From positions 34,038,001 through 34,102,000 of the forward strand of contig NC_043010.1 in assembly GCF_006345805.1 (NCBI RefSeq): a stretch of DNA of 64,000 nucleotides, written 5' to 3'. Shown here piece after piece: positions 1-64,000 of the stretch (position 1 is its first letter; each line of letters starts with the position of its first letter). The notes under the pieces were generated by a model. That model worked only from the letters and a program-made list of their open reading frames with translations, ran no database searches and was not told the DNA's origin. The position numbers were made by a program, and so were the translations under genes. This DNA comes from Octopus sinensis (lineage: Eukaryota).

Positions 1-79
1 TCAGGCAGTCGCGTGGATTCAGTCCGTAGGCTTTGTGACGGGACATCAACTCCTGCATTGGTTCAAGAATCACACACAG
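1..79 (-). CDS. LDB2: LDB coding exon 6 (LCVILEPMQELMSRHKAYGLNPRDCL...), truncated by the window edge
   Basis: Acceptor tttttctttttacag|CTG and the LCVILEPMQELMSRHK signature of the LCCD region. Confidence 0.96.
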   Translation of the reverse strand, partial: MCVILEPMQELMSRHKAYGLNPRDCL

Positions 80-244
80 CTGTAAAAAGAAAAAGATGGA
101 AACTATGCAAAGTTATGTATGCAATGACCAAATGCTACAGAATTAACCCGTTAGCATTTAAACTGGCCAGATCTGGCCTATCACACCTACCCTACAACGT
201 CATAAAAAAAATTAACAGTTGCCTCATCAAAATCTCATAGCTAC

Positions 245-510
245 AAGATACTTTTTTACTTGTTTCAGTCCTTTGACTGCGGCCATGCTGGAGCACCGCC
301 TTTAGTTGAACAAATCAACCCCAGGACTTTGGGGGAACAAACACAGACACACAACGGGCTTCTTCCAGTTTCCATCTACCAAATCCACTCACAAGGCTTT
401 GGTCGGCTGAGGCAATTAGAAGACACTTGCCCAAGGAATCATGCAGTGGGACTGAACCCGGAACCATGTGGTTGGTAAGCAAGCTACTTACAACACAGTT
501 ACTCCTGCAC
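245..510 (-). mobile_element. SINE family A copy with an internal deletion
   Basis: Head and tail match family A. Further partial copies lie at ~720-840, 4650-4740, 5045-5210, 10640-10760, 14400-14550, 17740-17900, 33235-33400 and 54605-54760. Confidence 0.8.
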
Positions 511-879
511 ATGATTAATTCAAATCAATGTGAATAAAAAAAGCATTACTTTTGATAGAACAATGTGAATGCTAAAGGGTTAACTGAATTAACTGAAAGA
601 GTAAGAGCAACACCTATGATTGCTAGAATGTTGAGGGGAAAGAGAGGAAGAAACCATTACTTGTGGGTTTATCTTCAGGAACCTTAATATTTGTAATGTA
701 GTGGATTCTGATATAGTTGTTTCGATGGACTTCTGCAGTTTCCATTAACTAAATTTTATTCATAAGGCTGAGATCAACCCAAAGCTATGGTAGTAGACAG
801 CTCACAAAGCACAGTACAGTGGGATCAAAAAAATTTACTACAATACTTTGCCATTGTTGTAGGGGTCCCCTTTCCACAA

Positions 880-1630
880 GTTATCTGGCGACTATGAAGC
901 AACAAATATTGTTTCTAATTTTGAAGGGAGGGAGTTAGTTGATAACACCAACCCTAGTATTTGTCTGGTACTTTATTTTATTGACTCTAAAAGGAGAAAC
1001 AACAATGCTGACCTAGGCAGGATTTGAACTCAGAACAAGGACAAATATATCAAGTTAGTTTTTCTTTTTTGATGCTTAAACAGTTTTGCTAGGGGTGAGA
1101 TCATCAATACCATTACCTCCACCTCCTGCTTCAATGGTACTTTATTTTATTGACCACCCAGGAAGATAAAAGGCAAAGTTGAGCTCAGCAGTAATAGATC
1201 TCAGAATGTAGTGTTGAAACAGCATTTTGTTCGATGCTCTAATGACTGCTAGCTCACTGCCTAATAATAATAATAATAATAATAATGATTTTAAATGTTG
1301 GCACAAGGCCAGCTATTTTGGGGGAGTGGGTAAGTCAATTCCATTGGCTCCAGTGCTCAACTGGTACTTATTTTATTGGCCCCGAAGGGATGAAAAGCAG
1401 TTGGCCTCAGCGGAGTTTGAACTCAGAACGTAAAGACAGACGAAATGCTGCTAAGCATTTTCCCTGGCATGCTAATGATTCTGCCACCCTGCTGCCTGAA
1501 TCTTTTTTACTATAAGAACAAGGCTTAAAATTTTCGGGGAAGGGGCTAGTTGATTACATTAACTCCACCCCACTCTACTGGTACTTATTTCATCAACCCC
1601 AAAAGGATGGAAGGCAAAGTTGATCTAGTG
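880..1630 (-). mobile_element. Cluster of about four SINE family B copies
   Basis: The same motif set recurs four times, separated by (AAT)n tails. Confidence 0.75.
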
Positions 1631-1664
<34 letters not shown>

Positions 1665-3129
1665 TTATCAGCATCAGTGATTTGAATTCAAAAGTTCAGA
1701 GGTCAATGAGTACTAGTGAGCTAATACTCAATCACTAACACTTCCATTGTATGAAAGAAATTAATTAAGACAGTGAGTTTACTTATAGTTGCTCAGTAGC
1801 ATCACACAATTCCCTCACACTCAGTAGTGCCTTTAAATTGGGGACAGTGACTGACAAATTGTGTGCTGGAAGTCTTGTTGGATCAGAGCTGATCTAGGAA
1901 AAACAGCACCATACACATATATTGTTGATAATATATGTAGTAGATTATTGGGTTCCCCCGCAGTACCTTGGGCAAATGTGTTCCCCTATAATCTCAGGTT
2001 ATCAAATGCTTTGTAAATGGAAACTTCAGAAGCATGCTCTGTTGTGTTTGCGTGTGTGTGTGCATTTGAATGTTTACATTCTGCATTGAGCTACAAATAA
2101 GTTCTTGATGTCCCCTATCAACAAAATTGTTCTCTATCCCACCACTTTTGAAGAAGAGAGGAATGAAAAATTCCTTACTTGAAAAGCATGTCATGGGTAA
2201 GGGCATCCTGCTGTAAAACAATGCCTCCATAATATGTATTTGTAGAGCAACCAGTCCTTGCAAGAACTAGTATAGTTCTAGCCAGGTATGTAATGCATTT
2301 GATAGAATAGTGGCATATCATATACTATATTTATCATGAATGAGGTGATCTGCATGAGCAGGTGGGATGAATAACAGATACAATGAAACATACTGAGTGG
2401 ATGAAACACCGTTGAAATCAGTGCACATAATTTGAAGTGACAGTGGCTTAGAGTGAAGAATCTTTGGAAAACAACTTGGGAAACGTTTTAGCTCTATACA
2501 ATTAGACATATACAAAGCCTATGCAAAAATGGCTTGAAATAGGGGCAATGAAATTTTCTAGGCAGGGTTGTTCATATAACAATCAATGTAATAATATTAA
2601 ATACAGACCGTTTTGTAGAAGCTGTTAATATCTTTAATTTGCAACATCTTTAAATTCCAGCATTGAAACTACAATTAAATAAGCATTTGATGGAAGCACT
2701 GTGCACAGTCTTTAGTGACATGACAGTGCCAATAGTAATTTGTCACTTTATTACTAGATCACAAACATTGGAGGTGGGTAGAGTCAATCTAAGTTAACCA
2801 TAGTATAAACCCAAAAAGATAAAAAGCAAAGTTGCTATGGTGAGATTTGAACTCAGAATGCAATAAAGACCTGACTAAATACTAAATACTGCTATCACTA
2901 ATAACAACAGTTAGTTTTGACCTCAGTAGATTACTTGATGCATGAAAGGCAGAGAGTAGCAAGGTTTGAACTTTTAAAAAATAACTAAAAACCACAAAAC
3001 ATTTCTCAAAGCACACAACCATTTCAGTCTACTACACCTAATAATAATAATAATAATTAATTAGTAATGTGAGCTAGGTTTCATATGAAAGTTCTGTGTG
3101 CTGATAACTTCTGTCATTTCAGAAGAAGC

Positions 3130-3600
3130 TATGCTCAGATGCAGGAAAGAAGTAGTTAGGAAGTACACAGGAGGTACATTGAGATCACAGGCAGAATAAC
3201 AGAGAAGAAAATATTGGTACGTAGAAGATGCACCAGGGTAGTTAGCAGTAAGAACATCAGTGAAAGAAATTCTTTCAAGTATCAGGATGACTGTCCAGAA
3301 CTATTAGCAATGGAGGCAGATGCCCAGAAAGCAGAATAACCAGAGTAACAACAGTATGGAAAAAAATTCAGGAGTCATTACTGCTGATATCAACAAAAGG
3401 TTTCTCTCTCTGAGTAACGGGCAGATTATGAGACTTGCATATGAGGTGTTATGTTGCATGAAATCTAGAAAGAAATGATTTGAGCTTGTTTGGCTGGATT
3501 ATGTTAGTGTCTATGAATGATGAAGCATGTAAGAAGTGCCAGGTGATCTAGGTGGAAGAACCCTACTCTCAGGATATTGAACCTCATGGAGGAGGCAGTC
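3130..3600 (+). mobile_element. Decayed RTE-clade LINE fragment
   Basis: Frameshifted translation gives CRKEVVR, ITGRITEK, ISNGGRCPESRITRV..WKKFRE.LLL..TKGFSL*V.GRL, matching the C-terminal part of the RTE reverse transcriptase ORF. Confidence 0.7.
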
Positions 3601-6600
3601 AGTTTCCATCTGTTCATGTAAGCATGGATGTAAAAATGATGATGAATAACATTGATATTTGATATATCACACAAGGTTTCACATTTTGGAAACACTAACT
3701 TATAGTTAGCCACAGTACTTGATTTAATTGGCTCTCACAAAGATGAAATGTAAAGGGATGTAACTAAAAGGATGTTACCCTACTGATTCTGCCACTCACT
3801 ACCCCCATCTAAAAATAAAAATAAATACAAATTAATATAAAGGCCAGTTATAGAATAGTTTTCACAAGCACTGAGTGTTGCACCACCAACAAATGAGTTA
3901 TTAGATAGCTACCATACCTTCAAAAAATGGGAACACAGGGGTGACAGTGGAAAATTACTGTGAAGATATAAGACAGGGACTTGAAGGCTGTAGAATTCTG
4001 TCACTTCTGCTGCCAGGTGTTTGAATGACATCAGGGGACCCTCCTCTAATTGAATGCTATTGTATAGTCTTTCTCACATGACAGGCCCTTGGAGGCATAA
4101 TAACAATGTTACATTGAAAGAGGAGGGAGTTAGAAAAGAAATTACAGGTATCTATGAATTATTGATGCTAGTGACTACCAAACTGTACAGGAACGACCAG
4201 ACACCTGTTCCATGGTATTCCATAAACCAAGTACATAAATAACTCCACTTTGCCTGGTTCAGGGGCCTAGTGATAGCAACACCCACTGGTCATGCAAGCA
4301 GTCATTGATCCAGCATAAAAACCATGTTACTCTTGCAAGCAGAGAAAGATTACCAACAGAAGATCAAAGTTTCCATCAGCTCAGGCAGTAAAGCTTATAA
4401 CAATTTGTAAAGGATATTATCATAAGAGAAAAGTGCTTTATGCTAACATGGGGAACTGTATGCGAAACACTATGGCAGTAAGGGAGCTTAATAAAGAGCT
4501 CTCATCAAATAAGGTTATTTTAAAAATTTATCATATATTGCAAATGGCAAACAGGTGCCATTGTCTTAAGTCCCTCGATTATTGGTTCACAGCATTTCTG
4601 TTCATGGCAGAAACGACAAAGGTGTGTGAATAGCTTAATACAATATGCTTTCCATACAGTTTCTGCCGACCAAATCCTTCCTAATTCCGGGATAATAGAA
4701 GACACTTGCCCAAGCATTGCACAGTGGGTCAGAACCCAAATGACATGCTATCAATTATTAAATTCTGGTGTAATAGTGGGGTGACAGATAGAAGCTTTAA
4801 TGAATTACATTTATCTCGTGGATGTTTCAGCAGTTACTTGCTCACTCATAAGATATCTGTTACTCAATACACATAAACACCCACATGTATTGTTCATTTA
4901 TTTAAGATCCATTCTTCCATGGTAGCAGAGGTTAAATGGAGGCAGTGTTTTAGAGCTTATTGCTAACCCATGTGTTTTTTGTCTCAGGAATTGTCAACAT
5001 GACTGCTTTTGCTCATGTGGTTTCATGCTTAGATGCCACACAATGTAACCATCCACATGACAGGTTTCCATGCAGTCTGTTTACCAATTCCACTCACAAG
5101 GCATTGGTTGATAAAGGGCTATAGTAGAAGACCCAAGGTGCCACAGAGCAGGATTGAACCTGAAACCACTTGAAGCAAACCTGACCACACACCCATGCCT
5201 GGATCACATACACACACAAATAAAAAGGTACTAGATCGGAATTGATATGATTAACTAAAATACTTGAAGGTATGACCCCAGATTGTCTGCAGTCTAATAA
5301 TAAGTGTTCTGCTTTTGCTGAGGGTCTTTGCTGTCTGGTTACTCAGAACCCCCCCCCCCCCAACAATCTATCTCATTCTTCCCCATGATATATAACTTTA
5401 TTTACAAACATCTTTCTGTATTACAAGTAGGGAAGGTTGAGCAATAGAAATGCTTCTACAGCAAGGTTGTCTTAGTGTTAATCACACAACAGTAAAGTAA
5501 GGAAATTGAAAAATTTTTATTTCATTAATAGTTAAATTGGAGTAAGCAGAGTTGTGTGCCTTGGCCAAGGGAACAAGCACAATGGCAATAGTAGTAAGTG
5601 GTTTATTCTTTTACATGTTTCAGTCATTTGACTGTGGCCATGCTGGAACAAGATTAAAAAGATTTTTTTTTTAATGACAGCTATCAGTGGAACAAGCACT
5701 TTAACCTCAAAGTCAATGTATCTCATTGTTAGTATTTACTGGCACTGAAAGTTGCTGAATACCTGGTATTTGAATATATTAATACTTCTCCATGCAGTTT
5801 GGGCCTAGACATATGGGTTAAAAAAACAAAACAAACTAACAAAAACTGTCAGCTGTGTTGCCTTCCCTAATGGTGTGGCAATGGCCACATGCAGAGTCCC
5901 AGGAATTTTTCGATGGGAGGACACAAGATCAGAAGGGAATATAATTCCCAAAGAAAAGGGTGTAATAACATTATCTAGAAGGGCACACTTCTTTCTTGGA
6001 GTGGGGTGTGTGGGGATGGGAAGAATCCACTCCCCTCCAGACTTGCTAAAATGATAAAATCTTCAGTAATTATTCCCTTTACAGCACAAGCAAAAAAAAA
6101 CGAACAGGCCAACAAAGGACTTCCTTGTGCTTGCTCAGTCTGCTAGAAATAGCAAAAATAAAGGACACATCATATAATGCAGCCCCTGATATACAAAAAC
6201 ACAGGATGGCCATGGCTGGAATAGATCGGTAGCAACAGCAGTAAATTCAGAATGCCACAACAGTGGGTACATTTGATACAATGCACAGTATTGCAAAAAG
6301 CAATGCAGGTTGTATCTATTGTCTCTCCAATTTTTAAAGCAAATATTTGCTTTATACAAAAAAGTCAACTAAATCTTCACAATATCATGGTTAGTCCACA
6401 TTACTCTGTAAGGAGCATAGAGTCAGTTTCCCTGGAAGGGACATTGGTTCATTGCAGAATTACTCATTTTTAGAAGCTGAGTGGACCAGTGAAATGAAAT
6501 GTTTCGCTCAAGATCACAACACATCACTCAATCCAGGAATCAAAACCACAATCTTGCGATCATGAGTTCAACACACTAACCACTAAGCCATACACCTCCA

Positions 6601-6905
6601 CTTATATTTATATATACATATGTTAAATACATATCATCAGATTTTATGCAGGCAGTATACATAATAAAAATAGTTGTTCTTCACAATCTAAGGTGGAAGA
6701 GGCTCCAAAGCTGGTGCTATCAACTTCCTTAATGCTGACTGTCAAAATAATATATAGTTCTAGTCACTACTAGTACTAACTACAACTATCACTATTAATA
6801 AGGCTCTTACACTACAAGAAGTTGCAGCTCACTAATTTATTAGACATATTTTTGTAATTCTGGTTACAAACAAAAGAAAAACAATAGTGTGGAGAAATTA
6901 CTCAC

Positions 6906-6986
6906 CCGTAAAAAGTTAAGTGTATAATTTGTCAGACCCTGTCTAGTAATATTTTTACTTAATTGTTCAACCATAGCAGGATCTTG
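6906..6986 (-). CDS. LDB2: LDB coding exon 5 (QDPAMVEQLSKNITR...NFLR), 81 nt
   Basis: Acceptor ttcttctttcttttacag|CAA, donor CGG|GTGAGT. Confidence 0.96.
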
Positions 6987-8606
6987 CTGTAAAAGAAAGA
7001 AGAAAAAAATCATTTTGCATATTTAGTATATATGTACACACACACACATATAAAAACAGATGCTTACATCTATACACGTCTATCTATCTATCAAGAATGG
7101 GAAGGGAAGTAAAAATTCCTTTAACAACTGTCACATTGCAACTGTGACCATATAATAGCATAAACATATCCCGTGTTAAGTTTTTCAAAGATACTGACCA
7201 CATATGTCTGTTGAATAGCCATGCTTTATGTGTTTGTCATTTATACTCAAGAAACATTTAAATGTTTAAACTTGAAAAATGTTTTAGCCATATTTTAAAC
7301 ATTAATTTGTATATAGATAGATGATCAAAGCAATTAAGTATACAGTAGTATTTATAAACCAACAAAACAAGACAACCTAGAACAGCAAGGTCTTAATTTT
7401 TTATCTCCCACATTTAACCACTTCTTTCTTATACAAAGTAATTCCTATGCAGATATGGGTTGACCAAGTCTATAAATTTCAGATGTATCTTCACAACACT
7501 TGGTGGAGAACATATTTTTTACAGTTAGATGCTCTATAGGTAACCATTCAACCAAGAAATTGGGTGTGTCAAACCGGAGCAAAACGGAGTTATGTACCTT
7601 AGGTGACCATCATATTCTGTTGCGAGTCATTGGACTGCTTCTTCAATGGTTTATTCCATTTTTTATTTGACCGTTATTATTCTAGCATATCAAACAACAA
7701 CATTGAACAACCATGGACAAACTGCAGCCCATGCTGAATGGAAGAGCCATGTCCCTTACAGCCTGCTTATCAAAAGACGTTGTCTATGCTTGACAGAGAA
7801 GCTTCTCTATTGACTTGTCTGTACAGAACATGATCAGTATAGTGTGGAGTAAAGTGTTTTACCTACCCTAAATTGTGACATAAGCTTAATAAGTGGAATA
7901 TTTAATGATGTAGAAGTATTCATCTAATTGAATTTGAAGATGACGATGACAACAATGAGTCTGTGTGTCATCAGCTATCATGACCATTTCTAAAAGAAAT
8001 CCAGAGTTAATAAACATGACAGGTAGCCCAACACATTAGTTACAACATTATCAAATAACACTACAATAACGTCTGTATCATCATATGCTCAGACCATACT
8101 AAAATAGGTCTCCCATGCCAACTTAAAGGTTGGAGCTTAATTCTAAAGTTAATCTAGATGAGAAATATAAATCTCTCCCAGGATAGAATATCAATCAATT
8201 TGCAAACAACATTTCAATATTATCAGAGAATGAAGTGCTCTGACCAGAAACAATAAAATACTGCAGTAGATTTGAACTGATGACCAATAAGCAGGTAGTC
8301 CAATACCTTAATTATACAGCACTTGGCTATCCCATCTCATTATCACTACAGATATTGCATTGTGCTATACTACATGGCACAGAACCATCGTTCATGATTT
8401 GTGTACACATGTTTTTATATCAAATATGCATACACAGTTTTTTATATGCTGGTGCCATGTGAAAAGCACTCAGCACACTCTGAAAAATGGTTGGCATTAG
8501 GAAGGGCATCCAGCTGTAGAAATCATGTCAAAACAGACAATCGGATCCTGGTGCAGCTCTCCGAGCTGCCCAGCCTGTTCCAGCACAGAAAACGAATGTT
8601 AAATGA

Positions 8607-8646
<40 letters not shown>

Positions 8647-8746
8647 ATGTGAGAGTGGGAGAAAGCAGAAGGGAGATATGCCAATAAGTTCACAGGAATA
8701 GCGTGCCATTTTTATAAAATAAGAAAGAGAGAATAAGAAACATTAC

Positions 8747-8869
8747 CTGCATTGCTATTACACTTCTTGGAATTAATTCTCGATGTTGTCTGGTAGCAAA
8801 ATGCCATGATCGAATTCTCATGAGGTCATCAAATGTAAATTCTAAAATCAATCTTCCTTCAGTGACTAC
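8747..8869 (-). CDS. LDB2: LDB coding exon 4 (VVTEGRLILEF...SVIAMQ), 123 nt
   Basis: Acceptor ttatccaattctacag|GTA, donor CAG|GTAATG, and the EGRLILEFTFDDLMRI signature. Confidence 0.97.
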
Positions 8870-10286
8870 CTGTAGAATTGGATAAAAGAGAGTTCATGAG
8901 TTCATGACATCTTCCATTTTTATATATGCACACACACAAACACAAACACATTCATTAACTATTCTGATGCCAACCCATCTGAAACAACCTCTGAGTTTCA
9001 AGATATATAATTGTTCATGTTTGAAAGTGTTGACTATAAAGTTAAAATACTACATCATAATTTTGTGACCAGTTCCATAATAGAAAAAAAATCATACTAT
9101 TACCTAACCACAAATTCTTATATATAAGTTGCAATGATAAATAACTCACACTTTCCCATTGTGTTTGCAACATTATAAACAAAATGGATTTGATTCATCC
9201 ATGAGCTGCATGCTACTTTTTATGAACATGGATTGCAGCTTTGTACTTACTCCAAAGCTTTTACTCTAATAGCCCTGGAAACCATTTGCACGTTACATCC
9301 TTCTTTTTTGCCTTCTCCCCTACCAATCTCTCACTAATCATTTCAACAAACAAAACATTCTTAGCATTATGGTTTCCATGCTCTTTAACATATTCAATAA
9401 TACATAACTTAAAACCAGCCAAACAACTCAAAAGGTTTACAATTTAGTCACTTTTTTCTATGAGAAAATATTTTTTAACAGAATTATTTTAACATTTCTA
9501 GCTACAAATCTGTGTATATGTAGGCAAGATGTTTCGACACAGTTTCTTTTGTTGACGGTCCCGGCTAATAAATTTTCTCTTGTTTACCCCTGTCAGTTTA
9601 AACATCTACACCATACAGACTTCCTAGGTAGTTATCTATATTCTTCTCAGCATTAAGTGGATGAAGTAAATCTCTTGTATGAAAAATTGGTCAAGCACAA
9701 GTTTAAATATTTCTCTCACAGGAGGAATCAAACTCAGTACTAAAAGCCAATGGATTGAGTTAATTTTACAATGAATGATTACTATGGTGAATGAACCTGT
9801 TTGAGAGTTGAATGTCTGGACCACAAACACAATACAATGTCAGTAGCCAAATGCAAATCACAGATCTCATCTTGTTACCTAGTAAATATCTCACCAATTT
9901 TGGCCATGCGCATTCTTACATACACATAACATGCTCATTGTCTCAAAGCAATAAGAAAGCTACATTGCTACCCTAATAGCTAGAAATAACAACCAAATCT
10001 ATCTCAAATCACACCCTTCCATGTTAAACACGGAGAAATACATTTGATAATGTAATTCTTATTTTAAAAAATCAAAAAACAAACAAACTTATCTGCTTAA
10101 TTAGGGCTGTCCTAGCACCTAAGCATAAAAAAAAAAGCAATTTTCTCAACTCCCACTGAACATCCAAATAGGTTTTTCACAATAGATATGAGATAATCTA
10201 TATTTTTGTATGTATACATAAGCAGGAAAACAAATGTCTAAGATGAGTTTTTGACAAATAAAATTTAAATTCAGTTTAGTCAGTAC

Positions 10287-10459
10287 CTTAGTAAACATGG
10301 GTTTGCCATGATGGGTGATCATCATAGCCTGGTCACAGTCTAGTGAAATGGTTGTATTATGGAATGATTCTTTGGGATGTTTTAGTAAGTAGTAGAGATC
10401 TGTTATGCCACCTTCAAATATACTGCGAAAATAGCGAGGTATTAAAGTCCGTCCAATTG
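10287..10459 (-). CDS. LDB2: LDB coding exon 3 (TIGRTLIPRYF...KPMFTK), 173 nt
   Basis: Acceptor ttttccccatttcag|CA, donor AAG|GTACTG. Phase 1 to 0, consistent with the neighbouring exons. Confidence 0.97.
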
Positions 10460-12639
10460 CTGAAATGGGGAAAAAAAAGAAAAAGAAAATCAGAAAAGGT
10501 TACTATGAGTTCAAGGTTAACAAATTCACAAAAGAGTCTAACTTGAGTTCTTTTCAAGAATCTATTCCTAACCAATTTCAGAATGAATGTTAACAGATTG
10601 TTTTGATCTCCAAATCTCTTCAGCTAGTCTTGAATGAAACTTTACACTTCAACCACACGGCTCTGGACTTTATCTCATTGTGTGAAACTTCAGGCAAGTG
10701 TCTTCTGTAATAGCCTTGGTTCAACCAAAGACTTGTGAATGAAGTTTGGTAGATGGAAGTTGAGCTACCAAGTACTGGGGACATTATAATTGACTAAAAC
10801 CAAGTCACTTGTAATCCAATGACTGAAACCAGTTAAAAGAGTAAATGAAGTGAATAGCTAGAAGAATCTAGAGCGCAGCAATTTACAGACGATTTGCTGA
10901 TCGTTGTTTGATTCTGTCTAGTTTTCATAGAAAGTACACATACACACACAATCTTCCACTATAACTTTTATTGAGCAGTGAGGTCATTCAATTTGTTTAA
11001 AAAGGCGGATAAATTCCTTTCAGATCACACTCTATTGTCATAAAAAAAGAAAGGACTCATACACTGAGTGAATAGAAGATGGGGTAATATAAATGGAACA
11101 TCTTTGGGCGTAAATCTGTTTGGTTCAAAGTTGACCCAAAGCTAAACAATGCAGGCAATGCATTTGAAATAATCTCTCTGCCCTACTGTTGAAATTGATG
11201 GTATTTCAGTAGTGAGGGCCATAAGCGAGGTTAATAAAGTGCTTAAGAAACACATTATAAGTTAACATGTTTAATAAAAAACAGTCTAGTTAATATAATG
11301 CTATGAGATGTGGTGAAGAAATAGGTAATGTGAGAGAAGGAGCTAAGATGTACATTAAGAAGTTCAACTGATCTTAGCTGTTAGGAACATTTGAATTACT
11401 ATGTGTGTGTGTGTGTATAAAAAAGAGAGAGGTCAAATGTGACGTGGAGTATCATAAAACTATGGAAACTCACATCATTACAAAGTTTAAGTTCACACTC
11501 AACTGTCAAAATAATCTGGGCTTATCTCTGACTTCAGAAAACAATAAAAGATGAACCACAACCATTACATGTAGATCTTACAAAAAAAAAGTCTAATTGC
11601 TAAACATTTATATAGAAACACATGGGAGATATCTAAAAATATAGAAAACCTTACATATATATACACATTCACTTGACAAATACTTTTGAAGTTAAGACTT
11701 AGGTCATGTTATTAAATCCACTTATTAAATCATATATAGAATGATATGGTTGAGTAGATATTGTAGTGGTTTGTCAGCTTATATCAGAGGAATGCAAATT
11801 CACTGTTCCCCTGGACAGAAGAATTTTTCACTGCCCCAATTCACATACATATAATTATACAAACACCACCACTACTGCAGAGCAGCATTGTCAATGAAAT
11901 AGCCCAGATGGGAGAATATGTGTATAGTCATGTTGAATTATTAAATCAACAAGATACTACTATACTGTGAGAATCACTGTCCAGATGGGTGAATATATAA
12001 AGTGCAAGATACTCTATTGTAAGAAAACAAAGCACCAGAAGGACGGAGAAAGCAAAGAAAATGAATTTGAATATTTTCCATCTTTCCACTGACTAATTGC
12101 CACACAATTTAACTCCCACCCACCCCATAACACTTGCACCAGCCACATTGTTTCATAAACCCACAATGTAGATGTATAGCTGCTCAATTTGCAACGAAGT
12201 TGACTCAGCAAGGAGACAGGGTAGCCACTATAGCATAAAAGGGGACTGTTGTATTTTGAAGACAAGAGACACAAGGTTCCTTATATCACAAAGGAAGGCA
12301 ACTTGTCTAGAAGAGTAATAGTAGTACTGCTAAAGTAATAAGGGGCAGTTTGAACAAGAATCATGTTGGAATTGTGAAGAAAGGTTGTCTGTAAAGAGAT
12401 TCAAACTTGGAATGCAAAAAAGTTTAATGAAATATAGCAAGGTATTTTATGCAACACTTTATATCAATTTTTCCATCCGATGTGCCCAGTATACACACTA
12501 AGGTATGATACTACAATGAGTTAACATTTTTTCACAGTGACTTTTATTGGTTTGGTTTAGAGAAAGGAGCAGTGCCCATAGCTTTTGCAAGTACTCTGAG
12601 ATCAATGAAACTGATGCAGTTAATAATTATTATTCTTGA

Positions 12640-12860
12640 ATAAAGCAGCAAGCTGGCAGAATTGCTAGCATGCTGGGCAAAATGCTTAGTGTCATTTTAT
12701 CTGTCTTTATATTCTGAGTTCAGATTCTGCCAGAGTTGACTTTGCCTTTCATCATTTTGGGAGTTGATAAAATAAAATAAGTACAAGTTGAGCACTGGGG
12801 TCGATAAAAATCGACCTCAAACTTGCTAGCTTTGTACCAAAATTTGAAACTAATATTCTT
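12640..12860 (+). mobile_element. SINE family B copy, plus orientation
   Basis: GCAAGCTGGCAGAATTGCTAGC...GAGTTCAGATTCTGCC...GAGCACTGGGGTCGAT. A second plus-strand partial copy lies at ~29405-29560. Confidence 0.8.
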
Positions 12861-13129
12861 CTTGAAGGTAGGACTGGATGCAGTGGTTAGTGCAGGGTGA
12901 GATTAAATTGCCTGAGTGGAAGTGACAGGAGACTAGCTACTCTGAAGAGAAGGAGCAACTGTAATAGTCTAATACTTAAACATTCATATAAAGACAGAAA
13001 GCAGACTTTTCAAAATATAGATTAATAAAAAGAAAAAAAAAACTTTATACACACAAACATTCACTTGATACTTTTGAAGTAAAACTTGAGAAAGAGCAGA
13101 GAGAAGAGACAAAATTATAGGATACTCAC

Positions 13130-13232
13130 TGTATCGTTTTAGACCATCTTCTAAACAGAATGTTAAAGTTAATGTTGCATCATCTTCAAAGAATTCTGTT
13201 GCAAAGGCATCCCACCAAAGATTATCACTTTC
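13130..13232 (-). CDS. LDB2: LDB coding exon 2 (ESDNLWWDAF...GLKRY), 103 nt
   Basis: Acceptor tttttatctcacag|GAA, donor ACA|GTGAGT, and the NLWWDAFATEFFEDDA signature. Confidence 0.97.
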
Positions 13233-16200
13233 CTGTGAGATAAAAAAAGAGAGAGAGAATAAATTTAAAATGTCAAAAACAATCTGAATATTGCTTCAAT
13301 ATATTTCTATGTAAGAGTTGGACAAGACAAAATCAGTAAAGTACCAGATAACAAGACACTCAGCTTTAAAAAGAATGGCTCTGTAAAATTATTGGAATTA
13401 TTATTTAAAAATTTGAAATTTAATAAGTTATTTCTAATCATATTATGAATGCCGAATAGACCTAGATATAAGAAGTCTAAAAATAAAGATGGGAGGGGTT
13501 TTTTACAATTCAGTACATTTAATCATTCATTTGTTGGATCATGTATGATCCGGGAATTAAGCAACAAACCACAGACCAAAGGCAATACATTGGATTTGAA
13601 TTACTTAACTTAAGATTGATTTCCTAGAGGTGGTGGTGGTTTTTTATACCCTTCCACAGATCAACTTTGACCTACAGACTCATATGCACACCTGTCTTTT
13701 TTTTTTTTTTTTATTAAAAATAGCAATGTGTGAAATTTGGCTAGTGTTTCTAGCAGATCAAATGAGATCATAGACAATCCCTCAAAGCCCCATTTTTTCA
13801 GAGAGAGGAAAAGTGTGGTGGTGAAGACATTAGTAAGACCACAATGCAAATGCTTGTTTCTTGGTCTCCACACATAGCCAATGTCAAGAGGAAAACAAAG
13901 AGCAAGTGAGGAGTAATCAATCCTAGTATTTGAATGGTACTTTGCTTATTGATCTCCAGAGGGATGTAAGGTGGAGTGAACTCATAGCACAGAGAGCAGA
14001 AAAAAAAGAAGAAAAAGCAAAGCATTCTAGCTGATTCTCTTATGAATTCACTACCTCCATGTGGGGTGGTGCGATAGTGGTGAAGAGTCACCCAACCCCA
14101 GCATAGTGTATTAGTAATACTTTATGCAATTTACTAAGGACAGGTGAAAGGTCCAGATTTGAAATCAGAATGCAATGGCACAAACAAAATGCTCTATAAA
14201 GCATTTAAATTAGACACTTAGTAATGTATATGGCCACTAATAGTAACATGCTACAGTGGCAAGGGTTTTTTCTATTTTCTTCCTGACCCCATCCCCAGAG
14301 AAAATTCTGAATTCTAATTAAAAGGAATGTACTAAATGGCACTGTAAATTTCCCCGCTCCTGACACCTATTCATGATTGATTTCTTACATTGGCACAAAT
14401 GAAAGTGTGGTTGTATGGTTAAGAACACTACTTCTGAACTATGTGAGTCCAGGTTTAATTCTACTGCAGAGCACCTTGGACAAGTGTCTTTTATCATAGC
14501 CTCAGGTTGATCAATAACTTCGTGAGTAGAATTTAGTAGATGGAAGTGTGTGTGTGTGTGCGTGTGCGAGAGAGATATATCAAAAGATAAAAATATTGAG
14601 TAAAAAGAAAAACAGGTGGTGCTTTATTTTCATAAATATAAAGTACAAGACGAATTGCCCATTGAAAACATATGCCTGGTGATGCTAAGAGTGATGAAGG
14701 CAGGAAATCATAGTCAAATCCAGAATGTAAAAGAATGAAACTTAATGTTGTAGGACATTTAACCCTTTTGATGTCAGACCTTTGACATCAGTTTAATAAA
14801 CCAACACACAGTTCATTTACTAAACTCCTCCCAATTCAGTTATTTTCAAAATTACTTGAAACACACAGCCAGTGTAATGTATTATATTAGAAATATAATC
14901 ACACAAGTAAAAAGCTAAGTAAAAGTTTGCATACAGTCTCTTATATTAATCACTACATTTAAGAATATAGCCATAAAAGGATTTTAAAAGATTCACACAC
15001 ACACAGCCCTCTGAGATTTTGTAAATGTGTTAGATTTATGACTTGTTGATCCATCATTTGCTCTCTTTTTTTCGCCTTTTGAAATTCTCCTCCCTGTAAA
15101 CCAAGTTTTAAAATGCTTAAACTCATCCTCAGACAGCACACAGATGAGCATGTGGGTCTGTATAATGTGCATGTGTGTATATTATACATGCATGCACATA
15201 TGTCACTTATTTATTAACATACAAGTTTGCAGGACTTTCACTGGGACAGAACTTAAAAGCCTTTATTTATTTCCAGTATTTAACCACTTATTTCATAGAA
15301 AATCTGCATATAAGAAGAGACATGTAAGCTCAATTAAAGCACATGTCAAAATAATACAGCACAAACAGGAAAAACTATTGAAAATGTGTTTCACTAATTT
15401 TTGTTTTAATCTAAAGCTCTGCATTTCAAGCCACTGATCCATCAGTATAAATAATAACTCACTGAAAATTATTCAAACTTTGATCATTTTGTCTTTTTGT
15501 AGGCAATGTACATTCAGGATAGCATTATCTAACATTTTCTTCTTTTTAAGAAAGCAGGATGTAATTTGAGGGAGATTCAGTTGCTATTTTTAGTAGGCTG
15601 AACAGTTGCATAGAAGATCCTAATGAGATTGACTAACACAGCTCAGGCCACAGATACTTAGATGAAGGGAAATATAATGCTTTTATAACAAGAACAATAC
15701 ATGAATACACACACACACACACACACACACACAGTGTCGATCCTACCAAACCATGAAAACAGTTTAGCTCTGCAAGTATTATGGATCAACAACCTTATTA
15801 ACCAGGTAATAGTCTTACAAATCTAGGTTTTCAACAGGTTTTACCAGTTTAAAAGAACTCATGTAAAAACCTAGTAGAGAACCTGCTCCCTGGTCTTTGA
15901 GAGTGGAGTCAGTAGAGATACTTTAGGTATGGAGAAGACTGACTACCAGTGTGCTAGTACTTGTGCAGGGACCTTTTGCCTTTTGTAGGCGTGTGAGGAG
16001 ATAGTGACACGTATATATATGCATGTACGTGTGAGCGCGCGTGTACATGTATGTATGATGTATGCACATATATTTATATATATATATATATATATATGGA
16101 GAAAGAGAGAGAGAGAGATACCGTAGCAAGTTATAATGAAAATATATATAAAAAAATCCCTCAGAGTCACTTCCCTTGAATAAAAAATAAAAATAACCTT

Positions 16201-16540
16201 TCTTCAAGATAAACAAGCCATGTCACTTGTCAGTTTTTACTAAGCAAAATAAAAATAAATAAATAAATTTTCCATTGATGTTCTGGTAAATCAAAATTGA
16301 CAGATAAGGAAGGAAGCCTTATCTATAACTAAGATATTAAGAACATGCTAAATGAAAAATCCAACTCATTGAGCGGGTGTGGGAGCTGATTATACACACA
16401 TACATATACAAGAGCTGTGAAACCTCATACAAAACTCCATGGCATGTTCAAAATGGAGGCTACGTAAGCCAGTGAGGGAAATTCTATGATGCTACCTGGC
16501 TTACCAGCCAAAACAAGACATAAAATAAATAAATAAAACC

Positions 16541-16944
16541 GGGTCTTTTCGGTTTGAACGGCAGTTTTTAAAAGTAATTTCCACGTAACCAAACACTTTT
16601 AAACTTCGTATACTGGTAGAATGTGTTTATAAAACATCTTTTTCTCTTGGCTTTATTGAGAACATTCTCTAGTTTGTAAGATATTTGTTGGTTTTTTTCT
16701 TCAATTTCTACAATTTCAACCAATCAATGACGTCTATTGAGTTGAAAACATTCTGTGCCGTATGAATATGTCCCTCGTTTAAGAAACAGATTGGGTTTAT
16801 TTACATTTCTGAAGAAAAAAGATACCCCCACCCCATAACCCTAAAACAGATTGAAATGCAATAGACCGATACTAGAGTCATAATTATGAGTGACAATTTC
16901 ATATAACACCGCTAGAAAAACTGCCGTTCAAACCGAAAAGATCC
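16541..16944. mobile_element. MITE with 29-bp TIRs, 404 bp
   Basis: TIR GG(G/A)TCTTTTCGGTTTGAACGGCAGTTTTT at both ends. Flanking direct repeat ATAAAACC/ATAAAACT (7 of 8 match). Confidence 0.85.
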
Positions 16945-17347
16945 ATAAAACTCTCAATGCTTTTTTGAAAAGTAGGCTATGCTCTACTTAGTTTTTACTT
17001 TCTCTTTTTCCCAGTGCCAGGTCACAAAACAGAAGGTTGACCACATCTAGAAGCACTAACCAGGAAAATAGAGTGTAATTCAGACCAAGTAGCTGGATAT
17101 CGGTTTATTTACATGCGTAGAACTGGGGAATTTGTAGGGGAATTGCTGCTCCCCTCTACATTATTCAAATGGCCTGTTTCTGCGCATCTTTTCAAGTGGA
17201 AGTGACCCCACAATATTGCTACTAGTTAAGTTCAAATGTCGAATCACTCAGATGCACCAATAACTTTGATCATTATTAATGATTTATACAAAGCACAAGG
17301 AACTTCCTTGTTTGCTTTCGCGCTTCTTTGAAATTTACATATTCAAC

Positions 17348-17378
<31 letters not shown>

Positions 17379-18994
17379 GATATCATACAGAAAGATCACT
17401 ACACAGGGAATTCAGCAGAATCAAGCATCACGTGCAATTCCTATATATGTATGAACACACACACACATTTGGAAATGGAAATGGGGAGAAAAAAATTGCT
17501 ACGGTTGAGTGTATTTGTGCAAAGTCAATGGTTCGTTCCATAGCTATGTACGCGCGCACACGCAGATGTAGCGACCATAGAATGAATGAATACAAAGTTA
17601 AAAGAAAGTCTTTAGAGTTTAAGTTATTTGGTGGTAGTGGAGCAAGGAGTAATAGAAAAATATGTTTTAACCTGTGCCAGGTCATGTTGAAGTTGTATAA
17701 GAAACGGCAGTGCTAACTGATGTGTGCGTGTACACACAAACACGTGTAGTCATGGTCATGTGGTTAACAAGTTCGCTTCTTAATAATGTGGTTTTGTGTT
17801 TAGTCTCATTGCATGATACCCTGGGCACATGTGTTCTGTGATACCCAGGGACTGACAAAAGCCTTATAAGTGGATTTTATAGATGGAAACTGAAAGAAAC
17901 CCATTATACATCAGTCTGAGTTTGTTTACTTTTGCACTCCCTCCAAAATCGCATAGCTATGAGTGAAGTTGCTACCACTTCCTTTATCAACATGTCGGCT
18001 GCTGGCGTTGTACCTTTGATGACGTGTGGAATAAGATATCTCTTTGTAGAACAGGACATTCGGCTAGAAAAGAATGCCTCAAAACAACATATCTGTGCAA
18101 CCCATCACGGCATGGAAAAACGGATGGATAATAACAATAATAATAATACACACACATCATTCCTACATTTAATACCTGTTTATACACCTTAGCAGAGCGA
18201 CTGGCAATAATGCCAACACCATAACCATTTTGCTCAAGCAAGGAATACCAACATTTACAAGCGGGCGCCCACCTCCACAAAGGGCTTCTTTCAGCTTCTG
18301 CCTGCTCTAAGATTACAGAGAAGGCACACAAGGTACTGTGCAGCAGTACCAAACTCCAAAGCATGTCTTTGCAAAGCAAACTTCTTAACTGCAACTTTTG
18401 TGCATTTATACACATATCTACACACACACACATGCATATATAAACGCAAACACATATATACCTATTGTACAAATAGTCTTTTGCAGTTTCCATACTTTAA
18501 GTCATACAAGAAACAAAGAACTATGATTTGGTGCCTCAGATAGAAATGGAATGCTGGCAAGCTGGCAACCAGAAGAATGACAAATGCTTAAATGTTAGAA
18601 ATAAAGACGAGAAAACAACAAACTAGAAAAAAAAAAAATCCAAAATAAAAACAACCAAATCTAAAATTAAACTATGATAATAATGGTGCCTGATAGCTGA
18701 TGTCATTGACCCCCAGTGTTAGACTTGCACTTTATATTATTGATGGCAGAGGGGTGTGCTTTTTGACTTGGGCACAATGCCAGCATTTTTGAGGAGAGGA
18801 GTATTAGTCAATATTGTCAACTCAATACTAAACTGGCATTCTATTTTATTGACCCTGGAAGGATGAAATGCAAAGCTTGATCTCAGTGGAATTTGAACTC
18901 AGAATATAATTTTAGGCGCACTGCTAGCAATTTTGGTACGCAAGGGCATTATTGATACCACTGGCACTAGTACTTGATTGCTATCCTATTTCAA

Positions 18995-19136
18995 CCCTTT
19001 TACTGCAAAAATCAGACGTATCCACTTAACTGTGGGAAAGCAGTTTTAAATATAAATCTATGTTATGTTTGAAACTATTTTTGGTAGATATTTAACATCA
19101 TTACGGGAACAACCAAGAAATTTTGTAGTTAAAGGG
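18995..19136. mobile_element. Short piggyBac-type MITE
   Basis: TCAA/TTAA flanks and 16-bp TIRs CCCTTT(T/A)ACT(G/A)CAAAA. Confidence 0.65.
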
Positions 19137-20349
19137 TTAAGAACTATGAAGGGATGAAATGGAAAGTTGGTTGGCCACGGTAGAATTTGAACTCAAAATA
19201 TAAAAGAGCCAGAATGAATACTACAAAAGCATCTTGTCTGATTGCTTAAACAATCTTGTCCGGCCAAATTATATACATACATATCTATATAACTATATAT
19301 TATATAAAGCTGTTTATTTTATTTTAGTTTTTTATTTTATTTTCCGAAGAAGCAATAACAAATTCATAAAATTTCTGTGCTATTTCAAAATTGTGGCTAT
19401 TCAAAAATGCACCTTAACACAAAAAAAAAAAGAAAAAGAAAATCTTTGAGAAGACATCAATAAATAAATGGATGATTAAATATAATAAAATTATACGAAA
19501 ATCTAAAATAAAATATACCCCTTCACTGCTTCCAATATTAATTGAAATCTATGTTACAAGCATAAAATTTGAGAAAAATATAAAAGAAAATAAATTATGA
19601 AAATTCTATTTATTTATTTTTTTTAAAGAAATAATAGCATTATCTGATATACCAACAGACACCTGTCCTAGTTTTTCGAAAATCTGGATGACACCAAGGT
19701 CTAGGAATGTTGCCATGACAACTAGACCTCTTTATTGATTCTGTAGGCTACCCAACTAAAGCAAGGCAAGGAAGCCAAGTAGCAGTATATGGCAAGCCAC
19801 TGCCACTACTGCAGAGAGAGGGAGAGAGAGAGAGTGCGTGTGTGTGCACACGTATGGTGCTTGCTGCCAATACTTACTGCTTTCTGAAACAGCAGACAAG
19901 ACAGCAGCGGCGGCGGCAGAACAGCAGTAATGGTTGTAGTCATGGACGACTTAACAACTACAGAGCTGCTGATGGTGGTGGAGGTGGTGGTGCTGCTGAT
20001 GGTAGAGGTTAGTGGTGTTGTTACTGATGATGGTAATGGTAGTGCTGCTACTGCTACTGTATGTTCAAGCAGCCCTCAAAGAGGAAGTAATATTACCTTA
20101 AAACTTTTATTCAGGAACCAAACAAGATACATTCATTCTACCTCAAGCCCTTTATTTAAGACATTTTTGAAGCATCACAGAGCAACACCAAAATTTTCTT
20201 TGATACATTTGTTAAATTCTCCTTTTGTGAAAGAAAATGAAACTGTTTAAGGATGAATTTCTCCATGTAGCAGCAAACGCTTGAATAGTGTTGGGGAGAA
20301 GGAACTGGGCAAGTGAAAGTATTTGATATGCCAAAGAAACAGAGAGAGC

Positions 20350-20394
<45 letters not shown>

Positions 20395-21574
20395 GTGTAT
20401 GTTTTGTGTGTATATATATATATGCACAAATCTTTTTAATAAAGGACATGTATGGTAGCTTGTGATCCCATGCCATTCCTGGAGTTATTAAAGGAGACAA
20501 AAATCAGCACACTGCCAAAAAAGCAGACAAAATTTGTAAATTATGGTGAAAAGCACTAGTGCTTTCATTTAACTCACCACAAAGCCCTGATTGTATCTTA
20601 GTGAGAAGTTGTGGCACTCAAAAATATAACGAAGAACATTAATGGCCCAAATTAAGCGAACTGATTCAGAAAAAGAATTAAATTCCTAAATCCATTTAAT
20701 AATGGTTTCAAATTTTGTCACATGGCCAGCAATCTCAGGTGGGGAGTAAGTCAAATCCATTTAATTATAGTTTCTTTTATTGTCCCAAGGGTGATGATTG
20801 AAGGATTTTTATGAAGTACAAAACTGTAGGTTGTTGTGTGTTTACTTCAAGTGTGTAAGAAAAAATAAATGAAAACAAGATACAATGACATGAAATATAT
20901 TGTAGATGTATTCCAATAGAGAGACAGGCACCTTAGGCCAAATCCATTGAATAGTAATGATTTCTAACACTGGCACAGGGCCATATATTTATTGTAAAAG
21001 AGGAGCAGTATAGTGAGTTGTTCATTTGCATTAACCATAATATACAAGTATTAATGTTTATAAACTCTGAAGAGAATGAAACTTGAATTCAACTGATAGA
21101 ATTTGAATTTGGAGTGAATGTAACCGAACACTACAAAGCGTTTATTCCAACACATTCATTTTGGGATTAGAAAATGAATTTGTAGAAGAGAGGAGCATTG
21201 GTAATTGGGTTGCCTCTCACAAAACTACTGGTACCTTGCCAGGGAATATGGCAAAAGCAATTTCAAAGAGCAGTCTCCATCAATGTGACAATGCTAATAA
21301 CAAGCTGCAAAATAGACACCTGGAAGAGAGCATGGCCAACTGAAATACTCTCAATGTATACCTAGTTACCATGACTGTGAATTTGTGATTGAATCCAGAC
21401 CAGTACATGTCTACTACTTATTTTGCTTACCCAAGAGGTGGATCAAGCAAAAGGATTTGAACCCAGAAAACAAAAGTACATAATAAATACCACAAAGCAT
21501 TTAATCTAAGCACTACCACTTCAGCCATTCCTTTGCTTGCATCAATATATTATATTATTTGATATTTTATGGTA

Positions 21575-21636
<62 letters not shown>

Positions 21637-24600
21637 ATCAAAAGCTGAGCTTTGTTGCACTGATTGTGACTGAAGATTACATTAAAAGTACATGTGCCCC
21701 TGAAGTACTCAGCTGGTCACAGTGTTACAATGATTCTGTTTACACTTGAAACGACATTGCATATGGTACAAGGAAACAAAATCATAGGAAATGAACATAT
21801 GTACAATGTATGTGTGCATGCGAAATGAAAATGAGCTAAGAGAAATAACTCGGAATGGCCTATTGAAGCAAATACATGTGTTCATAAATGTCCTCTTTTC
21901 TTTAATGGCATGTCACTTCTAGAGTATCTTGATACTTGAGACTATCTCTCCTTCTGATTTGGAGTTGGTCCCAATTGCTAAGAACTGATCGTTCTATTTC
22001 TGTAAGTGGAGGTAATTTCAAAAATGAAAAAAGCTATCTTCAATAATGTGTGTGTATTTATAAAACCAATCCTAATTATATATCTGGTATTATGTTTAGC
22101 TGTAAGCGAGCCTTTGTCATGACTTGTGTCCAAAAACTGGAGCAAGCCTTGTCTTTATTCAGATACAGTGCATTTAAGAATACATTATACAATAAACTCT
22201 TCATAACAAGTAAATGTGAGCTGAAGGTGATTTAGCTGCCATTTCTAGTTGGTTAAGTCACCTCATATAAGTTCTCTGCTGGTACTCCACCCCAACACCC
22301 AAAACGTTATCAAAGTTTACTATTTTGTTATGAAGTGAAGAAACAAAATATTCTTTTGCACAATTTCTTTTGGTGCCTGTTTTCTCAGAAAATCTCATGT
22401 TTATTTCCAACGGCCTAAGAATGCACCAGTATGGAATTAAAGAGTATTGCTCAAATACATGATGTGTCCCCTAAGCTGTTATGTTGCTTTTGTACATTGT
22501 ACCCTTGTTTCCATGATACACAATACAGCACAGGTGTCACAACAAGCTTCAAGCAGGAGTTTCCACAGATTACAAACACCTAGTCTTCACAGAATAGTTA
22601 TAATCAAAGATGTTTATTAGTCAGTTATACACTGTACAGATGGAGTTGTTTCCACAATAAAGAGCATGCAGTAACTTAGTTTTCTGGACATCATCAAGCA
22701 AGACATATGCTGCTCATTTTATCTTTCTCCAGTGAAAAGCACAGCCTTGAACATTAGACTTTTCCTTTCCCATACAACAAACCAATTTATTCCACTATTG
22801 AAGTGTTTAATACTCATTGACTACTAATGCAGATAATCACTAGTTTCCTGTGATCCTGCTGTGTACTTCTGCACACACCTTTCATTGATTCAGTTGTAAA
22901 GCCCTTCACTCATTTGGTTCACTAATCAGAGATGTTTATTTCCACTGTTCAATCTTACCTGGAGAAGTAAAAAAGAAATGGAACTACAGTATGTTTTTCC
23001 TGGTATACTACAGTGTCAATAGTCAGCTTTGTTCAGGAACTAAAATATAAACAGACTGTCAGAGAAGCAAGCAGACTGTGGAATAGCAATACAATAAAGC
23101 TCAAACCTATTGCAACAAACTGCAATTATTTTGTACTTATAGCATCAAAATTCATTTCACAAACTTAGCCAATCTTGTCCAACTGAGTCCATAAAGTAAA
23201 CAACTGCTACTCAATTTGGTTGGCAGCCCACATCACATCAGTATCCATTTTGAAAGCTTAACCAAGATCTTCCAGTTAGACATGTCACTCACTTAAGTTA
23301 GCAATATATCATCACTAGAGACAACAGATCTTCAGTAATCTAACAAAATCACAGCAACATTAAACCAAACTTGAAGTTGGATAAATGACTGCATGCCTCA
23401 AGGATGTTGGCATTCATGGGTAAACTAAGCAAAATATTCTAAATGATAATTAATAATAATGACTTTCAAATGAGAAGTGTTTGTAGGTTATAAATCTACA
23501 CATGATCAATTAAGGAACTCACTGAATAGTTTTAAAATTTGTTCAGATCTGATATGGAGCATTAAGCCCTTAAACCAAAAATCAACAGACTGAACAGATC
23601 TGCAAAATGACTGCCATTGATGCTTGGCTCAACATGTTACACATACTGCTAAAGTCAATTTATCATTTTCAGGAGGAAAAAAAAAAAAGTTACATGCTCC
23701 TGACTATCTTTGATTGTCTCTACATGTCTTGTTCTTCAAAGAAGAAATAACCAGGCCATAAAAGCCAAAACCCGGCAACTACACTTAGACGATCATGCCT
23801 CTAATTACTTGCCTTCTTAATCCTCCAGCATATACAACTACACAATTCATAGCTAAAAGAGAAGGATATATAGATTTGTAGTAATGTGTTTGTTGCAAAG
23901 TGTTATACACTGATAAACTTTTTATACAAAATTGCAAGAAAAATTTAATAACTTGCATTGTAGTGATCCAGTTAATTTTGTCAAGGTACTGATTTCAGAT
24001 TTATTTACCCTCTTCTCATGTGAAAAATATAACTGAAATGGTAGGATAAGTACAGATGTAAGGTGTGTGTTTTCTACCCTACATTGTATAGCACTCCTAT
24101 TAATTATTTTTCATTAATCCATAGCACTGTTAAGCAAATTAGGCAAGGCAATTTACTCTCAGTGATCAGCAATGAATAAAGGATCTCTATTTGTGATCAT
24201 AGAGGGAGAAAATCCGTAACAACCTTCGGTTCAACCAGAGTGTATACTATTCACTGTAAGGATACATATAGTGTATGTTTATAAACATATGCTTCTAAGT
24301 TTACAATACATTTCTACTTATGTTTTTATTTACACACACCTGCATTCTCATCTTTGATTTATGCCCACACTACATTAATACAATTATGTAGTGGAGTCCT
24401 GAAATGGACCTGTTTCCACCCATCATTTTCACCCTTCCCAAATGGACTTGGTAAGAAGCATATAATTATCTTTTACACACATGTAACTTATAATTTGGTG
24501 AATGTTTTGCATCATATGAAAGAATACAGAGAAGACAAATTTTAGATTTTCTTCCTACATAACATACAGACTGCCCAAGTTTGTATAGAAGAGAGAAAAA

Positions 24601-25238
24601 ACAAAAAACAAAGAAATTAAATAAAACCATATTTACATTAAAAGATAATTAATTTATTCTCAAATTATGCAATGTTCCTCAGTTTTAAGATGTAAAAAAA
24701 TTCATAACCACTTTTGAATTTGGAGATCCATTTTGGAGTTGCAGCTTTTGTGAAGCAATATGTGACAGGGGTCCAGTGTACAATACTGTGCTTTATTATT
24801 TCATAACTCCAGTTTAATCTTCTTCAATATGTGTACATGTGTTTATATTGGAATGAAGAGATTTAAAGGATTTACAAATATGAGATAATAAAGGAACAGA
24901 TGGGAAGGCAACAGTGGAGTAGAAGGCAGCTAGCTAATTATGGGGAAAACAGAAACAGTAAGGTGTAGAATTAAAAAATATCAGAAAATAATAGGTTGAG
25001 ATTTGTGTCTAATAAAGTGAGGTACAATATTAAGACCGAAAATATAATAGGTAAACTAGCATAGTCATTTGTACCTGGGGTTAACTTTTTTATTTCCAAA
25101 TTTCTGTTGAAATAACACGTGGTAGTGTTTTGTCTATAAACATGAAATTTTGAAAGGAAGTTTTAATTTAAATAATTTTAAACACAAAGTTTATAACATA
25201 GAATCAGGGGTAGTCTTGGATAGGTTGGTATCAATAGG

Positions 25239-25480
25239 GCTCTTTTAAAGATTTTTCAGCTCTGGTGGTAAGGTACAGATTTATTTTTTAGTTCCCAGAC
25301 GTATGAAAACAGTGATGCTTGGTTTAGATCTAATGGGATTTCTAAATGTGTGGGTATGAAAGTTGTATCAAAGCTTGAAATGGTTTGATGTCATTCTAAT
25401 TTAAGTCTTTGAAGTGTAGTCTGTTCACATAGTAGATTGGTAGCTAAGGTATACATAGATTTTAAACCCATTAGCTACCC
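25239..25480 (-). pseudogene. Penelope-like GIY-YIG endonuclease remnant
   Basis: Translation with one frameshift gives NHFKL*YNFHTHTFRNP / NQASLFSYVWELKNKSVPYHQS*KIFKRA, typical of PLE endonuclease C-terminal halves. Confidence 0.7.
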
Positions 25481-28400
25481 TGACTACTAATGAATATGTT
25501 AGTTCACTATTTATTATGTACCTGCGTTAATCTTTTATCTCCTTTTGTTAGACCAAGTGTTATTACATTATTTTCCTAATTTTCTCATATTCTAACCCGA
25601 CACCTCACTGCTTCTGTCCCCTAATATATAGTTAACGACTACATATATTTTTCTCAATCTTTCCCATAACTACCCTTCTATTCATCTCCTTTCTCTTCCC
25701 CATACTGTTCCATAGATCATTACATGTAGCTATTATTATAGTTAGTATTGTATGTATGCATGTGTGTGTACACATACACAAGATAATACAGGGGAACAAT
25801 ACCAACATGGGTAAATAAATTATAATTTGAACAATTACACAAGAATTAAAATTGAAAATGACAAAACTGAAGAACAGCTTCTCACCACACACACACATGC
25901 ACCAGTTTCTTGAGCTTCAAGGAGACATAGGGGCAACATTTAACCCTAGATCATGTTAGGTAGAAAAGACATATTTTCCTGAACATTGATGTGGCATTTA
26001 TAGCGTCACTATTTAATTTACACTACAATTAATTTTTTTTACTATTTAGGTGGGATAAATAAATCCTCAAACAAGAGCTGTGGTCAGAATGCTTGTAACA
26101 AAGCAAGCTATGCTAAAGTCACCCAAGAAGGTCACAGCTGGATTTGAACCAAGAATGCAAAATGCTCAAACAAATATCACAAAGGATCCTGTCTGATGCT
26201 CTAACAATTCTGCCAGTCTACCACCTTAAGCTGGTACTTTATTCATTGAACCCCATCACTCACAAGGATGTTCAATGCTTTAATAAGGTTTTAGCTCAGA
26301 ATGCAAAACATCAAAATAAATACCGAAAGGATGTTCAATGCTTTAATAAGTCTGCCAATTTGCTTACCTTACAAAAATCACTGATGCTCTTAGCCTGATC
26401 AAATACAGCAGCATAAATTAGGTATAGATTATTAAATGCAAGGGATCAACATAAAAACTATAAGCTTGGGACTACATCATATTCACATACTCATGTGATA
26501 TATATATCAAATGAAGTCCATACAATCTAATAATTCTAACTTAAACTCACATTATTTACAAACACACATATGTTCTTTCACTTATAAAATGAAACTTAAA
26601 AGCCAGTAAACCAAATCAAGAAATAAGAGAACAGAATTGGTCCCAGTTATGAAAATTGATTAATTTTAATTTGTTCCTATATGCAAGGTTTTATTTTGAA
26701 GCTGTGTTCCAAAGTGATGAGAGAGAGCCTCTACATGGTTGACTTTCTGGAAACAGAAGCCAAATCTCCCTCTAATCACTCCAAGGATAGTTGTAGCTGA
26801 AAGATGCTAAACAAGTGTGTTGTTCACGACCAGATGAAAGCACAGGCCAATCTCTTTGAGAAAACCTTTTCTACAAATGGTTGACTTTATTTTTGTGGAT
26901 CATCTTTGTTACATTACAACTTTCCTTGTATAAACAAGGTTACTGAGGGATGGTCTTTGGAGTGTTAATTCTATCTACATTTCTCTAACAGAATGCTCTT
27001 CCTTGCATATGTTTCCTCACTGGGTGTGCAAGATAAATGACATTTCTTGCCCACCTAGACATTTTATGTATAAAACCAAATGAGTATCAGACATGTGGTC
27101 AGATAGTCCAGTCATGAAAACAACAGAAAAAATTACACTGAATCATCATGACAATAAATTTATATAAAAACATTAAAACAAACCAAAGAAATCAATGAAA
27201 GCTCATACATAACATAATATTTGTTGAACAATGGTAGTGGAGTTAAGAAAGACACTAGTTATAAAATGCACGTTAGTATTTTCATAACCAACTCATAAAG
27301 TTTGAGGTCAAAATCCAGTCCAGTTTGACTCCATTCACTAAATTGTAGGAAGAGGGGGGGGGAGACACCAAATCTAAGGATTATCAGCTGCAATAATATC
27401 CATAAGAGCACTGGCTCTTATGACAGCCAGTGCTGCATGGCATACATTTACAACCTATATTAAACCAAAACTAGTTTATTTTATACTAAACACCATCCAT
27501 CAAGGAATGTTGACTGGGTTTAGTTGATCAAAGGATGGTTGTAAGCTCAAATTCTGCTAATGTTATTTGGTGGTATTTGTAGGTTAAGTTCTGGCCTCAC
27601 AAAAATGGAAGCCACTCTCATTTTATGCTTAAAGATAATAGGATGTATTACTTGTGATAGTCTGGCAACCCATCCAAGGCCAGAAATGTACCTCTATTTA
27701 GTGCTGTAAAACTCAACCTTAAAAACTAGTCTGCATGAGGATTTTGTGAAATTTGGACACATTTTATCTCATGTCCTCATACAAAGTTGTTAAACCCTGG
27801 GTTAGTACTGATCTAGCAGACCCATGGTTAAAAAAATTGCAATTATGACCAAAGCCTTTTTTTTTTTAAAAATTCAGATAGTGTACCTAGGCCCTTTCAT
27901 TTTAAAAAGCAGTAAAGTGTTATTTGAGAAAGATGTAGCTATATCTAGCTGGTTGGAAAACCACAATGAGAATAAGGATCAACTCGGATAAACTTGTATT
28001 GTAATCATGGAGAGACCTGTATTTCATTCACCTAATTGTGCAGAAACTGAAGTCTAATGAAAGAGTCAAATTTTAAGCACCTTGTTTGAATTTTGAGGCA
28101 TAGTGTGATATGAGAGTTTAAAGGAATGACTAACATATGTTATAATGCATTATTCAAGTGAAAGAAAAATAATATATCTATAACATATTTTGAGTCTATT
28201 TTATAAAAAAAAGTCTACCTGTAATTAATAAATTTTGAGGATCAAATCTTGTCATGAGCTTAGAGAATCTGGTTAAATCTGGCAATATTTTTGTCGTCCT
28301 GTAATATTCTATAAAATACAGATTATTTCCTATCACAATGCTCCTACCAAAAAAAAAGTCACTATTTCTGAGTAACTCATACAAGCCAATGAGAAGGAAG

Positions 28401-28734
28401 CTTCATAGAGGTCTAACTATGAAGAAACAACAGCCAAGAACTCCTTCAAGCTGTACACACTGCAATCTTAGAAAAAGACATTGTCCTGGTTTTCCAGCAC
28501 ATAGTAAAATGACAGATGGTTGCAGCTGGAATGGCTTTGATCATTGCTGACCTGGGACTTGATAACATCAACAACAAATCTTGGTTTAATATTTTATGTA
28601 TAATATCTAACACCATCAAAGTCAATAAGATGCCAGAAAACCTGAAGAGATCAAAAGTTCATATCATACCACGCCCATTGCATAGACCAATTCACTCAGC
28701 AGTAAATAGGTACTGTATCGTTAAGAATGGTTCA

Positions 28735-29010
28735 TCATCATTGTTTAACATTTGTTTTCCATGCTGGCAGGGGTTGGATGGTTTGACTGGGGTCTGAGAA
28801 GCCAGGAGGCTGCACCAGGCTCCAGTCTGATCTGGCAGTGTTTCTACAGCTGGATGCCCTTCCTAATGCCAACCACTCCGAAAGTGTAGTGGGTGCTTTT
28901 CATGTGCCACCGGCACAGGGGCCAGAGGATGCTGGCAATGACCACAATTGGTTGGTGCTTTTTATGTGCTACTGGAACGGAAGCCAGTCAAGGCGGCACT
29001 GGCATTGGCT
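28735..29010 (-). mobile_element. LINE/SINE 3' tail element with (GAT)n end (family D)
   Basis: Reverse complement of GTTGGCATTAGGAAGGGCATCCAGCTGTAGAAAC...CCCATGCCAGCATGGAAAAC...AAACGATGATGAT. Plus-strand copies lie at 8447-8612 and 58255-58465. Confidence 0.75.
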
Positions 29011-29729
29011 ACGGGGATCATAACTACAATTTCATATACATCTCAACATTATGAGACAAAATGTTCAGTGGAATTTCTAAAATAACCTGTACTACCCGCT
29101 TCTAATTTAACCCTTTAACATTCAAACAGACCAAATCTGGCCTCACACTTACCCTACAATGTCATTCTAAAAAAACAATCATATTAAAATCTCATAGTTA
29201 CAAGATTTGCTCTTGTGTTCCGGTGTATTGTCTTTCTACATTGAGTTCAAATTTTACTAGAATCAACTTTCACCTTCAGCCCACTAATTCTATTAATTAT
29301 TCGCTTTTACAAACATGTGGTTTTGTACCAGCAGAAGAAATCTTTTGTTATTAAAGAATTATTGGAATGCAGAACTAAATACATTCTAGTGTTTATAGCT
29401 ATATCCCTTTAAGAGTAGAATTAAAATCTTGCCAGTATCAATTTTGTCTTTCATCTCCTTGGGGTCAATATAATAAGGTACCAGTCAAGTACTGGGATTA
29501 ATGGTATTGACTAATGCCACTCCTTCAACATTGCTGGCCTGGTGCTTAAATCAGATACCATTATTATCATTTGATATTTATTTCACTAAAGTGCTTTAGA
29601 CAGAAACATGCTGCAATTTGTCTACAATAAATAAGCTCTTGGAATTTAATTACATGCAGGGTCCAACAGGAGAACCTGGTGACTTTTAAATGAATACAAT
29701 GTTGGCATGCCTTCTTTTTTTTTGTGCAC

Positions 29730-30620
29730 AAATAGTCTAACATAGAAGTTCTACATTGCATGTTGCACCATGTCTTGAGATATTGTTGTTATTTCCTGGC
29801 AAATAATAGCTCAGTTTGTGTAGCCTATAGTTTATTAATAAACATTTTCCTTTTGCAGTAGTCTCAAAGAAAACAATCACACGCCAAAATGTCAAGTGAC
29901 CAGTAATCATTTCTTTAATAACATCCATAGATGCTTTTACTGTATGGGTGGTCACTTTGTTTCATTAAAAATAGGGGTCATGTACTAATGCAATGTCTGT
30001 TCAATTCTGGGACTGGGAAGTTGCACAACATCGATATATAGCAATTAGAATACATTGTTACTCTATGTCTTCTCTCTTCAAAGAAATATAGGCCTAGTAC
30101 ATTACAAAATTTGCTACACAGTTTCACACAGTTATGCATGCACAGTGAAGAGGATGGTAATGAAGCATCATGTGACTTGCTGTTTGACCAATAGTAGAAG
30201 TTTTTACTTATGTGACTGGTGAGATGGAAATGTACTCTTGAGAAGAACCATGTAATCTGTCTACAACAACAACAACAGATTTTCTGGTTTCTCTAATCTC
30301 ATCTGATTTATTTCTTGTACAATCATAATCTTACAAGGATGAAAATTTAAATTCAAGTCTGGATACTAGTGCAATGTCATATTTCCATGTAAAATGACTA
30401 GGACTATTCACTACACTCCATTCAGTGACTCAAATATTCTTCAGTGTTTAGACAGTTTGAACATGTCAATGCTGAACAAGACAATCTGAAGTTTTCCACT
30501 CACAGCAATATTGTATTCCAGCTTAGTGCTCTTCCAGGATAGCTCATGTTAATATGCAAATGCAAAATTATATTGTATTTTACTAACCAAGAGACCACTT
30601 AAAAAAATAACAAAAAAACA
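29730..30620 (-). pseudogene. Decayed Tc1/mariner transposase (rosa/DD41D-like or related ITm family)
   Basis: Frameshifted translation gives NTILL*VENFRL, FHPCKIMIVQE, HFHLTSHISKNFYYWSN, HPLH..ITV*, VLGLYFFEE, HTVKASMDVIKEM and ACDCFL*DYCK..FINK, in the order expected for this transposase family. Confidence 0.8.
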
Positions 30621-33600
30621 TCTTGATCACAAGATGTCACCATGTATGCTACTCAGTACAACCGAGTGTACAATTCCTCCATTCCTGTCTGTTTAAAAAC
30701 TATCAGTTTTTCCTTAAGACCTCCAGCAAAGTTCAGAATTTTATTTCTTTTCTACTGTTTTTCTATCTTTACTCCTGGCATTAGAATACCCCATATACAA
30801 TAAGATTTACAGTATATATGGTTTAAATAAAGAGGGTAACATGGTAGGTATCTGATCAACAGACAAAAACCAACAAAGGGTATATAATACTTCATTTTAT
30901 ATTTTTTGACTAGTCTTATTGTATCAACTCCACCAGAGTATTACAAAGGGAAGAAAGGTCAAATTAACCATGGTGGATTTGAACTCTGAACAATGGAACT
31001 AAATAGTGTCATGGATTTAGTCCAATACTGGACTGCATAACAATAGCAATTTGTTTTGACTAGAAACAAGCCACTTGTTTTACATTTCTGTAGATTACTG
31101 GTGCACAATTTATCAATGAAGCCCCAGGGGATGAAGAGCAACATTGTATTGCAGTGGTAATTGAACAAGGAATGTTGAAATTTGAAACTAAATACTGCAA
31201 AATACTTCAGCAGATATGCTACAGAACCTGACAACTATCCACCAAGTGATAAGTGTTTCTAATACAGGTGCAAGGCAGAAACAAACTATTATATCAACCC
31301 GAGTACTTGACTGGCACAAGGGTTGATGAAAAGCAAAGTTGATCTGGAGGGATTTGAAGCCAGAAAATAAGAAGTCAAATCAAAAACTGCAAGGCTACAT
31401 TTCTTCAACTGTCTTTGGGAATGATTTATTCAAAGGATTGCCTTGACTGGGTGAAGTATCACTTGCTCACAAAAGTCTAAGCAACTGTTTGTCCACAGAA
31501 GACACCTGAAGAAACAATCAGCAAAAACACAGTAAACAGAGGGTTCTTCAATATGTGATGAGAATGCCTTATAAGGAAGATGCTGTGCACCAGTTACTGA
31601 ACTCCAAGACAGATCAGAAACTACATCTCATTCACAAATTCTGTATTTGGCAAGGTGTGCACAAACGATGTGTATAACTCCCAAGATTCATTGAAGTGGG
31701 GTTGAACCTGAGTTCATGGCAATGTTACATTCACTATTTGCTTTTTAACATTTGATAGACAATTATATAAACATAACACATAATTACAAACCATATAAAG
31801 GAATTAGAAACTATTTAAAGTTTCAATGCTGAACAGCTACAGAAGGGAATTGAATTAACAAACCATTTGTCAATTTTATAGTACAGCTGTGTTTTAGCCC
31901 TAATTTGGTTCTACCTATTTAGTTAAGTTGATCAAGCTATTTATCAGTGAAATGTGTTGGCTACTGAAGTAACACAATGCTGGTGACAAGATATGAACCA
32001 CCAACCTCTTGGTTGTCAGGTTCCAGTCGCATTCAATACATATAAATAATTTTTGGTGGGTAGGAATCAATCCTGAGTAAAAACTTTCTTCCAATCACAT
32101 CATGTCACTCACATTCAACATTACACTCAGCTACACATACAATATGCTCTGTTAAGCAAATCTGAAACGCACAACTGAAAATATACTTGAATACTATGAG
32201 TAAGATGGTAAGTTTCCAGTAACAGTGGCACAGGTTTTATTCCTTGTTGTCTATTTCACTGACTTTGGTAAAATTGTGGTGGTGGTGGAATTCCACCATC
32301 CTGTGAAGGCAACAGAGCCAAATGGGTGTTGACAGATGGTTGTATGATGACAAAAGGTTGACATCAGTGCAAGGGACAAAATATCTATTATCGGGTAACA
32401 TAAGAATCCCAGTACTAATTCTAGTCTAGTCTAGTGAAAATGAAAAAGGAAACCAAACCACAAATCCCTAATTTGAAAATTGAAAGTTGATACCCTATTC
32501 AATTAAAAACTCTGAAATACTAAGCATTTAAAATTACAAACAACTTAATAAATTGACTTATAATTTTAATTAAAACAGGCATGGTTGAAGTTGGTAAATA
32601 AGTTTTCCTGTCATTAACCTCGGGGCCAACACTCAAATCAGATTTCTGTGGCAGTAAATGAACAAAACATCCCCCTCCTCGAAAACAGGATGCTAGTCTA
32701 TCATCACTGAACTTTTGGGGAAATTTTTGGTATCTATTCACACAAAAATAATAAGCATGTGAAGTACCTTGCATAAAAATACATATCTAATTACTTAAAT
32801 ATAAGAAACGTGATTTCAACCTTGCTGGGTTTCCTTCTGCTTCAGTTGTCATATTCCCTATGATCTCAGTAAGAAGAGATACACTCTATAGTGCATTAAA
32901 TATACGACAGATGCCACCTATACATCTGTCCACTTTGAAGACATTTTTGACAGTGTCCTGTGAGCCTATGTTACACAAAAGCACAGTGAGTAAGGTCCCC
33001 AATCTTGCTCTCTATGGAAAGAAAATACAAATGTTTATGGAGTATGATTTAAAAAGACAACATGGCTCTGATATCAATATCAGCACACAGCCACATGGTT
33101 AAAATGTTGACCACAAAATCATATGGCTCTGTGTCTGATTCCATTACACTGCATCTTGGTCAAATACTTTATGCTGGTTGATCACCAATTCAAAAGTAAT
33201 GGAAAAGTTGGGACAGAATCTGTGCAAAAACCTGTAGCTCTATGGTTAAGAAACTTGCTTCCCAACCATGTAGTCCCAGCTTTGGTTTGATGGCATGGCA
33301 TCTTAAGCAAGTGTCTTCTGCTACAGCCCTGGGCCGACCAAAGCTTTGTGAGTGGATTTGATAGAGGAAAACTGAAAGAAGTCCAATGTGTGCGTGTGTG
33401 TTTGTGTATACCTTTGTCTGGATATCATGCCATGATTGTAAACAAGCATCACTATCATACAGGCGATGTTGTTTGTTTCCAGTTATCCATGAAAAACATG
33501 TTTGGCCATGAGGAAATATTACCTTGCTGGGAAACTGCTATGGGTTGGCAATTGGAATGGCACCCAACTATAGAGATACTACCTCAACGAATTCCATCTG

Positions 33601-36344
33601 ACCTATGCAAAAAGTTGAGGTCAAATGTTGATTATGATGATATAAATGCAGATCAACTGGTGCTGAGATAATGGCACCACTTCATGTCCCATGCATTTCT
33701 TAACTCAAGAAAATAAGTGCCAGACCTGAGGTAAATACTGACCACTTTGAATGAATAAGAGTCTTGAACACAGACAGCTGCAGAGAAGATGTATCAGATT
33801 GTTCAAGTAATATTCATGTCACAGATGTGGCAACATATTTCCAAAAGTTACCACAAACATAGGTTTTGTTTGTTTTGCATGTGTGTGCATTATATTGTTG
33901 ACTGAGAAAATGTAGTTGTTCAGGAGAAAGGACTTGAGAGGAAATTGACTTTTTGGCAACAAGAAGAATGCTCCACAAACACAGGCAGATACAGAGTAAC
34001 CACTGCAAAATCTATTTGGTTTTCCTACTTTCTTTGCTGAATTTGATCATGTGACTGGGGCACCACCTTAACAGAAGTAAACCATACAAAGAGAATTTTA
34101 TTAAGGTTTGCATGTGTGAGTGCCATGCATAGGTCAATGGAAGACTAGCTCTACTTAACTACCACAATTCCACATCAAATTAGATGAATTAAGTCTTATT
34201 ATTTCCAGAAAATTTACATGTAGTTTCATAGACAAAAAGGGATTTTGATATAAAGACAAGTGATAAACTTTGGCTACATGACTGACATTAAGTAGATGAG
34301 ATACCCACAGCACCATGGCATAGTTATATGTACTGATATGTAAAGTATAACCCCCAAAACACAACAAAATGCACATAATGAACTTGAACTGAAGATCTAT
34401 GTGCTGATACTCCAATACTTCATCCACTCAATTGTTTTACTGCTACACAATAAATTTTAATCCTGCAAATTTAGTATAAAAAAAAGAAGAAAATTCTGTA
34501 CTAACTGACAACACTTAGTTTCCTATGCAGTCCACTCCACTCCAAATGCTGATTTGGAAGAAATACGCAAAAAGTTGTTTATAATGAATGGCTTTAAGAT
34601 AGTATTACAATGCTGGTATTGCTAACGGGTTGTCAACAAGAGTTACATGTGGGAGTATTACAGAATAGCTAAGATCTAGCCTAATGATAAAAGATGTGTT
34701 GTCTGGTTTGGCTTGTAGGTTCAACTGATAAGTCTACTCTGATTACTCTTTAAATATCCCACAGTAACCCCTCTACCAATTTACAGAATCATTTATAAAA
34801 TATTTTACATCTGTTTTCCATGTGCTAATATGGATTGTATTTTTCTGTAAATACAAAAGCTTGCAAGAATGATTGAAGTTAGTACTCAAATCTGAATTTT
34901 CTCCCTAACACTTTTCAAAAAAAAAAAAAAAAAAAAAAAAGCACTGGTACCTATACTTTTGCTTGGTAGGGCTAAAGTACTTATCTCAGCTTACTAATAG
35001 CTGGAGAATGAGTAGCTATACTCCCAACTATTCTTTAAGTCAACCACTTCCTATATGTTACGAATGGAAGTTGCCGTCTTGTCTATTCAACTATCATACA
35101 ATAACTTGGTATTGTTGACTAATGGAATAATAGTTATATATAAGAATATCTATGACTGTTTAACTGTACCTTTGAACACAATTTCAAATTTGAATCTTAG
35201 TTCATAACTTGAGATAAGCAAAAGGAAGAAGACTTGTCCAGTACCTTGAGCAGTAAACAAAATTTAACTGGAGATTTCTAAATTTTAACAAGTGTTTGAT
35301 GTTTAACCAAGTTTATCAGTGAAGACATTAATAATTAATTCAAATAACTGCCCAATTCTTGCTTTTACAGATATTATCAGCACAACTGTGATAAGATGGA
35401 AACTAAATATACCTTCCAGTTCTTATAGAATCGATGGTAGTAGTGGGGACCACATGAAATCTTTTAAGACTTCTGTCTCAGAAAAAGCATCAACAATATC
35501 TCAATCTGCTGCCTAAAGCAAATGAGAAAGAGGCAGATTAATAACAAGTTTGTGGTCAGGTGTTTTATCCATATCCATCACCTATGGTAGAATCAACTGC
35601 AAAGGAATTTAGCAATGTGGCAAAGGTTCTAGATCAATCTATAGCCAATGTACATAACTTATTTATGAATAATCTCTCAAAGTTAATTTATATGTTTAGA
35701 GGAAGAAAAACCCAATTTTTGTTTGCAAGTAAGGAACAACTCTGGTGGGTGGATATGTTTCAGTCTATAAGCCCTTGTTAGAGTGGACTAGTCAACCACA
35801 GCCTGTTTGATCAGCTGACGAAGACTTTTACATATAGAAAAAGAATTTTGAATAAGCTTTTGCCAATATAATCAAAAAACAAAATGTTCTAAGGTATATA
35901 GCTTCAGTGTGCCACTAGTATAAATTTGGATTCATAGTAAGTTATGGAAAGTTAAGATAATGCTCAATGTCATATCTTATCTTTTACTTGTTTTAGTCAA
36001 TAGACTGCAGCCATGCTGGGGCACCATCTTGAAGAATTCTAGCCAAACATTCTTTACTGAAATTTTCCTCTAAGATGGCAGAAAGTAAAAGACAGCAGCA
36101 ATTAGTTGTTAGTGGCTCCCAAAGAAGGAGATGTACTGGAGTGGATTTCTAGTGGTTGAATGTTTTGACCATAAATACTGTATATGGGTGACAACATACT
36201 AACTACCAACATGTTTAGTATCCTATCCTCCTTGCCATTTAAACAACCACTTTTTTGGGAGGTTCAAACCCAACCAAAACATTATACACTCAATCGAGAA
36301 CATATCCATAATGTCTCAGTATAACTGCATTACAACATCAACAA

Positions 36345-36555
36345 TAATCCTTTCTATCATAGGCACAAGGCCTGAAACTTGGAAAGGGGACGGGACGGGG
36401 CGCAGTTGATTACATCGATCCCAGTGTTTCACTAGTACTTAATTTATTGACCTCGAAAGGATGAAAGGCAAAGTTGATCTCAGAACATGCAGATGGATGA
36501 AATACTGCCAAGCATTTGCTCAGCGTGCTAACAATTCTGCCAGTTCGTCACCATC
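36345..36555 (-). mobile_element. SINE family B copy
   Basis: CCTTTCTATCATAGGCACAAGGCC...GCTAACAATTCTGCCAG. Confidence 0.8.
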
Positions 36556-37720
36556 ATATAATAACACACACACACACATATATATATATTGTTTGTTGGA
36601 CTGGTGCCAATTTCAAGAACAGAAATCACAATAAAATATTTTAAAAGTGGTGCTTCAGCATGGTTACAACCTTTGGCTGAAACCCATAGAAGTAGAGCTA
36701 TCCTTTGTGTCGTAACACATTTTAATCAGTTCAAACTCTGAAATGCCTTCTTACATGTTTTTCTCTAGACTGGCTTTCAGCCTTATAACTTTTATTTCTG
36801 ATAGTCTCAATATTCTCAAAAACTAGGCATGTAATCAGAATAATTCAGAAAATTTAAATTACAACTAGAATAAATTCAGGATTCTTAAACAGAATTAACA
36901 TAACTGAGTTATATATCAAATTGAAGTTTGAGGTTTAATGTTTCTTTTGGGAAACAAATGAGTTTAAAAAAAGTAATGCCCACTCTACCTCCCAACCCCA
37001 GCAGTTACCTGGTATGAAAGAAAAAAAAATCAGTTCAACTATTGTCTTCCAAAGATAACCAAAGTGAAGTTTAGCCTATAAATCCCTCAGTATGCAGCTT
37101 TGGCCACACACACATGTAGTTTTATGATGGCCACCAGGTACAGATGAATCAATGTGGGAGATTTTATGTGGTCACTCAAACTATTAGATGCTGTCTTGAA
37201 ATGAGAGGGAGACACAAAGTAGTGCTAGATAAACAACGACTGAGAAAAGAATAAGACGATCAAGGCTGGAGCATCTCTGATTGTAGGTTTGCTCAGCCAG
37301 AGTTGACTCAGGGGTTAATGATAGAATACCAATTCAAAAAATGTTTGAATTCACAAAGCTGAAGTACTTCATATGGTTAGTTTTCGAATATGAATACCAC
37401 ATTATACTGATTAAACTATAGCTGGTGATGTTGCAAGAAAAGACTTGTGGATCACATAAAAAGAATTAGTTCAAATTTTGACAAATGTGCTCAATATTTT
37501 CACAGCCACCAAATGGTGATATAAACCAATAGACAACTTCTAATGCATCGACAATTAGCAACTGTATCTCTCTACATTCTCCACAAGCTTACCACTGCCT
37601 TTTAAAGTGGGGACTATACTGGTCAGCTAGAGAGGTTGTAAGTAATTACTCAATCTGCTCTAGAGAGGAACCAAAACTTCTTAATCTTAAAATGTCAACT
37701 AGACATTTCTACATTCTTAA

Positions 37721-37900
37721 CCCTTTAGCATTGAAACCGGCCATATCTGGCCAAAATATTCTGTTTCATGTTTAAGCTGGCCCTCACACATACCTTACAA
37801 TATCATTCTAAAAGTTAACAGTTACCTCTTAAAAATCTGAAAGCCGCAAGATAATGCATGAATAATCCAAAACAATGTGAATAAATAAATATTACATTTG
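37721..37900. mobile_element. Truncated piggyBac-type MITE
   Basis: TTAA|CCCTTTAGCATTGAAACCGGCCATATCTGG is the reverse complement of the right end of the 57465-58035 element. It ends in a microsatellite. Confidence 0.7.
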
Positions 37901-37930
37901 CTCTGTGTGTGTGTGTATGTATGTATGTAT

Positions 37931-37970
<40 letters not shown>

Positions 37971-38084
37971 GTGTGACCGCGTGTGTACCGTTGGCGATTT
38001 TTTTCCTCTGTCTTCCTTCTTTCCTGAGCGTCCAATAATACTATATTTGTTCCACGTCCTCGTGTTGTGTTTTCTTGTTTGGAT

Positions 38085-38138
<54 letters not shown>

Positions 38139-41100
38139 AAAGCTATGCCCAGAATAATGCCACTCCAATAATTCTAGATCTGCTCAAGCAAATTTAGCAC
38201 TGGAGCCAACATAATCGTAACTCAAGCCAACGAAAGCATCTGTACATGACTGCCGGTGTGCTAGAAATATCAACAAAAACCTACCTCACATTACACTATA
38301 ACATCTTGTAGGTTTTGAGTTAATGAGGAAAGCCTCCACACGGTCAAGTAACCATGTGGAGTCAAATCTCTGCCAAATCGCACTGTGACATCTTAAAAAG
38401 AAGGGAAGGACGTCTTGGATAATGCAAACATAGATAAATACCTTATATTCGAAAACAAAACGGAGGGAAAGGTCGAGGTTAAATATCTTTGACCAGAGGC
38501 TTGCATATTTACTTGTCCAAGCACAACCAAATAAAGAACGTTATGACTTTTTTGTAATAGCCATACCTACAATTTTTGTAAGATTTGTTTTCTTTCATTC
38601 CACCTTTTCACGTCTTGTAAAAACAAAAGTTGATAGAGAATTCTATTGAACTGGATGATGATTTCCAATTCCGAGAGCTTGCAGCTCATTCATATAGAAT
38701 TACTGATTAAAAACACAGTGAATTTGGTTGTCTAAATCTCCAAAGAATCTTTTGAAGAAGATATTAACATAACATATTATCTTAAATTTGCACACCAAAC
38801 CCGTTCGTAAGGCGAACTGTAAGTGGTTGACATGAACACAGCTGACTACAGTCATCCGGACAGAGTTTGAACTTAAAAGCAAATATTGCAAGGCGATTTA
38901 TTACGGCGTTCTATCGTTTCTACTAACGTAATTAGAAACGGTAACTAATAACACTATGTCCAGAATAGAAAGATCTGATGTTCCGGCTTTAGTCAGTAGG
39001 TATGCTGGATCAAGGCTAGCCCGAAATTCAACAACATTTAAATATTTTCATACATCACAGTGGTACCCCAGTATGGCCATAGCAGAAAGGTTGAAAGCAA
39101 TCGAAAGAATAAAAGGATATATTTTAGTAAAGCAGACCGTATATACATCCGGGCGCTGTTTCAGTATGGCCAAGCAGCTAAAAAATTACGCTCACCAAAG
39201 AACAGCCTGTAAAACACGAGTATTTTTGGAAGAGCATCTTAACCAACTACAGAGCAGTTTCCACGTGGAGTAATTACAATAAGCACTAATAAAATTTCTT
39301 CAAGACCATATAGTAATTCATTGCGGGCAATGTTTGTTTAAGCCTCAGGTCAGCTGACAATGAGCAACCGTAACACCAAAAGCCTTCCAGTAGTGACCAT
39401 CCCGTCTTCTACAGACAGTGTATTTAGCACTACAATATCTATCTTTTTTTTTAACGCAACATGGGTTGTGATTTGACTGTTGTTTTTAATAGCTCGAGAG
39501 AATACCCAGTTCATTTTCCGTTTTCTTGATCATGTACGTTGTATTTGTATCGCCCCACGTCAGCTTTGCTTGAGCAAATCTCTAATTAAAAATATTCTAG
39601 CCCTGACTACTGTGTAGTGGTTCTCAACCAGGGCTCATATAAGATTTTGTGGTTAAAGTTTATGTGCAACAAATTAGTTATACTTCTATAATTCACAAAA
39701 CTTCTTATTTTGAAGCCTGTGATCCGGCGACAAGGTCTCGCAGATTGAGTGACGACAGAGGCTCCTTCGTTGGCTTGTGTGCGCTGTGTTGTGGACTGAT
39801 GTTATGCACGTTATAAGTCATGCAATCGTTTGTGTAGCTGTGTCAGCCCTGATCGAGCAGACTTATGATGATCAAAGATGCAATTCAGATACAGTGCATC
39901 TTAAAATATATAAACCATTGTATCCTTCCTTTCTTAAAACAGAATGTAACTAAAAGAAATTTAGACTGGTATTTCTAGCAAGTCAAATGACTACGTAGCG
40001 GTCCCATTATTGCTCGTTGTGTATGTGCAGTGCACTACATGTGCGCACGCCAGTGGTTTCCCATATATATAGAGTCCATATGTAAATGTTCGCTGGTGCT
40101 CTATATACTGTATCTCATAGGTCTACCTTTTTGAACATAAAACATGTTGAAAGGCCTTCTTACCAACGAGACACTCAGCATCTATAGGCGCGCTGCGATG
40201 TACGAATGTGTTGGTTATTACTATTATTATTAAACATGTGTAAGTGCGCGCGTAATTACGGCACAAATGTGTGCGTGTGTGTATATTAATTTGTGCCGTT
40301 TTTATGTATCTGCCGACAATATTTAAATGAAAGAATTTTCCCCCCAATGCTCACCAAATAATATAATTACAAGGAATTTGCAGGGACTCGTGTTTAGTCT
40401 GAGTCGACAAGAATCAATTTAAAAAAGAAATACACGTTCGCATTCCTCATTTTTTTATAACTGAGAAAAAAGTTGACTGAAGAGGGGAGGTAACTGTAAG
40501 GTAGGCGCGACATGGCTTACATTTTGGTCTTAGATTAATTATATTTCACTAATGAAGAGACAGAAAGAAGAACGATCGGTTCTCATTTAATACTAATTGA
40601 GAATATGAGCAATTAAGAATTGAATTTTTAATCAAGAATTTAAAACTAAATCTGAAAGAAAAACAAAACAAAAAATCTACTAAAACCAGAAGATGGTAGT
40701 TGGGAATAAGCGAAATGAGTTGAGTGGAGCAAGTTATTTCCCCGTTTACACACTCCAAGACATTTTTTTTTTTTATCCTTAAAAACATTGTTGGTAAAAC
40801 GTGAAAAAACAGTATTGAAGATTTCTTCAAAAATTTAAGATAATTTTACAGAACCAATCACAGAAATATTTGTTCATCAAGAAAAAACAATGCATCCTAA
40901 AGTTGTTGGCATCAGCTTTGAAATAAAATAATGGTGTAAAACACAGACAAAAAGCAAAAAAGAAATCTAGGCTTTTGCTAGAAATTAAAAAAATAATCTA
41001 AATTTAAGAAGCATTGTTTTTTTCTTTTTTCTTACTTTCAATTTAAAAAACAATTAAGTAGCATCGTCCATCTCGACAATTTCACAAATCTAAACAAGTA

Positions 41101-41415
41101 CAAGGCTTCTAAGTTACATGGCAGAGTGTTTTAAAAAATGTTTTTCATAATAAAATTAACAGCATTGTATTTTTGCTTAAATTTGCCTTTTTACAATTAA
41201 TTTACATATTTGAATTAACCATAAATAAGTAAATAAAACATTTTAAGCGCTGACTGCTTGCGTTTGTTTTAAGTTTCGTTATGAATAGAAAGAAAGCTTT
41301 TTTTTTCAAAGATCATCTTGCTCCGCGCGCATATTTTAGGTTTAGATGCGAAAACGTAAAGATTAACCAACCAAAACAAGAGATAAAATCTTAAAACATG
41401 GAAATCGGTACTTAC

Positions 41416-41541
41416 CTCTGTCCGTTGCTGCAGTCTTTTGTTTAAGTCGTATATCCGATATTCCGGTTGACCCATGTTGTTGTACGGCGTATGTCGCCTA
41501 TAGTAGGTAGAGAAAGACGAATAGAAAGGATCCGAATTCAT
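41416..41541 (-). CDS. LDB2: LDB coding exon 1 (MNSDPFYSS...QQRTE, 42 codons)
   Basis: ATG in a CCACCATG Kozak context. The N-terminus matches the LDB2-type DPFYSS..FYRRHTPY motif. The donor GAG|GTAAGT follows 41416 (phase 0). Confidence 0.93.
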
Positions 41542-41764
41542 GGTGGAAGAAGTTTATATATACTAGATATATAGATATATATACATACAGATAGATATAT
41601 TTATATCTATATATCAGAGGATGTATAATAAGATTATCTGCGATGAAGATTTTCAATGAGGGAGAAGACAAAATAAATTTAACTTTTGAATGTGTTGCTA
41701 TATATATTATATATGTACATATAGCACGTGTCCACTCTTCAATGGTGGTAACCAAGGGACCCCC
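41542..41764 (-). other. Probable 5' UTR part of the LDB2-type first coding exon
   Basis: A strong acceptor (T-run with one CG, then TAG) at 41765-41790 lies upstream of the Kozak ATG. Only two short uORFs lie between them. Confidence 0.5.
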
Positions 41765-41818
41765 CTAAAAAAAAAAAAAACGAAAAAAATGGAGATATGT
41801 GGTAGTTGACTGGGCTAC

Positions 41819-41841
41819 CCGTCCTTTGCTACGGATGTCAT
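41819..41841 (-). CDS. Candidate alternative start mini-CDS (MTSVAKDG) that could splice to 41497
   Basis: ATG ACA TCC GTA GCA AAG GAC GG|gtagcc ends in phase 2, in frame with tag|G CGA CAT (RHTPY). The donor is weak. Confidence 0.3.
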
Positions 41842-42649
41842 TCAGAATGACAAATATATCTACAAGTCCTTCTGAAGTCCAACTGGGGACCGATCTTTTC
41901 CATCGTTGACCACTAATGTGGTGTGGTTGTGGTGTTATGTTCTGTTGTCTGCTGGTGTTGCTGCTGTGATGGTTAGTGGTTGTTGGTATTTCACCACATC
42001 CCACCACCGTCTTTTTCATCAAAGCCGACCACTGGAGATTGAAACAAGCACCGGCGACAACATATCCACTTAAGAGAAAGAGAGAGAGAGAGATAGAGAT
42101 AGATAGAAAGAAAGGGAGAGAGAGAAATACAGTCTGCTTCGTGTTGTTGTCAGCGTCGACGCCAACGCGTTTTGAGTTTAACGATGTTGTTGTTGTTGTT
42201 GATGTTGCTGTTCATGTGCGGGGAGGAATGAGGAGAGTTAAAATTTCTGAACAAAGAAATGTGTAAGGCTTTTTTGAAAACTAAACTAAAATCTGGCAAC
42301 AACACCAATCCGTCGTCGTTCGGTACATGTTTCCTTTGAGAGAGAAAGAGAGAGAGAGAGAAACAAAGAAATTCTTTAAAAGAAATCTTCAAATATGCCC
42401 AAAGGAGTGGAGAAAAAGTGTAGTTAGTGGTAAATAAGCGACGACTGTACAATAATATAGTGGAGTTGATGAGTCCATGTGTAACGTCAGACAGGTGAAG
42501 CTATTTTTATCTGTAGCCTGGGCCAGAAACCCCATCCACAGCACGCTAGCTATAAGCTAGCACATAGCCAGGCTTCCTATCTCTCTTATGGTTAGACAAC
42601 ACACTTGCTTACACAGACACACGATGTGTATATATATATGTGTGTAGTC

Positions 42650-43190
42650 TTTAATTGCGACTGTTGTTGTTGTTGTTGGCGGCGGCGGCGGTAGTGGCAG
42701 TGAGGGTTTGCGCCAGATTGTATGTATGTAGTAGAGTGGTTGTTACTCTACTACCACTACCATAACGACTGCAGCAGCACTTGCTGCTGATACTACTACT
42801 ACTACTACTACTACTGCCAAAAAGAAAACACAACTGTTACCACTACTACTGCTACTACAAAACACAGCTACTGCTGCTGCTGCCGCTACTACTACTACCA
42901 CTACCTGCTGGCAGAACTACCACCATCACCACCACCCCCAACAACAACGGTAACAAGAACTGAACTACTACTTCGTTTACCACCACCGCTACTACTACTA
43001 CTACTTCGTTTACCACCACCACCGCTACTACTACTACTACTACTACTTCGATATCAATCGCTGGCACCACCGCTACCACAACACTAATATAGCTTTATCA
43101 TCACCGTTACCACCACCACCAGTAGTGCTACTGCTACATCACCATTATTATTATTATTAATGTATCGCCATCGCCATCAACAACTACTAA
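42650..43190. repeat. Compound (CTA)n/(CCA)n/(CTG)n trinucleotide low-complexity tract
   Basis: Directly visible. Similar tracts lie at 45980-46215, 47090-47345, 19930-20060 and 59150-59245. Confidence 0.9.
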
Positions 43191-43399
43191 ATGCTCAGTG
43201 TTCTCGTGTATGTATGCGTTTATGTATGTATTTGGAGCGCACGGCTTAAACTATATAGAGGAGTGTGTGAGTATGAGGGGCTTAGCCGGAGTACGCGTAC
43301 ATGTGTGTGTGTGTATATGTGTGCGTGTACGCAGCAAAGAACTCTGGGAAATTGACTGATAGTTGAGATAGTATAAGAACTAAATATTGAGTTGGTGAT

Positions 43400-43720
43400 T
43401 TTAGTGGAGGAATGGTGAGAGATAGAGATAGAGAGAAAGAGAGAGGAAGGAGGGATAAATCAACTGCAAGGACGAACGAGGGGAGGAGGAGAAAGATTAT
43501 AAGGTATGAGTGATGATTAGCAAGAGGGAAGGGGAGGAGGTAGGAATTGTGGTGGAAGGTGGTGGTGGGGAGAGAAAGAGAAACAGAGAAGGAAGAGCGA
43601 GGAAGGAGACGAAGAATACGTGAAAATTAGATAAGAGGGACAAGGGAGGAAGTCTAGATGAAGGTTAGATAAGAGAGAGAGAGAGAAAAATAGAAAAAAG
43701 AGAGACAGAAATGAGAGCAT
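43400..43720. repeat. Long purine-rich (GA) tract upstream of LDB exon 1
   Basis: About 320 bp of mostly G/A on the plus strand. Confidence 0.85.
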
Positions 43721-44289
43721 GTGTAAGGGGCATAGGGTGAGTTACATGAAACAGGGACAAACGATCTCCCACCTATTTCCCCACTTCCTCCAACTATTCG
43801 CTCGCCCTCTCTCACTCACACAGCAACACACGTAAAGCACAAAGTCAATAATACATAGACACACACATATATATATATATTATACACCCATTATATATAC
43901 ATATATAATATGTGCGTATATATATATATATAGGAAACACGCAAATCCAGCAAGATTAGTTGCATGTTGAAGCAAGTTTCTCAGGCTGACTAGCTACATT
44001 GCTAAAAAGCAGTGCAAGGTTTCAGACAACTACTGCTACTACCACTTCTGCTGCTGCTTCCTCTACTATTACTACTCCTGCTTCAGGCACCGACGTCGCC
44101 TTCACAATATATGATAGCAGTTGGTAGTTGAGAGACAGAGCGAGGGAGGGGAGATGAATGTTGAAGGCCGTGTATGTGTATGTTAGCATGTGTGAATGTG
44201 AGTGTGTGTACGTAACTAGCTCACTTCATCACACCACTGATATTGCTCTGGACCAACACACACACACACATTACCATTGAGACAAACGA

Positions 44290-44730
44290 GGAAGCCTCCT
44301 CTAATCGGTCGCACGATCTGCTTAGAAGCAACCAAATCTTCCCTCAAATAACACCCTAGTCTTTTTAAAAGGGATATTTATTCGATGGTCCTCGATGCAC
44401 AGTTTGAAATAAAAAGACGATATGGTCAGAGATGGAGTGCTTTTGTCTATAGGTTTGCTCGTTGCAGGTTTTTACTCGGGGCTATACAACACACCAAATC
44501 AATTAATGTTTGTATGCAAGCAAAAATTGTGGTAATGACCGTAGTCACTGGACCTGCTAGAAATAGTAGCTAAACTTCCCTTAATTCACACACAGACACA
44601 CTAGTGTTAAAAAAATAGGACACAAGTAGTCCTACATAAAACTATTTGAATAAAAGATGGGATGGACATGGCTGGAACGTCGCTAATCATAGGTGGGCTC
44701 GATTAGGGCTGATTTGGGTTTAAACAACAC
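44290..44730 (+). mobile_element. Two tandem copies of the (CAA)n-tailed repeat family C
   Basis: Motif CTGCTAGAAATAGCAGC.AAATCT.CCTCAAAT.ACACC...GATGG.CA..GCTGGAA...TTAAACAACA. Over a dozen other copies occur, e.g. 9960, 37060, 38180, 46270, 46590, 46880, 51570, 51910 and 62140. Confidence 0.75.
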
Positions 44731-46269
44731 AAGTTAATGGATCAGTGCAAGTACAGTAGTAATAGTAGTTCATAACTTCCTCTACATCCCTAACATAACA
44801 GCAACAATAAAAGAATATCACTTAGCCCCCAACAAAACACGTCACCATCGTCATCAACACTGAAACACCACCGCCATCACTAACACTAACAACAACACAA
44901 GCACAATTGTAAATATGGTGACCTTGTTTAGTGGTGGTTATTTATGTTTGTTCGTTTATTTTCAAATATAAACGTTATAAATATTCATGTTTGGCGAGAA
45001 AGAGAGAGAAAGAGGTATAAAGCAGCTTGTGCCTACGTGCAAATAGTAACATGGTAAGTGAAGGAGATGGGTGGAGTGTCAGGGTTGCGTTGATAATTGG
45101 TTGGTTGGTTGGTTGTTTCGTTAGTTGGCAGTAAAATAAGAAAGTAATAAGCAACTAAGCAAGAGCTCGTTGGTCCTCACTACCACTATTGTTGCCGCCG
45201 CTGCTGCTATCAAGTCCCTAGTTTTTAGTTCACAGTGAAGCGAGAGCACTTATTACAGAAAACTAGGCAAAAGAGTTGGTGCTAGCATCACACACCTACA
45301 ACTACCGACCGTTGCCAAGTTCCTAGTTGATTGTTGCTGGTGTTGTTAGCTCAGATTCAGCAAACCTATGACCAAAAAAGTTCCGGTCAGGTAAAAAAAA
45401 AGTACGGTCCTTTAACGTTATAAGATCAAATTTTGTTAAGTTAACTGTGCCTTATCTTTTCGGTACGATAAAATAAAGTACCAATCTGTACTATTCGGAT
45501 TATTATTCCCATTATGCATTCTAGATGTGAATGGAATTATAACACGTTGAAGCAATGCATCCTTTATAATGGATGTTAGGGTGTCGTTTGAGATTTGCTT
45601 ATTTTTAACATATCCCCTCCCTATTTGTTTAACTGCTTGGTTAGTAAAACAAGGAAGTAATTAAGCAACTATGCAAAAGTTAGAGATAGAATCACAAGCA
45701 CCACCACCACCACCCAGCGCTACAAAATCTATACATAGCTAGCTGGTTGCTTGGTAGTGAAAGCAAGAAAGTAATTAGCTACTAGACAAGAGTTGGTGCT
45801 AGCAACAGTACCACTATTGCTAAATCCCTAGTTGGCTAGTTGTTTTTTTTTATTTTTTACTTTTACGATCTATTTATTTATTTTTACAACATACACATCG
45901 ATTTTGTCCCATTTCTGTACTGACTAACTCGTGGTTCACTCATCAAACCTAATTTAAAAGACTTGACTTAGTGTCAACGTCAGTAGCAACAGCAACAGCA
46001 GTCACACCACTACTGCTACTACAACTACTACTACAATATTACCATTAGCCATAGCCACCACCACTACTACTATTAATACTACTCGCAGCTACGATCTCCG
46101 CCGCCGCCTCAGTTGCTGCTACTACTACTACTACTACCGTTACCCCTACAACTATCATTTCCTTTAAAATAACGCACCACTATCACTACTACCACCACCA
46201 CCACCACCACCATCAATATACCAAAGCAACAATAATACTTAATACCAACCAAACTCGAGCCAACCAGTG

Positions 46270-47090
46270 AGAGCATTTACGTGGTCACTCGTCGAGTTAG
46301 AAATAGCGACCATACCTCGCCTCACTCAAAATCACATCTTGTAAATAAATAAAGGGAAAGGACACGTTAGGTAACGAAATCCTACACACCCCTAAACAGA
46401 CAAAATGGTTGTGGCTGGAAATACGCATTGATCAGGGTTGACCTGGAGCTATAAACAACAACACATTACTAATATCACCATCACAACTAACACCGCCACC
46501 TTAATACCATTATTACTTCCTACACCACCCACCACCACCGCCCGCGCCAACAAAACAACTACAACGAGGGAAGCTCCCAATGAAGCCATTAGATCCGCTA
46601 GAAATAGCAGCAGAATTTCCTTCCTTCAATCCACCTCGCGTTATAAAAAAAAAGTGCGATCGTGTGTAAATGTGGGGACGTTGGACAATGTAGTTCTAGG
46701 TATATACAGACAAGATGGTCATAGCTGGAATGCCTTTGAACATTAGGATACTCAATCAAAACTGAACCACCACCACTTCTAATACTAAACGTAATAATAA
46801 TAACAATTTCTTTATTAGCCACAAGGGCACAGATGTGTATGCGGCAATAACACTACTTTTAAGAGCCAAACGAGGGAATCCGCTACATGGTCGTTCGAAC
46901 GGTTAGAAATAGCAGCAATATTTTCCTCAAACTACATCAAATCTTTTTATATATATATATAGACAAGATACATTTGATAATGCAGACTTATAAACCACTA
47001 AAAAGACGAGATGGTCATGACTGGTATACCTTTTGATCATAGGTCGTCTGCTCAATCACGGTTGACCTGGGGTTAAACAACACTAACATT
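46270..47090 (+). mobile_element. Three family C copies separated by simple repeats
   Basis: Repeated TAGAAATAGC...GGATAATG...GACCTGG..TAAACAAC motif. Confidence 0.7.
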
Positions 47091-47980
47091 AATACCACTA
47101 CTAATAATACTATGAACACCACCAGTATCATCAGCATTATCAACACAACTTCCCTCCTCCACCAGCAGCAGCAGTACCATCACCCCCTATCTCCACCACC
47201 ATAGCTACTACCAACATCACCATTACCACCATCACCACTAGCAGCAGCACCACTACCACCACGAACATTACCACCACCACTTCCAGCAGCAGCAGCAGTA
47301 CCACCACCATCACCACAACAGTAACACTACCACCACCAGCACAACACCGTGAGAAGGTCGTCAGTTCTGAACGTTGTATCAGACGACACATTGCACAAAT
47401 ATTTCTAGGTCATCAGTTGCAAGTCTCAAAACCAAAACCAAATTTAAAAAAAGAAAAGAAAAAGAAAACATCCAAGAGCAGAGAGAAAGAAATGAAAGAA
47501 AAAAAAAAGAGGATAATGAATGATAAAACCTTTAAATTTTAACAGAAATGTTCTGAAAGAAGCTGACTTTACGTATAAAACATCTCCAAAACTCAAGAGA
47601 TTTTTTTTTTTAAGTTGGAAAATAATGCACTGTACAATTTAATTTTTTTTTTAAATGTACATTTGAAATTTACTCATACACATACACACATACAAACATG
47701 CATACACACACAAACACTTTAAAAGATAAGATGCATTTCGTTCTTCTTTTGTCTTTAACTCTGTTTCTAATGGACAGACAAGCAGAGAGGAATGATGGGC
47801 GCTCTTTTCAACGACAGTCAGGTCTGTGAAATGCAAGTAATAAGCCCAATCTAGCTGTGAATATGTAGCCCCTGTTTCAAGCTGTTCATATTTTAGTAAT
47901 TGATGTTAAATACATAAGATTTATGAATGACTATGAGTGTGCGTATGTATATTTATGTGTGTGTGTGTATGTATATATAT

Positions 47981-48026
<46 letters not shown>

Positions 48027-48134
48027 ATATATACATATAGTAAATTCAATGAACAATGCAGTAAGACAACACAGGAGGAACAAGGCTTAACAAATAAGGT
48101 ATTAACCATAACACTTTAAAGGGGAGGGATAGCA

Positions 48135-48170
48135 TCTTAATGTTTTGGATGTTAAACCTTCATCAGAAGA
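48135..48170 (-). ncRNA. Decayed minimal hammerhead motif
   Basis: The minus strand reads TCTT-CTGATGA-AGGTTTAACATCC-AAAACATT-AAGA. Reverting two CG>CA changes gives GAAACGTT, with stem I TCTT/AAGA. Confidence 0.45.
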
Positions 48171-48321
48171 GAGAAATGTAGAGAGAGTGAGAAACAGCAA
48201 TAGCCAGTGAAAGAGAAAAGTTTAAAAAAAAACAAGTGAAGGGACAGAAACCAGTTAGAAATGCTGTTCTATGATGGAAACTAAGAAACAAGGAAGGGGT
48301 GGATGTGTGTGCATGTATATA

Positions 48322-48685
48322 TATTCTTTTAATTGTATCAGTCATTTGACTGCAGCCATGCTGGAGCAATGCCTTTAGTTGAGCAAATCGACCAGAGGAC
48401 TTATTCTTTGTAAGCCTAGTATTTATTCTATCAGCCGAACCACTAAGTTATGGGGACGTAAACACACCAGCATCAGTTGTCAAACACATACACATGCATA
48501 TATATATATATATATATTACATATGATGGGCTTCTTTCAGTTTCCATCTACCAAATCCACTCACAAGGCTTTGGTTGGCCTGAGGCTATAATAGAAGACA
48601 GCAGCCCAAGATGCCACACAGTGGGACTGAACCTGGAACCATGTGGTTGGTAAGCAAGCTACTTACCACACAGCAACTCCTGCAC
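48322..48685 (-). mobile_element. Near full-length SINE family A copy
   Basis: Reverse-complement similarity to 57005-57405 along its length. Confidence 0.85.
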
Positions 48686-49396
48686 CTCTCTCGATATATA
48701 TATCTATGATCAATTCTCCCATCAAAGACAACGCATGAGTGTTCAGCTTTTGCTGAATAACATGCACAAATGATTTGTTTATAGTGATCCCGCCATCACA
48801 TTGACATTTCCTGAACAAGGTGCACGGTGTACCACACGCCAGGTGTCAAAATGGTCACAGAATAATATGAGACGAAGTGGATCCAACTGTCAGGTTGCAT
48901 AGTTAATTAAATTCCTATGTAATCAAACTGCACCATGCACAACCTAAAATCTAGGGATACAAAAGTTGTGTGCTCTGTGGAGTATATAATAAACAAATAA
49001 AGCAAGGAGAGGTAACAGGCAAGAAGAATCTTAATACTTCTGTTGAGGTTACAGCTGTTTCATAATCCACTCATATTTACATGAACTCCATTATAAACAT
49101 GAATGCAATATAAAATACATTATAGATGCATGCACACATGTGTGTATTTGCTTTGCCATGTATGTTCATGCTTTTAATGAAGTTGATGATACAAAAATGA
49201 GTGGATTACGAAACGGCTGTAACCTCTTTACTTCTCTTTGTTTTATTTGCTTATGTATATGTTACATAATGTATTTTATGTGTGACAGAATAAATAAAAC
49301 TAGAATGAATAATGAAAAACGTAATTCTTTATGAAAAGGTCCCCCTTTGCTTCAAACAGAGAGAGAGTATGTCAATGGGTGACCTGCCTCTAATTC

Positions 49397-49769
49397 CGTA
49401 TCTGGAAAGTTTGCTGCAAACATTTTTCGGTGCAGGAAAATTCGCTTCAGGATTTTTGGCTGTAGAAAGTTCGCTGCATAGGAAATTTTGCGACAAGACA
49501 AAAGATTAATTACTTCCCTTAGTATATAATTGTTTCAACCAATAAGAAGGGGTAAATCAATTTCTTAACTCATTTAAAATTTCTTGATTCATACAACAAT
49601 ATTTTTTTTGTGTAGCAAAAATGTTTGTGGAAATTTTAAATGAGTTAAGAAATTGCTTTACCCCATTTTATTAGTTGAAACAATTATATACCAAGGGGAG
49701 CGATTAATCTTTTATCTTGTGGCAAACTTTCCTATGGCCAAAACTCCTGAGGCAAACTTTCCAAGAACC
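49397..49769. mobile_element. Mutator/foldback-type MITE, 373 bp
   Basis: 9-bp TSD CTCTAATTC at 49388-49396 and 49770-49778. Long imperfect TIRs include a perfect 25-bp inner match (aatttcttaactcatttaaaatttc). Subterminal ~15-bp tandem units GGAAANTTYGC. Confidence 0.8.
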
Positions 49770-51376
49770 CTCTAATTCTGTTCGACCTGATAGCAGTAGC
49801 AAATTAATTAGCTTGCTTTGAAACAACTGGACCTGTCTTCCCATGCTTGCATTGTTTATTGTGGTCCCTTCATCTCCTTGAGATTGTCAACTTCCTGAGA
49901 TCAGCTTTCAATACCTTTTCCTTCCTTGGTCTTCCCTTTTGGCAAGTTACTTCCCCTTGAATCACTTGGAATTTCTTTACCTAACTACCATCCTCCACAT
50001 GTATTCTTGAGAGCACACAACTTCTGACTCCTCTTATATGGCGTTTTTCTTTCAGTTTCATTTGTGTTGTCATTCATGCATAATTACATTACACATCCAG
50101 TGGTGCACAGCTTTTACATTCAAAGTCCATGTCTCACTATCATGCAATATTGCAATATAGTCATTTCTTCTGATTTTTTATGTTCTGTGCTCAGATTCTG
50201 TCATGGTCAACTTTGCCTTTCTTCCTTATGAGGCCAATAAAATAAGTATCAGTGAAGCACTGGGGTCGATGTAAATGCTTATACCCACCTCCAAAATTGC
50301 TGCCCTCATGTAAAAATTTTAAACCATTGCTTATTAAATATAATAAATATTTTTCTCAAATAAAAATGAGTGTGCATGCAGTGGAGGGAGGAGGGAAAGC
50401 AAACATTTCATGCAAATCCTTGCCTTTGGTTTTTACTTTTTGTAAACCCAACTTCTTCAAAATAGGCAAAAACTAAATATTGTAGAAAGCATTTAGTCTG
50501 TTTTTTTTCTTTTTTGCAGTATTTCTGAATTCTTTAGACTAGATATGAGGCCAACTTATTTCATCAAATTAGTGTATATCTAATCACTCTGGGAACCATT
50601 TTATTTATTCTGGAATTCTATTGTTCCTGACAAACCCACAAGCCTGAAAGAGGCATGTGATTGCTTTCGTTTGAGCAAATGTTCCATAGGAGAAGTGGTA
50701 TAAGCAACTGAACCAAGAGCGATATAAGTATAGCAAAGTTGGCCCTGTGTATGAGGACAGAATATCTCCCTCTTTTTTTTTTATTAAATGAGTTAAAAAG
50801 TAGAAGTTATGTCTATGATCTTTACAAGCTCCACTACCACACTGGTAAAATTGATGCAGATGTGTGCAGAGAGGGAACCAGAGGGAATTCCAGAAATCCA
50901 AGAATCATGTGGTGGTGGTGGTGTTAAACTGGGCAGCATGTTAGTTGTACTTCCCAAATTAAGTACCAAGTCATTAATTGTTAAATAGTAATTAATGTTA
51001 AGTATTCAGTTCAGAAATTTTGTGTTATACAGCTATTTGCTCCCACTTCTTTTGGCTAAGCTGTTGTAATAATTTTTGACTTAGGCACATGCCTGGAAGT
51101 AAATGAGAATTTAGACGGTATAATGTGGTTGCTTTTCTCGAGTGCACAAGGGGCATTGATTCGATTGAAACCAGCAGCAGATTTGGCTTATTTCAAGCTT
51201 ACTCTTTGCTCTGCGACCAGTATGCATTGTGAAGTTAAATGCACTGACAGCCATGAAATTAGTTAAGCTGGAGTCAGTAAAACTAAAACATTGCTGAGCA
51301 ACGAAACACGCTAAGAAAATGAGGACTGGGTTTAGCCTAGGCACCAGATATTACAGAAGTTTACAGAAAAAGGGAG

Positions 51377-51429
<53 letters not shown>

Positions 51430-52721
51430 CACATATATTGTAATATTGATGTTGGCAGATGAAAGGTAGCACAAAGTCAATATGGGATTTGAACAGACAG
51501 TATATTGCAATGCTTGTATTAAACACTACCATTACCAGCACTGTCTAACATTAACGGCAATGGTAGTGAACCAATGATAGAGTCTTCCTCTACATGGCCA
51601 CTTAACCTGCTTAAAATAGCTGTCTAATAAACCCCTTCTTAAAAGAAAGCAAGGGCACATCAGATAAATTATTACAATAACTTAGCCTCGATATGTTTGA
51701 ACATAAACAAAAAAAAAAACTGATCTTGCCTTTTCATTATAGGGCAGCTGGATCAGTGTTGACCTGGGGCTAAACAATAATACTACTGAGTTAAAATTTT
51801 AAAGGTTTCGATGCTATTCAGCCTTCAACAGTTAGTAATATATTTACCAGAAATTTATTAGTATGCTAATAAATTTACCTCTCTTACATATGCAAAGCAG
51901 TTCCAATGTGAGTGCCTCTGCATGGTTGCTCAACTTGCTAGAAATAACAGCGAAATATTCCTCAAATCCCACTCAACTGTCTTAAAACAAAGGAAGGACA
52001 GATTGGATAATGTAGCTCTGATTCTAGTCATGCACTATGTATGACTAAAAGACAGGATGGTCACAGGAGGAATCCCTATAATCACAAGTCTATTGCGTGA
52101 GGGTTGACCTGTGACTTAACAACAACAACAAAGTTGTGCCTTTGGAGTGTCTAGTGAAAAGATGGGATGGAAGTGAGAAATTGTGACATTAATGCTTCTC
52201 CTTATGACAATTAGTGTAATTAAGTGGCTGGAGCTGAAACCAGGTTACTGCTATGTCTCACCAGAACCCTACTTTTTCTTCACAGTAATACTACAATATA
52301 AGCAGGGAGAGAAACCAAAGAAGTGAATAATCAGAAGGGATGAGTGTACAAAAATGGCAAACAAATGATCTGAAGTCTGTGCCCTCACAACCAGTTGGCA
52401 TTGTGCCTCTTTCTTTCCAGCACAAGGTGTTAAATTGGCAATGTATCAGCAAATGAGAGAGAGAAAAACAGAGAACGAGAGAGAGAGCAAGTTTGTGTGT
52501 GTGAGAGAGACTCAGTGATGAAAAACTTACTATCCAATGACCAAGTTGTCTACAGTAGTGACAAAGTCAACACCCTTCCATTATGTAAAACCAAAATAGA
52601 ATTGGCTACAACTGGGAGTTGAAAGTAGCTTTTGGATTCAGTTTGCCAAAAGCCTACCTATTATTGCTGTGCAATAATTATTGTAAAGATAACTACGACA
52701 ACTATAATAATTATAAATAAT

Positions 52722-53326
52722 AATGGTTTCAAATTCAGGCACAAGGCCAGAAATTTTAGGGGAGTGGGTTAGTTGATTACATCGACCCCAGTACTCAACT
52801 GGTACTTATTTTATCAACCCCGAAAGGGTGAAAGGCAAAGTGAACCTTGGCAGAATTGGAACTCAGAATAGAAAGACAGACGAAATGCCACTAAGGATTT
52901 TGCTTGGTGTGTTAACGATTCTTTTCTACTGTAGGCACAAGACCCAAAATTTTGGGGGAGGGGGCTAGTCGATTAGATTGAACTCAAGAGGATGAAAGGC
53001 AAAGTAGACTTCGGTGAAATTTGAACTCAGAACATAAAGACAGACAAAATACCACTAAGCATTTCACCCAGCGTGCTAACGTTTCTGCCAGTTACCCCTC
53101 CCCTATTCTTAGTTTCAAATTTTGCACAAGGTCAACCAGTTCAGCGGAGTGGGTGAGTTGATTACATCAACCTCAGTGTTGAAGTGGTACTTATCTACCC
53201 CCCCCCCCCCGAAAGGATGAAAGACAAAGTTGACCCTGATGGCATTTGAACTCAGAATGTAAAGTTGGAGAAAATGCTGCTAAGCATTTTTCCTGGTGCA
53301 GTAACAATTCTGCCAGCTTGTTGCCC
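52722..53326 (-). mobile_element. Three head-to-tail tRNA-derived SINE copies (family B)
   Basis: Three repeats of GGCACAAGG...GATTACATCGACCCCAGT...GGATGAAAGGCAAAGT...TTTGAACTCAGAA...CTAAC.ATTCTGCC (B-box GAGTTCAAAT on the minus strand). Confidence 0.85.
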
Positions 53327-53624
53327 TATTGATCATAATAATAATAATAATGTTTTCTAATATGAACACAAAGTCAGACATTTTGAAGACAGGCACAGCT
53401 GAATACATTGACACCAGTGCTTCTTTTATTGAGCCTGGAGGATTTTAAAGAAAATTTAACAATAATAAAAAGGATTTCAAAAATTATTTTTGCTATGTAT
53501 CTTGCCTTGGACCCTCAAATTTTGATGGAGTTGTAGTAGTGCTGTTGTGATATACAGTATATCTTGAGCATTTAAATTTGGCAGAGCCCATCTTTCTCTA
53601 GCCTGACCACAACAGATTTCATCC

Positions 53625-53626
<2 letters not shown>

Positions 53627-53718
<92 letters not shown>
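53627..53718. repeat. Compound (TA)n(GA)n microsatellite
   Basis: Directly visible. Other (TA)n/(CA)n/(TG)n arrays lie at 8610, 15706, 17348, 20350, 21577, 38089 and 47960, and a poly-A run at 34917-34940. Confidence 0.95.
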
Positions 53719-53722
<4 letters not shown>

Positions 53723-53827
53723 TGTGAAGAGAAAAAAGGAGAGAGACAGGCAGAAAGAAAGAAGAAATCAACTTCAGTACTTTATGAAAGGACAAAAGGT
53801 GATCTAGGCAAGATTTGAACTGAGGGC

Positions 53828-53880
53828 TTGGAAAGCAATCTTTCTGATGCTCTAAGAGCATCAGAAAGATTGCTTTCCAA
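53828..53880. repeat. Perfect palindrome, 26-bp arms with a 1-nt spacer
   Basis: TTGGAAAGCAATCTTTCTGATGCTCT-A-AGAGCATCAGAAAGATTGCTTTCCAA. Confidence 0.97.
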
Positions 53881-54924
53881 TCAATTTGACACTATTACAA
53901 AGCTATGTAAGAAATCATCACTGCCATTGCTGCTGCTGCCCCTGCCTCCTACTACTACTGCCGCCACCACCACCATCATTTGCAGGGAGGGGTTACTTGA
54001 TTAAATTAAATTAACCCAGTTCTAGATTGGTACTTTATTTTATTGACTCAGAAAGCCTGAAATTCAGCAGGATTTGAACTCAGAACATAAAGTGACGTAG
54101 CAAATATTGCAAGGCCTTTTGTATGACACTCTTAAATGAGTCTGTCAATCCACCACATTTTAATAATTAATTAATTAATTGATTAATTAATGGTGATGAT
54201 GATAAGCAAATTATTAAGCACTATGTGACTGGAGTATTAACAGAATAACAAAAATGTGCTATACACTGTAAGACTAAAGTATGAAATGCTGTCACAAGTT
54301 GTGACAGGCAAGAAGCCTTTGTGTATAGGTGGACTTCTGAGTAAAAAATCAATATTTACCATTGCTAGTTTATACAGCTAATGGTCAAGATGTACTATAG
54401 GAAATTGTTGACATTCTTTTAGGTTCTATATCAAGTTGTTTTGCAGGTAAATAAATAAAACAACAATAGCAACAACAATGACTTGATAGCAATCCAAATT
54501 GGTTATCGACTAGAAATCTTCATTAGAATGAATATTTCCTCTCTCTCTCTCTCTCTCTCTCTTGGAGAAGCACAAGCACCTACACACACATATACACACA
54601 TGGCAGTAACTTCTGCCTACCAAATTCAATCACAAAGCTTTGGTCGGCCCGGGGCTATAGCAGAAGACACTTGCCCAAAGTGCCACGCGGTGGGACTGAA
54701 CCCAAAACCATGTAGCTAGGAAGCAAGCTCCCTAACCACACAGCCATGCCTGTGCCTACAAGTATTAATGGATGTGTATATCATTTCTGATTTGCCAGAA
54801 TAGTGGACAACTTGATGTGACTGAGGCAAAGACATGATAATATATGCAAACATCATCCCAGTATAGCACTAGGTATGGTAGGCTTTGATAAACTTGCTGT
54901 GATGACTGAGAGGCAGTACTTTAA

Positions 54925-55319
54925 CCCTTTTGATACCAACTGGCACTAGAGACCATCCTTGATTCTAGGATACAAACTTCCTGTTTTGAAGTGATCTAAA
55001 ATTAAAATTCCATGTTATTTTATGTTGCAAAGACTGGCTTTATAATAAATTATTGTTTTATCATCTGCCTTAATCAAGCAAACCCCAGTGATCAGAGGTG
55101 TTTCAGCTGTGATCATACCTGTCTTATTTTGAGACACAATATAATTAAAACTTAATTCTTCTGTGATTATATTTCTCTTGAAACACAGTGTTTTTGTTTC
55201 AGCTAGTTTTGAAAATAATGGAAAGTTTAGTAAAATAACTTTGTCATATTTAATCTGGTGTTTGGAACATAAAGGTTTTAATGTAAATCACTATCTCAGG
55301 TGGGTTGGTATCAAAAGTT
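54925..55319. mobile_element. piggyBac-type MITE (CCCTTTTGATACC family) with an internal insertion
   Basis: TTAA|CCCTTTTGATACCAAC at the left end and GTTGGTATCAAAAG..TTAA at the right. Related fragments lie at ~14762 and ~25078-25238. Confidence 0.6.
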
Positions 55320-56264
55320 TTAAACACAACCGGATGTGATTTGAGGGAAATTTGGTTACTATTTATAGCAGATAAAACCTTGCGAAAGCCTCGAGGGTCA
55401 CACACGACTTGTTTGGGCCAAGTCAGCCCTGACTGAGCAAACCTTATAACGAAATGTGTTCAAGCCATGATCACCTCAACACATTTTTGAGACATAGTGT
55501 ATCTAGATCTACATTATGCAGTCAATGAACCTTTCTTTTAGCTTTAAGACACAATAGGGTGTGATTTGAGTGAGATACTGTTGCTATTTATAGCAGGAGA
55601 AATGACAACATAGAGACCCCTCCCTCTCTCTTGCATTAGCTTGAGAATAACATACATTCATACTTATAGACACCTCATAGGAATTGTCAAAGCTATAGAC
55701 GGTGACAATGGTGTAAGCATGACAATAAAATCTCTGGTAAAACACAACATGGTAAACAACAAGTAAGTAAATTCAGAGTATGTACAGTGCATGAGTACAT
55801 ATTTGGTGTATGTACAGTGTTTCTGTACATATTTAGACTTGCTGTGAAGGAATGTTCAAGCTAACAGACTTAAGGTAAATATGAGAAGAAACTGTCACTG
55901 AATTTCAGTCTCTACATCTTGTCAGAGCCAGCCACCAGTTGATGTCTTTGCCTCTCTTGTTTAACACAATAATTCTGTGAAGCAAGCAGACAGTGGCTCA
56001 AGTCTGACAAGGAGAACAGGAGCCGAACCATTCCAGAAAACATTATACAGTGTATGAAAGAGTAAATTCTATGTATGCAAATATATAACCTTTCTCTCTC
56101 TCCTCTGTGTGTGTGTGTGCATGTGCACACATGAGCAAAGTGAAGCCTACCAAGAGAAGATGTATAGCCCAGTAACAAATCACTGTCTGGCTGGCATGCT
56201 AGTTTAGCTTGGATAGTATTGCAAGTCAATCTGGTGTCTATTCTCATGAGATTTAATGAACTCA

Positions 56265-56410
56265 GGTGTGTGTGCCCTAATGGTTAGCGTGTTCATTTCA
56301 TGATCATGAGGTTGTGGGTTCAATACCTGGGCAGAGCAGTGCAATGTGTCCTTGAGCAAGGCACTTCATTTTACATTGCTCCAGTCTACTCAGTTGAACA
56401 TAAGCTTTGG
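56265..56410 (+). mobile_element. tRNA-derived SINE head with a conserved central domain (family E)
   Basis: CTAATGGTTAGCGTG...GGTTCAATACC followed by GTGTCCTTGAGCAAGGCAC...GCTCCAGTCTACTCAG. A reverse copy lies at ~6440-6600. Confidence 0.7.
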
Positions 56411-57004
56411 CCAAGTACTAGGGTAGTCCTCATCCCCTTTGAATGTTACATCCTACATATGCCACCAGATCAAGGGTGAGGGGGGTGAGAAAGTGTGTGT
56501 GTTCTGTAACTGCTTGTGACTGCATAAGCACATGAAACAATTAGTGAAAGCATGGTACATTTTACCAAGCTGTCTTTGCTTGTGAGTGACAGCTGGTTTT
56601 ACAATAATATTAAGTATATTGCTCAAAGCATGACAAAACATAGGCAGTGGATTTGAACATTGAATTTATGAACTGACAGGAAAGTTAGATGTTACATATT
56701 TAGTTTCATTGTGGGCTAAATATTCCATTATAATCTAAATATTCTCTCATACCAAGATAAAATGTTTTATCTATACAAAAACAAAAACAAATATAGCTTA
56801 AAAAATAATCATATTGAAGATGTTAATTTACATTACTTCATGTTTCAATAATAATTATTTAAAAAAAAAGAGTATAAGATAACTTTACTAGAATTAGTGC
56901 CAAAAAATTTATTTTACAAAAATATCAATAACTTTTTATCTTGTGATTCAACTAAAGGAGTCAATTAAGAAAAAGAAAAAAGAAAAAAAAACAACAAAAC
57001 AAAA

Positions 57005-57405
57005 CAGGCGTGGCTGTGTGGTAAGAAGCTTGTTTCCCAACCACATGGTTCCAGGTTCAGTCTCACTGCATGGCATCTTGGGCAAGCGCCTTGCACTATA
57101 GCCTCAAGTCAACCAAAGCTTTGTGAGTGGATTTGGTAGATGGAAACTGAAAGAATCCTGTCGTATATATGTGTGTGTGTGTGTGCATTCGTCTTTGTGT
57201 CTGTGTTTGTTCCCCCATCACCACTTAACCAGTGTTGGTGTGTTTATGTCCCCATAACTTAACATTTCAGCAAAAGAGACCAACAAAATAAGTATTAGGC
57301 TCAAGAAACGAGTCCTGGGGTTAATTTGTTTGACTAAAACCTTTCAAGATAGTGCTACAGCATGGCCACAGTCAAACGACTGAAACAAGTACAAGAATAC
57401 AAGAA
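57005..57405 (+). mobile_element. Near full-length tRNA-derived SINE (family A)
   Basis: Head GGCGTGGCTGTGTGGTAAG...GGTTCAGTCTCA (A/B-box-like), internal (TG)n and tail GACTGAAACAAG. Many homologous copies occur in the window. Confidence 0.85.
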
Positions 57406-57464
57406 TAATACTCTCTGAAAGTATTTGGCAAATGAGCAGAAACAATGTAGGGTGAATGGCTTAA

Positions 57465-58035
57465 CCCTTTAGAATTCAGATTATTCTGTCAAATGTAATT
57501 TGTTACCTCCGCCAAGGAAGGAGGTAATGTTTTCATCAGCGTTGGTTTGTCTGTCTGTCCGTAAAATAACTGAAAAAGTTGTGAACTTGCAGGAAAAGTT
57601 GGTAATGATACAAGGAACACATGATGAAATTTTGGTAGTGATCTGGGAATTTTTATGGATTCTTGAAAGATTTTTCATTTGTTATATTTACTTTACATGA
57701 AGTATGTTCTTTGATTTTCTCCCTTGAAAACACGTTCATCGTTTGCACGTAACTTATGGTGGCATTGCTGTTTCCAAAGTTTATTTTCGTTTCTCTATTA
57801 GTAATTTTGCTTGCGTATCTATCTTAAAATGAAGCCTTGACTATTGGGATTGACTCTAGTTGGCGGAGGTCTGTGCTCTCCGAGTGCTTTTCTAGTCTAT
57901 TTATTCCTATTGTTTTGAATTAATCATGCAGCATCTTGTAGCTTCAATATTTCAGTGATGTTAATGTTTACTTTTAGAACCACATTACAGAGTAGGTGTT
58001 AAAGGCTGTATATGGCCGGTTTAAATGCTAAAGGG
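57465..58035. mobile_element. piggyBac-type MITE (TTAA|CCCTTTAG...CTAAAGGG|TTAA) interrupted by a nested element
   Basis: TTAA at 57461-57464 and 58036-58039, with CCCTTTAG TIRs. A related opposite-orientation copy begins at 37721. Confidence 0.8.
57503..57895 (+). mobile_element. Helentron-associated non-autonomous element (HINE/DINE-1-like)
   Basis: Subterminal inverted repeat ACCTCCGCCAA (57505) / TTGGCGGAGGT (57860), a (GTCT)n tract after the 5' repeat, and a 3' hairpin GTGCTC-TCC-GAGTGC followed by a T-rich end. Confidence 0.8.
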
Positions 58036-60424
58036 TTAATATAGTCCTGCCAGATACAAAGCAACATCTCTACAGGGCCACCTTAGCAGCATTATAGAAC
58101 CCTGAACAAATCAATGCAGTGGGTCCTAAAATATTTATTTATTGGCAGCAAGCCACAGTATACATAGATCAGAAGTGGGTCCCCAGGGCAAACCCACTGT
58201 GCCTATGCCTTAAGACAGCATGGCAACTCTAATGCTGGTTCCATGACAAAATGTACCTAGTACATACAATAAAGAGGCTGCAGTTAGGAAGGGCATCCAT
58301 TCATAGCAACTGTAGCAGAAGTGAAATGCCCAATTAATACTTGGTCCTCTGACCCGGCTAGGAGGGCTAATAGCCCTGAATAAGAAGTGATGTGATTTTG
58401 CACTGTGATAATTCTGCCTAACCCATGCCAGCATGGAAAGTAGGCACATGATGATGATGATAATGGTGGTGGTGATCTAGAGTAAAATGGAAGATTGCAG
58501 CTGACCACAGGCAATCAGTACATTGTAATCCAGTTACTGCCTCTGGGTTATTCTATCGATGAGAGTAAAGTACCTAAGTCAAAGACATTTAACTCTCAAC
58601 AATAGAATTTGCCTAACCGATACTAGTGGATACTGCCACATGGTAGAACAAAATCACTGCTGTAAATAGTACTGTACTAACCATTCAAATCCACCACATT
58701 TAATTTCAGTCAATGGTAGTGAAGCTAAGGTCTTCAATGGGTTACAGTCTGCATGGTGAGGAGTTAAAACAATCTCACCACGAGGTTTGCATGACTTAAC
58801 AAAAATTAGTTCGAATTTTGCTTCCTTGTTGTAATAAGTTGTCTAGGAAAGAAAGATATAAGGAAAAAGAAGCTAAAAAAAAATTAAAACTTTTTGTTTA
58901 AATCCCATCCGTAACAAAATGGACGACCTGGTTCAAAGTTCATTTTCCTAAAGTTTAAAATTAAACCACACCCATCTTGTAACTTTTTCCCCCAAAGTCA
59001 AAGTGACATGTTTAAATAAGTCTAAAAAGTATATTATTTCAACCAATAGTATTTTTTTAAAATGTCCCTCTATGTAAATAACCTATTCTTAGTTGAAAAT
59101 TGTCTGGTCTCCATTGTTTAATGTAGCTTTGACTTATTTAACTCCCTCTGCCATCGCCACCACTGCTGCTGCTGCTACCTTCCACACCACCACCGCTGCC
59201 GCTGCCACCACCACCAGCACAGCCATCATCATCATCATCATCACCACTTTAACATCTATTTTGCAAAATATTGTATAGATCTACTGTATATACTACAACA
59301 GTTATGTATCTGTATCCTGCACATTTATTTCAGAGGGGATTTTTGATTGGCAGGATGGGAAGTAGAAAGACAGTTCCTGGTGGGACAAGCGAAGGAGCAA
59401 GAAAGAGATAGAGAAAGAGAGAACTAACAGGAGCGAAGATAAATTTCAAAGGGAGTGTGGCACATTGTATCTAATGAGAGATAGTTATTTTTTTTTTACA
59501 AAAAAAGGAAAAGAAAACAGAAACTGAAATTCCATCTAAAAAATTTGAAGAAGTCCATTTTGGCGGTTTAGATATATTTTTTGCTTTCTTGGTTTGAATT
59601 ACACAGTTTCTATAATGAAACAGAGGAGATTAAACTGCGTCCAGGAGTGAGATCCTGGTTAAAGAGTTCCAGAGTTTTGAAGAGTGTGGAATTACTTCTT
59701 AGCCACTACTGCTCCTAGGTCTATGCTGACCTGGGATAGTAGCAGCAGTCAGAGTTTCTGTTATGGAATTGCCTCTGGAAGGCAGTCAGTCACAGACACC
59801 TCAATGGGTCCAAGACAGATGAGGTCCTTCAGCAATTTAGCGGTTCATCAAAGAGAAGATAACTCCATACAAATCCTGCATCCTGACAACTGCTGGGCTC
59901 ATGTCATTTGACCAATACAAGTTTAAAGGATGAGAGTGGGACTGGCTGTATACAAACCAAGCCTACTATAGTAATATTTACTATGCAGGTTGTTCAGCAA
60001 ACCAATACCATCACACTTTCTTCATAAGTTCAGAGGCAAGGAAAGGAGGTGACATGAATAGGTAGAGGATGCTATCGGAAGTCTGTAGCTTTGGCACTAC
60101 ATACAAATAACTATAGGAGAGAGATGCTTTCTGGTTGTATTTTCTTAAATCTTCATTCATTGAAGCAGTAGGAGAGTCCAACAACAACAACAAAAGAGAA
60201 ATATAGAAATAATACATTTCTAAATCTCTCAGAGAGATTTATGCAGTAGTGATACGATAAAGTAGTTGTATGCTGTCAACTTAATGTGACAGTCCCACGA
60301 AGGGAGTAATACTACTGCTATTTAGCCCTAGGAAGCAGCACCACTTCCTGTCAGCCGTGACACATTTCCAGTGTCCTTATGTTTACAAGAGGGAGATAAG
60401 CACCTCCACCCAGCTAAGCCAGCA

Positions 60425-60467
60425 TCCAGAGACTAGTTTCTGAGTCATTGCTCATCTTCAATCTGGA
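60425..60467 (-). ncRNA. Minimal type I hammerhead ribozyme motif (C3U variant) in a Penelope-type terminal repeat
   Basis: The minus strand reads UCCAGA-UUGAAGA-UGAG-CAAUGA-CUCA-GAAAC-UA-GUC-UCUGGA: 6-bp stem I, 4-bp stem II, palindromic stem III ACUAGU and a GUC cleavage triplet. Confidence 0.7.
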
Positions 60468-61309
60468 GTAGCTTGGCTTGCTTGTTGGAGATGCTTAATT
60501 TCCCTATCCTTCAAGGATAAGAAGCTGGTCTTTGTCACAGAAAACTTGGTGCTGTGAGCTAACGAAATGTGTATTATCCTTATAATGCTGCCACTGTACA
60601 CGGAAGTGAACTGGGCAAACCACTCTATCTTCTTGGAACCATATGAAGTTGGGGATTGAGCTCAGGTGTTTAGAGTTAAATGCCTTTAATATAAACATGC
60701 AGGTATACTAGCATATACTAATTTTCTCTAAAGAGAGAGAGAGTGAAAGAAAAATGAAAAATAAAGAGAGAAAAAAATGTTGACCTATCTGGAAGGATTT
60801 TCCTGTTACTTGAACCAAATCTAAAAAAAGGTTACAAAATATCAATAATTGTTTACCTTTCGAATAAGGAGTCAATTTGAAATAACATATTACCAAAGAC
60901 ATATCTTCACTACAGATGTGTGTCTGCATGTGTGTATGTAGAATGTGTAAAATCAAGACAAAAAAAAATACTCATTATCAACTTATCTTTTGACTAACAC
61001 AAAACTATTTTGAACAAACCTTCCTTGATGAGAAATAGTTCATAAACAACTGCACTTAAAATTACACATCTATAATTGCAGTTGTAATGAATGTGAAGTA
61101 AAATGAATTCAGTGAATCCATTCCCAAACCTCAAAAGCCCATAGGGTCTTTACATAATTCTGGGTTTCTATAATATTGAAGAGAGAGAGAGAGAGAGAGA
61201 ATTCCTCTTGGGTATGAAGTTAGTGTATTGCAGATAATTTTCTCCTAAATCCTGGCCAGGTGCCTACTGTATATGCATTTGTAAAGAAGACTTAGCCTAT
61301 CATCTAGCT

Positions 61310-61589
61310 CAATGGTTCCCAAAGTGGGCAGTATCCTCCCTCCCCAACTGGGGATGGTGGAAAGTTTCAAGGGGGTGTTGAAGAAAAGAAGGGCGATAAT
61401 GGGGTAGCGATTTATGTAAAAACAACAGAATAATGGGCTCATTAGGTTAAGTTTTATATGTGAAATATAGTTGCTTTGAATTTGCTTCAGAAAGTGATCT
61501 ATGTTTGTGATGGTTAGTTGGGGTGGGGGCACTAGGAATGTGGTCTGGGTGTCAAGGGGGTTGCAGCCTGCAAAGTTTGGAAACCACCG
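61310..61589. mobile_element. hAT (Charlie-like) MITE, 280 bp
   Basis: Perfect 8-bp TSD ATCTAGCT (61302-61309, 61590-61597). TIRs CAATGGTTCCCAAAGT / AGTTTGGAAACCACCG. Confidence 0.85.
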
Positions 61590-62549
61590 ATCTAGCTGAA
61601 GGATGCTCTTAGCAGAGTCCATTTTGTTGTAAGCACTGATGGGTGGATGGCCAAGTTTCTGGTCTGAAGAAAATTGCTTCAAGATATTGACTCCGTCACA
61701 CATACCCTCTGCTAGCCACAGAACACCAAGAAAAGGCCATAAGCATTGACCTTTTTTCTTTATCTAAGCCTTATAAAAAAACTTCTAGCAACCCAATAGG
61801 AACTCCCCTATTCAGGTCCCATAAGAGCCAATTCTTAACTTGGATGGCTCCAACAAATGGGACATAACTTCCAATCCTTCTAACAGAATTCCAATTTATC
61901 TTGGAAAACATTCCTGGTCAGTCTGTGACTGATTTCAGACGACTAAGTGAATTCAAGTAATGTAGAATAAAGTGTTCTACCGAAGAAACTGTTTACAAAA
62001 TGTTTGCAATAAATCTGAACTAATGAAGGCATATGTGTATAGGTGGGGAAGTTAAAAGTTAAAAATAATACTGATAATCTGAAAATTATTACATTTGATC
62101 TATAAAATAGGAGACATCCACTCTTATTGACATAGAGCTGGTCTGTAAGTGGTCACTCAGCTTGCTAGAAATAGCTGCCAAGATCTCTCAAATCATACCG
62201 GTCAGTCTTAAAAGAAAATGGATGGAATAATATGATCCTACATACACTGTCTGAAATAAAGGTAAAAAGGTCACAATTGGAATGTCTTTGATTAAAAGTC
62301 TGCTATTCGGTGCTCATCTGGAGTCAAACAATAAGCCTGTAATGTGGCTTTATATTTGTTATTCTGAGTTTCAGGATGTTTTTTTCATATTTGTTCTATT
62401 TTTAGTATTTATTTTGAGACAGAAGGAGAGTGCTTTTAGATTTTACAGCTTTGGTGAATGTTAAGAGTTATAACATGAATGATGCAGTCCCCATAGATAC
62501 AGGAAAAACTCCAGCTAGAGCCAATCAAGAAACCCCACATATCCAGGAT

Positions 62550-62935
62550 TACCGTGACCACCAAAAGCATAAGGTCTGAAATTTTGGGGGAGGAGCTAGG
62601 TAATTATATTGACCCCCAATGCTCAAATGGGTCTTAACCTCAAAAGGATGAAAGGCAAAGTCAATCTCAGTAAAATTTAACTCCGAGTGTAAAGACAGAT
62701 AAAATGTTGCAAAGCAGTTTGCCCAGCATGCTAACAATTCTACTAACTCACTAATAATAATAATAATCCTTCCTACTAAAGGCACGAGACCAGAAATTTT
62801 GGGGAAAGGCACTAGTTGATTACATCGACTCCAGTGTTTCACTGGTACTTAAATTTATTGATTCCGAAAGGATGAAAGGCAAAGTTGACTTTGGCAAAAT
62901 TTGAACTCAGAACGCAGTGATGTGCGAAATACCGA
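62550..62935 (-). mobile_element. Two tandem SINE family B copies
   Basis: Same motifs as 52722-53326. Confidence 0.8.
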
Positions 62936-64000
62936 TAATAATACTAATTAGATATTTTATAAGTCTTAATAACCTTTGCTGTTTTTTGTATGCATTATAT
63001 ACTTCATTAATTATTATTTCTTGTTTTATTTAGATGCTAGAAATACATATAAAAAATTTCTTTGCAATTTTTAGTAATATAATACATTTATTTATTTTCT
63101 ACCTAACTTAGAAAATTACCCTCTACCTAACTAAATAAATTTAAAGTGCAAAAAATACTTATAATCCAAAAGTAAAGGACAAAAAATTTTTTAAAAAATG
63201 CCGCTATATCTTTAATTGATTTTGTGTAGTGTTACACATGGAAATATATTTTTTTCTTTTTCAAATTTATATTTGAGAAGTAAGTCTTAAAAATCAAGGC
63301 CAAGAGTTGTTAAGGTGCTGTTATTTTTTTTTAAAGAATTTCAATGCTTGTAAGTGTAATGTTTCTAAACTGTTGCAATATTTGTTCCTTGCATGAGTAT
63401 TTTGTAAGAAGTTTTTTTTTTAATTAAGGAGGGGGATGAATTTGAAACAAATATTGCTTTGACACTAATTAAATGCATGTATTTCTGATTGTGGAGTAGC
63501 AGAGTTGGTACAGTAATGGACCTAAATGCATTGTGGGATTTAATTATGCTTCCCTACATTATGAGGATAAGTCCCTCAGATCAATAAATTCACAGCACAC
63601 TACACAGTATTTTTGGATAACTTGAAATGTAAAGCATACAATTTTAACCTTGCTTTGAAAAGTAAACAAAAGTGGTCGTACTATAGGTTTTATCTCCCTG
63701 ACAGTAGAAAATGTGGGATTAATCTGAGTAGTTTCTTGACCTTTTAAAGCTTCATCAGGAAAAGAAAACCTACTATTTTATAACGGGGGTGGGGGGTTAA
63801 TTGCTCAATGCTATTTAAGGCGTATGCAAACTAGGACTTTATTATGAGTTTTTTAATGATAAATCTGTCCATTTTGGAACCAGAGTGCATCTGGTTCTTG
63901 TATGGGTTGTATATTTTTAGTGAGTGCTGCATTTGTGGTGTGTAGGTGAATTTGTTCTATGGCCTGGGTACTACAGTACTCGTTAATAACTGATGATTGT

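What the first reader, a model, noticed from the sequence alone, without database searches (positions are those of the whole stretch)
41416..41541. The LDB2-type N-terminus is written on top of an LDB1-type splice acceptor
Seen: on the minus strand the codons for DPFYSSFSTYY read tcctttctattcgtctttctctacctactaTAG|G CGA CAT ACG. This is a ~30-nt polypyrimidine tract plus AG (41500-41498), leaving an 82-nt exon that starts in phase 2 with one base and then RHTPY. Knowledge (from memory, verify): vertebrate LDB2 starts MSSTPHDPFYSSPFGPFYRRHTPY within its first exon. Vertebrate LDB1 instead splices a different N-terminus onto a phase-2 exon that begins one base before RHTPY. Inference: this single invertebrate gene may make both N-terminal types, and the vertebrate paralogues may each have kept one ancestral alternative first exon. 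The conserved F/Y/S/P-rich peptide would then partly reflect splice-site constraint.
Basis: partly seen in the sequence, partly recalled or inferred. Interest (0 to 1): 0.8.

Follow-up and report, generated by a model that had tools for sequence, protein, structure and literature searches.

The report
Dual-use first exon in octopus Ldb
The octopus Ldb (LIM-domain-binding) gene has an exon that either starts the protein with an LDB2-like peptide or is entered halfway through a splice acceptor hidden in that peptide's codons. The second route gives an LDB1-like start, an old arrangement that databases already annotate but no paper seems to describe.

Summary
On the minus strand ATG 41541 opens MNSDPFYSSFSTYYRRHTPY. 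The codons tat-AGG give a 25-nt, 80% pyrimidine tract plus AG (41499-41498), and an 82-nt phase-2 segment (41497-41416) ends at GTAAGT.

The acceptor appears real. Predicted isoforms of three Octopus species join an LDB1-like leader (MPVQPIPAPLDREHGIA) exactly there. A 36-nt phase-2 cassette that I found in the window (60820-60785) accounts for the longer isoform base for base. No reads were inspected.

A fish ldb1a locus has its intron at the same nucleotide and phase. The same overlap occurs in Lottia, a hemichordate and a spider, and Capitella keeps the fused exon with an AG there. In a beetle the DPFY exon is separate, with a phase-2 donor at that nucleotide.

- Cartilaginous-fish LDB2 still makes both leaders, so the split between the paralogues was asymmetric.
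- The peptide is not conserved because of splicing. It is equally pyrimidine-rich where it is no acceptor (beetle; catfish LDB2, which has CGG instead of AGG). Only the AG tracks acceptor use.

This is a hybrid first/internal exon, a known kind. It is annotated in databases but apparently undescribed in the literature.

The parts
41416..41541 (-). Hybrid exon, first-exon form: ATG 41541-41539, 42 codons MNSDPFYSSFSTYYRRHTPYNNMGQPEYRIYDLNKRLQQRTE, donor GTAAGT from 41415, phase 0
   Evidence: 100% identical to O. bimaculoides A0A0L8GJW7 (P0001) and to the N-terminus of O. vulgaris P0333. In-frame TAA at 41556-41554.
41498..41524 (-). Internal 3' splice site inside the leader codons: 25-nt tract ctattcgtctttctctacctactat (80% pyrimidine) plus AG 41499-41498. 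The AG is the first two bases of Arg15 (AGG).
   Evidence: The annotated isoforms ...HGIA|RHTPY and ...LPDR|RHTPY require exactly this junction.
41416..41497 (-). Internal-exon form: the 82-nt phase-2 segment (g + RHTPY...RTE) shared by both protein types. It is homologous to the 76-nt RHTPY exon of vertebrate LDB1.
   Evidence: L003: cctgcAG|G AGG CAC ACG ... ACA GAG|gtaggg. PDB constructs of the LDB1/LDB2 dimerisation domain start within a few residues of RHTPY.
60785..60820 (-). 36-nt cassette exon (a ttt ggt tca agt aac agg aaa atc ctt cca gat ag): acceptor tttttttag at 60822-60821, donor gtcaac from 60784, phase 2 in and phase 2 out
   Evidence: It encodes the FGSSNRKILPD insert of P0002, P0222 and P0223. 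GC+a gives Ala and ag+g(41497) gives Arg. When it is skipped, GC+g gives Ala, as in P0003, P0004 and P0327.
38001..47000 (.). CpG-rich, GC-elevated domain centred on the hybrid exon; candidate proximal promoter region for the DPFY form
   Evidence: It holds nine of the ten highest 1-kb CpG o/e bins (0.60-0.97 against a window median of 0.20). The kilobases holding the other exons are at 0.11-0.28.
13130..13232 (-). Ldb exon 2 (ESDNLWWDAF...KRY, ends in phase 1), after a 28-kb intron
10287..10459 (-). Ldb exon 3
8747..8869 (-). Ldb exon 4
6906..6986 (-). Ldb exon 5
1..79 (-). Ldb exon 6 (LCVILEPMQELMSRHK...), which runs off the window

Best explanation
The window holds the 5' half of the single octopus Ldb/Chip gene (minus strand). 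Exon 41541-41416 is a hybrid first/internal exon.

Proximal route: transcripts that start just upstream of it, probably within the CpG-rich domain at 38-47 kb, have no donor upstream. The internal AG is therefore read as codons, and translation from ATG 41541 gives the LDB2-type leader MNSDPFYSSFSTYYR followed by RHTPY.

Distal route: transcripts from a promoter beyond the window (the gene spans about 186 kb in O. vulgaris) carry the LDB1-type leader ...MPVQPIPAPLDREHGI, which ends in a phase-2 donor (GC|gt). They splice to AG|G at 41498|41497, either directly or through the 36-nt phase-2 cassette at 60820-60785. The DPFY codons are then removed as the 3' end of the intron, where they serve as its polypyrimidine tract.

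Both products share everything from RHTPY onwards, which is where the folded dimerisation domain begins. The two forms therefore differ only in an N-terminal tail.

The arrangement is old. The same AG|G phase-2 site is an internal acceptor under a DPFY-type leader in a limpet and a hemichordate, and a spider and an annelid keep the fused exon with the AG. In vertebrate LDB1, which has lost the DPFY leader, it is the plain acceptor. In a beetle it is the donor of a separate DPFY exon.

Shown here: sequence, phases, the homologous intron, and recurrence on DNA. Inferred: actual usage in octopus RNA (from predicted models), the proximal promoter, and the evolutionary polarity.
For: Sequence and phase.

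Isoforms joined exactly at the site: O. vulgaris P0002-P0004, P0321 and P0332; O. bimaculoides XP_014780388-90; the O. sinensis isoforms listed among X2-X11. The DPFY form is P0001 and P0333.

The cassette found independently in the window reproduces both junction codons.

LDB1 intron at the same nucleotide and phase: L003.

Lottia L001: ttc tat AG|G, plus an unannotated MQMRMPGQLMMSPMDRDPGM+GC|GTAAGT exon 7.7 kb upstream that matches the Patella X3 isoform.

Ptychodera L006: the acceptor used by annotated isoform X1 lies under an in-frame MMAAADFSPFAALYYR leader.

Spider L007 and Capitella L002 are fused with AGG and AGA.

Beetle L004: tat tac AG|gtgaga.

Both leader types are annotated within one species in at least ten species.

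Logan contigs of 1.4-3.4 kb encoding 340-440-aa proteins of either type are too short to hold introns, so they look like spliced mRNAs from other invertebrates.

CpG domain. Boundary of the folded domain.
Against: No RNA reads, CAGE or RACE data could be inspected. The octopus isoforms are Gnomon or pipeline predictions.

Among the RefSeq octopus isoforms I could list, none carries the DPFY start. That form rests on the 2015 O. bimaculoides model and one O. vulgaris model.

The distal exon and its donor are outside the window, and the O. vulgaris DNA was not retrievable.

No clear branch point was identified.

The cassette donor (gtcaac) is weak.

CpG richness is only circumstantial evidence for a promoter.
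Confidence: 0.85

Rival explanations
1. The tract plus AG is only a by-product of F/Y/S/P and Arg codons: a cryptic site that is never used. On this view the LDB1-type octopus models are annotation artefacts.
For: The peptide alone forces 66-70% pyrimidines and gives an AGR codon one time in three. The same pyrimidine content occurs where the site is not an acceptor.
Against: Three independent annotations place the junction at this exact base. The in-window cassette fits it in phase. LDB1 has its intron at the same place. AGR is present in 5 of 5 fused non-teleost lineages and is lost in catfish LDB2. Short Logan contigs that look like mRNAs show the same join in other molluscs.
Confidence: 0.05
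2. The exon is only an internal exon in octopus. MNSDPFY... would then be a relic ORF in the intron, and the DPFY protein is no longer made, as in vertebrate LDB1.
For: The RefSeq octopus isoforms that could be listed all have the LDB1-type leader. No transcript-start data are available.
Against: The 14-codon leader is intact, starts with an ATG just after an in-frame stop, and keeps the DPFYSS-F-x-YYR pattern shared with vertebrates, spiders and annelids. The O. vulgaris annotation includes it (P0333). The only CpG-rich domain in the window is centred on it.
Confidence: 0.1
3. The overlap is a secondary condition. The ancestor would have had a separate DPFY exon, as insects do, and independent intron losses fused it to the RHTPY exon. 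The leftover exon-end AG and the pyrimidine-rich codons would then have recreated an acceptor by chance.
For: The beetle has a phase-2 intron at exactly this nucleotide. An exon-end AG|G is the usual proto-splice-site context.
Against: The fused state is seen in mollusc, annelid, hemichordate, vertebrate LDB2 and a chelicerate. The split state is seen only in the insects sampled, so parsimony favours a fused ancestor. No non-bilaterian outgroup was examined.
Confidence: 0.2

Closest known systems
Vertebrate LDB1 (CLIM2/NLI) 5' exon structure
   Same: A leader of the type ...MLDRDVG ends in a phase-2 donor. An optional small phase-2/2 exon follows. The acceptor AG|G lies one base before the Arg of RHTPY, and the exon ends after ...TE in phase 0 (L003). 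The octopus long leader CCFEKSVKLKLEGVNFAPNG also resembles GCSSKSFKLYSPKEPPNG of the 411-aa LDB1 form.
   Different: In LDB1 the sequence upstream of the acceptor is ordinary intron (56% pyrimidine, no DPFY ORF). The 45-nt PTPMYPPTYLEPGIG mini-exon is unrelated in sequence to the octopus 36-nt cassette.
Vertebrate LDB2 (CLIM1) first exon
   Same: ATG, DPFYSSPF-x-FYRRHTPY and ...TE lie in one exon with a phase-0 donor (L005). The octopus leader aligns at 69% identity over residues 7-49. Shark and chimaera LDB2 also make an LDB1-type leader joined at |RHTPY.
   Different: Catfish LDB2 has CGG instead of AGG, so there is no AG at the site, and no LDB1-type exon was found within 10 kb upstream. 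Whether mammalian LDB2 keeps a usable AG was not tested here.
Hybrid first/internal exons (Fiszbein and co-workers; PMC8769537, PMC11797052)
   Same: One exon is used either as a transcription-start exon or as an internal exon through a 3' splice site inside it, with one shared donor.
   Different: Here the 3' splice site lies inside coding sequence of the first-exon form, so its tract doubles as conserved codons. The arrangement is shared across phyla, whereas the published survey describes human exons.
Insect Chip/Ldb alternative first exons
   Same: Both leader types exist (…DPFYCSPFGSPYYR and …VDRMDQG) and join RHTPY in phase 2.
   Different: The DPFY exon is separate, with donor AG|gtgaga and an 18-kb intron in Ignelater. 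Two acceptors 18 nt apart add or omit SLPVPR.
Partition of splice forms between paralogues after duplication (PMC4417111, PMC4494069)
   Same: An ancestral gene with two alternative N-termini gave rise to paralogues known by different N-termini.
   Different: The partition is asymmetric: LDB1 lost one form, while LDB2 kept both in cartilaginous fishes. LDB is not mentioned in the main text of PMC4417111. Its supplements were not held.

Membership tests
Ldb/Chip/CLIM LIM-domain-binding gene | LIM_bind dimerisation/LCCD region (PF01803) | tested here: met
   The spliced window protein is 100% identical to octopus Ldb proteins carrying PF01803. It matches PDB LDB1/LDB2 dimerisation domains at E=1e-113.
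Ldb/Chip/CLIM LIM-domain-binding gene | C-terminal LIM-interaction domain (PF17916) | not testable with these tools
   The 3' half of the gene lies outside the window. Full-length octopus proteins P0001, P0002 and P0222 carry PF17916.
Hybrid first/internal exon | Used as an internal exon through a 3' splice site within it | tested here: met
   Met at annotation level only. Isoforms from three Octopus species are joined at 41498|41497, and the in-window cassette is phase-compatible. Junction reads were not inspected.
Hybrid first/internal exon | Also used as a first exon with its own transcription start | tested here: inconclusive
   DPFY-start models P0001 and P0333, a stop just upstream of the ATG, and a CpG-rich domain centred on the exon. 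No CAGE or RACE data.
Hybrid first/internal exon | Same 5' splice site in both uses | tested here: met
   Both protein types continue ...QQRTE|ESDNLWW. The donor is GTAAGT at 41415.
LDB1-type phase-2 intron before RHTPY | Intron at the homologous nucleotide and phase | tested here: met
   L003 reads cctgcAG|G AGG CAC and the window reads ctatAG|G CGA CAT. In both the exon ends after TE in phase 0.
Complementary partition of splice forms between ohnologues | The unduplicated outgroup gene makes both forms | tested here: met
   Octopus, Haliotis, Sinanodonta, Lineus and several insects by annotation. Lottia and Ptychodera by my reading of the DNA.
Complementary partition of splice forms between ohnologues | Each paralogue retains only one of the forms | tested here: not met
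   Callorhinchus LDB2 makes both (P0099, P0194) and Heterodontus LDB2 carries the LDB1-type leader (P0202). The core is 92% identical to mammalian LDB2 against 72-79% to LDB1.

The most novel reading that the evidence does not exclude
The overlap of DPFY codons with the phase-2 acceptor is the ancestral bilaterian state. It would be a dual-use first/internal exon kept for more than half a billion years in molluscs, annelids, hemichordates, chelicerates and vertebrate LDB2, and split only in insects. The textbook difference between LDB1 and LDB2 N-termini would be its two outputs, partitioned asymmetrically after the vertebrate genome duplications. On this reading the two tails have distinct, still unknown functions in front of the dimerisation domain.
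Probability: 0.5. Interest if true: 0.5.

Novelty: new member of a known kind. Interest (0 to 1): 0.4.

Why it matters
LDB1 and LDB2 are central enhancer-looping and LIM-factor adaptors, and their differing N-termini have had no stated origin or function. This analysis shows that both tails are outputs of one ancient exon arrangement, and that the junction sits at the edge of the folded dimerisation domain. That gives a clean handle on the isoforms: a synonymous AGG-to-CGG change should remove the LDB1-type isoforms without altering the DPFY protein, and an ATG mutation should do the reverse. It also gives a well-dated example of a coding hybrid exon. It corrects a tempting inference as well. 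The pyrimidine-rich peptide seems to have supplied the splice signal. The splice signal did not shape the peptide.

Tried and rejected
- Fetching the octopus locus failed. P0002 and P0323 are not on record. The gene range of P0332 is 186 kb, so no DNA was served. A mammalian LDB1 look-up (P0122) also failed.
- The distal leader exon (MPVQP..., CCFEKS..., MQSS...) is not in the window. A 6-mer hit, SSDFVL at 58661, is flanked by stops and is a chance match.
- No LDB1-type exon turned up by regular-expression scan in the 10 kb upstream of Capitella or the spider, nor in catfish LDB2. The scans were crude, so absence is not shown.
- The sigma-70 promoter and terminator scan does not apply to a eukaryote and was disregarded.
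- ORFs 17987-18493 and 61245-61703 have no Pfam match.
- Six full-text searches found no paper on the dual LDB leaders. LDB is absent from the main text of PMC4417111.
- I considered whether LDB1's PTPMYPPTY mini-exon derives from the DPFY leader. I rejected this as a post-duplication event because chimaera LDB2 has both in one gene.

Full report
**1. What is in the window.**

The window is AT-rich (36% GC). It carries the 5' half of a LIM-domain-binding (Ldb/Chip/CLIM) gene on the minus strand.

| Exon | Coordinates | Note |
|---|---|---|
| 1 | 41541-41416 | phase-0 donor GTAAGT |
| 2 | 13232-13130 | follows a 28-kb intron |
| 3 | 10459-10287 | |
| 4 | 8869-8747 | |
| 5 | 6986-6906 | |
| 6 | 79 to <1 | runs off the window |

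The spliced 228-aa product is 100% identical to Octopus proteins (O. bimaculoides A0A0L8GJW7 = P0001, and O. vulgaris models). The window is therefore from an octopus of the bimaculoides/sinensis/vulgaris group. The three species are identical over this part of the protein, so I cannot say which one.

**2. The observation.**

- ATG 41541 opens MNSDPFYSSFSTYYRRHTPY.
- The codons ...tac tat AGG CGA CAT place an AG at 41499-41498.
- The 25 nt before that AG are 80% pyrimidine.
- 41497 is a G followed by RHTPY codons, and the segment to the donor is 82 nt.
- An in-frame TAA at 41556-41554 makes this ATG the first possible start.

As an acceptor, the site is comparable to the gene's other acceptors (pyrimidine fraction 0.72-0.96). 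Only 7 sites of this quality (YAG|G with >=80% pyrimidine) exist on this strand in 64 kb.

Given the peptide, though, most of the signal is forced. Synonymous recoding of the same peptide yields 66-70% pyrimidines. The observed 80% is only marginally higher (p = 0.02-0.09). An AGR arginine codon has a prior of one third.

**3. Is the acceptor used?**

Annotated proteins say yes.
- O. vulgaris models read MPVQPIPAPLDREHGIA|RHTPYNNMGQ (P0003, P0004).
- Others read MPVQPIPAPLDREHGIA-FGSSNRKILPD-R|RHTPY (P0002, P0321).
- RefSeq O. bimaculoides X1-X3 and the O. sinensis isoforms listed have the same leaders, with a longer N-terminal extension. O. sinensis X11 lacks the insert.

I then searched the window for these peptides. 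The distal exon is absent. The insert is present as a 36-nt exon at 60820-60785, with acceptor tttttttag| and donor ag|gtcaac.

That exon begins with one base and ends with two, so it passes phase 2 through.
- Cassette included: GC+a gives Ala, then the insert, then ag+g(41497) gives Arg.
- Cassette skipped: GC+g(41497) gives Ala.

Both junction residues in the annotated proteins are reproduced exactly. That is possible only if the acceptor is 41498|41497.

These are predicted models. I could not inspect reads.

**4. The LDB1 comparison.**

Isoform variants of vertebrate LDB1 imply these exon blocks: (…GCSSKSFKLYSPKEPPNG…MLDRDVG)(PTPMYPPTYLEPGIG)(RHTPY…WTE).

On DNA of a loach ldb1a (L003) I read the following:
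- GTG GG|gtaaga, the donor of the MLDRDV exon;
- cag|T CCA ACA … ATG GG|gtcagt, a 45-nt mini-exon;
- cctgcAG|G AGG CAC ACG … ACA GAG|gtaggg, the RHTPY exon.

The LDB1 intron therefore lies at the same nucleotide and phase as the octopus internal acceptor, and the exon ends at the same place.

**5. Recurrence.**

At least ten species have both leader types annotated.
- Molluscs: O. vulgaris, O. bimaculoides, Haliotis rubra, Sinanodonta.
- Nemertean: Lineus.
- Insects: Belonocnema, Zootermopsis, Nilaparvata, Diabrotica.
- Vertebrate: the chimaera Callorhinchus (LDB2).

Reading the homologous site on DNA gave this table:

| Species (locus) | Sequence at the site | Arrangement |
|---|---|---|
| Octopus (window) | tac tat AG\|G CGA CAT | fused; both forms annotated |
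| Lottia (L001) | ttc tat AG\|G CGT | fused; unannotated exon …MQMRMPGQLMMSPMDRDPGM+GC\|GTAAGT 7.7 kb upstream, matching the Patella X3 isoform |
| Ptychodera (L006) | tat tac AG\|G AGA | acceptor used by annotated X1; unannotated in-frame leader MMAAADFSPFAALYYR lies over it |
| Trichonephila (L007) | tat ttt AG\|G AGG | fused |
| Capitella (L002) | ctg tac AG\|A CGC | fused |
| Ignelater beetle (L004) | tat tac AG\|gtgaga | separate DPFY exon; 18-kb intron, then two acceptors 18 nt apart (with or without SLPVPR) |
| Triplophysa ldb1a (L003) | cctgc AG\|G AGG | ordinary intron |
| Pangasianodon LDB2 (L005) | ttc tac CG G AGA | fused, no AG at the site |

Several Logan contigs of 1.4-3.4 kb encode full 340-440-aa proteins of either type. 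They are too short to contain introns and so look like spliced mRNAs from other invertebrates.

**6. Corrections to the interpretation.**

(a) Partition between the paralogues. Callorhinchus LDB2 X4 and Heterodontus LDB2 X1 carry …KLYSPQE…MLDRDMG-PAYPSSFTEPDMG|RHTPY on a core that is 92% identical to mammalian LDB2 and 72-79% to LDB1. Callorhinchus ldb2a also has the DPFY start. Bird LDB2 models join unrelated leaders at |RHTPY. So LDB2 inherited both leaders, and LDB1 lost the DPFY one. The partition is asymmetric.

(b) Splice-site constraint on the peptide. The 25 nt before the site are 72-80% pyrimidine in the fused lineages with an AG at the site. They are 76% in catfish LDB2, which has no AG, and 76% at the end of the beetle DPFY exon, which is a donor. 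The peptide is conserved in all of them. The tract is therefore a consequence of F/Y/S/P codons and shows no splicing constraint. The peptide more likely supplied a ready-made tract. Only the AG tracks use: AGR in 5 of 5 fused non-teleost lineages against CGG in the catfish. That sample is small and not phylogenetically independent.

**7. Mechanism.**

The exon is a hybrid first/internal exon.
- Proximal starts read through the AG and translate the DPFY leader.
- Distal transcripts splice into the AG and discard those codons as intron.

The junction coincides with the start of the folded dimerisation domain, because all PDB constructs of LDB1 and LDB2 begin within a few residues of RHTPY. The isoforms therefore differ only in an N-terminal tail.

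The only large CpG-rich domain in the window (38-47 kb) is centred on this exon. Its 1-kb bins reach CpG o/e 0.60-0.97, against a window median of 0.20 and 0.11-0.28 around the other exons. This fits a proximal promoter but does not prove one.

What the tails do is unknown. A link between the DPF/SPF motifs and the NPFxD pockets of the Chip/LDB-SSDP complex (PMC6800368) is speculation only.

**8. Known or new.**

Hybrid first/internal exons are a described class (PMC8769537; PMC11797052 reports about 80,000 in human). Partition of splice forms between paralogues is also established (PMC4417111, PMC4494069).

The octopus isoforms are already in RefSeq and ENA. Six full-text searches found no paper describing the two Ldb leader types, their shared phase-2 site or their relation to LDB1 and LDB2. 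The library searched is limited to open-access papers.

I therefore rate this as a new member of a known kind, of moderate interest.

**9. Polarity.**

The fused state occurs in a mollusc, an annelid, a hemichordate, a chelicerate and vertebrate LDB2. The split state occurs only in the insects sampled. Parsimony favours a fused ancestor, but no non-bilaterian, amphioxus or tunicate locus was examined, so this remains an inference.

Noticed in passing
window 38001-47000: This is the only large CpG-rich, GC-elevated domain in the window (CpG o/e 0.60-0.97 against a median of 0.20). It is centred on the DPFY exon and is likely a hypomethylated promoter region.
   Followed up: partly
window 41555-41614; 42791-43047; 47195-47342: A (TA)n microsatellite abuts the ATG. 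TAC/CTA triplet arrays and a 36-mer repeat lie upstream. A long ACC/45-mer repeat accounts for the GC-skew dip at 46-48 kb.
   Followed up: no
L001:2211-2311 (Lottia gigantea KB203854.1): An unannotated LDB1-type exon (…ITLDGIPMQMRMPGQLMMSPMDRDPGM + GC|GTAAGT) lies 7.7 kb upstream of the annotated DPFY start. The public Lottia gene model misses this isoform.
   Followed up: yes
L006:13453-13499 (Ptychodera flava): An unannotated in-frame DPFY-type leader (MMAAADFSPFAALYY, ATG at 13453) lies directly over the acceptor used by annotated isoform X1.
   Followed up: yes
L006 ~4699-4743 and L003 12458-12502: A 45-nt phase-2/2 mini-exon sits in the same slot and has the same length in a hemichordate (AMYNHEHLKSYEPK) and in vertebrate LDB1 (PTPMYPPSYMEPGM), with a shared xMY…YxEP pattern. 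It probably predates vertebrates. The octopus 36-nt cassette in that slot is unrelated in sequence.
   Followed up: partly
L004:23393 and 23411 (Ignelater luminosus): Tandem acceptors 18 nt apart (cgtag|A TCT CTG CCT GTT CCC AG|G) explain the optional SLPVPR seen in many insect Chip/Ldb isoforms.
   Followed up: yes
outside the window (octopus proteins P0222, P0223): The long octopus leader …CCFEKSVKLKLEGVNFAPNG-MPVQP resembles the vertebrate LDB1 411-aa leader …GCSSKSFKLYSPKEPPNG…MLDRD. That extension therefore also seems to predate vertebrates.
   Followed up: no
window 17987-18493 (-) and 61245-61703 (-): Two ORFs of 168 and 152 aa lie in Ldb introns and have no Pfam match. The 16-18 kb area is a minor second CpG-rich patch.
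   Followed up: partly
window 41482-41471: The octopus protein has NNMG where other lophotrochozoans have MG (RHTPY-NN-MGQPEY), a two-residue insertion. This makes the shared segment 82 nt, against 76 nt in fish LDB1.
   Followed up: no
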